This document shows positions 1 through 32,000 of a stretch of DNA of 32,000 bases, in pieces. The position numbers and the translations under genes were made by a program. The DNA is taken from assembly GCF_001482195.1 (NCBI RefSeq), contig NZ_KQ759763.1, forward strand, positions 289,023 through 321,022, written 5' to 3'. The notes under the pieces are model-generated. The model worked only from the letters and a program-made list of their open reading frames with translations, ran no database searches and had not been told where the DNA came from. The stretch comes from Luteimonas abyssi (GTDB lineage Bacteria > Pseudomonadota > Gammaproteobacteria > Xanthomonadales > Xanthomonadaceae). How positions within the stretch are numbered: position 1 is the stretch's first letter; each line of letters begins with the position of its first letter.

Positions 1-213
1 CCGGTCATCCGGAGCGCGGACAGGTGCAGGAGCCGGTGGCCCTGGAGTGTGTGCGTGGCGCGCATCGCGGTGGCCTCCATCGGAAGGGTGCGTGGTCCCG
101 AGTGTGCGAGCGGGCCGGCAGGCTTTCAAGGGCCGCCCGGAGCGGCACGAGGCGCGCCTCGGCCCGGTTTCACCGGGCGATGCGCTCAGCGCCGCGTGCT
201 CACCGCCAGGCGC

Positions 214-918
214 TCATCGGGCGAGTTCGGCATCGGCATCGTCCACTAGGGGCTCCAGCGCGCGCCAGACGTGATCGCGCAGGGCCGGCTGGACGGCCGC
301 GGTCGGATGCATGTTGTCGGACTGGAAGCCCGAACGGTCCAGGGCGATCGGCTCGAGCAGGAACGGCAGCAACGGGATGTCGAAGAACCCGGCGAGCTGG
401 GTATAGACGCCTTCGAATCCCAGGGTGTAATCCGCGCCGAGATTGGGCGGCATGCGCATGCCGACCAGCAACACGCGGGCGCCGACGAACTCCGATGCAC
501 CGATCATGCGCGCGAGGTTGCGGCGCATCTCGCGCAGCGGCAGGCCGCGCAGGCCGTCGTTGGCACCGAGAGCGATCACCACCACCGCCGGGCGTTCGCG
601 CACGACCGCGTCGACGATGCGCGCCGAGCCGCCGGCCGTGGTTTCGCCGCTGATGCTGGCATTGACCACGCGCCAGTCGGGGTGCTGCTCGCGCAGATCG
701 CTTGCGAGCAGGCCGACCCAGCCTTCATGTGCGGCCATGCCGTAGCCGGCGCTCAACGAATCGCCCATCACCAGCAGGGTACGGGTGGGGGGTGACGCGG
801 TGTGCGTGGCCGCGGGCGATTGCGCCCAGCCTGCAGCCGAGGTCAGCAGGGCGAGGCAGGCGAGCAGCCAGGCGGCGGCGCGATGCGGGCGAGCGGCGAA
901 CGGAGACACGAACGACAT
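214..918 (-). CDS. tesA: SGNH/GDSL hydrolase, TesA-like acyl-CoA thioesterase I / arylesterase (secreted)
   Basis: In ORF 214..984 I prefer the internal ATG at 918, because it gives the signal peptide MSFVSPFAARPHRAAAWLLACLALLTSAAGWAQ. GDS catalytic block (LLVMGDSLSAGYG), GAND block (IALGANDGLRG), C-terminal D..HP block (SDNMHPT). Divergent from ybbA-ybbP, as in E. coli tesA. Confidence 0.8.
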   Translation of the reverse strand: MSFVSPFAARPHRAAAWLLACLALLTSAAGWAQSPAATHTASPPTRTLLVMGDSLSAGYGMAAHEGWVGLLASDLREQHPDWRVVNASISGETTAGGSARIVDAVVRERPAVVVIALGANDGLRGLPLREMRRNLARMIGASEFVGARVLLVGMRMPPNLGADYTLGFEGVYTQLAGFFDIPLLPFLLEPIALDRSGFQSDNMHPTAAVQPALRDHVWRALEPLVDDADAELAR

Positions 919-1103
919 GGAGGCGTGCACGAAGTGGGGAACGAACACGATAGCCCAGCCTGGCCTCCGCCAGACCGAGCGCACGGTGAACGGGGCGCAG
1001 CGTCCCGAGTTTCAGGCATGCGGTCCCGCGCGGGGAGCCCGTACACTCGGTCGTTCATGTTCGGGCTCGAGATCCGCACCAGCGGCCGCCCGCCTCCATA
1101 CCG

Positions 1104-1856
1104 ATGCCAGGAAGTCGCATGCCCGATTCGCCGTCCGCGCCCGTCGCCTCCGCCCACGCCTCGTCCGCATTCGCCGCGCCTGCCCGGCAGCCTGCCCTGC
1201 GCGTCCGCGATCTCGGCAAGCGGGTGGCCCTGCCCGACAGTGCGCTGACGATTCTCGACGGCATCGGCTTCGACATCGCACAGGGCGAAACCGTCGCCAT
1301 CGTCGGAGCGTCGGGTTCGGGCAAGAGCACGCTGCTGTCGCTGCTGGCCGGGTTGGACCTGCCCTCGTCGGGCGAGATCGAACTCGACGGCACCGCGCTG
1401 TCGGTACTGGACGAAGACGGTCGTGCCCGCGTGCGCGCCGACAAGGTCGGCTTCGTGTTCCAGAACTTCCAGTTGCTGCCGTCGCTGACCGCACTGGAGA
1501 ACGTGATGCTGCCGCTCGAGCTGCGCGGCGACGCCGATGCGCGCGGACCGGCCGAGGCGGAGCTGACCCGGGTCGGGCTGGGCGAGCGCCTGGGGCATTA
1601 CCCGCGCCAGTTGTCCGGTGGCGAGCAGCAGCGCGTCGCCCTGGCGCGCGCCTTCGTGACGCGTCCGTCGCTGCTGTTCGCCGACGAACCCACCGGCAAC
1701 CTCGACACCCGCACCGGGCAATCGGTGATCGAGCTGCTGTTCGCGATGAATGCCGATGCCGGCACCACCCTGGTGCTGGTGACACACGACGACCACCTCG
1801 CCGCGCGCTGCGGCCGCGTGCTGCGCATCGACAGCGGGCGGCTGGTGGACGCATGA
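1104..1856 (+). CDS. ybbA: ABC transporter ATP-binding protein (YbbA/LolD-like)
   Basis: Walker A GASGSGKST, ABC signature LSGGEQQRVALARA, Walker B LLFADEPTGNLD, H-loop VTHD. The start could instead be the ATG at 1119. The stop overlaps the next gene's start (ATGA at 1853-1856). Confidence 0.85.
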   Translation: MPGSRMPDSPSAPVASAHASSAFAAPARQPALRVRDLGKRVALPDSALTILDGIGFDIAQGETVAIVGASGSGKSTLLSLLAGLDLPSSGEIELDGTALSVLDEDGRARVRADKVGFVFQNFQLLPSLTALENVMLPLELRGDADARGPAEAELTRVGLGERLGHYPRQLSGGEQQRVALARAFVTRPSLLFADEPTGNLDTRTGQSVIELLFAMNADAGTTLVLVTHDDHLAARCGRVLRIDSGRLVDA

Positions 1857-4351
1857 GGACCGTACGCCTCGCCTGGACCCAGTTCGCCCGCGACCTCGCC
1901 GCTGGCGAAGTGCGCATCATGCTGGCCGCGCTGGTGCTGGCGGTGCTGGCGGTGAGCGCGGTGGGTTTCGTGACCGACCGTGCCGAGCGTGCGCTGACGC
2001 AGCAGGCCAATCGTCTGCTCGGCGGCGACGCGGTGCTGCGGTCCGATGCCCCCATCGACGCCGCGGTGACCGCCGCGGCCGATGCCGCCGGCCTGCAGCA
2101 CACCGCGACGGTCGAGCTCGACAGCATGATCCGCGTCGGCGACGACCTGCGCCTGGGCGACCTCAGCGCGCTGGGCGAGGGTTACCCGCTGCGCGGAGCG
2201 TTCCGGATCGCCGAGCGTGGCGACGGCGACGATCGCGAAGCGGACGGCATTCCGGCGCCGGGCACGGTCTGGCTCAGCCGCGCGGGTGCCGACACGCTGG
2301 ATGCACGGGTCGGCGACACCGTGTCGCTGGGCGAAGCGCAGTTGCGCCTGGCGGCCCTGGTCACCCAGGAGCCCGACGCCTCGATCGATTACTTCAATGT
2401 CGCGCCCAAGGTCTTCCTCAACGTCGCGGACCTGGAGGCGACCGGGCTGGTGCAGGAAGGCAGCCGGATCCGCTACCGGCTCGTGGTGGCCGGCGACCAG
2501 GATGCCGTGGAGCGTTTCGCCGGCGGTCTGCGCGACGATCTCGGACGTGGCCAGCGGTTGGAAACCATCCAGGATGCGCGGCCGGAAATCCGCTCGGGTC
2601 TCGATCGCGCCGGGCGTTTCCTGGGCCTGGCGGCGCTGGTCTCGGTGGTGCTGGCGGCGGTCGCGGTGGCGATGGCCGCGCGCCGGCACAGCGAACGCCA
2701 TCTGTCCGGCGTCGCGGTGATGCGCTGCCTCGGCGCGAGCCAGCGCACGCTGGTGGGGATCCACGTGGGCGAGCTGGTGCTGCTTGGCCTCCTCGCCAGC
2801 GCGATCGGCGTGGTGCTGGCGTTCGGCCTGCAGTGGGCGGTCGGCGGCTGGATCGCGCGCACGCTCGAACTGGAACTTCCCGGCGCCGGCTGGCTGCCGG
2901 CGCTCGAAGGCCTCGGCGTGGGCATGGTGGTGCTGCTGGCCTTCGGTGCGCCGCCGGTGCTGGCCCTGCGCCGCGTACCGGCATTGCGGGTGATCCGTCG
3001 CGATCTCGACCCGGTGGAGCCGGCGGCGCTCGCGGTCGCCCTGGCCGGGTTCGTCGGCCTGGGCGCCTTGTTGTGGTGGAAGGCCGGCTCGGCCGATCTC
3101 GCCGGCGCCATGCTCGGCGGCATTCTCGCCACGCTGGCGGTCCTGGCGTCGATCGCCTGGGCGTTGATCGCCCTGGTGCGGCGCTTGCGTGGGCGTCTGC
3201 GCGGCGGCCTGCGCTATGGTCTGGCGAATGTGAGTCGGCGCGCTGGGGCCAGCATCGCGCAGGTCTCGGCGCTCGGGCTCGGCCTGATGGCGTTGCTGCT
3301 GCTGACCTTCGTGCGCACCGATCTGCTCGACCGCTGGCAGCTGCAGCTGGCCGAGAATGCGCCCAATCGTTTCATCGTCAATGTGCAACCGCATCAGCTC
3401 GACCCGGTGCGCGTCTTCATGGACGAACGCGGTCTGGAGGCGCCGGAGCTGTTTCCGATGGTCCGCGCGCGCCTGGCTGCACGCAACGGCGAACCGGTGA
3501 CCGGCGAGACCTATGCCGGCGAGGATGAGCAGACCCGCCGCCGCGCCGAGCGCGAGTTCAACCTGTCGATGTCCGGCGATCTGCGCGACGACAACCGTGT
3601 GGTGGACGGGCAGTTCTGGACCGGCACGCCGGCCACGCCGGAGTTCTCGGTGGAGGAGAACTTCGCCAGCCAGCTCGGCTGGCAGGTCGGCGACCGCATC
3701 GTCTTCGACATCGCCGGCCAGCCCTTGGAGGCGCCGATCACCAGCCTGCGCAGCGTGGATTGGGAAAGCTTCCGGCCGAACTTCTTCGTGCTCGCCTCGC
3801 CCGGCGCGCTGGACGGCTACCCGGCCAGCTACATCACCGCGGTGAGCGTGCCGCCGGAGCAGACCCGCTTCACCGCGGATCTGGTCGGCGCGTTCCCGAA
3901 CCTGTCGGTAGTCGATGTCGACGCGGTGCTGGCGCAGGTCCGCACCACGGCCGATCAGGTGTCGGTGGTGGTGCAGGCGGTGTTCTGGTTCTCGCTGGTC
4001 GCGGGCGTGCTGGTGCTGCTGGCGGCGGTGAGCGCCAGCCAGGACGAACGCCTGCTGGAGGGCGGGGTGATGCGCGTGCTCGGCGGCAGCCGCCGGCAAC
4101 TGCGCATGGCCCAGGCCACCGAATTCGCCGCCATCGGCCTGCTGGCCGGCCTTGTCGCGGCCATCGCCGCCTCGGTGCTGTCGGGCGTCATCGCCACCCG
4201 CGTGTTCGACCTGCCCTGGCAGCCGAACTGGAGCATGGCCGCCTTCGGCGGCGTCTTGGGCATGGCGATGACCCTGCTGGCCGGCATGATCGCCACCCGC
4301 CGCGTGGTGGACGCCCCTCCGGCGTTGACGTTGCGGGAGTTGCAGGGCTAG
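1853..4351 (+). CDS. ybbP: ABC transporter permease, FtsX-like, YbbP family (832 aa)
   Basis: Lies in frame inside ORF 785..4351. The real start is taken as ATG 1853 (MRTVRLAWTQFARDL...) because it overlaps the ybbA stop. Two FtsX-type membrane modules separated by large soluble loops; size and pairing with ybbA match E. coli YbbP. Confidence 0.8.
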   Translation: MRTVRLAWTQFARDLAAGEVRIMLAALVLAVLAVSAVGFVTDRAERALTQQANRLLGGDAVLRSDAPIDAAVTAAADAAGLQHTATVELDSMIRVGDDLRLGDLSALGEGYPLRGAFRIAERGDGDDREADGIPAPGTVWLSRAGADTLDARVGDTVSLGEAQLRLAALVTQEPDASIDYFNVAPKVFLNVADLEATGLVQEGSRIRYRLVVAGDQDAVERFAGGLRDDLGRGQRLETIQDARPEIRSGLDRAGRFLGLAALVSVVLAAVAVAMAARRHSERHLSGVAVMRCLGASQRTLVGIHVGELVLLGLLASAIGVVLAFGLQWAVGGWIARTLELELPGAGWLPALEGLGVGMVVLLAFGAPPVLALRRVPALRVIRRDLDPVEPAALAVALAGFVGLGALLWWKAGSADLAGAMLGGILATLAVLASIAWALIALVRRLRGRLRGGLRYGLANVSRRAGASIAQVSALGLGLMALLLLTFVRTDLLDRWQLQLAENAPNRFIVNVQPHQLDPVRVFMDERGLEAPELFPMVRARLAARNGEPVTGETYAGEDEQTRRRAEREFNLSMSGDLRDDNRVVDGQFWTGTPATPEFSVEENFASQLGWQVGDRIVFDIAGQPLEAPITSLRSVDWESFRPNFFVLASPGALDGYPASYITAVSVPPEQTRFTADLVGAFPNLSVVDVDAVLAQVRTTADQVSVVVQAVFWFSLVAGVLVLLAAVSASQDERLLEGGVMRVLGGSRRQLRMAQATEFAAIGLLAGLVAAIAASVLSGVIATRVFDLPWQPNWSMAAFGGVLGMAMTLLAGMIATRRVVDAPPALTLRELQG

Positions 4352-4750
4352 CCACCTGGTGCGGGACGGACGCCCGCCTGCTGGTCGCCCGCTGTCACGA
4401 TCCCGCCCCTGGGCACCCGGCCTGCCCCGTCGGGCCGCCCCGGCCGTCACGTTCTCCGCGCCTGCGGACAGGGCTGGAGAACGATGGCGGTGGCGTTGCA
4501 GCCCTTCCGCTAGGGTCCGCCCTACTGGTCACCAACACCCTGAATACGGATAGTCCGGGCCATCCGCATGCCGCGCCTGGCTGAACGGGCGAGCCGCATC
4601 CCGGGCCCGGTTATCCTCCGCACATCGCGTCAGCGCCCGGGTCGGGAGTCTGCGCCGAGGGCGCGCTTGGGGGAGCGTTGGAGCTGCAGTTCATCCGGCG
4701 GACGATGAGCGATCGATCGTGCGCGGACCGACACAGGGAGTGGTGGTGCG

Positions 4751-7063
4751 ATGAAGCAGGCGAGTGCGTGGGGCGAGTCGACGTCGGAGATGCTGGCCAA
4801 GGTGGCCCGGCTGGGGCAGGACACGCGTCTGATCCGGGCCAGGGCGCCGGTGGAGGACGGCACCTACGTCATCCATCGGGTGCAGGGCAGCGAGGCGCTG
4901 TCGACGCCCTACCGGTTCACCGTCGACATGCTGTCGCTGGATGGTCTGCTGGAGCTCAAGCAGGTCATCGGGCAGCCGATGTGCGTGATCGCGAAGGTCG
5001 AGGATGTGGGCGATCGCGTGTTTCACGGCTACGTGCGGGAGTTCGCGCGCGTCGGCATGGACGGCGGTCTGGCGCGTTATCGGCTCGAGCTGGCGCCGTG
5101 GTTCAGTTTCCTCGACGTCACCAGCAACTGCCGGGTGTTTCAGGACCTCTCGGTGCCGGACATCGTGGGCGAGGTGTTCGAGGCGTACGCGGACCTTGCG
5201 CAATTCCGCTTCGATATCGACAAGACGCGCTATCCGCCGCTCAAGTACTGCGTGCAGTACAACGAATCCGATCTCGCGTTCGTCTCGCGGCTGCTCGAGG
5301 ACGCCGGCATCCACTACAGTTTCGAGCACACCCAGGACGGGCACACGCTGGTGCTCGCCGACGACAGTACCGATTGCGCGCAGATCGACGGCGACGAGCA
5401 GGTGCTCTATCACGCGACCGACGACGACAACCCGCATTACGGTCTGGAAACCTGGGTCGCGCGCCGCCGCATCGGCTCGACGCTGCAGGCGCTGAAGAGC
5501 TTCGACTTCAAGCAGCCGCGTTCGGCATTGTCGGTCGATCAGCCGCTCGACGTGCCCTGCGGCCGCTTCGCGCGGCTGGAGTCGTACCGCTATGAGGGGG
5601 CCGCGCGTTACGGCGACAGCGATGTCGGCCAGGCGCTGGCGGGGTTGCGTGCCGAGGAGACGGCCTGGCAGACCAAGTTGTTCGAAGGCAGCGGCAACCA
5701 TCGCATGCTGCAGCCGGGGCGCTACTTCCTGCTGCGTGGTCACTACGACCATACCGAGACCGACGAGCAGGCGCGTCGCTTTCTGGTGGTGCGCGCCGAT
5801 TACGACATGCGCAACAACATCAGCGACGGACTGGAGGAGGCGGGCGACGTCGCCTATGCCTGCACCGTCACCTGCCTGCGTCGCAAGGTCCCCTATCGCC
5901 CCGTGCGCGCGACGCCACGTCCGCGCATGCCGGGACCGCAGACCGCGACCGTGGTCGGCCCTCCGCACGAGGACATCCATGCCGATCGCTACGGCCGGGT
6001 GAAGGTGCAATTCCCGTGGGATCGGCTGGGGCAGTTCAGCGAGTCCAGTTCGTGCTGGGTGCGCGTGGCCAGCCCCTGGGCGGGCGCCGACATGGGCGGC
6101 GTATCGGTGCCGCGCGTGGGCCAGGAAGTGGTGGTGGATTTCCTCGATGGCGATCCGGACCGCCCGATCATCGTCGGCCGCGTCTACAACGAGGACAACA
6201 TGCCGCCCTTCGGTCTGGAGGTCAGCGGGATCAAATCCAAGACGGTCAACGGCGAGGGGTTCAACGAGCTGACCATGCACGATTCGCCGGGCAAGCAGAT
6301 GCTCAACATGCATGCCCAGCGCGACATGGCGACGACGGTCCAGAACGACCAGACCGCCACCATCAACAACAACAAGAGCACATCCGTCGCCAGCAACCAC
6401 AGCATGAGCGTGGGCGCGAACCAGAACATCGCGGTCGGCGGCACGCGCGGGATCGAGGTGACCGGCGACGACAGCCTCGGGGTGACCGGCGCGCGCACCA
6501 CCAGCATCGCCGGCACCTGCACCACCACGGTCACCGGTGCGACCACCGAAACCCTGCAGGGCGGACGGACGGTCACGGTGGACGTGGGGCATACCGAAAC
6601 CATCAACGGGCCCTACGAAACCTCGGTGGTCGGCGACTTCACCAGCAACCGCACCGGTACCTGGATCGAGACGGTCACCGGCACCTCGACCCGCAATGTC
6701 ACCGGCCTGGTCAGCGAGACGCTGGACGCCGGGCGTACCACCCAGGTCACCGGGGACGACACGCGCGGCGTCAGCGGAAAGGTCGACGACAACAACCAGG
6801 GCGATCGCACCGTGTCGGTAGGCGGCAAGCTCGAACAGGGCGTCGCCACCACGATGGAGGTCTCGTCGGGCGGCGACATGACGATGGGCTCCGGCGGGAC
6901 GATGGCATTGGGCGCGGCCAGCGAGGTGGCGATCGGTGTAGGCGAGTCGTCGGGGATCTCGATCACCGGCGGCGAGATCGTCATCAGCTCCGGTGGTTCG
7001 ACCATCGTGATCGACGCCAGCGGTGTCACGATCAATGGCGCCAAGATCAATCTGAACGCCTGA
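4751..7063 (+). CDS. vgrG: Type VI secretion system spike protein VgrG (canonical, no C-terminal effector extension)
   Basis: 770 aa. N-terminal gp27-like region (YRFTVDMLS, YRLELAPWFSFL, CVQYNESDLAFVSRLLEDAGIHYSFEH). gp5 OB-fold (DRYGRVKVQFPWDR, WVRVASPWAG, PRVGQEVVVDFLDGDPDRPIIVGRVYNEDNMPPF). This is followed by a Thr/Gly-rich beta-helix ending GVTINGAKINLNA. SD-like GGGAG lies upstream of the ATG. Confidence 0.95.
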   Translation: MKQASAWGESTSEMLAKVARLGQDTRLIRARAPVEDGTYVIHRVQGSEALSTPYRFTVDMLSLDGLLELKQVIGQPMCVIAKVEDVGDRVFHGYVREFARVGMDGGLARYRLELAPWFSFLDVTSNCRVFQDLSVPDIVGEVFEAYADLAQFRFDIDKTRYPPLKYCVQYNESDLAFVSRLLEDAGIHYSFEHTQDGHTLVLADDSTDCAQIDGDEQVLYHATDDDNPHYGLETWVARRRIGSTLQALKSFDFKQPRSALSVDQPLDVPCGRFARLESYRYEGAARYGDSDVGQALAGLRAEETAWQTKLFEGSGNHRMLQPGRYFLLRGHYDHTETDEQARRFLVVRADYDMRNNISDGLEEAGDVAYACTVTCLRRKVPYRPVRATPRPRMPGPQTATVVGPPHEDIHADRYGRVKVQFPWDRLGQFSESSSCWVRVASPWAGADMGGVSVPRVGQEVVVDFLDGDPDRPIIVGRVYNEDNMPPFGLEVSGIKSKTVNGEGFNELTMHDSPGKQMLNMHAQRDMATTVQNDQTATINNNKSTSVASNHSMSVGANQNIAVGGTRGIEVTGDDSLGVTGARTTSIAGTCTTTVTGATTETLQGGRTVTVDVGHTETINGPYETSVVGDFTSNRTGTWIETVTGTSTRNVTGLVSETLDAGRTTQVTGDDTRGVSGKVDDNNQGDRTVSVGGKLEQGVATTMEVSSGGDMTMGSGGTMALGAASEVAIGVGESSGISITGGEIVISSGGSTIVIDASGVTINGAKINLNA

Positions 7064-7082
7064 TCGGCGCGGGAGAGCACGC

Positions 7083-8705
7083 ATGGGTGATCCCGTGAGC
7101 CCGGTCGAGAAGCGGATCGACCTGTTGGCGCGGTTGTGGCTGGAGGTGGCGCAGACCCCGGATCTGCGCGTGGTGGTCTGGCGGATTCCTCCGAACGCCG
7201 ATGCCATGCTGGGCGCGTTCTTCGAAGCGCACCGGCAGGCGGACGAGGCGTTGACGCCCGATCTGTTCGTGACCTTCGATACCGCATTCGACACCGGTTT
7301 CGGCTACAGCCGCGCGCTGATCGACGCGTTGTGGGAGGGCTACGCCAACAGCCGCGAGACATTGATCGACCAGGGGGTCGGCATCGGCTGGCGCGGCGCG
7401 CACGAGACCTGGTCCGACTCGGCCAGCGGCGTCGTGGGCATGTTCGCGTCGTTCGCCGATCACCATCGCGCACGGATGCGGTTCTTCGTGCCGGTATTGA
7501 TGCCGTCGCAGGTCCTGGGGGTGGAAGCGTTCGGGCACTGGATCGATCATGCGGTCGGCGCCATCGCGGACGCGCCGATCCGGCTGGCGCTCGTCGATCA
7601 TGCGGACAATCCGCATTGGGACGCCCTGCAGGCGCGGCATCCGGATCACGTCCGGATCGTGGAGGCGCCGATCGACATGTTCGACATCGCCCGCGAGACC
7701 GCCGCGCAGGCCGGCGGCGCGGGCCCCGCGGTCGCCTACCGGCAGATGTTCACCGACGTGCTGGCGGCCACCGAAAAGGGCTCCGCCGCACAGGCGGCCT
7801 CGCGTGCGGACAGGGCCCTGGCGCTGGCGGCGCGGCAGGGGTGGCACGACCAGCAGGCCGCGCTGAACATGACTGTCGCCGGCGCGCACCTGAAGGAGCG
7901 CGACACCGCCAAGGCGATCGCCCGCTATCGCGCCGCGCGCGAGAACGGCGCGCAGGCGCACGCGGCGGGCAACCCGGCCGGCCTGCACCTGGTGATGCAG
8001 GCCTGGTTCGGTGAAGGCGGTGCGTGGTTCCTGGCCGACCAGCCCGAACGTGCGGCCGAGGCCTATCTGGGCGGTGCGGAGGCCGCGCGCAGCGTGCCCA
8101 ACCCGATGTTCGCCCTGGAAGGGCAACGCATGGCCGGCTTCTGCCTGGCGCGCGCGCGTCAGCACGGGCCGGCGCAGGGACACTACCTGCGCGGTCTCCG
8201 CGACGCTCGCGACATGGCCCCCGACGACCGCCCCATGACCACGTTGCCGTTGCTGCTGCAGGACATGCTGCGGCTGGAGGACGCCTCGCGTACCGGCAGG
8301 CTCGAAGCCGTGGCGGAGGGCTACCAGCGCCGTGTCGCCGACGCACAGGCCGAGGCCGAACGCGACGCCTCGCGTCTCGGCCAGCAGCCGGACCCGAAGG
8401 CGATCCGGCGGATCGAGGCACGGATGGAAGATCGCTTCGGGCAGGCGTTCGATGCATCGCGCCAGGAGCGCGAGCGCCTGATCGCCGGTGGCAACGAAAT
8501 GTTCCGCAAGATCGTATCCGTCGGGCGCGACTATCTGCACGACGGCTGGAACGGGCTGCCCGACATCAAGCATCCGCTCGATGCCGAGCCGGCCACCTGG
8601 GAGGCATTGCCGGAGTACGCGCAGTTGCCGGATGCGGCCTCCCTCGAAGACGACGGCGCCGGGACGGCCGCCGCGGAGCCCATCGCCATGGAGAAGACGG
8701 CATGA
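7083..8705 (+). CDS. Uncharacterised 540-aa soluble protein, alpha-helical/TPR-like middle region; candidate T6SS adaptor/chaperone for the downstream Rhs effector
   Basis: Starts 19 nt after the vgrG stop, with SD GGGAGAG 5 nt upstream of the ATG. Its stop overlaps the Rhs start (ATGA at 8702-8705). GC3-rich codon usage in this frame. No signal peptide or TM segment seen. Ala-rich helical repeats at about aa 230-400 and an acidic C-terminal tail. I do not recognise DUF4123, DUF2169 or DUF1795 signatures. Confidence 0.75.
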   Translation: MGDPVSPVEKRIDLLARLWLEVAQTPDLRVVVWRIPPNADAMLGAFFEAHRQADEALTPDLFVTFDTAFDTGFGYSRALIDALWEGYANSRETLIDQGVGIGWRGAHETWSDSASGVVGMFASFADHHRARMRFFVPVLMPSQVLGVEAFGHWIDHAVGAIADAPIRLALVDHADNPHWDALQARHPDHVRIVEAPIDMFDIARETAAQAGGAGPAVAYRQMFTDVLAATEKGSAAQAASRADRALALAARQGWHDQQAALNMTVAGAHLKERDTAKAIARYRAARENGAQAHAAGNPAGLHLVMQAWFGEGGAWFLADQPERAAEAYLGGAEAARSVPNPMFALEGQRMAGFCLARARQHGPAQGHYLRGLRDARDMAPDDRPMTTLPLLLQDMLRLEDASRTGRLEAVAEGYQRRVADAQAEAERDASRLGQQPDPKAIRRIEARMEDRFGQAFDASRQERERLIAGGNEMFRKIVSVGRDYLHDGWNGLPDIKHPLDAEPATWEALPEYAQLPDAASLEDDGAGTAAAEPIAMEKTA

Positions 8706-9080
8706 CGGTCGCCGCCAAGCATTTCGATCCCCAGTTGGGGATCGACATCCACATGTACGTGTTTCCGCCGTTACCGCTGCCGATTCCATTGCCGACGCCA
8801 CACATCGGCATCGTCATGGATCCGTTCGACTACATCCCGGTGATCGGCGCCAAGACCCACGTCAACGGCGTCAAGCGCGCGTCGGCGGCCAGCATGGGGC
8901 TGGACATCCACATCCCGCTGGGCCTCTTCCATCCGGCCTTCGCGCCCAAATTGCCCACGGGGCCGCATTTCGACGACGAGATCTTCATGGGCAGCAAGAC
9001 GGTGGCGGCCGACGGCCTGCCGTTCTCGCGGCTGACGATGCCGGTGCTCAGCTGTCAGGCGTTCGGGATGATCGCCCCCG
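8702..9080 (+). other. PAAR-like domain of the Rhs effector (extended class with Pro-rich loops)
   Basis: AAKHFDP...DIH aligns with AARxGDxxxH. GAKTHVNGVKRASAAS and GSKTVAADGLPFSRLTMPVLSC align with GSxxVxINGxPAARxGDxxxC. The Pro-rich PPLPLPIPLPTPHIG loop resembles extended PAAR proteins as I remember them. Needs HMM confirmation. Confidence 0.65.
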
Positions 9081-12000
9081 TGCGACCGAACAAGCCGAAG
9101 CCGAAGAAGCTGTCGCTGGTGCTGCCGACCACGCTCAACGTGGCGATCCCGAACAATGTCGTCGTCGGCGGGCCACCCACGGTATCGCTGCTCGCGGTGT
9201 TGATGCGGGGAGGATTCGCCCTCCTGGGCAAGCTCAACCGGACGTTCCGGCTCACCCAGCGTGCGGGTGCGGCGTTCCGGCGGTTCCGGCAGCACGCGTT
9301 CCGCAACATGAAGCCGGGCAACCTCAAGTGCAACGTCCTGCGTGCCGAGCCGGTCGATATCCGCGACGGCAGCGTCTCGGTGGTGCACGAGGACTTCGTG
9401 GTGCCCGGACGCCTGCCACTGACGTGGACGCGCGAATACGCTTCGGGCGATCGGTACGAGGGTGCATGCGGGCACGGCTGGCAGAGCCCGGCCGATGTCA
9501 GGCTGGAGTTCGACGCGGCGGATGACGTCGTCTTGCTGCACGGTCTGGGCGGCGTCAGCGTGTTTCCCGAGCGCCCCGGCGCGCCCGAAGACGGCGACGT
9601 GGTCGAGCCCATCGACGGCGCCCGTCTGGAACTCCACCGTGGCGCGGCCGGCGACGAATGGCGGGTGCGGACCAAGGACGGCCTGATCCAGTGCTTCATC
9701 GCGGCGCCGGCCGGTGTCGCCGCCATCGGCCCGCGGGTGCTGCAGATCGCACGCATCGAGGATCGCTGCGGCAATCACTGGCGGTTCGAGCGCAAGGACG
9801 GGCACCTGGTCCGCATCGTCGAAAGCGGTAGCACGGATGCGGACGGCACGCCGTTGCAGGGGCGTTACATCGAGGTGGACGCCCGCCACGGCCGCATCGA
9901 AGGTCTGCGGTTGTTCGATCCGCAGAGCGGTCTGCACCATCCGCTCGTACGCTATCGCTACGACGCCGCGGGCGACCTGGTCGCCGCCATCGACCCGCTC
10001 GGCGCCGAGCGCACGTTCGAGTATGTGCAGCACCGCATGGTCCGGCACACCGACCGCCTGGGGCTGTCCTTCAGCTACGCCTACAACGCGCGTTGGCAGG
10101 TCGTCCACGCCTGGGGCGATCATGGTCTCTACGACTATCGCTTCCGCTACGACGATGTGCTGAACGACGTCGAGATCACCGATTCTCTCGGCCACGTCTC
10201 GATCGTCAAGTTCGACGCGTACCGCCTGCCCCTGTGCGAGATCGATCCGCTCGATGGCGTGACGGTCTTCGAGTACGACGACTACGGGCGAACCACCGCC
10301 ATCGTCGACCCGATGGGCCTGCGCACCGAGTTCGCCTACGATGCGCGTGGCAACCAGACCCGTCTGGTCCAGCCCGACGGCACCGCCGTGGTCAGCGAGT
10401 ACGACGCCGACGACAACCTCGTGACGGTGACCGACCCGGGTGGCCATGCCTGGCGCCAGCACAGCGATGCGCGCGGGCTGTTGCGCGAGCAGGTCGATCC
10501 GCTCGGCGCGACGACGCGCTACGACTACGACGCCCATGGGCAGTTGATCGTGCATGCGAGCGCCCGTGGGGCGATCACCCGGATCCAGTACGACCGGCAC
10601 GGGCAATTGGCGGGTGTGATCGATCCGATGGGCCATTCCAGCCGGTTCGACCACGACGCGCTGGGCCGGCTGCTGCAACAGCATGATCCGCTCGACCAGG
10701 TGACGACCTACAGCTACGACGCCAAGGGCCGGCTGCTGGACGTGCGTTCGCCGGGCGGCGGGCAGGTGCGTTGCGAATACGACGCGGAGGATCAACTGAT
10801 CCGCTATGTGGACGAGGCCGGCGCACAGACCCGGTTGCAGTACGTGGGCATCGGCCAGATCGCCAAGCGGATCCAGCCGGACGGGCATACGGTGGAGTAC
10901 CACTACGACACCGAAGAGCAGCTGGTCGGACTGACCAATCAGCGCGGCGAACGTCACGAACTCAAGCGCGATGCGCTGGGACGCATCGTCGAGGAAGTGG
11001 ACTATTGGGGCCAGGCGCGTCGCTACGAGTACGACGCCGCAGGCCGCTTGCGCGCCACTATCGACCCGCTCGGACAGCGGATCGGCTTCGACACCGATCC
11101 GCTGGGTCGCATCGTCCGCAAGCGGTTACCGGATCTGCGGCAGCCGGGTCGGCAGGTGACCGAGGGCTTCAAGTACGACGCGCTCGGGCAACTGGTCGAA
11201 CTGCGCAATCCCAGCCGGCATGCCGTGCGCCGGTTCGATCCCGCCGGACGCCTGGTCGAAGAGGTTCAGGACGGCTTTGCGGTGACATGCGGGTACGACG
11301 CCGACGGCAACCGCACGCTGCGCGAGACCGGCGCGGGCCATCGGGTCGCGTGCACCTACGACCTGCGCGGGCAGGTGATCGAGATCGGCATCGACGACGA
11401 AGCGCCGATCCGTATCGAGCGGGACGCGCTCGGTCGTGCCACCCACGAACAGCTTGGCGAGCACGTCCAGCGTCGCTTCGACTACGACGCGCGCAACCTG
11501 CTGACCGCGCAGCGCGTCCTGCGCGATGTCGCGCCGCTGTTCGACACCGCCTACGGCTACGACACCGCCGGCAACCTCACCCGGCGCGCCGACAGCCAGC
11601 AGGGCACCGACGAATACCGCTACGACATCCTCGGCCGGCTGCTGCAGCACACCGATCCGAAATCGCGCGTGGAACGCTTCTTCAACGATCCGGCCGGCGA
11701 CCGCCTGCAGACCCGAATCCACGAGGTGAAGCTGCGCAAGGTGGTGGGCGGCGAGGACGAGGATCAGGTCCAGTGGACGCGCGAGGGCACCTACGAGGGC
11801 GTGCATTACGTGTTCGACCGCGCCGGCGACCTGATCCGCAAGGGCCGCCCCGGCGGCCCGGATGCCGGCGATCTGGACCTGGTCTGGGACGCCAACCATC
11901 GCCTGGCCGAGAGTCGCCGCGGCGGCCAGACCACCACCTACGGTTACGACCCGCTGGGCCGGCGCGTGTTCAAGCGCAATCCCACCCACACCACGTGGTT

Positions 12001-13393
12001 CTACTGGGACGGCGACGCCCTGCTGGGCGAAGTGAAGCAGGCCAACGACGACCCCGAGGCCGCGCCGCTGTGGGTCGGCAACGTGGCCGATCTGGCGGGG
12101 GCTCGCAAGCGGCGGGACCGGTTGAAGGCGTTGCATGCGCGCACGCGGGAGTACGTGTACTACCCGGGGACCTTCGTGCCGTTGGCGTTGATCGATCCCC
12201 CTGTCGCCATGGGCACGTCGAGTCAGAACATCGCCGTAGATGATGCGCAGAAGCCGCATTCGGGCCCCGTCGGATCGGCGTCCTCGCGGGACCTGCCTGG
12301 AGCGGCGCCGCAAGCCACGGCTGGACGGGGCGTGCCAGCCGATCCCGGCACCTCCGGGCTGGGCCTGCCGGGGGGACTGCACCTGCGGGCATCCGCACAG
12401 CACGTCGCCCTAGGGGATCGCCCAGCGTCGGGCCTTGTCCTGGGCGGGGCGGGGGCGGTGTTGGGGGCGGGCCGCGTGTTGGACGGGGGACGTGGGAAAG
12501 AGACCGTGCTGGGCGGCGATGTCGCTCCCGGGGCCGGCATCCCACGGCCTGGGAACGGCGGTCGCGAGGTCGAGGCGGTGGCGGGTCCTGCGGGTCGGCG
12601 CAAGGACGTTCCGGCGCTCCCCCGTCCGCGGCCGGGCGCAACCGAAGACGCCCAGTCGAACACAACGAACCGCGTGTTTCATTTTCATGTGGATCCCAAT
12701 GGATGCCCTTTCCGATTGAGCGGCTCGTCCGGGCAGATCGTATGGTCGGGCACCTTGACCGCCTGGGGCCTCATGGCCGATGCGGGCGGGAGCAGTATCG
12801 ACAATCCGCTCCGATTCCAGGGGCAGTACTTCGACGAAGAAACGGGACTGTCCTACAACAGATATCGATACTACGACCCCCACACGGGACAGTACGTGGG
12901 ACGCGATCCCATCGGTCTGCTGGGTGGCATGAATCCGTACCAGTACGGTCCCAACGGGCAGCAGTGGATCGACCCGCTCGGTCTGGCCAAGGCGAAGATC
13001 GACCCGGCCACCGGCGTTCACAGGATGCCGCCCTGGATGCCGGGCATGCGTGGCTGGGAGAGGCAACATCTCGTGCCCTTCGCGGTCTGGCGCGACTTCA
13101 TGCCGCAGTTGACGCAACTGGGTCTGACCATGGCGGATGTCAACGGTGCACACAACATGATGTACATGCCGCGATTCGCGTCCGCGAGGCCGGCGCAGTA
13201 TCCCAACATGGGCTTGCATCGCGGCTTCCATCCGATGCATACCGCATACAATCAGCGCGTCGCCCGCGAACTCCGCCAACTCATGGCCGGCCTTCAGGGC
13301 AGGAGCTCCTCCGAGGCGAGGGCGGCATTCAGGCAGTTCCAGTTCAGTCTCAGACAGAGAACCCGGACGGGTCGGGTTACGTGCGCGAGGTAG
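8702..13393 (+). CDS. PAAR-domain Rhs-family polymorphic toxin (T6SS effector), 1563 aa
   Basis: In frame inside ORF 8024..13393. The start is taken at ATG 8702 (SD GGAG 8 nt upstream; overlaps the upstream stop). N-terminal PAAR-like domain. DUF6531-like segment (RAEPVDIRDGSVSVVHEDFVVPGRLPLTWTREYAS...GHGWQSP). Dozens of YD repeats (YDAAGDLVAAIDPLG, YDARGNQTRLVQPDG, YDAHGQL, YDAKGRLL...). Rhs core end motif (NPLRFQGQYFDEETGLSYNRYRYYDPHTGQYVGRDPIGL ... QQWIDPLGL), followed by a 135-aa C-terminal extension. Confidence 0.95.
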   Translation: MTVAAKHFDPQLGIDIHMYVFPPLPLPIPLPTPHIGIVMDPFDYIPVIGAKTHVNGVKRASAASMGLDIHIPLGLFHPAFAPKLPTGPHFDDEIFMGSKTVAADGLPFSRLTMPVLSCQAFGMIAPVRPNKPKPKKLSLVLPTTLNVAIPNNVVVGGPPTVSLLAVLMRGGFALLGKLNRTFRLTQRAGAAFRRFRQHAFRNMKPGNLKCNVLRAEPVDIRDGSVSVVHEDFVVPGRLPLTWTREYASGDRYEGACGHGWQSPADVRLEFDAADDVVLLHGLGGVSVFPERPGAPEDGDVVEPIDGARLELHRGAAGDEWRVRTKDGLIQCFIAAPAGVAAIGPRVLQIARIEDRCGNHWRFERKDGHLVRIVESGSTDADGTPLQGRYIEVDARHGRIEGLRLFDPQSGLHHPLVRYRYDAAGDLVAAIDPLGAERTFEYVQHRMVRHTDRLGLSFSYAYNARWQVVHAWGDHGLYDYRFRYDDVLNDVEITDSLGHVSIVKFDAYRLPLCEIDPLDGVTVFEYDDYGRTTAIVDPMGLRTEFAYDARGNQTRLVQPDGTAVVSEYDADDNLVTVTDPGGHAWRQHSDARGLLREQVDPLGATTRYDYDAHGQLIVHASARGAITRIQYDRHGQLAGVIDPMGHSSRFDHDALGRLLQQHDPLDQVTTYSYDAKGRLLDVRSPGGGQVRCEYDAEDQLIRYVDEAGAQTRLQYVGIGQIAKRIQPDGHTVEYHYDTEEQLVGLTNQRGERHELKRDALGRIVEEVDYWGQARRYEYDAAGRLRATIDPLGQRIGFDTDPLGRIVRKRLPDLRQPGRQVTEGFKYDALGQLVELRNPSRHAVRRFDPAGRLVEEVQDGFAVTCGYDADGNRTLRETGAGHRVACTYDLRGQVIEIGIDDEAPIRIERDALGRATHEQLGEHVQRRFDYDARNLLTAQRVLRDVAPLFDTAYGYDTAGNLTRRADSQQGTDEYRYDILGRLLQHTDPKSRVERFFNDPAGDRLQTRIHEVKLRKVVGGEDEDQVQWTREGTYEGVHYVFDRAGDLIRKGRPGGPDAGDLDLVWDANHRLAESRRGGQTTTYGYDPLGRRVFKRNPTHTTWFYWDGDALLGEVKQANDDPEAAPLWVGNVADLAGARKRRDRLKALHARTREYVYYPGTFVPLALIDPPVAMGTSSQNIAVDDAQKPHSGPVGSASSRDLPGAAPQATAGRGVPADPGTSGLGLPGGLHLRASAQHVALGDRPASGLVLGGAGAVLGAGRVLDGGRGKETVLGGDVAPGAGIPRPGNGGREVEAVAGPAGRRKDVPALPRPRPGATEDAQSNTTNRVFHFHVDPNGCPFRLSGSSGQIVWSGTLTAWGLMADAGGSSIDNPLRFQGQYFDEETGLSYNRYRYYDPHTGQYVGRDPIGLLGGMNPYQYGPNGQQWIDPLGLAKAKIDPATGVHRMPPWMPGMRGWERQHLVPFAVWRDFMPQLTQLGLTMADVNGAHNMMYMPRFASARPAQYPNMGLHRGFHPMHTAYNQRVARELRQLMAGLQGRSSSEARAAFRQFQFSLRQRTRTGRVTCAR
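12197..12673 (+). other. ~159-aa Gly/Ala/Pro-rich low-complexity insertion within the Rhs core domain
   Basis: Lies between the conserved YYPGTFVPLALID and VFHFHVDPNGCPFRLSG...VWSGTLTAWG core elements. In Rhs proteins I know, these are separated by only a short loop. The reading frame stays open throughout. Confidence 0.7.
12986..13390 (+). other. Rhs C-terminal toxin domain, putative HNH/EndoVII-fold nuclease of the AHH-like clade
   Basis: Begins right after DPLGL (nt 12971-12985). Pattern ERQHLVP...DVNGAHNMMYMP...GLHRGFHPMHTAYNQRVARELRQL matches the AHH-family layout (AHH-[LI][IV]P ... N..N...LP ... H.G.H..Y...V). The AHH triad reads RQH here (His1456). Confidence 0.5.
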
Positions 13394-13400
13394 CACATTG

Positions 13401-13937
13401 ATGGCCGAAGGATGTTTCCAACTCTTGAGTCCGAGCCGGTTCGGTGATTTCTCGATCGCAATGCGAGGAGAGGACGAATACGGGACCGGGTACTTCGTCG
13501 ACGGAGTCACCGAGGCGATCGAGATCGCCCGCGTGGATGTCGACGTGGATGTGAGCATCCAGGCCTTCCGCAAGGCTGCGCCGGATTACTTGCAGACGAC
13601 GAAGGGAGTGCCTCTTGTCTCACAGGCGTTCAGAGACGAGGCGCTTGTCCACTTTGCGAACGACATCGACGTCGTCGAGGCGCAGTTGCATCTTAATGGA
13701 GGGACTGTCGATTTCTTCGCGCTGCGGTTGAAGGCATTGGCGCTGATCGACGTCGATAGGTCGCTGTTCTCGGACATCGGTGGTATCCGGATACTGACCG
13801 ATCCCGTGTTCGATCCATCAGTGCCGGACTTCTATCTGGCCCGCGACGAGGCGTTCAGGGACTTCATCGTTGCGTCCGGTGCGCTGGTCGCGCTGATCGT
13901 CGATAAAAAACTGCGAGTGGAGTACATGCAGTATTGA
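13401..13937 (+). CDS. Putative cognate immunity protein for the Rhs C-terminal toxin (178 aa, cytoplasmic, acidic)
   Basis: ATG at 13401, 7 nt after the Rhs stop. The track begins the ORF at TTG 13398 and lists it as 179 aa. GAGG lies 10 nt upstream of the ATG. Same strand as the toxin, no signal peptide or TM segment. Clearly more A/T-ending codons than the flanking genes (gat aaa aaa ctg cga; ctt aat gga). Family not recognised. Confidence 0.6.
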   Translation: MAEGCFQLLSPSRFGDFSIAMRGEDEYGTGYFVDGVTEAIEIARVDVDVDVSIQAFRKAAPDYLQTTKGVPLVSQAFRDEALVHFANDIDVVEAQLHLNGGTVDFFALRLKALALIDVDRSLFSDIGGIRILTDPVFDPSVPDFYLARDEAFRDFIVASGALVALIVDKKLRVEYMQY

Positions 13938-14065
13938 GGCCGTATCGAGGCCGTCGACTGGCACGGGCTGTCATGCATTGAGAGACCGGCGCACCTCCAC
14001 TGTTTTCCGGATCCAAGCGAAGGCAGTCGCCGGCCGCACGCCCACCTGCCCCACTCGTGCTGTAC

Positions 14066-14089
14066 GGAGCGGGTCGGCAGACCCGCTCC
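14066..14089. terminator. 10-bp GC-rich hairpin between convergent genes (possible bidirectional terminator at the island's right boundary)
   Basis: ggagcgggtc-ggca-gacccgctcc. It lies 129 nt after the immunity gene stop and 29 nt after the stop of the minus-strand 86-aa gene. No clear T-tract. Confidence 0.4.
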
Positions 14090-14117
14090 GCCAGTCAGCG
14101 CCCCTCCAGCCGAACGT

Positions 14118-14378
14118 CTAATCGTCGGCGGTACTTTCCTCGGCGTTGAACCGGCGCGCATACGCGCGCTCTTCACTGATGCGAGCGACTTCAGCGTCCG
14201 GCAGTTCCGGCGCACCATAGACGGCGTAGGCGATCTCGCCATCCTGGTGGCCCAGGCGGCGCAGCCGGTAGCGGGTCGCGCCGGAGCCGGTATCGGGCGG
14301 GTAATGGACCGGCGGGGTGTCGCCTTCCAGATCGACCTCGCCATTGTCGACGGGGCCTCCGACGAAGAGTGCGCGCAT
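14118..14378 (-). CDS. Small hypothetical protein (86 aa)
   Basis: C-terminal part of ORF 14118..15242. The rest of that ORF is antisense to the methyltransferase gene, so only MRALFVGGPVDNGEVDLEGD...EESTADD (ATG at 14378) is plausible. GC3-rich. No family recognised. Confidence 0.45.
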   Translation of the reverse strand: MRALFVGGPVDNGEVDLEGDTPPVHYPPDTGSGATRYRLRRLGHQDGEIAYAVYGAPELPDAEVARISEERAYARRFNAEESTADD

Positions 14379-14663
14379 GTGGGATGTCCTGTGCGGAAGA
14401 GATGCTCGCAGGGTGGCGGTCCGGATGTTCGGTGTCGATGAAATCGGCATGAGCGATGCGTACATTGCGCTTGCGGTCACGACCGTAGCGGTGGGGGCGG
14501 TGGCTTGAGCGGCGGGCCGAAGGGGCGGGCAGGACAGCGATCGCGTGGTGGCGACGCGACACGCTGGCGCCTGGATGAACGCACGCGTCGCGACGCCGAC
14601 ATCATTCGGCGCCCGCTGGGCGGGTTCCGTAGAATCCGCAGTCCGCCCGCCTCGTGAACCGCC

Positions 14664-15698
14664 GTGTCCGATCCTGCGCTCGATGCCTTGATGTTGCCCT
14701 TCGCCGAAGCGCGCCTGGCGCGCGTGCCCGGCGCGCTGTTTCTCGGCGCGCGGGCCGGCGTCGCCCTGCATGCATCGCAATGGCCCGGCCTGGTGTGCGT
14801 GCAGGGATTCAGGCCGCAGGCGCAGGCGCTCGAGCGCGACGGGTTCGCTGTGCGCGACGACATCGATGCGTTGGCCGGCGATGCGGGCTGGCCGCTGGTG
14901 CTGGTGGTGCCGCCGCGGCAACGCGAAGCCGCGCGTGCCCTGTATGCGCAGGCGTTGGCCCTGGCGGCGCCGGATGCGATGGTCGTGTCGGCGGTGCCGA
15001 ACGAGGAAGGCGCGAAGTCGGCGGAAGCCGACTTCGTGCGGATCGCGGGTCCTGCTGGGTCGTTGTCGAAGCACAAATGCCGGGTGTTCTGGGCGCGGGC
15101 TGGTGCCGGCGGCGACGCTACGCTCGCCGCCGCCTGGCGCGAGGGCGACGCGATCCGCGAGGTCGCGTCCGGCTGGTGGAGCCGGCCCGGCGTGTTCGCC
15201 TGGGACCGGATCGACATCGCGTCGGCGTTGTTGATCGAGCATCTGCCGGACACGCTCGCCGGCGACGGCGCCGATCTCGGCGCGGGGACCGGCGTGCTGG
15301 CGGCTGCGGTCCTACGGCGCTGCCCCCAGGTCCGTACCCTCGACCTGTACGAGGCCGACGCGCGTGCGCTGGCACTGGCCGGGCGCAACCTCGCGGCCCT
15401 GGGGACGAAGGCGTCCGTAGGGCTGCGCTGGCACGACGTCGGCGGTGGCCTGCCGCGGCGCTACGACTTCATCGTCACCAATCCGCCGTTCCACGCGCAG
15501 GGGCGTGCCTCCCGGCCCGAGCTGGGGCAGGCGTTCCTGCGCACGGCCGCCGCGGCGTTGCGTCCCGGCGGCGCGCTGTGGCTGGTGGCCAATCGGCAGT
15601 TGCCCTACGAACAGACGCTGGGTGAGGGCTTCGCGGAGGTGCGCACGGTGGCGCAACGCGACGGATTCAAGATCATCGCCGCGAGGCGTGCCGCATGA
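14664..15698 (+). CDS. rsmC: Class I SAM-dependent rRNA methyltransferase, RsmC-like (16S rRNA m2G)
   Basis: 344 aa with a GTG start. SAM-binding motif DLGAGTGVLA and catalytic TNPPFH motif. Two-domain size as in E. coli RsmC. TAGAAT -10-like hexamer about 30 nt upstream. Stop overlaps the rsuA start (ATGA). Confidence 0.7.
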   Translation: MSDPALDALMLPFAEARLARVPGALFLGARAGVALHASQWPGLVCVQGFRPQAQALERDGFAVRDDIDALAGDAGWPLVLVVPPRQREAARALYAQALALAAPDAMVVSAVPNEEGAKSAEADFVRIAGPAGSLSKHKCRVFWARAGAGGDATLAAAWREGDAIREVASGWWSRPGVFAWDRIDIASALLIEHLPDTLAGDGADLGAGTGVLAAAVLRRCPQVRTLDLYEADARALALAGRNLAALGTKASVGLRWHDVGGGLPRRYDFIVTNPPFHAQGRASRPELGQAFLRTAAAALRPGGALWLVANRQLPYEQTLGEGFAEVRTVAQRDGFKIIAARRAA

Positions 15699-16402
15699 AG
15701 CTCGTGCGCCTGTTGGCGAATCTCGGCTACGGCAGCCGCAAGCAGGCAACGTCGCTGTGCCGGCAGGGCCGGGTGACCGATGCCAGCGGCGAGGTGCTGT
15801 ACGCCGACGACGTGGTCGATCCGGCCGAGGTGCGCGTGGATGGCGTACCGCTGGACCCGCCGCACGGCCTCGTGCTGATGTTGCACAAGCCGGTCGGCTA
15901 CACCTGTTCCACCAAGGATCCAGGGCGCGTGGTGTACGACCTGCTGCCGCCGCGCTTCCGGCTGCGCAATCCGGCGCTGTCGCCGGTCGGCCGCCTGGAC
16001 CGCGACACCACCGGCCTGCTGCTGATGACCGACGACGGCACGCTGCTGCACCGGATCGTGTCGCCGAAGTCGGCATTGCCCAAGGTCTACGTGGCCACGC
16101 TGGCTCGCGATCTGCGCGGCGACGAGGCGGCGGTGTTCGCGAGTGGCGCACTGCTGCTGGAGTCCGACGACAAGCCCCTGATGCCGGCGGGGATGGAGGT
16201 GCTCGGCCCACGATGCGCGCGGCTGACCCTGCACGAAGGCCGCTACCACCAGGTGCGGCGGATGTTCGCTGCCGTCGGCAACCACGTCGAGGCCCTGCAT
16301 CGCGAGCGCATCGGCGGGCTGACGCTCGCCCCCCTGGCCGAGGGCGCCTGGCGCGCACTGACGGGCGAAGATGTGGCGCGCCTGTTCGGAACCGCGACGT
16401 GA
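15695..16402 (+). CDS. rsuA: 16S rRNA pseudouridine(516) synthase RsuA
   Basis: S4-like N-terminus (LLANLGYGSRKQATSLCRQGRVT), catalytic GRLDRDTTGLLLMTDDG, and EGRYHQVRRMFAAVGNHVEALHRERIGGL. The last block is nearly identical to the E. coli RsuA C-terminal block. Confidence 0.9.
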   Translation: MKLVRLLANLGYGSRKQATSLCRQGRVTDASGEVLYADDVVDPAEVRVDGVPLDPPHGLVLMLHKPVGYTCSTKDPGRVVYDLLPPRFRLRNPALSPVGRLDRDTTGLLLMTDDGTLLHRIVSPKSALPKVYVATLARDLRGDEAAVFASGALLLESDDKPLMPAGMEVLGPRCARLTLHEGRYHQVRRMFAAVGNHVEALHRERIGGLTLAPLAEGAWRALTGEDVARLFGTAT

Positions 16403-16437
16403 CCGGGTCCGCTGGCCTTCCCGTGTCTGCGGAGCAC

Positions 16438-17172
16438 ATGCCCGAGGTGAACCGTTCACCGGCGGACGGATCGGACACGGCCGGGCCTGGTCCCGAGCCG
16501 CTCGCCGGCCTGCCCGACGCGGTGATCTTCGACATGGACGGCCTGCTGCTCGAGAGCGAGCGGGCCATCGTGGAGACCCAGCGCCAGGCGGCCGCGGCGC
16601 TGCAGGTGGCGATCGAGCCGGCCTGGTGGCTGGGCATGGTCGGCTACACCGACGCCATGTGCCGGGAGCGACTGGTCGCACTGGTCGGGAAGGTCACGGC
16701 GGACGCGCTGCTCGCGCGGAGCCAGGCCGCGTATCTGGCGATCGCCGAGGCGGGCCTGCCGCACCGGCCGGGCGTCGTCGCGTTGCTGGACTGGCTGCGC
16801 GCGGCCCAGGTGCCATGCGCGGTGGCGACGTCCACGGGGCACCCGCTGGCGGAACGCAAGCTGGCCGCCGCGGGGCTGCTCGACTACTTCGACACGGTCT
16901 GCACCAGCAGCGACGTGGCGCAGCCCAAGCCGGCGCCCGACATCTATCGCCTCGCGGCGCGTCGCCTCGGCGTGCCGCCCGCGCGTTGCCTGGCGTTGGA
17001 GGACTCGCCCACCGGTGTGCGCGCGGCACTCGCCGCGGGCATGACGGCGATCCAGGTGCCGGATCTGGTGGACCCCGATGCCGGCGTGCGCGCGCTCGGG
17101 CACCGGATCGTCGCGTCGCTCGCCGATGTGCAGGCCCTGCTGGAAGCCGCAGCCAGCGGCGCCCATCGCTGA
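16438..17172 (+). CDS. HAD-superfamily hydrolase (phosphatase / beta-phosphoglucomutase-like subfamily IA)
   Basis: In frame inside ORF 15445..17172. Motif I FDMDGLLLES, motif II ATST, motif III/IV KPAPDIY ... EDSPTGVRAALAAGM. An alternative GTG start at 16399 overlaps the rsuA stop. Confidence 0.8.
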   Translation: MPEVNRSPADGSDTAGPGPEPLAGLPDAVIFDMDGLLLESERAIVETQRQAAAALQVAIEPAWWLGMVGYTDAMCRERLVALVGKVTADALLARSQAAYLAIAEAGLPHRPGVVALLDWLRAAQVPCAVATSTGHPLAERKLAAAGLLDYFDTVCTSSDVAQPKPAPDIYRLAARRLGVPPARCLALEDSPTGVRAALAAGMTAIQVPDLVDPDAGVRALGHRIVASLADVQALLEAAASGAHR

Positions 17173-17284
17173 TTCCGGAACCGAGCTGTCGCGGATGCGG
17201 GTTTCGACATGACGGTCCTCGACGACCGTCTCGTCGCGTCGTGCTGCAGGAGGCGACGCGGCACGGCCTGCACGTTCCGCCGGC

Positions 17285-18091
17285 TCACACGTACTGCATC
17301 TTCCGGCTCATGCCGCCGTCGGCGACGAACTCCTGACCGGTCACGAAGCCCGACAGCCGGGGCGACAGCAAATGCACCGCGAGGGCGCCGATATCGTCGG
17401 GTGTCCCGACCCGCCCCGCCGGATGTTGTGCATGATCGGCGCGAGAGAGGTTGGGGCGTCGTCGTCTTGCCGGCGCGCGCCAGGCCTCGGTGGCGATCCA
17501 GCCGGGACTGATCGCGTTGACGCGGACCCGCGGACCCGCGCTCAGTGCGAGCGCGTGGGTGAAGGCCAGCAGGCCGCCCTTGGCCGCCGCGTAGGCTTCG
17601 CTGTGCGGCTCCGATTGGTGCGCGCGGGTGGAGGCGATGTTGACGATGGCGCCCCCGCCGTCGCTTTCGGACAATGCCGCCAGTGCATGCTTGCTGCAGA
17701 GAAAGGCGCCGTGCAGGCTCGACAGGCGCCGGTTCCACTCGGACCAGTCCAGGGCCGACAGCGCCGGCACGTGCGGGTCGGCGACGCCGGCGTTGTTGAC
17801 CAAGCCGTCGATACGGCCGAAACGCCGTAGCGCGGCGTCGACGAAATCCGAGACGCTGCGTTCGCGTGCCACATCCAGGGTGCGGAACAGGGCATCGTCC
17901 GGACGGTCCCACTCGGACAGGCAGGCCCGCCCCGCACCAGTGTCGAGATCGCCTATCGCCACCTTGCCGCCCGCGCCCAGGATCGTCTGCGCGATGCCAC
18001 GTCCCACGCCTTGCGCACCGCCGGTGACCAGGACGACGCGCCCGTCCAGCGGGCGTTGGGGCCAGGCGGCGATGTCGGGGACGAGACTCAT
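17285..18091 (-). CDS. Short-chain dehydrogenase/reductase (SDR) family oxidoreductase
   Basis: TGGAQGVGRG cofactor motif, NNAG, and catalytic S...YAAAKGG (YxxxK). ATG at 18091 is preferred over the ORF start at 18133. Confidence 0.85.
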   Translation of the reverse strand: MSLVPDIAAWPQRPLDGRVVLVTGGAQGVGRGIAQTILGAGGKVAIGDLDTGAGRACLSEWDRPDDALFRTLDVARERSVSDFVDAALRRFGRIDGLVNNAGVADPHVPALSALDWSEWNRRLSSLHGAFLCSKHALAALSESDGGGAIVNIASTRAHQSEPHSEAYAAAKGGLLAFTHALALSAGPRVRVNAISPGWIATEAWRAPARRRRPNLSRADHAQHPAGRVGTPDDIGALAVHLLSPRLSGFVTGQEFVADGGMSRKMQYV

Positions 18092-18270
18092 GACGTGCAC
18101 CGGAACGGACGGAGCGCCAGTCTCGCGCTCCACCGGCTAAGTGCGCGTGGAGGCGGCGTAAGCGAACTATTGCGCCGCGTGCGGGGACCCGGCGGACTTC
18201 GAGCGGCGCATCCGGTCGCGGGCCTCGGCATCGATCGCCGTGAAGGGTCGCGACGTTTCCGGGTGGTCTG

Positions 18271-18561
18271 TCAGTCGGTCTCGCCGGCGTGTTCGAGCAT
18301 GTCGATCAACATGTCGCGGATGTGGGCGTCGGCGGTGGCGTAGAACACCTGGCGCTGACGTCGTTCCCCGCGGACCAGGCGCGCGCCGCGCAGCAGGCGC
18401 AGGTGGTGGCTCACCAGCGGTTGCGAGGCGTCGATCCGCTGTGCGATGTCGCCCACGGCGATCGGGCCGTCCAGACATGCCAGCAGCACGCGCAGGCGGG
18501 TGGGGTCGCCGAGCAGGCGATAGGTGGCGGCGATGGTGTCGAGGCGCGCGTCGTCGATCAA
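18271..18561 (-). CDS. ArsR/SmtB-family metalloregulatory transcriptional repressor (96 aa)
   Basis: Tail of ORF 18271..19614. wHTH signature LLGDPTRLRVLLACL...VGDIAQRIDASQPLVSHHLRLLRGARLV. The only plausible start is TTG 18561, which overlaps the czcD stop (TTGA). Confidence 0.75.
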   Translation of the reverse strand: MIDDARLDTIAATYRLLGDPTRLRVLLACLDGPIAVGDIAQRIDASQPLVSHHLRLLRGARLVRGERRQRQVFYATADAHIRDMLIDMLEHAGETD

Positions 18562-19577
18562 TGCGGGTGCTCCGGCGCGTCGGGCGCACGGTCCAGCGCG
18601 CAACGAACTCCGGTGTCGTGCAGCACCTCGACCGTGGCATGGCCGATGCCGAAGCGCTCGGCAAGGGCGTGCTTCACCGCCGTCACGGTGACGCCCGGCG
18701 CAGCGTCGTCGGCCACGCCCAGTTCGAGGGTGGCGAGCACCCGGCCCGAGGTGATCGACCACACGTGTACGTGCTGCACCTCGGCCACGCCCGGAATCTC
18801 GTCGAGCAGGTATCGGCGCAGCGCGTCCACATCCAGATCGGGCGGAGCCCCCTCCATCAGGATGTGGAACGCGCCGCGCAGCAGCGCCCAGGCGCTGCGC
18901 AGGATCAGCAGGCAGACCAGTGCCGACAGGATCGGATCGATCGCCATCCATCCGGTGAAATGGATCACGACCGCCGCGACGATCGCGGCCACCGAGCCGA
19001 GCAGGTCGCCCAGCACATGCACCATCGCACCGCGGATGTTGACGTGATCGCGGTCGCCGCGATGCAGGATCCAGAACACCACGATGTTGACGAGCAGGCC
19101 GACCGTGGCGACGGCCAGCATCGGCCCGGCGAGGACTTCGCCGGGGCTGCGCAGGCGATGGAACGCCTCCCAGAAGATCCATGCCACCAGTGCGAACAGG
19201 GTCAACGCATTGATCAGGCCGGCCAGCACTTCCAGGCGCATGTAGCCGAACGTGCGGCGTGCGTCGGAGGCGCGACGGCCAATGCGGAACCCGAGCCAGG
19301 CCAGGGCGAGCGCGGCCGCATCGGTGAGCATGTGTCCGGCGTCGGCGATCAGTGCCAGCGAGCCGGAGATCAGGCCCCCGATCACCTCCACGACCATGAA
19401 GCTCGCGGTGAGGATCAGGGCGGCCAGGACGACCCGTTCGTTGCGCGCCGAGACCGAGGGCGCGTGGTCGTGGTCGTGATGCCCGTGTGCGTGATCGTGT
19501 GCATGACCGGCATGACCGGCATGACCGGCATGCGTGGCGGCGGTGCTGTCGTCGGGGGGCGGGGCGGATGCGGACAT
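18558..19577 (-). CDS. czcD: Cation diffusion facilitator family Zn/Co/Cd efflux transporter (CzcD/ZitB-like)
   Basis: 339 aa. His-rich N-terminus (HAGHAGHAGHAHDHAHGHHDHDH), six TM segments with LIADAGHMLTD and HVLGDLLGS metal-site motifs, and a C-terminal cytoplasmic domain. Confidence 0.9.
   Translation of the reverse strand: MSASAPPPDDSTAATHAGHAGHAGHAHDHAHGHHDHDHAPSVSARNERVVLAALILTASFMVVEVIGGLISGSLALIADAGHMLTDAAALALAWLGFRIGRRASDARRTFGYMRLEVLAGLINALTLFALVAWIFWEAFHRLRSPGEVLAGPMLAVATVGLLVNIVVFWILHRGDRDHVNIRGAMVHVLGDLLGSVAAIVAAVVIHFTGWMAIDPILSALVCLLILRSAWALLRGAFHILMEGAPPDLDVDALRRYLLDEIPGVAEVQHVHVWSITSGRVLATLELGVADDAAPGVTVTAVKHALAERFGIGHATVEVLHDTGVRCALDRAPDAPEHPH
19502..19532 (-). repeat. In-frame 9-bp tandem repeat (catgaccgg x3 plus a partial copy) encoding the (HAG)n part of the CzcD His-rich tail
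   Basis: Read directly: catgaccgg catgaccgg catgaccgg catg. Confidence 0.85.
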
Positions 19578-19612
19578 GACGATGCGGAGGCGGGACCGGG
19601 CGATTGCCCGCC

Positions 19613-19640
19613 ATTATATATACATATGTTTATATGTTTT
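19613..19640 (-). promoter_or_regulatory. AT-rich promoter/operator of the czcD-arsR operon
   Basis: An isolated 28-bp AT-only-like block (attatatatacatatgtttatatgtttt) in a high-GC context, 36-63 nt upstream of the czcD ATG. On the transcribed strand it contains TATAAT, the 8-bp palindrome ACATATGT, and a tandem direct repeat (ATATGTTT x2 on the plus strand). ArsR/SmtB repressors typically bind AT-rich inverted repeats that overlap the promoter. Confidence 0.5.
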
Positions 19641-19698
19641 CCAGTGGCCCTGCGGCGGCGTCGGAGCGAAGCCGCTGGGCCGCGCCGCATGCGGTCGC

Positions 19699-20277
19699 CT
19701 ACGACGTGACCGGTGGCTCCGGGCGGTCGTCGAACAGGCGCATCCAGCCGTCGTGGCCCAGTGTTTCCAGCGTGCGTACGTTGCGTTCGATGATGACGTC
19801 GGGGTCGGGATACGCGGCCACCGCCCGCGTCACGCTGTCCTCGCGAAGCAGGTGCAGGGTGGGGTGGGGGGACCGGTTGGTGTGGTTGGCGATGTCGTCG
19901 TCCGCGGTGCCGGCGAACCGGTAATCGGGATGGAAGCTCGCCACCTGCAGCACGCCTTCCAGGTCCAGCTCGGCCACCAGAGCTTCGGCGAGCTCGAGGA
20001 AATCGTTGTAATCGAGAAAGTCGCCCAGCACCTGCGGATGGATCAGCAGCGTGGTGTCCACGACGTCCGGCGGGGTGTCGCGCAAGCGCGCGAGTTCCTC
20101 GGCCAGGGTCTGCAGCAGCGCCTCGGGGGTGGTCGCATCGCTGAGCACGAAGCGCACCTGGTCCTTGGCCGTCACGGCCTTGGCGAACGGGCACAGGTTG
20201 AGGCCGATCACCGCGCGCTCCAGCCAGCGGCGGGTGTCGGCGACGGGGTCCCGGGGCGCGGGGGGCGTGGACGACAT
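19699..20277 (-). CDS. DUF1415-family protein
   Basis: 192 aa with LNLCPFAK near the N-terminus and ASFHPDYRF...NHTNRSPHPTLHLLRE, which I recall as the DUF1415 pattern. Not verified by search. Confidence 0.65.
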   Translation of the reverse strand: MSSTPPAPRDPVADTRRWLERAVIGLNLCPFAKAVTAKDQVRFVLSDATTPEALLQTLAEELARLRDTPPDVVDTTLLIHPQVLGDFLDYNDFLELAEALVAELDLEGVLQVASFHPDYRFAGTADDDIANHTNRSPHPTLHLLREDSVTRAVAAYPDPDVIIERNVRTLETLGHDGWMRLFDDRPEPPVTS

Positions 20278-20388
20278 GGCGGGGCTCCAGAAGGCGGGGC
20301 ACGATAGCGTACGCCTGCAGTGCGGAGCGGGCTCCCCACGATGCGGGGCGCAGGCCCTAAGCTATGCCGCCCGCGCCGGCCTTTCCGC

Positions 20389-21330
20389 ATGTCCGCCGTT
20401 CCCGATCCGTCGCCGAAGCCGCAGCCTGCTGCGCCGCTGTACGACCCCCGTCGCGCGGCGATCTGGATGTTGCTGGCGGTCGCCCTGTTCGCGGTGATGG
20501 ACGGCGGCATGAAGTGGCTGTCCGGCGACTACCCGCCCCTGCAGGTGGCGGCGCTGCGTGGAGCGGCCGCGCTGCCGCTGGTGTTCGCGTGGATCGCCTG
20601 GAGCGGCGCCCTGCGCGGGCTGCTGGCGGTGCGCTGGCGGTTGCACCTGCTGCGCGGCGCGCTGGGGCTGCTGATGATGTGGGGTTTCATCTACGGTCTG
20701 GCGCGGATGCCGATGACCACGGCATACGCGATCGTCTTCGTCGCGCCGCTGATGGTGACCGCACTGGCGGTGCCGCTGCTGGGAGAACGGGTCGGGCCGC
20801 GGCGCTGGGTGGCGATCGTGGTCGGCCTGCTCGGCGTGCTGGTGGTGTTGCGACCGACCGCGGACGGTGTCGCCACCTGGCCCGGTCTCGTGCTGGTGCT
20901 GGCCGCGGCGTGCTATTCCGGCGCGGCCATCACCGTGCGCCTGCTGGCCCAGCGCGACAGCGTGCAGTCGATGGTGTTCTGGTTCCTGGCGATGATCGCG
21001 GTCGGCGCCGGCTTGCTCGCACTGCCCGACTGGCAGCCCATCGCCCTGCGCGACGTCCTGCCGATCCTCGTCGTCGGCGCGTCCGGTGCGCTGGGCCAGG
21101 TGGCGCTGACCCACGCGTTCCGGCTCGGCGAGGCGTCGCAATTGGCGCCGCTGGAGTACACCGGGCTGGTGTGGGTGGTGCTGCTAGATCTCAGCGTGTG
21201 GGGCGTGCTGCCCGACGGCATGACCTGGCTGGGGGCGGCGATCATCGTCGCCAGCGGGCTGTACATGATGCGGCGGGAGCGGATCCGCGCGCACGAGCAC
21301 CTCGTCGAGTCCGCCGACACGCCGCCCTGA
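20389..21330 (+). CDS. DMT superfamily (EamA-like) transporter
   Basis: Ten predicted TM helices in two EamA-like halves. The internal ATG at 20389 (MSAVPDPSPKP...) is preferred over the ORF start at 20320. Confidence 0.8.
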   Translation: MSAVPDPSPKPQPAAPLYDPRRAAIWMLLAVALFAVMDGGMKWLSGDYPPLQVAALRGAAALPLVFAWIAWSGALRGLLAVRWRLHLLRGALGLLMMWGFIYGLARMPMTTAYAIVFVAPLMVTALAVPLLGERVGPRRWVAIVVGLLGVLVVLRPTADGVATWPGLVLVLAAACYSGAAITVRLLAQRDSVQSMVFWFLAMIAVGAGLLALPDWQPIALRDVLPILVVGASGALGQVALTHAFRLGEASQLAPLEYTGLVWVVLLDLSVWGVLPDGMTWLGAAIIVASGLYMMRRERIRAHEHLVESADTPP

Positions 21331-21354
21331 TCGCGGCGGGCGCACAGTGGCGCC

Positions 21355-21903
21355 ATGCCGCTGCTGCTCCTGCCCCTCGCCGTGCTGCTCCTGCTGGTCG
21401 TGGCCGCGGCCTCGCCGCTGGTCCTGTGGCGTCGCCATCGCACGGGACGTGCCTGGCGCACGGCGCGCGGCTGGCACCTGTCGCTGATGGCGTGGACGTT
21501 GTTACCGGCGATTCCGATGGTGCTCGTGGGCGCGTGGCTGGCGCAGCGCTGGGTGCCCCACGCCGGGACCTGGGCCCTGTGCGGCATCGTGATCGGCAGC
21601 GTGCTCGCGTGGGTGCGCGTGGCGACGATGAAGGTTGAGCGGGGTATGGACGGCATCCGCTATGCGCCCGATCCCTGGGTGCCGCTCGGCCTGGCGCTGC
21701 TGGTGGCGGGGAAGCTGGTCTGGGTCGTGTGGGCCGCCTGGCAAGGCTGGCGCGGCGCACCTCCCGTCGACGCGTGGTGGGCCTCGCGCGTCGTGTTCTT
21801 CGGCCTGGGCGGCCTGCTGTCGGGACATGCCGTGGCGCATGCCTGGGGCGTGCGCTGGCGGTTGTCCGGGGTGCGCCGACGGCGTGTGCGTGTGGTGGGT
21901 TGA
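21355..21903 (+). CDS. Hypothetical integral membrane protein (182 aa)
   Basis: Four or five hydrophobic Trp-rich helices. Starts 24 nt after the DMT stop on the same strand. GC3-rich frame. No family recognised. Confidence 0.55.
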   Translation: MPLLLLPLAVLLLLVVAAASPLVLWRRHRTGRAWRTARGWHLSLMAWTLLPAIPMVLVGAWLAQRWVPHAGTWALCGIVIGSVLAWVRVATMKVERGMDGIRYAPDPWVPLGLALLVAGKLVWVVWAAWQGWRGAPPVDAWWASRVVFFGLGGLLSGHAVAHAWGVRWRLSGVRRRRVRVVG

Positions 21904-21979
21904 ATGCCGCCGTCGCCAGAAGCATCCCGCCGAGACGGCATCCGTCTGCGAGCCACGCACATCGGCCGAGCACAGAAAA

Positions 21980-21997
21980 GCGGCCCCGAAGGGCCGC
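21980..21997 (-). terminator. Rho-independent terminator of ompW
   Basis: gcggccc-cgaa-gggccgc. On the minus strand it is followed by TTTTCTGTG. It lies 40 nt downstream of the ompW stop. Confidence 0.65.
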
Positions 21998-22036
21998 CTT
22001 GGTCACACTGGGATGTCGCTGCGCAGGGCGTTGCGA

Positions 22037-22663
22037 TCAGAAGCGCGCGCCGACGCCGACGCCCACGGTCCACGGATCAAGCTTGAGATCACGCGCCACG
22101 GTCTCGCCGGTGCTGCCCAGGCGGGCATCCGAACGGGCACGCATGTAGCGCGCGTCGGCACGGGCGAACCAGGTGGGGGTGATGTTGAAGTCGATACCCA
22201 CGGTGCCGATCGCGCCGCGCGGCGTGGTCAGGCCGATGTGGTCGCCGCCCGGGTTCAGGTCTTCATTGCTGATGTTGGACTCGTAGAGGCCCAGGCCCAC
22301 GAACGGACGGAAGACGTTGTCGGCTTCGCCGAAGTGGTACTGACCGCTCAGTGCGATCGGCTGCTGCTCGATCGTACCGACCTTGCCTTCAGGACCGCGC
22401 ACGCGGTGGTTGAAGCGATCGGCGGCACCCCAGAGCTCGACGCCCCAGTTGTCGGTGATGTGATACGAGGCGCTCAGCGTGGGCGCGGGGCCGCCGTCGA
22501 TGTCGTAACCGGTCGCGGGATCGTGATGCGGCTGCAGCAGGGTGACGCCGCCGACGACGGAGAAGCGCTTGCCGGATGCGGTGTCGCCGCCGCTCTGGGC
22601 GAATGCGGGGGCCGCGGCCAGAGCGAGGGCGGATGCGAGGGTGAGAGTGCGGAGTACGGTCAT
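22037..22663 (-). CDS. ompW: OmpW-family outer membrane protein
   Basis: Start at ATG 22663 (SD GAGGAG upstream). Signal peptide MTVLRTLTLASALALAAAPAFAQ. FRPFVGLGL and the C-terminal LDPWTVGVGVGARF match E. coli OmpW (FRPYVGAGI, LDPWVFMFSAGYRF). Confidence 0.85.
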   Translation of the reverse strand: MTVLRTLTLASALALAAAPAFAQSGGDTASGKRFSVVGGVTLLQPHHDPATGYDIDGGPAPTLSASYHITDNWGVELWGAADRFNHRVRGPEGKVGTIEQQPIALSGQYHFGEADNVFRPFVGLGLYESNISNEDLNPGGDHIGLTTPRGAIGTVGIDFNITPTWFARADARYMRARSDARLGSTGETVARDLKLDPWTVGVGVGARF

Positions 22664-23111
22664 GGGGGATCTCCTCGATTGCGTTTCTTGTTGTGTGTCG
22701 CGTGATGCCCCGGGGAGAGGGCGCGCACACCGTATCGAGGCGCGGGTGAACAGCAGTCTGCCCATTCGTTAAACCCGGCCGCCCGTTTTCATCTTCGCTT
22801 CAGTGGGCACCGGTATACCGCGCAACCACGCGGGTTGCGTCCCACGTGCGGCAGGCTGCGAAGGCACGGCTGCAACGCACCGATGCGCACACCGGGCGAG
22901 CGACGCCGGATGAATCCCGGCGGGATGATCCTGTGGCGGGCGCCGAACGCGCCCGGCCAGTGCCCCGGATCAAGCGCGCCTATGCCCCCGCTGCGTCCAT
23001 TCGCATGCGTATGTATCAGCTGAAACGAATTTGCACAGCCGCCGCGGTTGGCGAGGGGTCCGCATGCAGACACAATAGGCGGTCTCCCCTTCACGATTTG
23101 CGGAGCGCCGC

Positions 23112-24875
23112 ATGGCCGACCTGAAAGAAGCACGAGTCCCCGATATCGGCGGCTATGACGACGTGCCGGTGATCGAAGTGCTGGTTTCGGTCGGTGACCG
23201 TGTCGAGCAGGACCAGGGTCTGGTCACGCTGGAGTCCGACAAGGCCACGATGGAGGTTCCCGCCCCGTTCGCCGGCACGGTGAAGGAACTCAAGGTCAAG
23301 GAGGGCGACAAGGTCTCGCAGGACACCGTGGTCGCGATGATCGAAGCCGATGGCGAGGGCGGTGCCGACGCCGCATCCGCCGATGCAGATGCAGGCGACG
23401 AAGCAGCCAAGGCCACGGCCGATGCCGGCGCTGACGCCAAGGCCGACGCATCGACGCCGGCCGCATCTGCGCAGCCCGCCGAGGCGGCGTCCGATGCGAA
23501 CGCGTCCTCCGGCGGTGTCCAGGACGCGCCGGTTCCGGATATCGGCGGCTACGACGACGTGCCGGTGATCGAGGTGCTGGTTTCGGTCGGTGACCGGGTC
23601 GAGAAAGACCAGGGTCTGGTCACGCTGGAATCCGACAAGGCCACGATGGAAGTCCCCGCGCCGTTCGCCGGCACGGTGAAGGAACTCAAGGTCAAGGTCG
23701 GCGACACGGTCTCGGAGGGCAGTGTGGTGGCCCGGATCGAGACCGAAGGCGGCGAGGCCGCACCGGTCGAGCGCAAGGCGCCGGCCCAGCCGGAGGCGCA
23801 GGCGCCGGCGAAATCCGACGATCCGGCCGCGGAGCCGGCGTCGCCGGGCGCGAAGCCCGACGCCATCGCCCAGGCATCGATGGAGCATCGTCCGGCGGGC
23901 CGCGGCGAACCGCCCGTGCGTTTCGAGGCCGATGCGGTGCTCCCTGACAAGGTGCCCTACGCCAGTCCCGCCGTGCGCCTGTTCGCCCGCGAGCTGGGCG
24001 TCGATCTGTTCAAGGTCAGTGGCACCGCGCGCGGCGGCCGGATCAGCCGTGAGGACGTGCAGCAGTACGTCAAGGGCGCGTTGTCGGGGGCCGCATCGAA
24101 GCCGGCCGCGGCGACGGGCGGTGGCGGCGGACTCGACCTGCTGCCTTGGCCGAAGGTGGATTTCACCAAGTTCGGCGAGATCGAGGAAAAGCCGCTCTCG
24201 CGGATCAAGAAGATCTCCGGTGCCAACCTCGCCCGCAACTGGGCGATGATCCCGCACGTCACCCAGCACGACGACGCCGACATCACCGACCTCGAAGCGC
24301 TGCGCGTGCAGCTCAACAAGGAAGAGGAAAAGAGCAAATCCGGCATCAAGCTGACCATGCTCGCCTTCCTGATCAAGGCCAGCGCCAACGCGCTGAAGAA
24401 ATTCCCTGATTTCAACGCCTCGCTCGACGCCGCGGGCGAGACGCTCACGCTGAAGAAGTACTTCCACGTCGGCTTCGCCGCGGACACGCCGAACGGTCTG
24501 GTCGTGCCGGTGGTGCGCGACGTCGACAGGAAGGGCGTGCTGCAGATCGCGCAGGAGATGGGCGAACTGGCGAAGAAGGCCCGCGACGGCAAGCTCGGCC
24601 CGGCCGACATGCAGGGCGGTTGCTTCTCGATCAGCTCGCTGGGCGGGATCGGCGGGACCAGCTTCACCCCGATCGTCAACGCGCCCGAAGTCGCCATCCT
24701 GGGCGTGTCCAAATCGTCGATGAAGCCGGTCTGGGACGGCAAGCAGTTCGTGCCGCGCCTGGTCCTGCCGCTGTCGCTGTCCTACGACCATCGCGTCATC
24801 GACGGCGCCGCCGCGGCCCGCTTCACCGCTTATCTCGCCCAGGTGCTGGGCGACATGCGTCGCGTCCTGCTGTGA
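23112..24875 (+). CDS. aceF: Dihydrolipoyllysine-residue acetyltransferase, E2 of pyruvate dehydrogenase complex (two lipoyl domains)
   Basis: Two lipoyl domains with [16 protein letters not shown], Ala/Pro-rich linkers, an E1/E3-binding domain ([33 protein letters not shown]), and a catalytic domain with [10 protein letters not shown]. Confidence 0.93.
23142..23301 (+). repeat. Lipoyl-domain repeat copy 1 (near-identical to 23538-23697)
   Basis: Hand alignment at an offset of 396 nt gives 9 mismatches in 160 nt. All but the cag/aaa (Q->K) codon change are synonymous. Confidence 0.85.
23538..23697 (+). repeat. Lipoyl-domain repeat copy 2
   Basis: See copy 1. A third, more diverged copy forms the N-terminus of lpdA (about 26536-26760). 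Confidence 0.85.
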
Positions 24876-26524
24876 CGTCGCGCGTGGCCGGCGACAGGCC
24901 CGGAGCGGAGGCCGAGACCGGCAATCCCCGCGAGCGCGCGCGGTTGGCCGTGCGCAACGCCACGGTCGCCGACATTCCGGCGATCGCGGCGCTGTCCGAA
25001 CGCGTCTACGGCGAGGATGGCGGCTACACGCCGGAAATGCTCACCGGCCAGGTCGCGCAGTTCCCGCAGGGCGTGTTCGTGGCGGTCTACGAGGACGAGG
25101 TGGTCGGCTACTGCGCCACCTTCCGCATCGACGAGGCCAGCGCGATGCGGCCGCATCGCTGGATGGAGATCGCCGGTGGCGGCTATGCGTCGCGACATCT
25201 GGTCAACGGCGACTGGCTGTACGGGATGGAAGTCTGCGTCGACCCGCGCCACCGCGGCCTGCGTATCGGCCGCCGGCTGTACGAGGAGCGCAAGCGCCTG
25301 TGCCAGCGGCTCGGCCTGAAGGGCATCGTGTTCGGCGGGCGCCTGCCCGGATTCGGCCGGCGCGAGCGCAAGTTCGGCGGCGACGTGGCGGCCTACGTCG
25401 AGGAAGTGCGCGCAGGGCGCTTGCGCGATCGCGCGCTGAGCTTCCAGCTGCGCAACGGGTTCGAACTGCTGGGCGTGCTGCCCGGCTACCTGCCGACGGA
25501 CCTCGAATCGCGCGGACACGCCGCGCACCTGGCCTGGCGCAACCCCAAGATCGACCCGCGCGCCAGTACCGCCGGCACCGCGCGCCCGCTGCCGGAATCG
25601 GTGCGCGTGGCCACGGTGCAGTACCAGCAGCGCCGGGTGACCTCGTTCGACGAGTTCGCGACCCAGGTCGAGTACTTCGTCGATATCGCCGCCGACTACC
25701 GCGCCGACTTCGTGGTGTTCCCGGAGCTGTTCACCCTGCAGCTGCTGTCGGTGGAGAACAAGCCGCTGTCGCCGGTCGATTCGCTGCTGGCGCTGACCGG
25801 CTACACCGAGCGTTTCGCGGCGATGCTCACCGAGCTGGCGGTGCGCCACAACATCAACATCATCGGCGGCTCGCATCCCACCCGCACCGGCGACGACGCG
25901 GACCCGCGCGTGCGCAACATCTGCTACGTGGCGCTGCGCGACGGCTCGCTGCACACCCGCGACAAACTGCATCCCACGCCAAACGAACGTACCTGGTGGG
26001 GCATCGGCGGCGGCGACAGCGCGCAGGCGATCATGACCGACTGCGGGCCGATCGGGATCATGATCTGCTACGACAGCGAGTTCCCCGAACTCGGCCGGCA
26101 CCTGATCGACCAGGGCGCGATGATCCTGTTCGTGCCGTTCTGCACCGACACCCGCGAAGGCTACCTGCGCGTGCGCTACTGCTCGCAGGCGCGCGCGGTG
26201 GAGAACCAGTGCTACGTGGTGCTGTCGGGCAACGTCGGCAACCTGCCGGGCGTGAACAACTTCGACATCCAGTACGCGCAGAGCTGCATCCTGACGCCGT
26301 GCGACTTCCCGTTCGCGCGCGACGGCGTCGCCGCCGACACCACCCCGAACGTGGAGCAGGTGGCCTTCGCCGACCTGCGCCTCAACGACCTCACCGTGGC
26401 CCGCAACGACGGCACGGTGCAGAACCTCAACGACCGCCGTCACGACCTGTACGCGCTGCGCTGGGCGCGCCGCCCGGTCGTGCCGGCGCTCCCCCGACGC
26501 ATGCAATCCCCGGAGAACACCTGA
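24872..26524 (+). CDS. Bifunctional GNAT N-acetyltransferase / carbon-nitrogen hydrolase (nitrilase superfamily) fusion protein
   Basis: In frame inside ORF 24620..26524. GTG 24872 overlaps the aceF stop (GTGA); an alternative GTG is at 24884. The N-terminal GNAT has motif A ([19 protein letters not shown]). The C-terminal CN-hydrolase has the E-K-C triad contexts VVFPELF, RDKLHPT and [11 protein letters not shown]. Confidence 0.85.
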
Positions 26525-28380
26525 TGGCCAAGACGCTCGAAGTCACCGTCCCCGATATCGGCGGGTTTTCCGATGTGCCGGTGATCGAGGTGCTGGTCGC
26601 GGTCGGCGACAGCGTCGACAAGGACCAGGGCCTGGTCACGCTGGAGTCCGACAAGGCGACGATGGAAGTGCCGGCGCCCGCCGCAGGCAAGGTCGTCGCG
26701 CTCAAGATCAAGGTAGACGACAAGGTGTCCGAGGGCGCCGTGGTCGCGGTGATCGAAGCCGAAGGCGAGGGCGAGGGCGACAATGCGGCACCTGCCGCCG
26801 AGGCGAAGCGGCAGGACGACAAGGGTGGCGACAAGGGCGCCGCCACGGCCTCCGGCGCAGCCGCGCCGAAAGACGCCGGTCCGGCGAAGCCGCCGGTGGC
26901 CGCTTCGCATCGCGCCCCGGCCGAGCCCGAAGCCGTCAAGGCCGCGCCGTCGTCGGGCCGCAAGGCCGACGTGGAATGCCGCATCGTCGTGCTCGGCTCC
27001 GGCCCCGGCGGCTACACCGCGGCTTTCCGCGCCGCCGACCTCGGCCTGGACACGGTGCTGATCGAACGCTACGACAGCCTGGGCGGCGTCTGTCTCAACG
27101 TGGGCTGCATTCCGTCCAAGGCGCTGTTGCACGCCGCCGACGTGATCGACCAGGCGCAGCACGCCAGCGACTACGGCGTGGATTTCGGCAAGCCGAAGAT
27201 CGCGCTCGACAAGCTGCGCACCTACAAGGAAAAGGTGGTCGGCCAGCTCACCAAGGGTCTGGCCGGCATGGCCAAGCAGCGCAAGGTCCGCGTGGTCGCC
27301 GGCACCGGCACCTTCGTGTCGCCGCACGAGATCGAGGTGGCCGGGGCCGACGGCAAGACGCAGCTGATCAAGTTCGAGCAGTGCATCATCGCCGCAGGCT
27401 CGCAGGCGCTGAAGCTGCCGGGCTTCCCGTGGGACGATCCGCGGGTGATGGATTCCACCGACGCGCTGGAACTGGCCAACGTGCCGAAGCAGCTGCTGGT
27501 GGTGGGCGGCGGCATCATCGGCCTGGAAATGGCCACGGTCTACCGCGCGCTGGGCGCGCAGGTCACCGTGGTGGAGCTGGCCGATCAGCTGATGCCGGGT
27601 GCCGACAAGGACCTGGTGAAGCCGCTTGCGGACCGCCTCAAGAAGCAGGGCGTGTCGGTGCACCTGAAGACCAAGGTGGTCGAGGCCAAGGCCGCGAAGA
27701 AGGGGATCGACGTCTCCTTCGAGGGCGACAGCGTGCCCGGCACTACGCAGTTCGACCGTGTGCTGGTGGCCGTGGGCCGCAGCCCGAACGGCAAGAAGAT
27801 CGGCGCGGACAAGGCCGGCGTGCGCGTGGGCGAGCGCGGCTTCATCGATGTCGACCGGCAGATGCGCACGAATGTCGACCACATCTTCGCCATCGGCGAC
27901 ATCGTCGGTCAGCCGATGCTGGCCCACAAGGCCACGCACGAAGGCAAGCTCGCGGCCGAGGTCGCCGCCGGCGAGAAGAAGGAATGGGTGGCGCGGGTCA
28001 TCCCGTCGGTCGCGTACACCGATCCCGAGATCGCCTGGGTCGGCATCACCGAGACCGAGGCCAAGGCCAAGGGTCTCAAGGTCGGCGTGGGCAAGTTCCC
28101 CTGGGCCGCCAGCGGTCGTGCGATCGGGCTGGGGCGTACCGAGGGCTCGACGAAGTTGATCTTCGACGAGGCGACCCATCGCATCGTCGGCGCGGGCATC
28201 GTCGGCGTGCACGCCGGCGACCTGATCGCCGAGGCGGCGCTGGCGATCGAGATGGGCGCGGAAGTGGCGGACATCGGCCACACCATCCATCCGCACCCGA
28301 CCCTCAGCGAATCGGTCGCGATGGCGGCGGAAGTGTTCGACGGCACGATCACCGATCTCTACCTGCCCAAGCGGAAGTAA
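26524..28380 (+). CDS. lpdA: Dihydrolipoyl dehydrogenase (E3) with N-terminal lipoyl domain (618 aa)
   Basis: In frame inside ORF 25300..28380. ATG 26524 overlaps the upstream TGA (TGATG). Lipoyl domain ([16 protein letters not shown]), FAD motif VLGSGPGGY, redox disulfide GGVCLNVGCIPSK, NAD motif VVGGGIIGLE, and the interface motif HPHPTLSE. Confidence 0.93.
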   Translation: MAKTLEVTVPDIGGFSDVPVIEVLVAVGDSVDKDQGLVTLESDKATMEVPAPAAGKVVALKIKVDDKVSEGAVVAVIEAEGEGEGDNAAPAAEAKRQDDKGGDKGAATASGAAAPKDAGPAKPPVAASHRAPAEPEAVKAAPSSGRKADVECRIVVLGSGPGGYTAAFRAADLGLDTVLIERYDSLGGVCLNVGCIPSKALLHAADVIDQAQHASDYGVDFGKPKIALDKLRTYKEKVVGQLTKGLAGMAKQRKVRVVAGTGTFVSPHEIEVAGADGKTQLIKFEQCIIAAGSQALKLPGFPWDDPRVMDSTDALELANVPKQLLVVGGGIIGLEMATVYRALGAQVTVVELADQLMPGADKDLVKPLADRLKKQGVSVHLKTKVVEAKAAKKGIDVSFEGDSVPGTTQFDRVLVAVGRSPNGKKIGADKAGVRVGERGFIDVDRQMRTNVDHIFAIGDIVGQPMLAHKATHEGKLAAEVAAGEKKEWVARVIPSVAYTDPEIAWVGITETEAKAKGLKVGVGKFPWAASGRAIGLGRTEGSTKLIFDEATHRIVGAGIVGVHAGDLIAEAALAIEMGAEVADIGHTIHPHPTLSESVAMAAEVFDGTITDLYLPKRK

Positions 28381-28501
28381 CCGCGCGGCTTCGCGTCGGC
28401 GTGTATGCGTTCGACGGCATGGCACACGTACGTATGCCGTGTCGTCGCGTCGTGTCCGAGGAGACGATTCCCCACGAATGATCGCCGGTGAGGTGAGCCT
28501 G

Positions 28502-28525
28502 CGCGACAGCCACGTGGCTGTCGCG
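28502..28525. repeat. Perfect 24-bp palindrome cgcgacagccac|gtggctgtcgcg
   Basis: Read directly; both 12-nt arms are fully complementary with a CACGTG centre. It lies 122 nt downstream of the lpdA stop in an ORF-poor spacer. Confidence 0.8.
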
Positions 28526-28613
28526 GCGTTCGTCAGCGGCTGCACCGCGGCGATGCTCGGGTGCCGACGACGGCAGGATGAGGGGACGGACGGCTGTCGG
28601 ACGGCAGACAGAA

Positions 28614-28636
28614 GCACGGCCCCCGAAGGGGCCGTG
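28614..28636 (-). terminator. Rho-independent-like terminator after the 23-aa micro-ORF (possibly bidirectional, also serving lpdA)
   Basis: gcacggcccc-gaa-ggggccgtgc. On the minus strand it is followed by TTCTGTCTG. It lies 25 nt downstream of the micro-ORF stop. Confidence 0.55.
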
Positions 28637-28660
28637 CGCGCGAGTCCGAGAACCGTGCCG

Positions 28661-28732
28661 TCAGAACAACAGCGCGATCAGGATCAGTACGGGAATCGGC
28701 AGGCCCAGCAGCCAGAGCAACAGATATTTCAT
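28661..28732 (-). CDS. Unlisted 23-aa hydrophobic micro-protein (MKYLLLWLLGLPIPVLILIALLF)
   Basis: Not in the ORF track. ATG at 28732 with GGAG 7 nt upstream. It begins 33 nt after the stop of the upstream membrane-protein gene, encodes a single TM-length hydrophobic peptide, and is followed by a hairpin terminator. Confidence 0.45.
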   Translation of the reverse strand: MKYLLLWLLGLPIPVLILIALLF

Positions 28733-28765
28733 GGAAGATCTCCGCGATGAGACAGGGGGTGGCGA

Positions 28766-29764
28766 TCAGAGATCGCGCCGACGTCCGCCGAAGGTGGCGA
28801 GCAGGCTGGCGGAAAACGCGCCGATCAGCAGGGTGATGAACAGCCAGAGCGATGCGTAGGCCGCGGCCTCGCGGGCCTCGTCCGCAGCCTCGCGCGCGGC
28901 GGTCTCCGCCTCGTCGATACTGGCGCGCATGTTGGCTTCCAGTTCGGCGACACGCGCTTCGGCTTCGGTCTGGGTCATGCCCGTCCGCTCGGCGATACGC
29001 TGCGCGACGTAGCGGGCATCCTCGGCGTCCAGGGAATCGCTGCGCAGCCCGTTGACCAGGATGCGACCGATCTCGGCTCCAAGGTTCGTGTCGGCCGCCT
29101 GCGACGTCCGGCTGGAAGCGCCCGCCTGCGACGGGCCGGGCGCGGTCTCTTCCGTCGTCGGATCGGTGGCCGGTGCCTGTTGCGATGCCGCCATCGCCGG
29201 CGGGCGGAGAAGCGAATCCACCCAGTACTGCATGTCGCCTTCCGAATCCTCGGAGGCGGCAGCGCCGGCACCCGCGGCTGCGACGCCGCCCGCGGCCGTC
29301 GCCGAAGCACCCGCGACCGAGCCGGCGACGCTGGCGCCAGTGCCCAGGATCGCGCCGATCGCCGAGGTCAGGACCGCAGCAGTCAACAGTGTCGCCACGG
29401 CCCAGGCCAGGAAGCCGTGTGCGGTATCGCGGAAGTAGGTTTCGTCACCGTGGACGGAGACCCAGCGCGTGCGCAGTCGTCCTGCGAGATAACCGCCGAG
29501 CCCGGAGGCGGCGATGGAGGTGAGGGTGATCCAGGCAATGGTCGACCAGCCGAACGTTTCCCGACTGACGCCCTCGTACGACCAGGGCGATACCGACGAC
29601 ATGCCCAGACCCGTGCCGAGAATCAGCAGAATCAGCGACAGCGCTGCGGCAGCGGCGGCGCCCGCCAGCACGGCACCCCAGGACACGGCGCTCTGTTCGG
29701 TGACGGCGGCGCGGGATGCGTCCACGGCCGGTGTTGCGGGTGGATGTGCGGGTGTCGGGTTCAT
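28766..29764 (-). CDS. Hypothetical membrane protein (332 aa) with Ala/Gly-rich TM helices, a charged helical region and a C-terminal TM anchor
   Basis: ORF 28766..29764. About four N-terminal TM helices, an acidic/low-complexity linker, a coiled-coil-like segment (EAEARVAELEANMRASIDEAETAAREAADEAREAA), then a terminal TM segment. No family recognised. Confidence 0.65.
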   Translation of the reverse strand: MNPTPAHPPATPAVDASRAAVTEQSAVSWGAVLAGAAAAAALSLILLILGTGLGMSSVSPWSYEGVSRETFGWSTIAWITLTSIAASGLGGYLAGRLRTRWVSVHGDETYFRDTAHGFLAWAVATLLTAAVLTSAIGAILGTGASVAGSVAGASATAAGGVAAAGAGAAASEDSEGDMQYWVDSLLRPPAMAASQQAPATDPTTEETAPGPSQAGASSRTSQAADTNLGAEIGRILVNGLRSDSLDAEDARYVAQRIAERTGMTQTEAEARVAELEANMRASIDEAETAAREAADEAREAAAYASLWLFITLLIGAFSASLLATFGGRRRDL

Positions 29765-30370
29765 GCCGATCCTCGTTGGCTGGAATGCAGTGCGGTCGAT
29801 GCTGCGCGCGCCGCCGTGAAACCGATGCGATCACATGCAGTTCGAGCACGCCGTCCGGGGCGCGGCGAGCGGCACACGCATGTTGCCGCGCGCACGGGGA
29901 CGCCGGGATGACCGCAGGATCGCCCGGGTGCGCATCGGCTCCGCGCTGCGTGCGCGAGCGCCGCACCGTGCTGGATGTCGGCGGTCGGTCGGTACGCTTT
30001 GTTGCGGTGCATGGTGACAAAGCGAGCCCGGCGAGATACATCTGCGCTCGAAATGGTAGCGGTATCAGGCCGCTGGATTTTCGGGAGATACGGGTGAGCT
30101 CGAATGCAGTGCGCCGGGCAGGGGGCCGCCGGGCGTGGTGCGGGGTGACGAAGAACTTCTCGCCAGGGCCGTTTGCAGTACACGGGAAACGGACGACGCC
30201 GTCTTGAAGCGTCGTTGTTGGGGGCGACCACGATTCGTGAGTCCAGAGCACACGCGACGCTACAGAGTTCGGTGTTGCCGCTTCGCGCCACCCGCGGAGA
30301 CGGGTCGTGACGTACGTGTCGGGAGCGGCGTGCTCGCGGCCGTTCCCATTCCGATGCTGAGGACGCTTCA

Positions 30371-32000
30371 ATGAGCATGAAGTTCAGGCGTTTCAAATCG
30401 ACGGCGATGTTCACCTTCGTGGGTGGCGCGCTGGTCATCAACCCGGCGTTCGCGCAGCAACCGCCGCCGCTATCGCCGGCCCCGAGCGCGGACACCCGTG
30501 CCGCGTCCCCGCCGCAGGACGCCACGACGCTGGATGCCGTCGTCGTCACCGGCATCCGCAACAGCCTCAGCCACGCGATGGACACCAAGCGCGAGGCGGC
30601 GGGCGTGGTCGATGCGATCAGTGCCGAGGACATCGGCAAGTTTCCCGACACCAATCTCGCGGAGTCGTTGCAGCGCATCACCGGCATCTCGATCGAGCGC
30701 CGGGACGGCGAAGGCGCGCAGGTCACGGCCCGCGGCTTCGGGCCGCAGTTCAACATGGTCACGCTCAACGGCCGGCAGCTGCCGGGCGCGGACGCCTTCG
30801 GCGCCGCCGGACAGGTGGCCATCGGCGGCGTGGACGGCGGCACGCGCGCCTTCAACTTCGCGCAGCTGGCTGCGGAATCCATCAGCGGGATCGAGGTCTA
30901 CAAGACCAGTCAGGCGCACGTCCCGAGTGGCGGTATCGGCGCCACCATCAACATCCTCACCGACAGGCCCTTCAACCACTCGGGCATCGTCGCCAGCGCC
31001 GGCGCCAAGGTGGTGTCGGATCGCAGCCAGCTCTTCGACGACGACCTGACGCCCGAGCTGTCCGGGATCTTCAGCTACACCAACCCCGACCGGACCTTCG
31101 GCGTGGGGCTGAGCAGCAGCTACCAGAGGCGCAAGGGCGGCTCGGTACAGGCCACCGAGAACTACTGGAACGTCCAGCCGTGGACGGGCACGATGCCGGG
31201 CGATCCCGAGGTGACCAATGCGCCCGGCATCGGCGATCTCTACGCACGCCCCAACGACCTGCGCTATGCGTTCTCCGAGTTCGACCGCGAGCGCATCAAC
31301 GGCCAGGCGGTGCTGCAGTTCGCGCCCACCGACAGCCTGACCCTGACGCTGGACTACACCTACTCCACCAACGAGATCACCGAGAACCGCGGCGAGCAGG
31401 GCATGTGGCTGCAGAACAGCGACTACACCCACGTCGAGTTCGACACGTCCGGCGCGGTGGCCACGCCCATCTACCTCCGCGAGATCGCCGGCACCAAGGA
31501 CTTCGGCCTCGAGCAGCAGCGCAGCATGCAGAAGTACCGGCTGGGCTCGCTGGGCTTCAACGCGGTCTGGGACGTCAGCAGCGATTTCCGCCTGAGCCTG
31601 GACGCCCACAGCTCCAAGACCGAGAGCTTGCCGAACGATCCGCTCACCGGCGGCGGCTCGATCTTCATGAGCGTGGCGGGGACCAACAACTGCACGGCCG
31701 GGCCCCACTGCGGCGGCTCGTGGGTGCAGGAGCTGTTCTTCAACAACGGCCTGCCGATCGGCACCCAGACCTGGTACCCCTCCACCGCGGATGCGATCGC
31801 CGGGACCAACGGGGTCGTCAATCCAGGTTTCACGACCGGGGAGATCGGTTCCCAGGTGCTGCGCGTCAACGCGCAGACCCAGATCAGCGAGATCGACCAG
31901 GCCCGGCTGGACGGCGAATGGTTCTTCGACCAGGGGCGCTTCCAGTTCGGCGTGGATAGCAGCACCTCGAAGACCCACCGCCTGCAGGCCGCGGAGGCGT
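30371..32000 (+). CDS. TonB-dependent outer-membrane receptor (5' partial; continues beyond the window)
   Basis: Absent from the track because it has no stop in the window. I translated it by hand from ATG 30371 and found no stop through 32000. Signal peptide MSMKFRRFKSTAMFTFVGGALVINPAFAQQ, TonB box TLDAVVVTGIR, and plug motifs AEDIGKFPDTNLAESLQRITGISIERRDGEGAQVTARGFGPQFNMVTLNGRQL. This pattern is typical of the Xanthomonadales TBDR family. Confidence 0.9.
   Translation, partial: MSMKFRRFKSTAMFTFVGGALVINPAFAQQPPPLSPAPSADTRAASPPQDATTLDAVVVTGIRNSLSHAMDTKREAAGVVDAISAEDIGKFPDTNLAESLQRITGISIERRDGEGAQVTARGFGPQFNMVTLNGRQLPGADAFGAAGQVAIGGVDGGTRAFNFAQLAAESISGIEVYKTSQAHVPSGGIGATINILTDRPFNHSGIVASAGAKVVSDRSQLFDDDLTPELSGIFSYTNPDRTFGVGLSSSYQRRKGGSVQATENYWNVQPWTGTMPGDPEVTNAPGIGDLYARPNDLRYAFSEFDRERINGQAVLQFAPTDSLTLTLDYTYSTNEITENRGEQGMWLQNSDYTHVEFDTSGAVATPIYLREIAGTKDFGLEQQRSMQKYRLGSLGFNAVWDVSSDFRLSLDAHSSKTESLPNDPLTGGGSIFMSVAGTNNCTAGPHCGGSWVQELFFNNGLPIGTQTWYPSTADAIAGTNGVVNPGFTTGEIGSQVLRVNAQTQISEIDQARLDGEWFFDQGRFQFGVDSSTSKTHRLQAAEA

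Follow-up and report, generated by a model that had tools for sequence, protein, structure and literature searches.

Our analysis indicates that positions 4352 through 14117 of the Luteimonas abyssi window (the whole 32,000-nucleotide stretch analyzed) probably constitute a horizontally acquired auxiliary T6SS effector cassette that carries its own putative loading adaptor and is seated at a variable junction between a ybbP (FtsX permease) gene and a small gene with the rsmC-like/rsuA genes. Four genes on the same strand occupy 4751 through 13937 in the order vgrG, a gene for a 540-residue protein (herein the helper), rhs, and a gene for a 178-residue protein (Table 1). The reading of this block as a vgrG/unknown/Rhs/immunity island had been put forward in an earlier note made from the sequence, and it is supported by the data below. 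The re-derived coordinates reproduce the packing given there, with intergenic gaps of 19, −4 (an ATGA overlap), and 7 nt; each downstream gene has a Shine-Dalgarno-like GGAG or GAGG 7 to 10 nt 5′ of its start. Given this tight packing, the ATGA overlap at one junction, and a ribosome-binding site for every gene, one transcript probably covers all four genes; scans around the block found no promoter or terminator consensus backing a single operon.

Table 1. Features of the block and its right border (positions in the window)
Feature	Position	Strand	Description
Upstream spacer, 399 bp	4352..4750	.	FtsX-permease stop to vgrG start; left insertion edge; presumed promoter region
vgrG, 770 aa	4751..7063	+	T6SS spike protein; Pfam and NCBIfam
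Middle (helper) gene, 540 aa	7083..8705	+	Candidate Rhs-loading adaptor/chaperone; 19-nt gap after vgrG
rhs, 1563 aa	8702..13393	+	ATG overlaps TGA of preceding gene (GGCATGACGG)
Rhs N-terminal domain, residues 1-170	8702..9211	+	Tip domain of a divergent PAAR-like type; large insertions
Rhs body	9347..12985	+	Plug, YD-repeat shell, insert, RHS-associated core, aspartyl-protease motif
C-terminal toxin, residues 1429-1563	12986..13393	+	AHH-family HNH/EndoVII-fold nuclease domain
Immunity gene, 178 aa	13401..13937	+	7-nt gap after rhs; predicted cytoplasmic, no signal peptide
GC-rich perfect hairpin	14066..14089	.	10-bp stem extendable to 11, GGCA loop
86-aa flank gene	14118..14378	-	Conserved; outside island, marks right border

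Domain searches of the flanks found a GDSL lipase, an ABC ATPase, and the FtsX permease upstream, and an MTS methyltransferase and a pseudouridine synthase downstream, which agrees with the proposed placing between a tesA/ybbA/ybbP-type module and an rsmC-like/rsuA operon. The FtsX-to-MTS distance in the window is 10.3 kb (4351 to 14664). We compared this junction across 80 metagenomic relatives of the FtsX gene, ∼48 of which have MTS within reach. The gap is 54 to 640 bp in ∼22 of these ∼48, typically ∼450 bp with the 86-residue gene alone, and the remainder carry unrelated inserts of 0.8 to 6.2 kb; vgrG, helper, or Rhs genes are found at the junction in none of the 80. Since relatives often have only ∼450 bp between the flanking genes and in no case this cassette, the cassette is an insertion at a variable junction, and the comparison of the ybbP-rsmC interval suggested in the earlier note bears out its island idea. 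As also stated there, the window has no tRNA, and none of its sizeable ORFs contains a T6SS core (hcp or tss), integrase, or transposase domain (domain and tRNA search); no direct-repeat pair spans the island borders. The sister cassettes sampled in other genera have no flanks in common with the window and no visible neighbors in common among themselves.

The ORF-free spacer of ∼400 bp 5′ of the block and the hairpin 3′ of it, both described previously, are present. The spacer contains no coding-like ORF (GC3 of 0.73 vs. ∼0.89 in genes), no sigma-70-like site was found on its + strand, and an Rfam search gave no match; a sigma-54-like match at 4485 through 4500 (two mismatches) is not above chance. 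The hairpin, GGAGCGGGTC-GGCA-GACCCGCTCC, is unique in the window (0 expected in shuffles), appears in both the minimum-free-energy and the centroid folds, and stands between the immunity gene and the convergent 86-residue gene. It lacks a T-tract, so the terminator scan makes no call there; it is possibly a bidirectional terminator or an RNA-stabilizing stem. The 86-residue gene itself, unmentioned in the earlier note, belongs to no Pfam family; its homologs (50 to 69% identity) lie between FtsX and MTS, or beside the GDSL lipase, in cassette-free metagenomic relatives.

The first gene of the cassette is a vgrG, as previously called. Its product has the gp27-like hub, gp5 OB fold, and β-helix that define VgrG/TssI (Pfam Phage_GPD, Phage_base_V, and Gp5_trimer_C) and passes the thresholds of both TIGR03361 (560 bits; cut-off 186) and TIGR01646. 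Its relatives form a discrete clade at 46% identity or above, after which identity falls to 41% or below. Alignments with VgrGs that have the middle gene reach residue ∼770; alignments with those that do not mostly stop near residue 600 to 630, with two partial exceptions (L025, aligned to 678, and L032, aligned to 746). Judged by these alignments, a C-terminal β-helix extension (approximately residues 630 through 770) is particular to the clade of VgrGs that occur with the middle gene.

The rhs frame is open back to 8024 in the mechanical ORF list; from sequence comparison, 8702 is the true start because all homologs begin at the equivalent position (M..AAKHFDP). Of the earlier label “PAAR-Rhs”, the Rhs part holds, through the repeats, plug, and core described below, and the PAAR part is weakly supported. 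The N-terminal domain (motifs AAKHFDPQLGIDIH, VNGVKRASA, and FMGSKTVAADGLPFSR...C) is highly conserved among all cassette Rhs proteins and has no Pfam PAAR or DUF4150 match at E = 10. Searched against structures, its profile finds the PAAR proteins 4jiv_D (E = 1.4e-3) and 4jiw_D (E = 0.039) through one motif, plus one chance PDZ domain; hhalign pairs the same motif with PAAR at a probability of 1.6%, and the AlphaFold2 model of the domain failed (pLDDT 36). Two further proteins resemble it by annotation: YPO3615 of Yersinia pestis, for which the CDD domains PAAR_RHS (cd14742) and DUF6531 are reported (PMC13515810), and a listed PAAR/Rhs MafB19-deaminase of Xanthomonas oryzae pv. oryzicola (PMC6653060). 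A prePAAR identity was considered and set aside: AAKHFDPQLGIDIH (AAKxxDxxxGxDxH) differs from AARxxDxxxH in having its His displaced by four residues, and TM-like hydropathy is absent.

The body of the protein is that of an Rhs. A DUF6531 (PF20148) N-terminal plug occupies residues 216 through 281 (58 bits; cut-off 24), Pfam RHS_repeat matches over eight stretches (2e-75) with Pfam RHS also matched, and the RHS-associated core lies at residues 1353 through 1428 (TIGR03696, 82 bits; cut-off 32.5). The YD repeats are visible in the DNA as a 63/126-nt periodicity, and a hypervariable disordered insert falls at approximately residues 1183 through 1320 (nt 12248 through 12660). The self-cleavage motif DPIG-x18-DPLG (DPIGLLGGMNPYQYGPNGQQWIDPLG; residues 1402 through 1427, nt 12905 through 12982) is intact; the DPxGx18DPxG aspartyl-protease motif was defined, and the roles of motif and DUF6531 plug described, in PMC10684867.

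Directly after DPxGL the protein diverges into a tip wholly unlike those of all 17 sister Rhs proteins. This tip, left unassigned in the earlier note, can now be assigned to the AHH-family HNH/EndoVII nuclease domains, with Pfam PF14412 scoring 31.6 bits on the tip alone and 26.7 bits on the full protein (curated cut-off 22.3). A Ralstonia Rhs ends in a homolog of 38% identity, and another homolog is found in a Bacteroides protein whose annotation reads “AHH domain-containing”. The candidate catalytic residues are H1456, N1485, and H1506, the last two being the Asn and His that come later in the HNH/EndoVII core; His, Asn, and His are invariant in the toxin alignment, pairing with the Bacteroides AHH protein and also with Stenotrophomonas Rhs tips that bear a true AHH. 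Unlike AHH toxins proper, the domain reads R-Q-H at 1454 through 1456 and keeps the second His alone (compare QRQH in Ralstonia, RHH in Bacteroides, and AHH in Stenotrophomonas); Gln stands in place of the first His both in this toxin and in that of Ralstonia, and the colicin E7 analogy would make that His a metal ligand. Nuclease activity is plausible from these residues.

The 178-residue protein has no Pfam or NCBIfam match and lies outside every catalogued Imm family. Its homologs are encoded directly 3′ of the homologous toxin in Ralstonia (31% identity, E = 6e-15) and in Bacteroides (27%, E = 2e-6). Because homologous toxin-immunity pairs adjoin in both, the protein behaves, by sequence and position, as the toxin's immunity partner, the role previously assigned to it; the gene neighborhood is thus that of a T6SS Rhs effector with a polymorphic toxin and its cognate immunity. 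Codon usage separates two evolutionary layers in the cassette. The chassis (VgrG, helper, and the Rhs N-terminal domain and shell) is, by this measure, old, with a host-like GC3 of 0.88 to 0.90. At the 3′ end GC3 falls, to 0.82 in the toxin tip and 0.74 in the immunity gene, whose GC of 0.577 is the lowest of the island; this lower GC3, which the end of the Rhs core shares, suggests that the segment from there through the tip and the immunity gene arrived later, by C-terminal displacement.

Because the window holds no T6SS core genes, we assume that firing would be by a T6SS encoded elsewhere. The same absence from 32 kb could also mean a stranded remnant, L. abyssi having no working T6SS and the genes forming an addiction-like toxin-immunity pair or decaying. 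No L. abyssi VgrG paralog appears among the 120 best VgrG relatives, which would fit such a remnant, as would the lack of a 42-residue membrane ORF, which nearly all other cassettes have between their helper and rhs genes and which is missing in L. abyssi and Collimonas. Since that ORF is missing, the L. abyssi cassette is, on gene content, a reduced version. However, none of the four ORFs is disrupted, the chassis has a host-like GC3, and the self-cleavage motif and the candidate catalytic H/N/H are also intact. The genome paper, which is weak evidence, reports no more than that six types of secretion system are present (PMC4687298), and orphan vgrG islands of Xanthomonadales accompany group-4 T6SS clusters (PMC6653060). 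We consider a remnant improbable, and an auxiliary cassette served by a T6SS encoded elsewhere remains our preferred reading.

The middle gene was listed as unknown in the earlier note. It still falls in no described family, and it now emerges as a conserved accessory protein specific to this type of cassette. There is no Pfam, NCBIfam, or PDB sequence match (Pfam and NCBIfam not even at E = 10, at which DUF4123, DUF1795/Eag, and DUF2169 are likewise unmatched), and TPR matches among its relatives are all subthreshold. The AlphaFold2 model (pLDDT 88.8) comprises an N-terminal α/β domain (1 through 210), TPR-like repeats (215 through 400), a long helical hairpin (401 through 484), and a conserved W-NGLP-HPLD tail; Foldseek returns generic TPR proteins alone, such as Rap and LGN (TM ∼0.3). 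Read from sequence, the N terminus (MGDPVSPVEKRIDLLARLW) has neither a signal peptide nor a hydrophobic stretch. Because Trp, Phe, Leu, Pro, and Arg make up most of its conserved positions, the protein is unlikely to be an enzyme.

The helper is inherited strictly with the delivery machinery. All 19 long-form cassettes, from 18 loci, place it between vgrG and rhs, with one truncated at a contig end. In the genome collection it comes next after all 15 VgrG orthologs of at least 53% identity, and it is beside none of the 15 VgrGs of at most 36% identity. The Rhs N-terminal domain comes after it in 14 of the 14 loci long enough (L008 ends at a contig edge), and the same VgrG-helper-Rhs N-terminal domain order recurs in Collimonas, X. 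oryzae pv. oryzicola, and Pantoea. On one contig (L014) two cassettes stand in tandem, and their separate VgrG, helper, and Rhs sets have diverged. The family is large, with 1083 clusters in a profile search. Short forms lie directly 5′ of a DUF6531 Rhs in four loci, with forms of ∼430 residues in Yersinia pseudotuberculosis (L039) and on a metagenome contig (L122); a further short relative precedes an Rhs gene next to the T6SS core cluster of a Saprospiraceae genome, in the Bacteroidota (L121). A natural fusion of 1812 residues (P0330; one organism, three contigs from two samples) joins helper, PAAR-like domain, and Rhs in one chain. The toxin and immunity proteins of L. abyssi have no match in any sister locus, and in Ralstonia the same toxin-immunity pair sits on a prePAAR-TMD-PAAR Rhs with no helper gene. 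Because the sister tips all differ and the Ralstonia pair does without a helper, the helper, by these comparisons, tracks the chassis and not the toxin.

Standing beside its cognate VgrG and effector and co-inherited with the delivery part, the helper has the gene context of a T6SS adaptor. It might instead be a second secreted cargo, an effector or co-effector on the same VgrG whose TPR repeats would bind a target-cell protein. “TPR-repeat proteins” beside orphan VgrGs of Lysobacter and Dyella are among Bastion6-predicted effectors (reviewed in PMC6653060), and in the P0330 fusion the helper module, N-terminal to the PAAR-like domain, would sit on the spike tip and be exportable. Yet no immunity gene accompanies the helper, and its conserved residues do not resemble those of an enzyme; it is 45 to 58% identical across genera while the true toxins of the same loci are fully replaced, and it always lies between spike and Rhs, as known adaptors do. 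A cargo role is accordingly unlikely. Far less likely still is that the helper is an assembly or localization factor of the TslA type, or a regulator, with no specificity for Rhs: it shares TPR-like repeats with TslA, a TPR protein of ∼80% of i4b clusters (cited in PMC10434147), and the Collimonas cassette lies inside a core cluster, but TslA is described in a passage of PMC10434147 as periplasmic and encoded 5′ of tssBC, whereas the helper lacks a signal peptide or hydrophobic N terminus, travels with mostly orphan vgrG-Rhs islands far from core genes, has duplicated together with the VgrG and Rhs beside it (L014), and is fused to Rhs in P0330; this separation from TslA is drawn from description.

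We read the helper as a probable adaptor dedicated to loading, from a family that seems undescribed, and its setting resembles several known systems. The vgrG-eagR-rhs-rhsI modules (Serratia Rhs1 and Rhs2, Enterobacter RhsA, and Pseudomonas protegens RhsA), in which DUF1795 Eag chaperones serve prePAAR-TMD-PAAR effectors, have the same order of spike, accessory gene, PAAR-type Rhs with polymorphic toxin, and immunity. Accessory genes of both kinds go with the conserved N-terminal part that serves delivery rather than with the toxin, and both types of Rhs share a DUF6531 plug and a DPxGx18DPxG motif. Unlike the ∼150-residue DUF1795 proteins, the accessory protein here has 540 residues and an α/β plus TPR architecture, and the Rhs N terminus offers no transmembrane segment to shield (maximum 19-residue Kyte-Doolittle score of 1.49; 1.0 to 1.7 in relatives). 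The role proposed for the helper is that of the DUF4123 (Tap-1/Tec/VasW) and DUF2169 adaptors, nontoxic proteins encoded between or beside vgrG and effector, which a cognate effector requires for loading on its cognate VgrG. These are unrelated in sequence to the helper, and their effectors are mainly non-Rhs cargo or PAAR-like proteins of the DUF4150 type, whereas the helper precedes a DUF6531 Rhs in every locus inspected.

Tse5 (RhsP1) of Pseudomonas aeruginosa, known from cryo-EM (PMC10684867), likewise has an Rhs cocoon, a DUF6531 plug, and C-terminal aspartyl-protease self-cleavage; its short N-terminal fragment, which is PAAR-like and required for secretion, would correspond to the N-terminal domain here. 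That fragment is of 5 kDa and the Tse5 toxin is pore-forming, against an N-terminal domain of ∼170 residues with insertions and a putative nuclease here; the TPR partner dedicated to the Rhs and encoded upstream is a further difference. A parallel outside the long-form cassettes is the Y. pseudotuberculosis locus L039, with vgrG, a 439-residue helper relative, an Rhs whose N-terminal motifs are of the same kind, and immunity, plus orphan toxin tips in an array; YPO3615 is a putative counterpart of its Rhs. In the Yersinia helper the match covers profile positions ∼1 through 400 alone, the helical hairpin and the tail at the C terminus being absent, and the L039 Rhs N-terminal domain has a ∼100-residue insertion, unlike the cassette here. 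The study that characterizes Yersinia toxin tips (PMC13515810) does not mention the TPR gene.

Taken as a working model, VgrG would trimerize into the spike, with the clade-specific C-terminal β-helix as a docking surface, and the PAAR-like N-terminal domain of the Rhs would cap it. From the strict co-inheritance and the natural fusion, we infer that the helper is a cytoplasmic adaptor or chaperone that would stabilize the Rhs N-terminal region, bridge it to its own VgrG, or both. The Rhs shell would enclose the C-terminal toxin, freed by the cut at DPIG-x18-DPLG; after firing, the ∼135-residue AHH-family nuclease would degrade nucleic acid in the target cell, and the 178-residue protein would bind and neutralize it in the producer and its kin. 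The unshared flanks of the sister cassettes count for mobility of the cassette, which seems to be a T6SS weapon island of the ordinary kind, save for its 540-residue helper from a widespread, seemingly undescribed family.

The island in the Luteimonas abyssi window consists of vgrG, a 540-aa ORF that we call the helper, a gene for an Rhs protein with a PAAR-like N terminus, and a candidate immunity gene. An earlier note had read it as an orphan T6SS vgrG/unknown/PAAR-Rhs/immunity island; the four genes and the gaps between them lie exactly where it placed them, and a GGAG/GAGG box is found 7 to 10 nt before the start of each downstream gene. The Rhs frame in a mechanical ORF list reaches back to 8024; we place the true start at 8702 because every homologue begins at the equivalent position (M..AAKHFDP). 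The flanks are also as described, with GDSL lipase, ABC ATPase, and FtsX permease genes upstream and MTS methyltransferase and pseudouridine synthase genes downstream; elsewhere in the window the genes are ordinary ones for metabolism and transport. In agreement with the note, searches of the window found no tRNA and no domain typical of an integrase, a transposase, or the T6SS core. The spacer that it had called ORF-free (4352-4750, 399 bp) has a GC3 of 0.73, as in non-coding DNA; no sigma-70-like site was found within it, and a sigma-54-like match at 4485-4500 does not exceed chance (7 such matches against an expected 13.5). The hairpin noticed downstream, GGAGCGGGTC-GGCA-GACCCGCTCC (14066-14089), is present in a single copy in the window and is not expected by chance; a scan found no intrinsic terminator 3' of the immunity gene, and no Rfam element was found at the island borders. 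Overlooked in the note was a convergent 86-aa gene whose product is 50 to 69% identical in relatives, where it lies between the FtsX and methyltransferase genes or adjoins the GDSL lipase gene; it is a small conserved gene that shifts place around one operon.

Features of the cassette, its proteins, and the adjoining conserved gene (nucleotide positions refer to the window)
Feature	Position	Strand	Remark
vgrG	4751-7063	+	ORF, T6SS spike
Helper, 540-aa ORF	7083-8705	+	19-nt gap after vgrG
Rhs	8702-13393	+	-4 nt gap (ATGA overlap) with helper
Immunity ORF, 178 aa (putative)	13401-13937	+	7-nt gap after Rhs
86-aa gene	14118-14378	-	No Pfam family (MRALFVGGPVDNGEVDLEGD...); convergent; conserved flank, outside island
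Helper, alpha/beta domain	residues 1-210		AlphaFold2
Helper, TPR-like repeats	residues 215-400		AlphaFold2
Helper, long helical hairpin	residues 401-484		AlphaFold2
Helper, short conserved tail	C-terminal		AlphaFold2
Rhs, DUF6531 plug	residues 216-281
Rhs, RHS repeats			Eight detected
Rhs, RHS-associated core	residues 1353-1428
Rhs, self-cleavage motif	residues 1402-1427		DPIG-x18-DPLG, intact

A scan of metagenome contigs for the FtsX permease yielded 80 relatives (56 to 77% identity), about 48 of which have the MTS and pseudouridine synthase genes within reach. The FtsX-MTS gap is 54 to 640 bp in about 22 relatives, typically about 450 bp with only a homologue of the 86-aa gene inside; in the remaining ones, about half of the relatives, the junction is occupied by unrelated inserts 0.8 to 6.2 kb long, with RtcB-like ligase pairs, a sulfate permease and stress protein, sigma/anti-sigma pairs, or a response regulator (homologous loci L045, L048, L049, L054, L059, L060, L066, L072, L075, L083, L086, L090, L092, and L098). 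None of these relatives has vgrG, helper, or Rhs between FtsX and MTS, and no obvious mobility genes were found at the variable FtsX junction of the Lysobacteraceae-like relatives. Set against these short or unrelated gaps, the 10.3 kb found in L. abyssi marks the junction as a variable hotspot of which the cassette is one occupant. The comparison of the ybbP-rsmC interval, suggested in the note as a check, therefore gives a cassette absent in relatives and a block that is an insertion. No direct or inverted repeats flank the island borders. GC3 is host-like (0.88 to 0.90) in vgrG, helper, and the Rhs N-domain and falls to 0.77 toward the end of the Rhs core, with 0.82 in the toxin and 0.74 in the immunity gene; this 3' drop is consistent with C-terminal displacement, the classical way in which Rhs tips are replaced. 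In Serratia oryzae and Serratia sp. Ag1 (L024:5364-11620 and L028:5384-11545), the same GDSL lipase/ABC/FtsX trio as in the window lies about 1 kb upstream of a vgrG gene, with tssM another 10 kb further along; T6SS genes thus occur at the ybbP-downstream junction in a distant genus too, which may be a coincidence or a favoured site.

The self-cleavage motif and the DUF6531 plug of the Rhs protein have the roles described for Tse5 (PMC10684867). In the shell, residues ∼1183 to 1320 (12248-12660) form a Gly/Ala/Pro-rich, apparently disordered insert between YVYYPGTFVPLALI and VFHFHVDPNG; an insert occurs at the same point in most sister Rhs proteins, hypervariable in sequence and 0 to ∼190 residues long, but neither Pantoea (L004) nor the second of the two cassettes at the Stenotrophomonas locus L014 has one. 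The N terminus gives no match to Pfam PAAR even at E = 10, and residues 1 through 170 are strongly conserved across all related Rhs proteins. A profile of this domain has three PDB matches only, two of which, 4jiv_D (E = 1.4e-3) and 4jiw_D (E = 0.039), are classic PAAR structures and align at FMGSKTVxADGxPFSR...C versus GSxTVxIDGxPAAR...C; the Rhs proteins of relatives begin MMPAAKHGDP...H, which resembles the first PAAR motif. The same motif is recovered by hhalign against a three-sequence PAAR alignment with a nonsignificant probability of 1.6%, and AlphaFold2 models the domain with a pLDDT of 36. We tentatively call the domain PAAR-like and divergent. In other proteins, a CDD PAAR_RHS domain (cd14742) is reported for Yersinia YPO3615 (PMC13515810) and a PAAR/Rhs MafB19-deaminase is listed in X. 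oryzae pv. oryzicola (PMC6653060). A prePAAR/Eag-type effector is ruled out, as the protein lacks a transmembrane segment and the motif spacing differs; the candidate for a post-PAAR transmembrane helix that the helper might shield, Eag-style, reaches a hydropathy of only 1.0 to 1.7 and is not conserved.

The tip after the cleavage site, left unassigned in the note, matches Pfam AHH of the HNH/EndoVII nuclease family (31.6 versus a curated threshold of 22.3 bits). Searching plasmid and megaplasmid records by tblastn located a homologue at the C terminus of a Ralstonia solanacearum Rhs protein (38% identity); a second is a Bacteroides protein with the RefSeq name “AHH domain-containing.” In both settings the 178-aa protein has a homologue encoded by the next gene (E = 6e-15 in Ralstonia and 2e-6 in Bacteroides). 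Because this adjacency is conserved across two phyla, there is good evidence that the two are toxin and immunity partner, in line with the immunity role first proposed for the small downstream gene. H1456, N1485, and H1506 are invariant in the tip alignment, and the AHH motif reads RQH both in the window tip and in Ralstonia. Colicin E7 uses the first His of its HH pair as a metal ligand and the second as the general base; by analogy, the window tip would retain the base with one metal ligand altered, and nuclease activity is plausible. The same pair is carried by a PAAR-like Rhs with a helper in Luteimonas, whereas in Ralstonia (L036:5140-9399 and 9411-9959, megaplasmid NZ_CP051176.1) it is carried by a prePAAR-TMD-PAAR Rhs. 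Immunity homologues also lie 3' of another Rhs in eight other Ralstonia megaplasmids (L038:5836-6393), possibly as orphan immunity genes; the PLSDB records hold no annotation on these stretches.

The helper follows all 15 VgrG orthologues of at least 53% identity in a species-representative genome collection (Vulcaniibacterium, Montanilutibacter, Lysobacter, [Pseudomonas] boreopolis, X. maliensis, and eight Stenotrophomonas genomes) and none of 15 VgrGs whose identity is 36% or lower. In 14 of the 14 loci long enough, the helper is in turn followed by an Rhs that has the same N-domain, L008 stopping at a contig end. Gene order is the same in Pantoea, in X. oryzae pv. oryzicola, and in Collimonas, where the cassette lies inside a core T6SS cluster; L014 holds two tandem cassettes on one contig, with a separate, diverged set of VgrG, helper, and Rhs in each. 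The window toxin and immunity protein have no match in any sister locus, the 17 sister Rhs tips all differ, and the Ralstonia Rhs with the homologous toxin lacks a helper; the helper therefore belongs to the delivery chassis rather than to the toxin, and this linkage excludes it as an immunity protein.

The VgrG itself is clearly identified (TIGR03361, 560 bits) and belongs to a discrete clade with members at 46% identity or more and next relatives at 41% or less. Where the helper is present, VgrG alignments run to the C terminus (about residue 770); most helper-free alignments end near 600 to 630, with partial exceptions in L025 (to 678) and L032 (to 746). The VgrG C-terminal β-helix is therefore largely clade-specific. 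This agrees with the rule, reportedly established by Bondage and coworkers in 2016, that the VgrG C terminus determines effector specificity. One clade relative (P0145, 55% identical to the window VgrG, 98 member sequences) carries the NCBI label “Bacillus subtilis subsp. subtilis”; since we know of no T6SS in Bacillus, the assembly is almost certainly contaminated or mislabelled.

The helper has no Pfam, NCBIfam, or PDB sequence match, and PDB profile searches with the whole protein and with its N-domain gave nothing meaningful. Its AlphaFold2 model is confident (pLDDT 88.8) and has four parts; Foldseek with this model returned generic TPR proteins only (TM ∼0.3). An exhaustive profile search recovers 1083 clusters (50% identity), of which 405 reach E = 1e-30 or better; in many of them the protein is about 430 aa long and lacks the C-terminal hairpin. 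We inspected three loci with this short form. In Y. pseudotuberculosis (L039), whose cluster also holds Y. pestis proteins, and on a metagenome contig (L122) it lies between vgrG and a DUF6531 Rhs gene; in a Saprospiraceae (Bacteroidota) genome (L121) it is directly upstream of Rhs, beside a T6SS core cluster. One organism joins the helper to the PAAR-like domain and Rhs in a single 1812-aa protein (P0330), which occurs on three contigs and in two samples. The helper is a distinct family, strictly linked to the chassis, with one fusion. We found no TPR helper between vgrG and Rhs described in a full-text literature search, of incomplete coverage and to be read as absence of evidence only.

Between helper and Rhs, nearly all Xanthomonadales and Pantoea cassettes have a 42-aa ORF (L003:11617-11745, L004:11548-11676, L006:13973-14101, L007:13974-14102, L009:13895-14023, L010:13845-13973, L014:13820-13948; Stenotrophomonas loci L011-L019 near 13850-13980), with a single helix of strong hydrophobicity (hydropathy 2.8) and EYRDEVKAFLRALxRAL as its conserved C terminus; it could be a fifth cassette component. 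It is missing in Collimonas and in L. abyssi (window 8690-8720), where helper and Rhs overlap by ATGA and a six-frame search of the window gave no match. Second Rhs copies lie 3' of the first toxin-immunity pair (L003:17793-21620, L007:20862-22256, L009:19331-22261); in X. oryzae pv. oryzicola, a leftover of 58 residues from the helper C terminus and another copy of the 42-aa ORF stand before the second Rhs, which looks like a recombination scar of cassette duplication.

We propose that the helper would act as a cytoplasmic adaptor or chaperone, loading the PAAR-like Rhs class onto its cognate VgrG; what it binds, whether Rhs secretion needs it, and whether or not it is itself exported are points that we infer. 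Its proposed function is analogous to that of Eag/DUF1795, DUF4123, and DUF2169 proteins, to which it is unrelated. Less probable is that the helper is secreted cargo. A review lists “TPR-repeat proteins” beside orphan VgrGs as software-predicted effectors (PMC6653060). Trp, Phe, Leu, Pro, and Arg make up most of the conserved positions of the helper, which show no set typical of an enzyme. We also give lower probability to the cassette being a stranded remnant. The auxiliary-island reading presumes a T6SS core elsewhere in L. abyssi; the L. abyssi genome paper states six types of secretion system with no more detail, its supplements do not mention a T6SS (PMC4687298), and no L. abyssi VgrG paralogue is present among the best 120 VgrG matches. 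A TslA-like localisation factor is again a less probable identity for the helper, which has no signal peptide.

With its VgrG and Rhs domains, toxin-immunity pair, and absence from relatives, the block supports the reading as an auxiliary vgrG-Rhs effector island. Orphan vgrG-Rhs islands are textbook material, and this one, of an ordinary and familiar kind, adds a further case in which the empty site can be compared cleanly. What its accessory gene points to is an adaptor family that is widespread and has not been described. Tentatively, and as a possibility somewhat short of an even chance, the helper may represent a large T6SS effector-loading family outside Pfam and NCBIfam (1083 clusters), of α/β plus TPR architecture and dedicated to PAAR-like Rhs proteins. 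It would span Proteobacteria (Yersinia pestis and pseudotuberculosis, Xanthomonas oryzae, the Stenotrophomonas maltophilia complex, Pantoea, Collimonas) and Bacteroidota, form a fourth adaptor class beside DUF4123, DUF1795, and DUF2169, and in most lineages be partnered by the 42-aa membrane peptide, lost in L. abyssi. To our knowledge, the rules for loading Rhs proteins onto the spike are established solely for effectors of the Eag/prePAAR type. If the adaptor reading is true, a second family of helpers, unrelated to the first, tied strictly to a different Rhs N-terminal design, present in plant and human pathogens, and fused to Rhs once, would be another route of Rhs loading and a new genomic marker for T6SS Rhs effectors. 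One nuclease and immunity pair on two delivery designs, in Luteimonas and Ralstonia, also illustrates the modularity of these effectors.

Follow-up and report, generated by a model that had tools for sequence, protein, structure and literature searches.

Introduction

Type VI secretion system (T6SS) effectors are usually sought next to three adaptor markers, namely DUF4123, DUF2169 and DUF1795. In the stretch of the Luteimonas abyssi genome analysed here (32,000 nucleotides, hereafter the window), the slot between vgrG and an rhs effector gene is occupied by a gene for a 540-aa protein, and the question raised by this locus is what such a protein does there and whether it belongs with any of the adaptors already described. 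An earlier sequence-only reading had proposed an undescribed adaptor family for the loading of a PAAR-Rhs effector onto VgrG, and this proposal was followed up by profile searches, structure prediction, surveys of gene neighbourhoods in relatives and a comparison with the literature.

Gene position and coupling

The placement of the gene immediately after vgrG and in overlap with the effector start, as first read, was borne out (Table 1): 19 nt separate the end of vgrG from the start of the 540-aa reading frame, and the TGA of the latter at 8703–8705 overlaps the Rhs ATG at 8702, which is closely preceded by a GGAGAAG motif as the sequence is read. The same ATGA overlap with Rhs is found at two relatives' loci (L067 and L099), and the 540-aa gene is translationally coupled to the Rhs gene. 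The annotated start codon is right, since the N-terminus aligns with the N-termini of 33 homologues. Promoter and terminator scans of positions 4200–15400 gave counts that were not above those of shuffled sequence. The candidate immunity protein encoded downstream of the effector is acidic (pI about 4.4) and its gene lies within a low-GC stretch; it has no family match and is not conserved in related loci.

Table 1. Features of the locus, with positions counted from the first nucleotide of the window
Feature	Position	Strand	Basis
vgrG, 770 aa, spike protein	4751..7063	+	Phage_GPD 5e-88, Gp5_trimer_C, Phage_base_V; TIGR03361 4e-168
Shine-Dalgarno-like GGGAGAG, 8 nt 5' of the ATG of the 540-aa gene	7068..7074	+	sequence reading
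540-aa gene, homologue of S. rhizophila Tap6	7083..8705	+	ORF, homologues, alignment, model
Residues 1-212, alpha/beta domain, five strands, STAND/AAA+-like nucleotide-binding-domain fold	7083..7718	+	domain model, Foldseek
Residues 215-400, ten helices forming about five TPR-like pairs	7725..8282	+	model, Foldseek
Residues 401-484, helical hairpin (long helices 401-430, 438-468, 472-484)	8283..8534	+	model
Residues 485-540, W489-x-G-x-P...H497-P-x-D...W506...P510 motif, then acidic tail	8535..8702	+	alignment invariants, pLDDT 29-83
ATGA, stop of the 540-aa gene overlapping the Rhs start	8702..8705	+	sequence reading
Rhs effector, 1563 aa	8702..13393	+	RHS_repeat 2e-75, DUF6531, RHS, Rhs_assc_core, AHH (Pfam/NCBIfam)
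Rhs residues 1-160, divergent PAAR-like domain (MTVAAKHFDPQLGIDIH...; ...MGSKTVAADGLPFSRL...)	8702..9181	+	alignment, weak profile matches
Rhs residues 161-215, short hydrophobic stretch, then very basic linker (KLNRTFRLTQRAGAAFRRFRQHAFRNMK)	9182..9346	+	sequence
Rhs residues 216-281, DUF6531	9347..9544	+	Pfam 8.8e-16
Rhs residues 1353-1428, Rhs-associated core, DPxGL-type cleavage region (GRDPIGLLGG)	12758..12985	+	TIGR03696 2.4e-23
Rhs residues 1442-1538, AHH (HNH/EndoVII) nuclease toxin domain	13025..13315	+	Pfam AHH 5.7e-6
Candidate immunity gene, 178 aa from ATG	13401..13937	+	position only

Architecture and fold of the 540-aa protein

The predicted protein has a mass of 58.9 kDa, a pI of 5.3 and an alanine content of 18.5%, and it lacks a transmembrane segment. 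It is acidic and soluble, and its full-length model (pLDDT 88.8) shows a degenerate STAND/AAA+-like domain followed by a solenoid of TPR-like helices, a hairpin of helices and an acidic tail that is disordered. The first description of an N-terminal region, Ala-rich TPR-like helices and an acidic tail therefore holds, with the limits sharpened to residues 1–212, 215–400 and 485–540. The helical hairpin at residues 401–484 had been absent from that layout; it is specific to the subfamily of about 540 aa, and relatives of about 430 aa match profile positions 1–400 only. The tail itself (residues 485–540) contains 12 D/E against 2 K/R and is modelled as disordered, with low-confidence structure.

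In a full-length Foldseek search against the PDB, the best 50 matches are dominated by generic TPR-type helical repeats, with the Rap, LGN and SNAP TPR proteins matched at E about 1e-4, MalT at rank 10 and a few ORC/STAND chains lower. EagT6 and SciW, Eag chaperones with structures in the PDB, are not among the 50 matches listed for this model. Because generic TPR matches dominated, the N-domain was modelled separately (pLDDT 91.4, pTM 0.87), and its best match in the PDB is MalT (8bob_C, E 2.7e-4), followed by ORC2/3, Cdc6 and CED-4. The modelled domain has the alpha/beta nucleotide-binding-domain fold of the STAND/AAA+ P-loop NTPases, at modest TM-scores of 0.4–0.54 to such structures, and the resemblance to MalT/STAND may reflect either distant descent or convergence. 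The beta1-alpha1 loop is only 2–3 residues long (P36-P37), so that there is no P-loop; an acidic Walker B is absent as well, with strand 3 ending in V-P-V-L-M-P (invariant P141). An active NTPase was ruled out, because the Walker A motif [AG]xxxxGK[ST] is absent from the first 250 residues in 228 family proteins.

The assignment of the second region to TPR repeats comes from the helical solenoid in the model and from profile matches in family members, of which 20 of 34 are matched by TPR_2 and 19 of 34 by TPR_12 (best E 8e-7), with TPR_MalT matching short relatives; the 540-aa protein itself has no TPR profile match at E ≤ 1. The most conserved motif of the family, E346-G-Q-R-M-A-G-F-C354, lies inside this TPR-like region.

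Family membership and size

No Pfam or NCBIfam model matches the 540-aa protein at E ≤ 0.1, and a sequence search against all PDB chains returned nothing at E ≤ 10. The hallmarks of DUF4123, DUF2169 and DUF1795, which had not been visible by eye, are likewise missing from a profile check, there being no match at E ≤ 1 in the 540-aa protein or in any of 34 family members, and alignment of the family profile by hhalign to Tap1 and Tap3 of Stenotrophomonas rhizophila (both DUF4123) gave probabilities of 0.4% and 0.1%. The N-domain (residues 1–212) corresponds to no Pfam family in the 34 members; no DNA-binding, Pfam winged-helix or other output domain was detected in the 540-aa protein, and no toxin-like or enzymatic domain was found in it or in the 34 members with Pfam/NCBIfam. 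The search for a known adaptor or unrelated enzyme family, by which the sequence-only reading could have been overturned, was thus without a match, the sole enzyme-like feature being the P-loop-less STAND/AAA+-type fold. The comparison that reading had drawn with a "TPR-type" TecT was dropped, as TecT and co-TecT form a split DUF4123 protein (PMC11582642).

The family is nonetheless large: 76 close homologues were found at 32–58% identity, and the family profile matches at least 1,096 cluster representatives (50% identity clusters) at E ≤ 1e-3, mostly of about 430 aa. As a whole the family is without a Pfam or NCBIfam model, only the TPR region being partly matched, and its members are annotated as "hypothetical protein" or "tetratricopeptide repeat protein" in the database records examined. 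A distant-mode blastn search of complete Escherichia coli genomes with an Enterobacter homologue gave no match.

Gene neighbourhoods across relatives

The 540-aa subfamily was surveyed in loci from 65 species genomes, with counts taken only where the contig reaches the neighbour in question. The linkage to vgrG and Rhs genes anticipated from the Luteimonas locus proved general: the gene directly upstream is vgrG in 62 of 62 loci with room, the gene directly downstream encodes an Rhs with the conserved, divergent PAAR-like N-domain in 63 of 63, and the order vgrG, family gene, PAAR-like rhs is kept in all of the 65 species loci where the contig shows it. At the same time, the Rhs toxin and immunity parts of the Luteimonas locus are conserved in 0 of 65 loci (the AHH domain being sought by tblastn), and toxin and immunity parts vary freely among family-linked Rhs loci. 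An immunity or antitoxin role for the 540-aa protein was rejected, because the gene persists in every related locus, whereas the toxin and immunity parts are exchanged each time.

In the subfamily of about 430 aa, the PAAR-like Rhs N-domain is encoded next downstream in 29 of 30 loci, and vgrG is adjacent in about 12 of the 22 loci with enough upstream sequence. A converse search, starting from the Rhs N-domain, covered six loci (Yersinia, Caballeronia, Cystobacter, a Fibrobacteres MAG and two metagenome contigs); five of them have a family gene, intact or frameshifted, immediately upstream, and the sixth has a 3' remnant of one. Moreover, a predicted protein of 1,812 aa (P0186) fuses the family module to a PAAR-like Rhs, two-gene modules of family gene and Rhs exist without an adjacent vgrG, and the family gene travels with Rhs onto plasmids and orphan modules. 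The family spans Gammaproteobacteria, Betaproteobacteria and more distant lineages, always immediately 5' of an Rhs gene with a common N-terminal module (divergent PAAR-like domain, basic linker and DUF6531), apart from one relative (L087) whose gene precedes that of a CBM_4_9 protein instead of Rhs. The constant partner of the family is the Rhs N-terminal domain, not VgrG; gene order of this kind is linkage, not mechanism.

A gene for a membrane microprotein of 41–43 aa lies between the family gene and rhs in most loci and is absent from the Luteimonas window; a relocated copy elsewhere in the window was considered and discarded, the best tblastn match (E 0.067) being at chance level.

The Rhs partner and VgrG

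Of the name "PAAR-Rhs" given to the effector by the sequence-only reading, the Rhs half stands, as DUF6531, RHS repeats and the Rhs core are present, and the PAAR half is weakly supported. The Rhs N-domain (residues 1–160), which is the part of Rhs that always co-occurs with the 540-aa family, aligns at 66% mean identity; its best match in the PDB by profile is the PAAR protein 4jiv_D, at a weak E of 0.34 and aligned on GSxTVxxDGxP(F/A)(S/A)R, and PAAR_motif (PF05488) matches one of 20 homologues, again weakly (E 0.033). The Luteimonas Rhs itself has no PAAR profile match, and some homologues of the N-domain are named as PAAR or Zn-binding T6SS proteins in database records. The effector had also been described as lacking a transmembrane domain, and indeed no transmembrane segment is predicted in its residues 1–300, where the highest 19-residue Kyte-Doolittle mean is 1.49, below the usual 1.6 on this crude scale.

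The same 300 residues have a pI of 9.0, against 5.3 for the 540-aa protein, and the basic linker (Rhs 161–215) is a candidate ligand for the acidic TPR protein. The DUF6531 domain that follows the linker has been described as the N-terminal plug of the Rhs cage or cocoon (PMC13515810). VgrG ends in a Gly/Ser/Val/Ile-rich repeat of beta-helix type (...GVTINGAKINLNA), and, from its sequence, no Pfam domain maps to a C-terminal extension.

Tap6 of Stenotrophomonas rhizophila and earlier sightings

Tap6 of S. rhizophila CFBP13503 (WP_181406191.1, vgrG6 cluster) is a true homologue, with 44% identity over 384 aa (E 1e-104), the same size (59.5 against 58.9 kDa) and the same slot, between a VgrG of about 750 aa and an Rhs that starts with (V/M)xxAAKHFDPQLGIDIH; the S. 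rhizophila operon differs in having a 41-aa gene (310) between tap6 and rhs, which the Luteimonas window lacks. In P. aeruginosa PA14 the name Tap6 designates a DUF4123 protein that has no relation to this one. In the tables of one 2026 paper, the S. rhizophila protein is called an "effector adaptor" and listed as detected in the proteome (PMC13340143 Table 1), and AlphaFold3 gives an ipTM of 0.82 for Tap6 with its PAAR-Rhs, above the authors' threshold of 0.75 (PMC13340143 Table S4), a value that belongs to the homologue and not to the Luteimonas protein. Contact with the PAAR domain is proposed in the accessible text of a second paper (bioRxiv 10.64898/2026.07.13.738213). As far as the accessible parts of both papers go, the adaptor label comes from gene position and structure prediction, and no fold, family definition or description of the interface is reported (PMC13340143; bioRxiv 10.64898/2026.07.13.738213).

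A "TPR" gene had been drawn in the same slot of Yersinia rhs loci in 2011 (PMC3150448), and a Y. pseudotuberculosis locus examined here carries a family member in that slot. A review of Xanthomonadales T6SS mentions a "TPR-repeat protein" only among orphan neighbours and has nothing on this family's gene. The family is thus not wholly undescribed (Tap6 as adaptor in 2026; the Yersinia "TPR" gene in 2011).

Proposed role and alternative explanations

The 540-aa protein is probably a cytoplasmic protein dedicated to one class of T6SS Rhs effectors, as chaperone/adaptor of their PAAR-like end. Inside the cell that makes the toxin, it would bind the N-terminal PAAR-like/linker region of newly made Rhs, with its TPR groove and acidic surfaces as the likely contact sites, and would hold this region in a soluble, competent state until the cone formed by the PAAR-like domain has docked on the cognate VgrG trimer, at the blunt tip of its beta-helix; the 540-aa protein would then be released and would not itself be secreted. 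Such a mode would be less like that of the DUF4123 tethers, because those dock on the VgrG C-terminal helix-turn-helix, and would more closely resemble that of DUF2169/TvpA and of the Eag chaperones of PAAR-bearing effectors. Synteny, the converse search, the fusion, the tight coupling, the structural model, the charge complementarity (pI 5.3 against 9.0), the beta-helix repeats at the end of VgrG and the Tap6 literature were counted in its favour. Of the original proposal of an undescribed adaptor family for Rhs, the adaptor part is supported (synteny; Tap6 ipTM 0.82), and the word "undescribed" is qualified by the naming of Tap6 in 2026 and the "TPR" gene drawn in 2011. In the literature, no deletion, pull-down or secretion assay was found for any family member. 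The pseudo-NTPase domain, the helical hairpin and the W-x-G-x-P...H-P-x-D motif are features for which the chaperone/adaptor reading does not account.

A classical tether of the DUF4123 kind, in which one part of the protein binds VgrG and another the Rhs cage, so that the effector hangs at the side of the spike independently of its own PAAR-like tip, is unlikely. It would suit the 540-aa subfamily, where vgrG adjoins the gene in 62 of 62 loci, and the presence of several modules (alpha/beta domain, TPR solenoid, and hairpin with conserved C-terminal motif), and it has a precedent in the DUF4123 adaptor Tap14, which binds Rhs cage and VgrG simultaneously (PMC11582642). The C-terminal extension, moreover, is confined to the subfamily in which every sampled locus has an adjacent vgrG; yet short-form members without it also adjoin vgrG in 12 loci, and about half of the wider family's loci with enough upstream sequence have no neighbouring vgrG while the Rhs N-domain stays in 29 of 30. 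It is with the N-terminal module of Rhs that the family co-occurs, an annotated C-terminal extension of the DUF4123-docking kind is missing from the VgrG, and no DUF4123 homology was found (34 members; hhalign 0.4% and 0.1%). Somewhat less probable still is a role in folding or assembling the Rhs cage or plug, in which the protein would hold DUF6531 and linker until toxin enclosure and autoproteolysis are complete and would have no direct part in spike loading. The co-occurrence of the family with the whole PAAR-like, linker and DUF6531 module, the role of DUF6531 as plug of the Rhs cocoon (PMC13515810), the translational coupling and the two-gene modules without adjacent vgrG would all fit; however, most DUF6531-Rhs proteins described in the cited papers have other partners (Eag, DUF4123) or none, and the S. 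rhizophila authors put the predicted contact on the PAAR domain.

The fold itself invites comparison with a STAND-like signalling switch or regulator, which, in the manner of MalT or Rap, would use its TPR domain as a ligand sensor to control T6SS firing or island expression. MalT is the best structural match of the N-domain, with ORC subunits, Cdc6 and CED-4 among the other top matches, TPR_MalT is a Pfam match in short relatives, and Rap regulators are top matches of the full-length model. Such a role is nevertheless very improbable: Walker A occurs in 0 of 228 family proteins, a 2–3-residue loop stands at the P-loop site, no DNA-binding or other output domain is present, the TM-scores are modest (0.27–0.54), and the gene is part of the effector operon, where it is coupled to Rhs, and moves with Rhs onto plasmids and orphan modules. 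Some T6SS cargo genes are located between vgrG and PAAR genes, and a secreted passenger or co-effector that enters the target cell with VgrG and Rhs might be suspected from this interval, from the place of the 540-aa gene in the effector operon and from its disordered acidic tail. This is the least credible of the alternatives, as no toxin-like or enzymatic domain was found, no cognate immunity gene adjoins the 540-aa gene, the protein is conserved while the toxin varies, and S. rhizophila Tap6 is reported from the whole-cell proteome, the accessible text giving no report of it as secreted.

Beyond the chaperone/adaptor role as such, it is possible, though doubtful, that the family is a fourth and structurally independent class of T6SS effector chaperone, which arose when a MalT-like STAND NTPase ceased to bind nucleotides and which is now an obligate partner to an entire class of PAAR-like Rhs. 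A loading/release device without counterpart in the DUF4123, DUF2169 and Eag systems would then be formed by the C-terminal hairpin, by the dead NTPase domain and, for most lineages, by the coupled 41-aa membrane microprotein. The Rhs class concerned would extend over Gamma- and Betaproteobacteria, Myxococcota and Fibrobacteres-type MAGs, and takes in two-gene modules found without vgrG and on a conjugative plasmid.

Significance

The family comprises more than 1,000 clusters at 50% identity and is at least as recognisable as the three markers by which T6SS effectors are usually sought. A family profile would bring to light an entire class of polymorphic Rhs toxins among genera that are plant-associated or clinical, including Xanthomonas, Stenotrophomonas, Lysobacter, Collimonas, Pantoea, Kosakonia, Yersinia and Burkholderia. 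If the proposed role is true, it would also show how a divergent PAAR-like Rhs stays competent for loading, which is so far known only for Eag- and DUF2169-dependent effectors, and it would be of evolutionary interest that a dead STAND-type NTPase fold had been re-used as the scaffold of a chaperone.

Comparison with known systems

The DUF4123 adaptors (Tap-1/Tec, Tap14 and the split TecT/co-TecT) are likewise encoded between vgrG and effector; they are required for loading cognate effectors, including the Rhs effector RhsP2, onto VgrG, and they dock on the VgrG C-terminal helix-turn-helix and on the Rhs cage (PMC11582642). In contrast, none of the 34 family members matches PF13503, and here it is the Rhs N-terminal module that is conserved as partner. 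The N-domain fold (8bob_C) and the TPR_MalT matches seen in relatives are shared with MalT-type STAND NTPases and other NBD-plus-TPR proteins, at TM-scores of no more than 0.46–0.54, whereas the 540-aa protein has neither Walker A nor a Pfam winged-helix or DNA-binding domain. The DUF1795 Eag proteins (EagR, EagT6) act as chaperones on the N-terminal region of PAAR-bearing effectors, many Rhs among them, and are encoded just upstream; the 540-aa protein has no PF08786 match, and in the accessible descriptions Eag proteins shield the transmembrane helices of prePAAR effectors, whereas the Luteimonas Rhs is without a transmembrane segment.

The manner of working of the DUF2169 proteins (TvpA, TecG, Atu3641-type) is the one proposed here for the 540-aa protein: a DUF2169 protein is described as stabilising a DUF4150/PAAR-like protein before it joins VgrG (PMC13373197). 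The Tvp accessory proteins of that system were considered as relatives and set aside as DUF2169-based and unrelated (PMC13373197). The 540-aa protein differs in having no PF09937 match, in its predicted pseudo-NTPase and TPR architecture, and in its putative client, which is a different PAAR-like domain, fused to Rhs.

Gene Organization of the vgrG Island

The sequence-only reading had placed an unrecognised ORF after vgrG and overlapping the Rhs start, and the coordinates in the table bear this out; the ATGA overlap couples the gene of the 540-aa protein translationally to the Rhs gene, and a GGGAGAG motif lies shortly 5' of its own ATG. The remaining genes of the window are of housekeeping type (FtsX-type permease, HAD hydrolase, ArsR, pyruvate dehydrogenase E2/E3-like genes, and OmpW), which makes the locus an orphan vgrG island rather than a main T6SS cluster. 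A 1,188-aa ORF at 785-4351 has an FtsX permease domain at its C-terminus (residues 1066-1178) as its sole Pfam match, and the long stretch ahead of that domain may come from an ORF call extended too far in this 70% GC sequence. The GC content is 0.61 at 13001-14000, where the toxin domain and candidate immunity gene lie, versus ~0.69 in the flanks, which is consistent with horizontal replacement of that end; the authors of the Stenotrophomonas rhizophila work describe the same pattern for their own cluster. An identical copy of the 540-aa protein is on record from Luteimonas abyssi, annotated "hypothetical protein".

Features of the island, of the intergenic ORF in related loci (L numbers), and of the modelled 540-aa protein
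Feature	Position	Strand	Description
vgrG	4751-7063	+	canonical; Phage_GPD 5e-88, TIGR03361 4e-168
Gene of the 540-residue protein	7083-8705	+	ORF; begins 19 nt past the vgrG stop
ATGA overlap	8702-8705	+	TGA of the 540-aa gene shared with ATG of the Rhs gene
Rhs gene, 1,563 aa	directly 3' of the 540-aa gene		DUF6531, RHS repeats, Rhs-associated core, C-terminal AHH nuclease
Candidate immunity ORF	13401-13937		178 aa, acidic; after Rhs, candidate by position
41-43-aa ORF, L021	9608-9739		
41-43-aa ORF, L049	9548-9676		
41-43-aa ORF, L002	9614-9742		
Alpha/beta domain	residues 1-212		five strands; AlphaFold2 model
Helical repeats	residues 215-400		ten paired helices; AlphaFold2 model
Hairpin region	residues 401-484		three long helices; AlphaFold2 model
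C-terminal stretch	after residue 484		low confidence, conserved W-x-G-x-P...H-P-x-D...W...P motif, then disordered acidic tail; AlphaFold2 model

N-Terminal Module of the Rhs Effector

No PAAR domain is matched by Pfam in the window Rhs, and the best PDB match of its N-domain profile is the PAAR protein 4jiv_D (E 0.34), in an alignment covering the motif G-S-x-T-V-x-x-D-G-x-P-A-A-R, at which site the window Rhs has P-F-S-R. PAAR_motif is matched by one homologue (E 0.033), and some sources name homologues PAAR or Zn-binding T6SS proteins; these weak but consistent signals suggest that the Rhs N-terminus is PAAR-like. The PAAR-like domain is followed by a short hydrophobic stretch, a very basic linker, and DUF6531 (residues 216-281), and the pI of residues 1-300 is 9.0. 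A transmembrane helix is absent from this region, so an Eag-type client is ruled out, as the sequence-only reading had supposed in setting this Rhs outside the Eag-recruiting type.

Genomic Neighbourhoods

Scanning a single genome for each GTDB species yielded 65 loci of the 540-aa subfamily (close relatives with the C-terminal hairpin) in genera including Lysobacter, Xanthomonas, Stenotrophomonas, Rhodanobacter, Collimonas, Paraburkholderia, Pantoea, Kosakonia, Erwinia, and Serratia, among others. The linkage to vgrG and Rhs holds throughout this set: a vgrG homologue ends just 5' of the gene in 62/62 loci with upstream sequence, the next large gene is Rhs in all 63 with downstream sequence, and the first 230 residues of these Rhs proteins are homologous to the window Rhs in each of the 63 (48-70% identity). 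Mean column identity is 66% for the Rhs N-terminus versus 53% for the 540-aa protein, and the AHH toxin and immunity candidate of the window occur in none of the 540-aa-subfamily loci. Because vgrG and the Rhs N-terminus are kept whereas toxin and immunity are not, the 540-aa gene falls within the cassette's conserved delivery section and outside its exchangeable toxin/immunity section.

The short subfamily (~430 aa) was examined at 31 loci, 30 of them with downstream sequence; a homologous PAAR-like Rhs N-domain lies directly 3' in 29/30, and vgrG lies directly 5' in about 12 of the 22 with enough upstream sequence, the others having an FHA protein, a DUF1573 protein, or a divergently oriented vgrG upstream. 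When the Rhs N-domain served as the query and the upstream region of six loci was inspected, an intact or frameshifted family gene was found immediately upstream in five (Yersinia pseudotuberculosis, Caballeronia, Cystobacter fuscus, a Fibrobacteres MAG, and one metagenome contig); in the sixth, an array of orphan Rhs genes, a remnant of the family gene's 3' end persists. Synteny in both subfamilies and this converse test therefore show that the constant partner is the N-terminal module shared by these Rhs proteins; the family has a specific, reciprocal link to a single PAAR-like Rhs class, which we count as new.

Several loci depart from the common arrangement. The only relative without Rhs after the family gene (L087, 7998-10643) is followed by a gene whose 407-aa product bears a CBM_4_9 carbohydrate-binding domain; the protein encoded upstream, 732 aa long, has no Pfam match. 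In an Rhs-fragment array (L102; 5684-7035, 10472-11782), a PAAR-like/DUF6531 piece follows only the last ~95 codons of a family gene, which looks like a recombination break within that gene. The predicted metagenome protein P0186 (1,812 aa) joins the family module (residues 14-410), a Gly/Ala-rich linker, and a PAAR-like Rhs (..AV-MLASKHFDLVLGVDIH..) in one chain; a true fusion, the loss of a stop codon, a gene-calling artefact, or a sequencing error could each account for it. The module, or at least Rhs, is doubled in tandem in L059, where a second family gene and Rhs lie upstream of the first (28-4784 and 8001-11068), in L001 (9805, 16517), and in L040 (9781, 14518).

The entire cassette (tssI, a 421-aa hypothetical protein, an RHS gene, and a small hypothetical protein) also lies directly 3' of a phage-integrase-family gene on the conjugative Burkholderia ubonensis plasmid pRF23 (L103, 4766-13093), and the module is therefore mobile; it recurs on a 2.48-Mb Variovorax record from a plasmid collection, and both records label the family gene "hypothetical protein". 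Two contigs with the vgrG cassette are filed as Gram-positive: in L034 (titled Bacillus subtilis SK7B5) the identity of all three proteins to the window is like that of Stenotrophomonas loci, and in L061 (titled Vagococcus sp. WN89Y) like that of Kosakonia/Enterobacter loci, so that the assemblies behind them are probably contaminated.

A conserved 41-43-aa ORF lies between the 540-aa-type gene and the Rhs gene in 26 of the 27 loci examined, its start overlapping the stop of the gene upstream. It encodes a membrane microprotein with a single hydrophobic helix and, after it, E-[AV]-[RK]-x-F-L-R-A-L-x-R-A-[LIF], and corresponds to gene 310 of S. rhizophila, given there as "unknown". The microprotein is absent from the window at 8702-8705, with no copy elsewhere within the window, and is likewise absent from Collimonas loci (13-22 nt gaps), from L011 (Paraherbaspirillum, 17 nt), and from L054.

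Family Membership and Predicted Structure

In Pfam and NCBIfam the 540-aa protein matched no family (the lowest E was 0.16), and a PDB sequence search gave nothing. Among 34 family members scanned singly, TPR_2 was found in 20 and TPR_12 in 19, with no other family; in line with the sequence-only reading, which had seen no Eag or DUF4123 hallmark, DUF4123, DUF2169, and DUF1795 matched 0/34, and aligning the family profile with those of two genuine DUF4123 adaptors gave probabilities of 0.4% and 0.1%. Against 1.84 billion cluster representatives, the family profile gave 1,096 matches at E <= 1e-3, 411 of them at E <= 1e-30; most are ~430 aa, cover profile positions 1-400, and lack the C-terminal hairpin. 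This is thus a sizeable family that neither Pfam nor NCBIfam models as such, with no structural relation to the three canonical adaptor families, and this too we count as new.

The full-length AlphaFold2 model, built with a 34-sequence alignment (pLDDT 88.8, pTM 0.79), reproduces the N-terminal region, TPR-like helices, and acidic tail that the sequence-only reading had described. Its structure matches are mostly Rap, LGN, SNAP, and other generic helical-repeat proteins of the TPR type. The N-domain, modelled separately (pLDDT 91.4), resembles the nucleotide-binding domains of MalT (E 2.7e-4), ORC2/3, Cdc6, and CED-4, with TM-scores of 0.4-0.54. The loop between its strand 1 and helix 1 has two or three residues, and a P-loop requires eight; strand 3 ends V-P-V-L-M-P without an acidic Walker B, and Walker A was found in 0/228 family proteins, by which an NTPase identity is ruled out. 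The protein is acidic (pI 5.3), with no transmembrane segment. The modelled architecture is pseudo-STAND plus TPR, which we count as new.

Proposed Role and Known Systems

The role that we consider probable, if far from assured, is that the 540-aa protein would bind the PAAR-like/linker region of Rhs in the producer's cytoplasm, would hold that region competent for loading until it caps the VgrG trimer, and would then be left behind. An adaptor that tethers the effector to VgrG is unlikely; vgrG adjoins every 540-aa-subfamily gene with upstream sequence and only part of the short subfamily. Less likely still is a factor for assembly of the Rhs cage or plug. A STAND-like regulator, to which the MalT resemblance of the N-domain model might point, is improbable given that none of the 228 family proteins has Walker A, and a secreted passenger, co-encoded with vgrG and Rhs, seems the least credible of all, the homologue Tap6 having been found in the cell proteome. 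Loading of the PAAR-like region is the reading we retain, and the earlier adaptor interpretation survived all tests run.

In S. rhizophila CFBP13503, the subject of two papers of 2026, the vgrG6 cluster runs vgrG6, tap6, gene 310, paar-rhs-tse6 and is present in 163/193 T6SS-positive Stenotrophomonas genomes; Tap6, entered as "hypothetical protein" and "effector adaptor", reaches an AlphaFold3 ipTM of 0.82 with the Rhs effector, and its authors propose contact with the PAAR domain (PMC13340143; bioRxiv 10.64898/2026.07.13.738213). No fold description, family definition, or experiment for Tap6 was found in these sources. Its supplement sequence shares 44% identity (E 1e-104) with the 540-aa protein; the name is shared with an unrelated DUF4123 protein, the adaptor of VgrG6 in Pseudomonas aeruginosa PA14. 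For Y. pseudotuberculosis, a figure legend of 2011 already marks a conserved "TPR" gene lying between vgrG and rhs (PMC3150448), and the locus of this species inspected above encodes a 439-aa family member at that place. The proposal of an undescribed adaptor family therefore stands as regards the missing Pfam and NCBIfam model, but not as regards the label, a homologue having been called an adaptor since mid-2026.

As a T6SS accessory protein in the slot where one is expected, the 540-aa protein is not categorically new. TecT, previously offered as a TPR-type precedent, is described as a split DUF4123 protein. The DUF4123 mode differs in needing a helix-turn-helix at the VgrG C-terminus, whereas the window VgrG ends in beta-helix repeats; the mode proposed here would resemble that of DUF2169/TvpA, which stabilise DUF4150 PAAR-like proteins, and that of Eag proteins, which hold effector N-termini.

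Follow-up and report, generated by a model that had tools for sequence, protein, structure and literature searches.

Which described toxins come closest to the C-terminal tip of the Luteimonas abyssi Rhs protein considered here? Tox-AHH domains (PF14412; Zhang, Iyer & Aravind 2011, PMC3113570; Zhang et al. 2012, PMC3482391) sit at the C-terminus of polymorphic toxins, Rhs proteins among them, carry the published signature '[AG]HH, N, H, H, Y' (PMC3482391) and are paired with immunity proteins of the Imm11 family (PMC3482391). The first histidine of the AHH dyad is described as a metal ligand (PMC3113570), and across the His-Me superfamily the residue preceding the catalytic histidine is reported to be D, E or H and to bind metal (PMC5714182, PMC3113570). 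V2a, Txe2, VP1415 and Acinetobacter baumannii Rhs2 are given as characterised AHH DNases (PMC10902643, PMC9990079). PF14412 is likewise described on secreted antibacterial effectors for P. plecoglossicida Txe2, V. parahaemolyticus VP1415, A. baumannii Rhs2 and N. cinerea Nte5, and for the type IV secretion effectors XAC3266 and Smlt4382 (PMC9990079, PMC8263058); several of the reported toxins reside on Rhs or PAAR carriers, with DNase activity or immunity-neutralised toxicity (PMC9990079, PMC8263058). A close analogue is V2a of Agrobacterium tumefaciens 1D1609 (Santos et al. 2020, via PMC10902643), a T6SS effector that is linked to vgrG, ends in an AHH His-Me finger and is followed by its immunity gene. 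In the AlphaFold model reported for V2a, strand 1 ends with the catalytic histidine and other histidines lie in helices, and an H385A exchange, replacing the first His of the dyad by Ala, abolished toxicity and plasmid degradation (PMC10902643). This position is thus not dispensable, which counts against a glutamine working in its stead.

The L. abyssi locus, contained in a window of 32,000 nt (the whole stretch of DNA that was analysed), has precisely such a glutamine. With a probability of roughly 70%, we read the 135-aa tip as the toxic end of a T6SS-delivered Rhs effector, formed by an AHH His-Me nuclease with a functional Gln1455 and accompanied by Imm11-like self-protection. Compared by description, V2a differs from it in being a true AHH domain that requires H385, where the Luteimonas toxin has Gln, and in not being an Rhs protein as far as PMC10902643 describes it. 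The features of the module are collected in Table 1.

Table 1. Features of the vgrG–rhs–immunity module; nucleotide positions refer to the window, residue numbers to the Rhs protein
Feature	Position	Strand	Details
vgrG, T6SS spike	4751..7063	+	770 aa; Phage_GPD E=5e-88, Gp5_trimer_C, Phage_base_V (Pfam)
Conserved protein of 540 aa between vgrG and rhs	7083..8705	+	stop overlaps rhs start (ATGA)
Full Rhs effector gene (Luteimonas abyssi WP_058833650.1)	8702..13393	+	1563 aa plus stop
Rhs core end, DPIGL-x17-DPLGL	12905..12985	+	aa 1402-1428, read directly from sequence
Toxin domain, AHH-family His-Me finger, predicted nuclease	12986..13390	+	aa 1429-1563, 135 aa
Strand beta-1, W-E-R-Q-H	13055..13069	+	aa 1452-1456, strand from AF2 model
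N-G-A-H-N-M-M-Y-M-P	13142..13171	+	aa 1481-1490: omega-loop Asn1485, then strand beta-2 ending at Pro1490
H-R-G-F-H-P-M-H-T-A-Y-N	13217..13252	+	aa 1506-1517; domain helix begins at residue 83
G-R-V-T-C	13370..13384	+	aa 1557-1561: conserved Gly and the domain's only Cys
Immunity gene, diverged Imm11-like (WP_157515122.1)	13401..13937	+	178 aa plus stop

The carrier is an intact Rhs protein. Its ORF (8702-13393) is full-length and open throughout, free of frameshifts and premature stops, and the product is present in the protein collection as an exact match (WP_058833650.1). Pfam assigns it RHS_repeat (E=2e-75, in 15 stretches), DUF6531 and the RHS core PF03527, and finds no PAAR/DUF4150 match in the N-terminal aa 1-215. 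The DPIGL-x17-DPLGL context is the autoproteolysis site at which Rhs proteins release their C-terminal tip. Here, DPIGL lies at nt 12905-12919 (aa 1402) and DPLGL at nt 12971-12985 (aa 1424-1428), and cleavage between core and tip is expected by analogy. With RHS repeats, an RHS core and a terminal DPxGL-x(n)-DPxGL before a variable tip, the protein has the makeup that defines an Rhs polymorphic toxin; D[PV]xGL directly precedes the toxin in relatives, too. The first-pass annotation had placed the end of the core at QQWIDPLGL, nt 12971-12985, an interval that is correct for DPLGL, while the full QQWIDPLGL string spans 12959-12985. Upstream, vgrG lies 1.6 kb from rhs on the same strand. The 540-aa protein encoded between the two has no Pfam match and 76 homologs of 32-58% identity (in Lysobacter, Xanthomonas, Stenotrophomonas, Collimonas, Pantoea and others), and is a candidate adaptor or chaperone. 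Promoter and terminator scans around the module returned nothing above shuffle expectation.

To which family does the tip belong? It matches the Pfam AHH profile with 31.9 bits (gathering cut-off 22.3, E=1.4e-7), domain residues 14-110 aligning to profile positions 7-97 of 111. AHH is the sole toxin family in Pfam matched by the tip even at E<=10, a threshold at which LHH, WHH, Tox-SHH, Tox-GHH, Tox-HNH, the colicin DNase and generic HNH models remained silent; this bears out the AHH-like nuclease tip proposed by the first-pass annotation. NCBIfam yielded no match for either toxin or immunity protein. Homologs were not found by a word-indexed search with the tip alone as query, and exhaustive HMMER searching with it returned only 21 representatives; related loci were located with an alignment restricted to RQH sequences. 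All 19 closest relatives (19/19) also match AHH, database relatives carry PF14412 and bear the name "AHH domain-containing", and an unbroken series of homologs connects the Luteimonas tip with canonical SAHH sequences. On these comparisons, the AHH match is far beyond chance. Since aa 1454-1456 read R-Q-H in place of the eponymous [AG]-H-H tripeptide, however, we file the tip as a divergent AHH sub-clade and not as a canonical member.

The AlphaFold model points the same way. Built on an alignment with 37 relatives, it reached a pLDDT of 94.9 and a pTM of 0.88; a single-sequence model was poor (pLDDT 60.5) and was dropped in favour of the alignment-based one. We checked the fold on the order of secondary-structure elements, which is beta-beta-alpha: strands at domain residues 24-28 and 58-62, followed by a helix at 83-102. 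H28 (His1456) ends strand 1, N57 (Asn1485) precedes strand 2 and H85 (His1513) falls within the first helical turn, so that the order of strands and helix puts these residues where the definition of the His-Me finger (PMC5714182) wants them. The model thus shows the tip as a predicted AHH-family His-Me finger with the HNH/EndoVII fold, the fold that the earlier reading of the sequence had anticipated. In Foldseek, the best fold matches were prasinovirus proteins (prob 1.00, TM 0.50-0.58), and prasinoviruses are among the reported carriers of Tox-AHH (PMC3482391). Foldseek of the model against the PDB gave nothing better than E = 6.7, and searching the PDB by sequence and by profile gave nothing relevant; the best profile match there was a bZIP coiled coil, via the helical tail of the domain. 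No AHH domain has a solved structure.

The ordered motifs proposed for the tail are found in aa 1429-1563 as WERQHLVP, NGAHNMMYMP and GLHRGFHPMHTAYN. The codons of Q1455 and H1456 are caa (13064-13066) and cat (13067-13069). His1456, the predicted general base, is present in 42/42 relatives and is followed by L-V-P, in agreement with the [LIV][IV]P of Tox-AHH. In the alignment columns, Asn1485 (N57) occupies 42/45 rows, Pro1490 (P62) 45/45, H1506 37/45, H1513 45/45 and Y1516 43/45, and Asn1517 is conserved as well. N1485, H1506, H1513 and Y1516 hence supply the N, H, H and Y of the published signature, and together with H1456 and P1490 they are invariant or almost so in the family. Metal binding is predicted for His1506 and His1513, after PMC3113570 and PMC5714182. 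The Luteimonas domain therefore shares with Tox-AHH its profile, its C-terminal place, the catalytic His with [LIV][IV]P, the Asn, two further His, the Tyr and an Imm11-type partner. It departs from the family in R-Q-H, with Arg for A/G as in most of the sub-family and Gln for the first His, and in a third motif of the form H-x6-H-x2-YN.

Some finer points of the first-pass annotation did not hold. The spacing H.G.H..Y suggested for the third motif is in fact H-x6-H-x2-Y-N, and His1510, counted there as a conserved motif residue, falls in a column of N, T, K or S in relatives. Histidine occurs at this position in the closest relatives only (2/45 rows, query and P0001, plus L001 in a separate comparison), which makes H1510 a poor mutagenesis target compared to H1506, H1513 and Q1455. 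Nor are the arginines of the tail, thought to suit nucleic-acid binding, conserved; Gly1557 and Cys1561 ('G..TC') are instead, and all 12 sequences of the RQH alignment have both (G129 and C133 of the domain). The terminal cysteine is found in most relatives, RHH and canonical SAHH alike, and we came across no discussion of it in the AHH literature consulted.

All other catalytic residues of the AHH family being kept, it is Gln1455 that sets the domain apart. It stands in the column where SAHH and RHH relatives have the first His of the dyad; this column holds Gln in 12 and His in 30 of 42 relatives. Gln1455 is invariant in the 12 aligned RQH sequences (30-59% identical to the query) and is encoded by CAA at six and CAG at six of the 12 loci, in several genera and next to synonymous changes in adjacent codons. 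Judged by these codons, the residue is under purifying selection. A sequencing error or a recent pseudogenising mutation was rejected as an explanation, as relatives of 75% and 59% identity keep the Gln and the family encodes it by either codon. In a tree with 100 bootstraps, Gln-bearing sequences were monophyletic in 0/100 replicates, compared to 100/100 for the query trio and 78/100 for the large clade, so that the His-to-Gln swap must have occurred at least twice. The query clade comprises Luteimonas, Rhodanobacter and one metagenome, the larger one Neisseria, Proteus, Xenorhabdus, Pseudomonas and Aquitalea; with R-Q-H conserved in both, the suggestion of either a variant active site or a separate sub-clade has proved apt. 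The large clade also differs at other motif positions, with GLHRGWT as opposed to SLHxGWN. A strict co-variation of this motif with Q or H was discarded, since one toxin (P0006) combines RQH with the SLHNGWN of the RHH group.

An uncharacterised orphan Rhs-CT of Proteus mirabilis, annotated as 'AHH domain-containing protein' (P0025 cluster, 136 member sequences), likewise belongs to the RQH sub-family, matches PF14412 and is preceded by DPLGL, its motifs reading GYQRQHLIPY ... GLHRGWTKEH ... TGKLTCA. In contrast to the Luteimonas domain, to which it is 32-35% identical in different alignments, it falls into the separate large QRQH clade and consists of short orphan fragments, not full-length Rhs proteins. 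We know of no R-Q-H among Txe2, VP1415, Rhs2, Nte5, XAC3266 and Smlt4382. Nte5/Nti5 of N. cinerea, toxic and immunity-neutralised, was considered as a member of the RQH clade and rejected: going by the 3' sequences that its published primers imply, the nte5 and nti5 products end in ...PKRLD and ...NLDSYWD, and neither the Neisseria RQH toxins nor the one Neisseria immunity gene recovered (L002) have matching C-termini. This mismatch leaves no characterised RQH member identified, and a literature search found no experimentally tested one. The classical HNH DNases of colicins E9 and E7 (PDB 1bxi and others) resemble the tip in that the HH dyad of E9 corresponds to the xH dyad here and that two helix-associated histidines bind the metal (PMC3113570). 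They show no significant sequence or profile similarity to the Luteimonas tip, whose omega loop is much longer and helical and whose immunity protein is Imm11-like, not Im9-like. An hhalign comparison of the domain profile with the E9 DNase (sequence verified against 1bxi_B) was not significant (prob 0.3%), its sole local match placing WERQHLVP on YELHHDKP. In E9, H102 is the metal ligand and H103 the general base.

Downstream of the toxin stop, a gap of 7 nt leads to the putative immunity gene. In Rhodanobacter, a 75%-identical toxin is directly followed by a 50%-identical homolog of this immunity protein, and homologous genes follow the toxin in Pseudomonas silvicola, Xenorhabdus, Mangrovibacter and others as well. 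When the genes that follow other RQH toxins were combined into a profile, it matched only the immunity ORF among the 303 ORFs of the window (E=3.9e-17). Four of these downstream genes match Pfam Imm11 (PF07791), three of them above the cut-off. The window protein WP_157515122.1 itself has no Pfam or NCBIfam match and is linked to the family through this profile, so its Imm11 membership is transitive, not direct. GC content is 0.67-0.77 in the flanking DNA and drops to 0.57-0.65 across the tip and its immunity gene, marking the two as an acquired cassette.

How might this module act? The 135-aa tip would sit inside the Rhs shell and be cut loose by the aspartyl-protease motif DPIGL...DPLGL, and VgrG, encoded upstream, would bring the effector into a neighbouring cell. 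There, if the family is a guide, the general base that activates a water molecule would be His1456, the last residue of strand 1, and a single divalent metal, held by His1513, His1506 and possibly Asn1517 at +4, would polarise the scissile phosphodiester of DNA. Both DNA as the substrate and the identity of the metal we infer by analogy. Gln1455 would be a conserved functional replacement, its oxygen acting as a ligand directly or via water, much like Asp or Glu in other His-Me nucleases, and the Imm11-like protein would protect the producer. Most likely, then, the Luteimonas tip is an active metal-dependent nuclease toxin in which a Gln oxygen stands in for a His nitrogen at the metal.

Alternatively, fold and family may be as described, and the H-to-Q exchange may go along with an altered metal preference (Mg2+/Mn2+ via the oxygen ligand versus a His-rich Zn2+/Ni2+ site), an altered substrate or product (RNA; nicking instead of degradation) or a metal site completed by Cys1561. 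We hold this to be unlikely. It would be consistent with a Gln fixed in two separate clades without drift, with the further difference of the large clade in GLHRGWT versus SLHxGWN, with the one invariant Cys at the domain's C-terminus, and with Tke2 and Tke4, listed as His-Me toxins with DNase/RNase activity in a table of PMC9990079. Yet, the mixed motifs of P0006 argue that the co-variation is not strict, and the terminal Cys is just as present in RHH and canonical SAHH relatives, hence no Gln-specific compensation. As a tentative idea, a swap made at least twice and then kept may nevertheless mark a changed active-site chemistry, for example from transition metals to Mg2+/Mn2+, and Cys1561 may join the site.

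It is quite improbable that the domain is instead a dead or weakened AHH relic, its nuclease inactivated by the loss of the metal-binding His and surviving as a remnant or as a nucleic-acid binder only. The inactive V2a H385A variant, altered at the same position of a canonical AHH toxin (PMC10902643), would agree with such a loss, and inactive groups of His-Me fingers are known; the groups described in PMC5714182, however, lack the catalytic His, whereas here His1456 is invariant and N1485, H1506, H1513 and Y1516 are retained, too. Moreover, a relic sits poorly with the purifying selection on Gln, seen in the use of both of its codons, with a full-length Rhs protein behind vgrG that has neither frameshift nor premature stop, and with an intact, co-conserved immunity gene after the toxin in many genera, which is sensible only if the toxin is harmful. 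Hardly credible is the idea that His, Asn and Pro residues have fallen into this order by chance on an unrelated toxin fold: the failure of the PDB, by sequence or Foldseek, and of hhalign against colicin E9 to produce a match would suit it, but the Pfam score above the gathering cut-off, the continuous chain of homologs to canonical SAHH, the His-Me topology of a high-confidence model and the viral structural matches all speak against it.

What does the preferred reading, an active toxin with a functional Gln1455, mean for the family? AHH-tipped Rhs proteins with Imm11-type genes are routine in vgrG clusters, and as a system the Luteimonas module therefore adds little. The point it makes is a modest one: the histidine that gives the family its name, and that is required in V2a, the one canonical toxin in which it has been mutated, is naturally a glutamine in toxins that many genera conserve together with an immunity gene, among them common sequences from Proteus mirabilis and Neisseria. 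Motif rules for calling such domains 'active' should consequently allow QH. In addition, Q1455H versus wild type offers a natural experiment on how metal is selected and bound in His-Me fingers. If the swap does reflect a changed chemistry, the 'HH dyad' would not be required in the AHH family, and RQH toxins could differ from canonical ones in metal dependence or susceptibility.

What kind of domain tips this Rhs protein? Its last 135 aa (aa 1429–1563) score 31.9 bits (E = 1.4e-7) against the Pfam AHH model (PF14412), whose curated cut-off is 22.3 bits, in agreement with the AHH-like nuclease proposed in the first-pass annotation. Other toxin models (LHH, WHH, SHH, GHH, HNH, colicin DNase) did not match the tip in Pfam even at E ≤ 10, and NCBIfam yielded no model for it. 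In sequence space the tip stands well apart: none of 5.8 billion proteins was retrieved by a word-indexed search, and exhaustive HMMER scanning of 1.84 billion representatives recovered 21 at E ≤ 1e-3, the top one with 59% identity. A profile built from these retrieved 26 proteins, several annotated as 'AHH domain-containing protein', with PF14412 present in all except two short fragments; individually, 19 of 19 aligned relatives matched AHH (best E = 4.8e-19). In the relatives, which are Rhs proteins or orphan Rhs C-termini, D[PV]xGL precedes the toxin domain. The metagenome protein P0012, whose C-terminus reads ...SVSYTHLDVYKRQ..., was left out of alignments; we take this string to be a translated sequencing-adapter artefact.

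Column counts come from a 45-sequence alignment, in which the anchor H-[LIV]-[IV]-P aligns unambiguously. The tripeptide region reads LSAHHVIPV in canonical members, [YF][QE]RHHIIP in most of the sub-family and WERQHLVP in the query; aligned on the anchor, Gln1455 thus occupies the first-His column and Arg1454 the Ala column, bearing out the earlier claim that RQH replaces AHH. The first-His column holds His in 30 sequences and Gln in 12, the second His in 42/42. Also kept are Asn1485 (42/45 rows), Pro1490 (45/45), His1506 (37/45), His1513 (45/45), Tyr1516 (43/45) and Asn1517 (35/45). Measured against the published Tox-AHH signature, '[AG]HH, N, H, H, Y' (PMC3482391), the query keeps five of the six conserved positions. 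WERQHLVP, NGAHNMMYMP and GLHRGFHPMHTAYN are present in the tip as first annotated, and two further details of that reading did not hold: the column of His1510, there a motif residue, is N/T/K/S in almost all sequences, with His restricted to the query and its nearest neighbours (the query plus P0001 in this alignment, 2/45 rows, and the Rhodanobacter toxin L001), and in the Arg-rich tail the conserved residues are Gly1557 and Cys1561, not the arginines. Gly1557 and Cys1561 belong to a C-terminal G-x-x-T/K-C motif that is invariant in the alignment of RQH toxins. Cys1561, the sole Cys in the toxin domain, has near-C-terminal counterparts in most RHH and canonical SAHH relatives; it could be a structural residue or a metal ligand, and those parts of the AHH literature that we consulted contain no discussion of it.

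Gln1455 is real and under selection. WERQH is shared by the 75%-identical toxin from a Rhodanobacter MAG and by the 59%-identical P0001, and a genome scan revealed RQH toxins in Neisseria, Oxalobacteraceae, Aquitalea, Chitinolyticbacter, Xenorhabdus, Pelistega, Pseudomonas silvicola, Mangrovibacter and an Enterobacteriaceae bacterium. A further cluster, of 136 sequences, comes from Proteus mirabilis. Across the RQH alignment (12 sequences, members 30–59% identical to the query), R26, Q27, H28, P31, N57, P62, L77, H78, G80, H85, Y88, N89, G129 and C133 are invariant (domain numbering, residue 1 = aa 1429). Among 12 loci, six encode this Gln as CAA and six as CAG, and adjacent codons vary synonymously. 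In a neighbour-joining tree, the query trio (ERQH) stands apart from a large QRQH clade, with RHH lineages in between; in 100 bootstraps that omitted the Q/H column, the Gln-bearing sequences as a whole were never monophyletic (0 of 100), against 100 for the query trio and 78 for the large QRQH clade. His and Gln codons are one third-position base apart. Together, this suggests that the exchange occurred at least twice and was then kept, a count that is provisional because the tree rests on a simple distance method (BLOSUM62, ~120 columns).

How might Gln serve at this position? In LHH, WHH and AHH domains, the dyad's first His is a metal ligand and the second directs water; another two His, close to the helix, line up with the C-terminal metal ligands that classical HNH domains use (PMC3113570). 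Superfamily-wide, D, E or H precedes the catalytic His, and this residue is often metal-binding (PMC5714182). By these published roles, His1456 would be the general base, the metal would be held by His1513 and His1506, perhaps also Asn1517, and Gln1455 would provide an oxygen ligand, directly or via water, replacing the imidazole. The chief reservation concerns V2a, a canonical AHH toxin, in which H385A at this position abolished toxicity and plasmid degradation (PMC10902643); the position matters. That Gln is competent there is what its conservation suggests. We consider it unlikely that the swap alters the substrate or the preferred metal, or that the site includes the conserved Cys at the C-terminus. 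The AHH toxins characterised so far are DNases, and DNA is therefore the likely substrate of the Luteimonas tip.

From the single sequence, AlphaFold gave a poor model (pLDDT 60.5); with a 37-sequence alignment, pLDDT reached 94.9 and pTM 0.88. The model comprises strand 24–28 (W-E-R-Q-H), a helical omega loop (32–53), strand 58–62 (M-M-Y-M-P) followed by a loop, and helices 83–102 and 108–127. In a His-Me finger, by definition, strand 1 carries the catalytic His at its C-terminus, the omega loop an Asn, and the first helical turn a metal-binding His/Asn; an additional ligand at helix +4 or +8 is frequent (PMC5714182). The predicted elements follow this defining order, and +4 from His1513 is the conserved Asn1517. 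Foldseek gave nothing better than E = 6.7 in the PDB; among predicted viral structures, its top three matches had probability 1.00 and TM 0.50–0.58. One of the three is a Bathycoccus virus protein, and prasinoviruses are among the listed Tox-AHH carriers (PMC3482391). AHH domains are without any solved structure: the PDB column of their row in a published classification is empty (PMC5714182), and the PDB yielded no relevant entry to either a sequence or a profile search. Against the colicin E9 DNase, hhalign gave no significant result; its sole local match placed WERQHLVP on YELHHDKP.

Features of the locus in window coordinates
Feature	Position (nt)	Strand	Remarks
FtsX-like permease ORF, 1188 aa	785-4351	+	upstream of vgrG; two C-terminal domains, E=1.3e-19
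vgrG	4751-7063	+	upstream of rhs, same strand
conserved 540-aa ORF	7083-8705	+	between vgrG and rhs; stop overlaps rhs ATG
rhs ORF	8024-13393	+	as listed; plausible start ATG 8702 (MTVAAKHF...)
Rhs N-terminus	8702-9346		aa 1-215
low-complexity insert, 157 aa	12197-12667		aa 1166-1322
DPIGL, end of Rhs core	12905-12919	+	aa 1402-1406; sequence
DPLGL, end of Rhs core	12971-12985	+	aa 1424-1428; sequence
toxin tip, 135 aa	12986-13390	+	stop 13391-13393; ORF
G-x-x-T/K-C motif	13370-13384		aa 1557-1561
immunity ORF, 178 aa	13401-13937	+	ATG 13401; WP_157515122.1, 'hypothetical protein'

Read from its plausible start, the Rhs product has 1563 aa, agrees with the residue numbering used at first pass and exactly matches RefSeq WP_058833650.1 (Luteimonas abyssi). 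Its Pfam matches are 15 RHS-repeat stretches (E = 2e-75), DUF6531 and the RHS core domain. The string QQWIDPLGL is present, spanning 12959–12985; the coordinates first assigned to it cover its last five residues only. In the N-terminus (MTVAAKHFDPQLGIDIH...), Pfam detects neither PAAR nor DUF4150; the AAK-x-x-D string with which it starts resembles the prePAAR motif AARxxDxxxH. The Gly/Ala/Pro-rich insert in the C-terminal conserved core, bounded by ...YVYYPGTFVPLALID and FHFHVDPNG, reaches a local GC of 0.77, and the Rhodanobacter homolog carries an insert of unrelated sequence at the identical site. The 540-aa ORF has no Pfam domain and 76 homologs (about 510–590 aa, 32–58% identity) in Lysobacter, Xanthomonas translucens/oryzae/maliensis, Stenotrophomonas, Collimonas, Pantoea, Kosakonia and Erwinia; labelled a TPR protein by some sources, the family is a candidate T6SS adaptor or chaperone, as yet undescribed, for this Rhs effector class. 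GC is 0.57–0.65 over tip and immunity gene versus 0.67–0.77 on both sides (window 12600–13950), the Rhs core itself being at 0.69–0.77; this is consistent with a horizontally exchanged toxin–immunity cassette. The FtsX-like permease ORF has no relation to the toxin finding.

The immunity ORF begins seven bases past the toxin stop and has no direct Pfam or NCBIfam match. Behind the Rhodanobacter toxin lies a gene with 50% identity to this ORF (E = 2e-59), and tblastn located weaker homologs directly 3′ of RQH toxins in P. silvicola (E = 9e-13), Xenorhabdus, Mangrovibacter, Enterobacteriaceae B14 and Oxalobacteraceae. A profile built solely from the downstream genes of other RQH toxins matched only this ORF among 303 window ORFs (E = 3.9e-17), and four of its source genes matched Pfam Imm11, three above cut-off. 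By this transitive evidence, the immunity gene is thus probably a diverged Imm11, a published partner to Tox-AHH, Tox-HNH and Tox-SHH (PMC3482391). Arrays typical of polymorphic toxins are seen in related loci, at 3390–4616 (L003), 1343–2806 (L002, Neisseria) and 1245–2483 (L010); the Oxalobacteraceae locus has two Imm11-like genes in tandem past the toxin, and the Neisseria and Enterobacteriaceae loci carry orphan Rhs C-terminal fragments with different tips 3′ of the RQH toxin–immunity pair.

In the literature searched, we found no description and no tested member of a QH variant of AHH, and databases annotate RQH proteins as AHH-domain or RHS proteins, nothing more specific. N. cinerea Nte5, judged by its primer-deduced C-terminus, is apparently not an RQH-clade member. 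AHH tips on T6SS effectors have been reported from Agrobacterium, Vibrio, Acinetobacter, Pseudomonas, Neisseria and Stenotrophomonas, and VgrG, Rhs shell, AHH tip and Imm11-type immunity make up an ordinary system; compared with these known AHH-tip systems, the Luteimonas toxin differs in the eponymous tripeptide.
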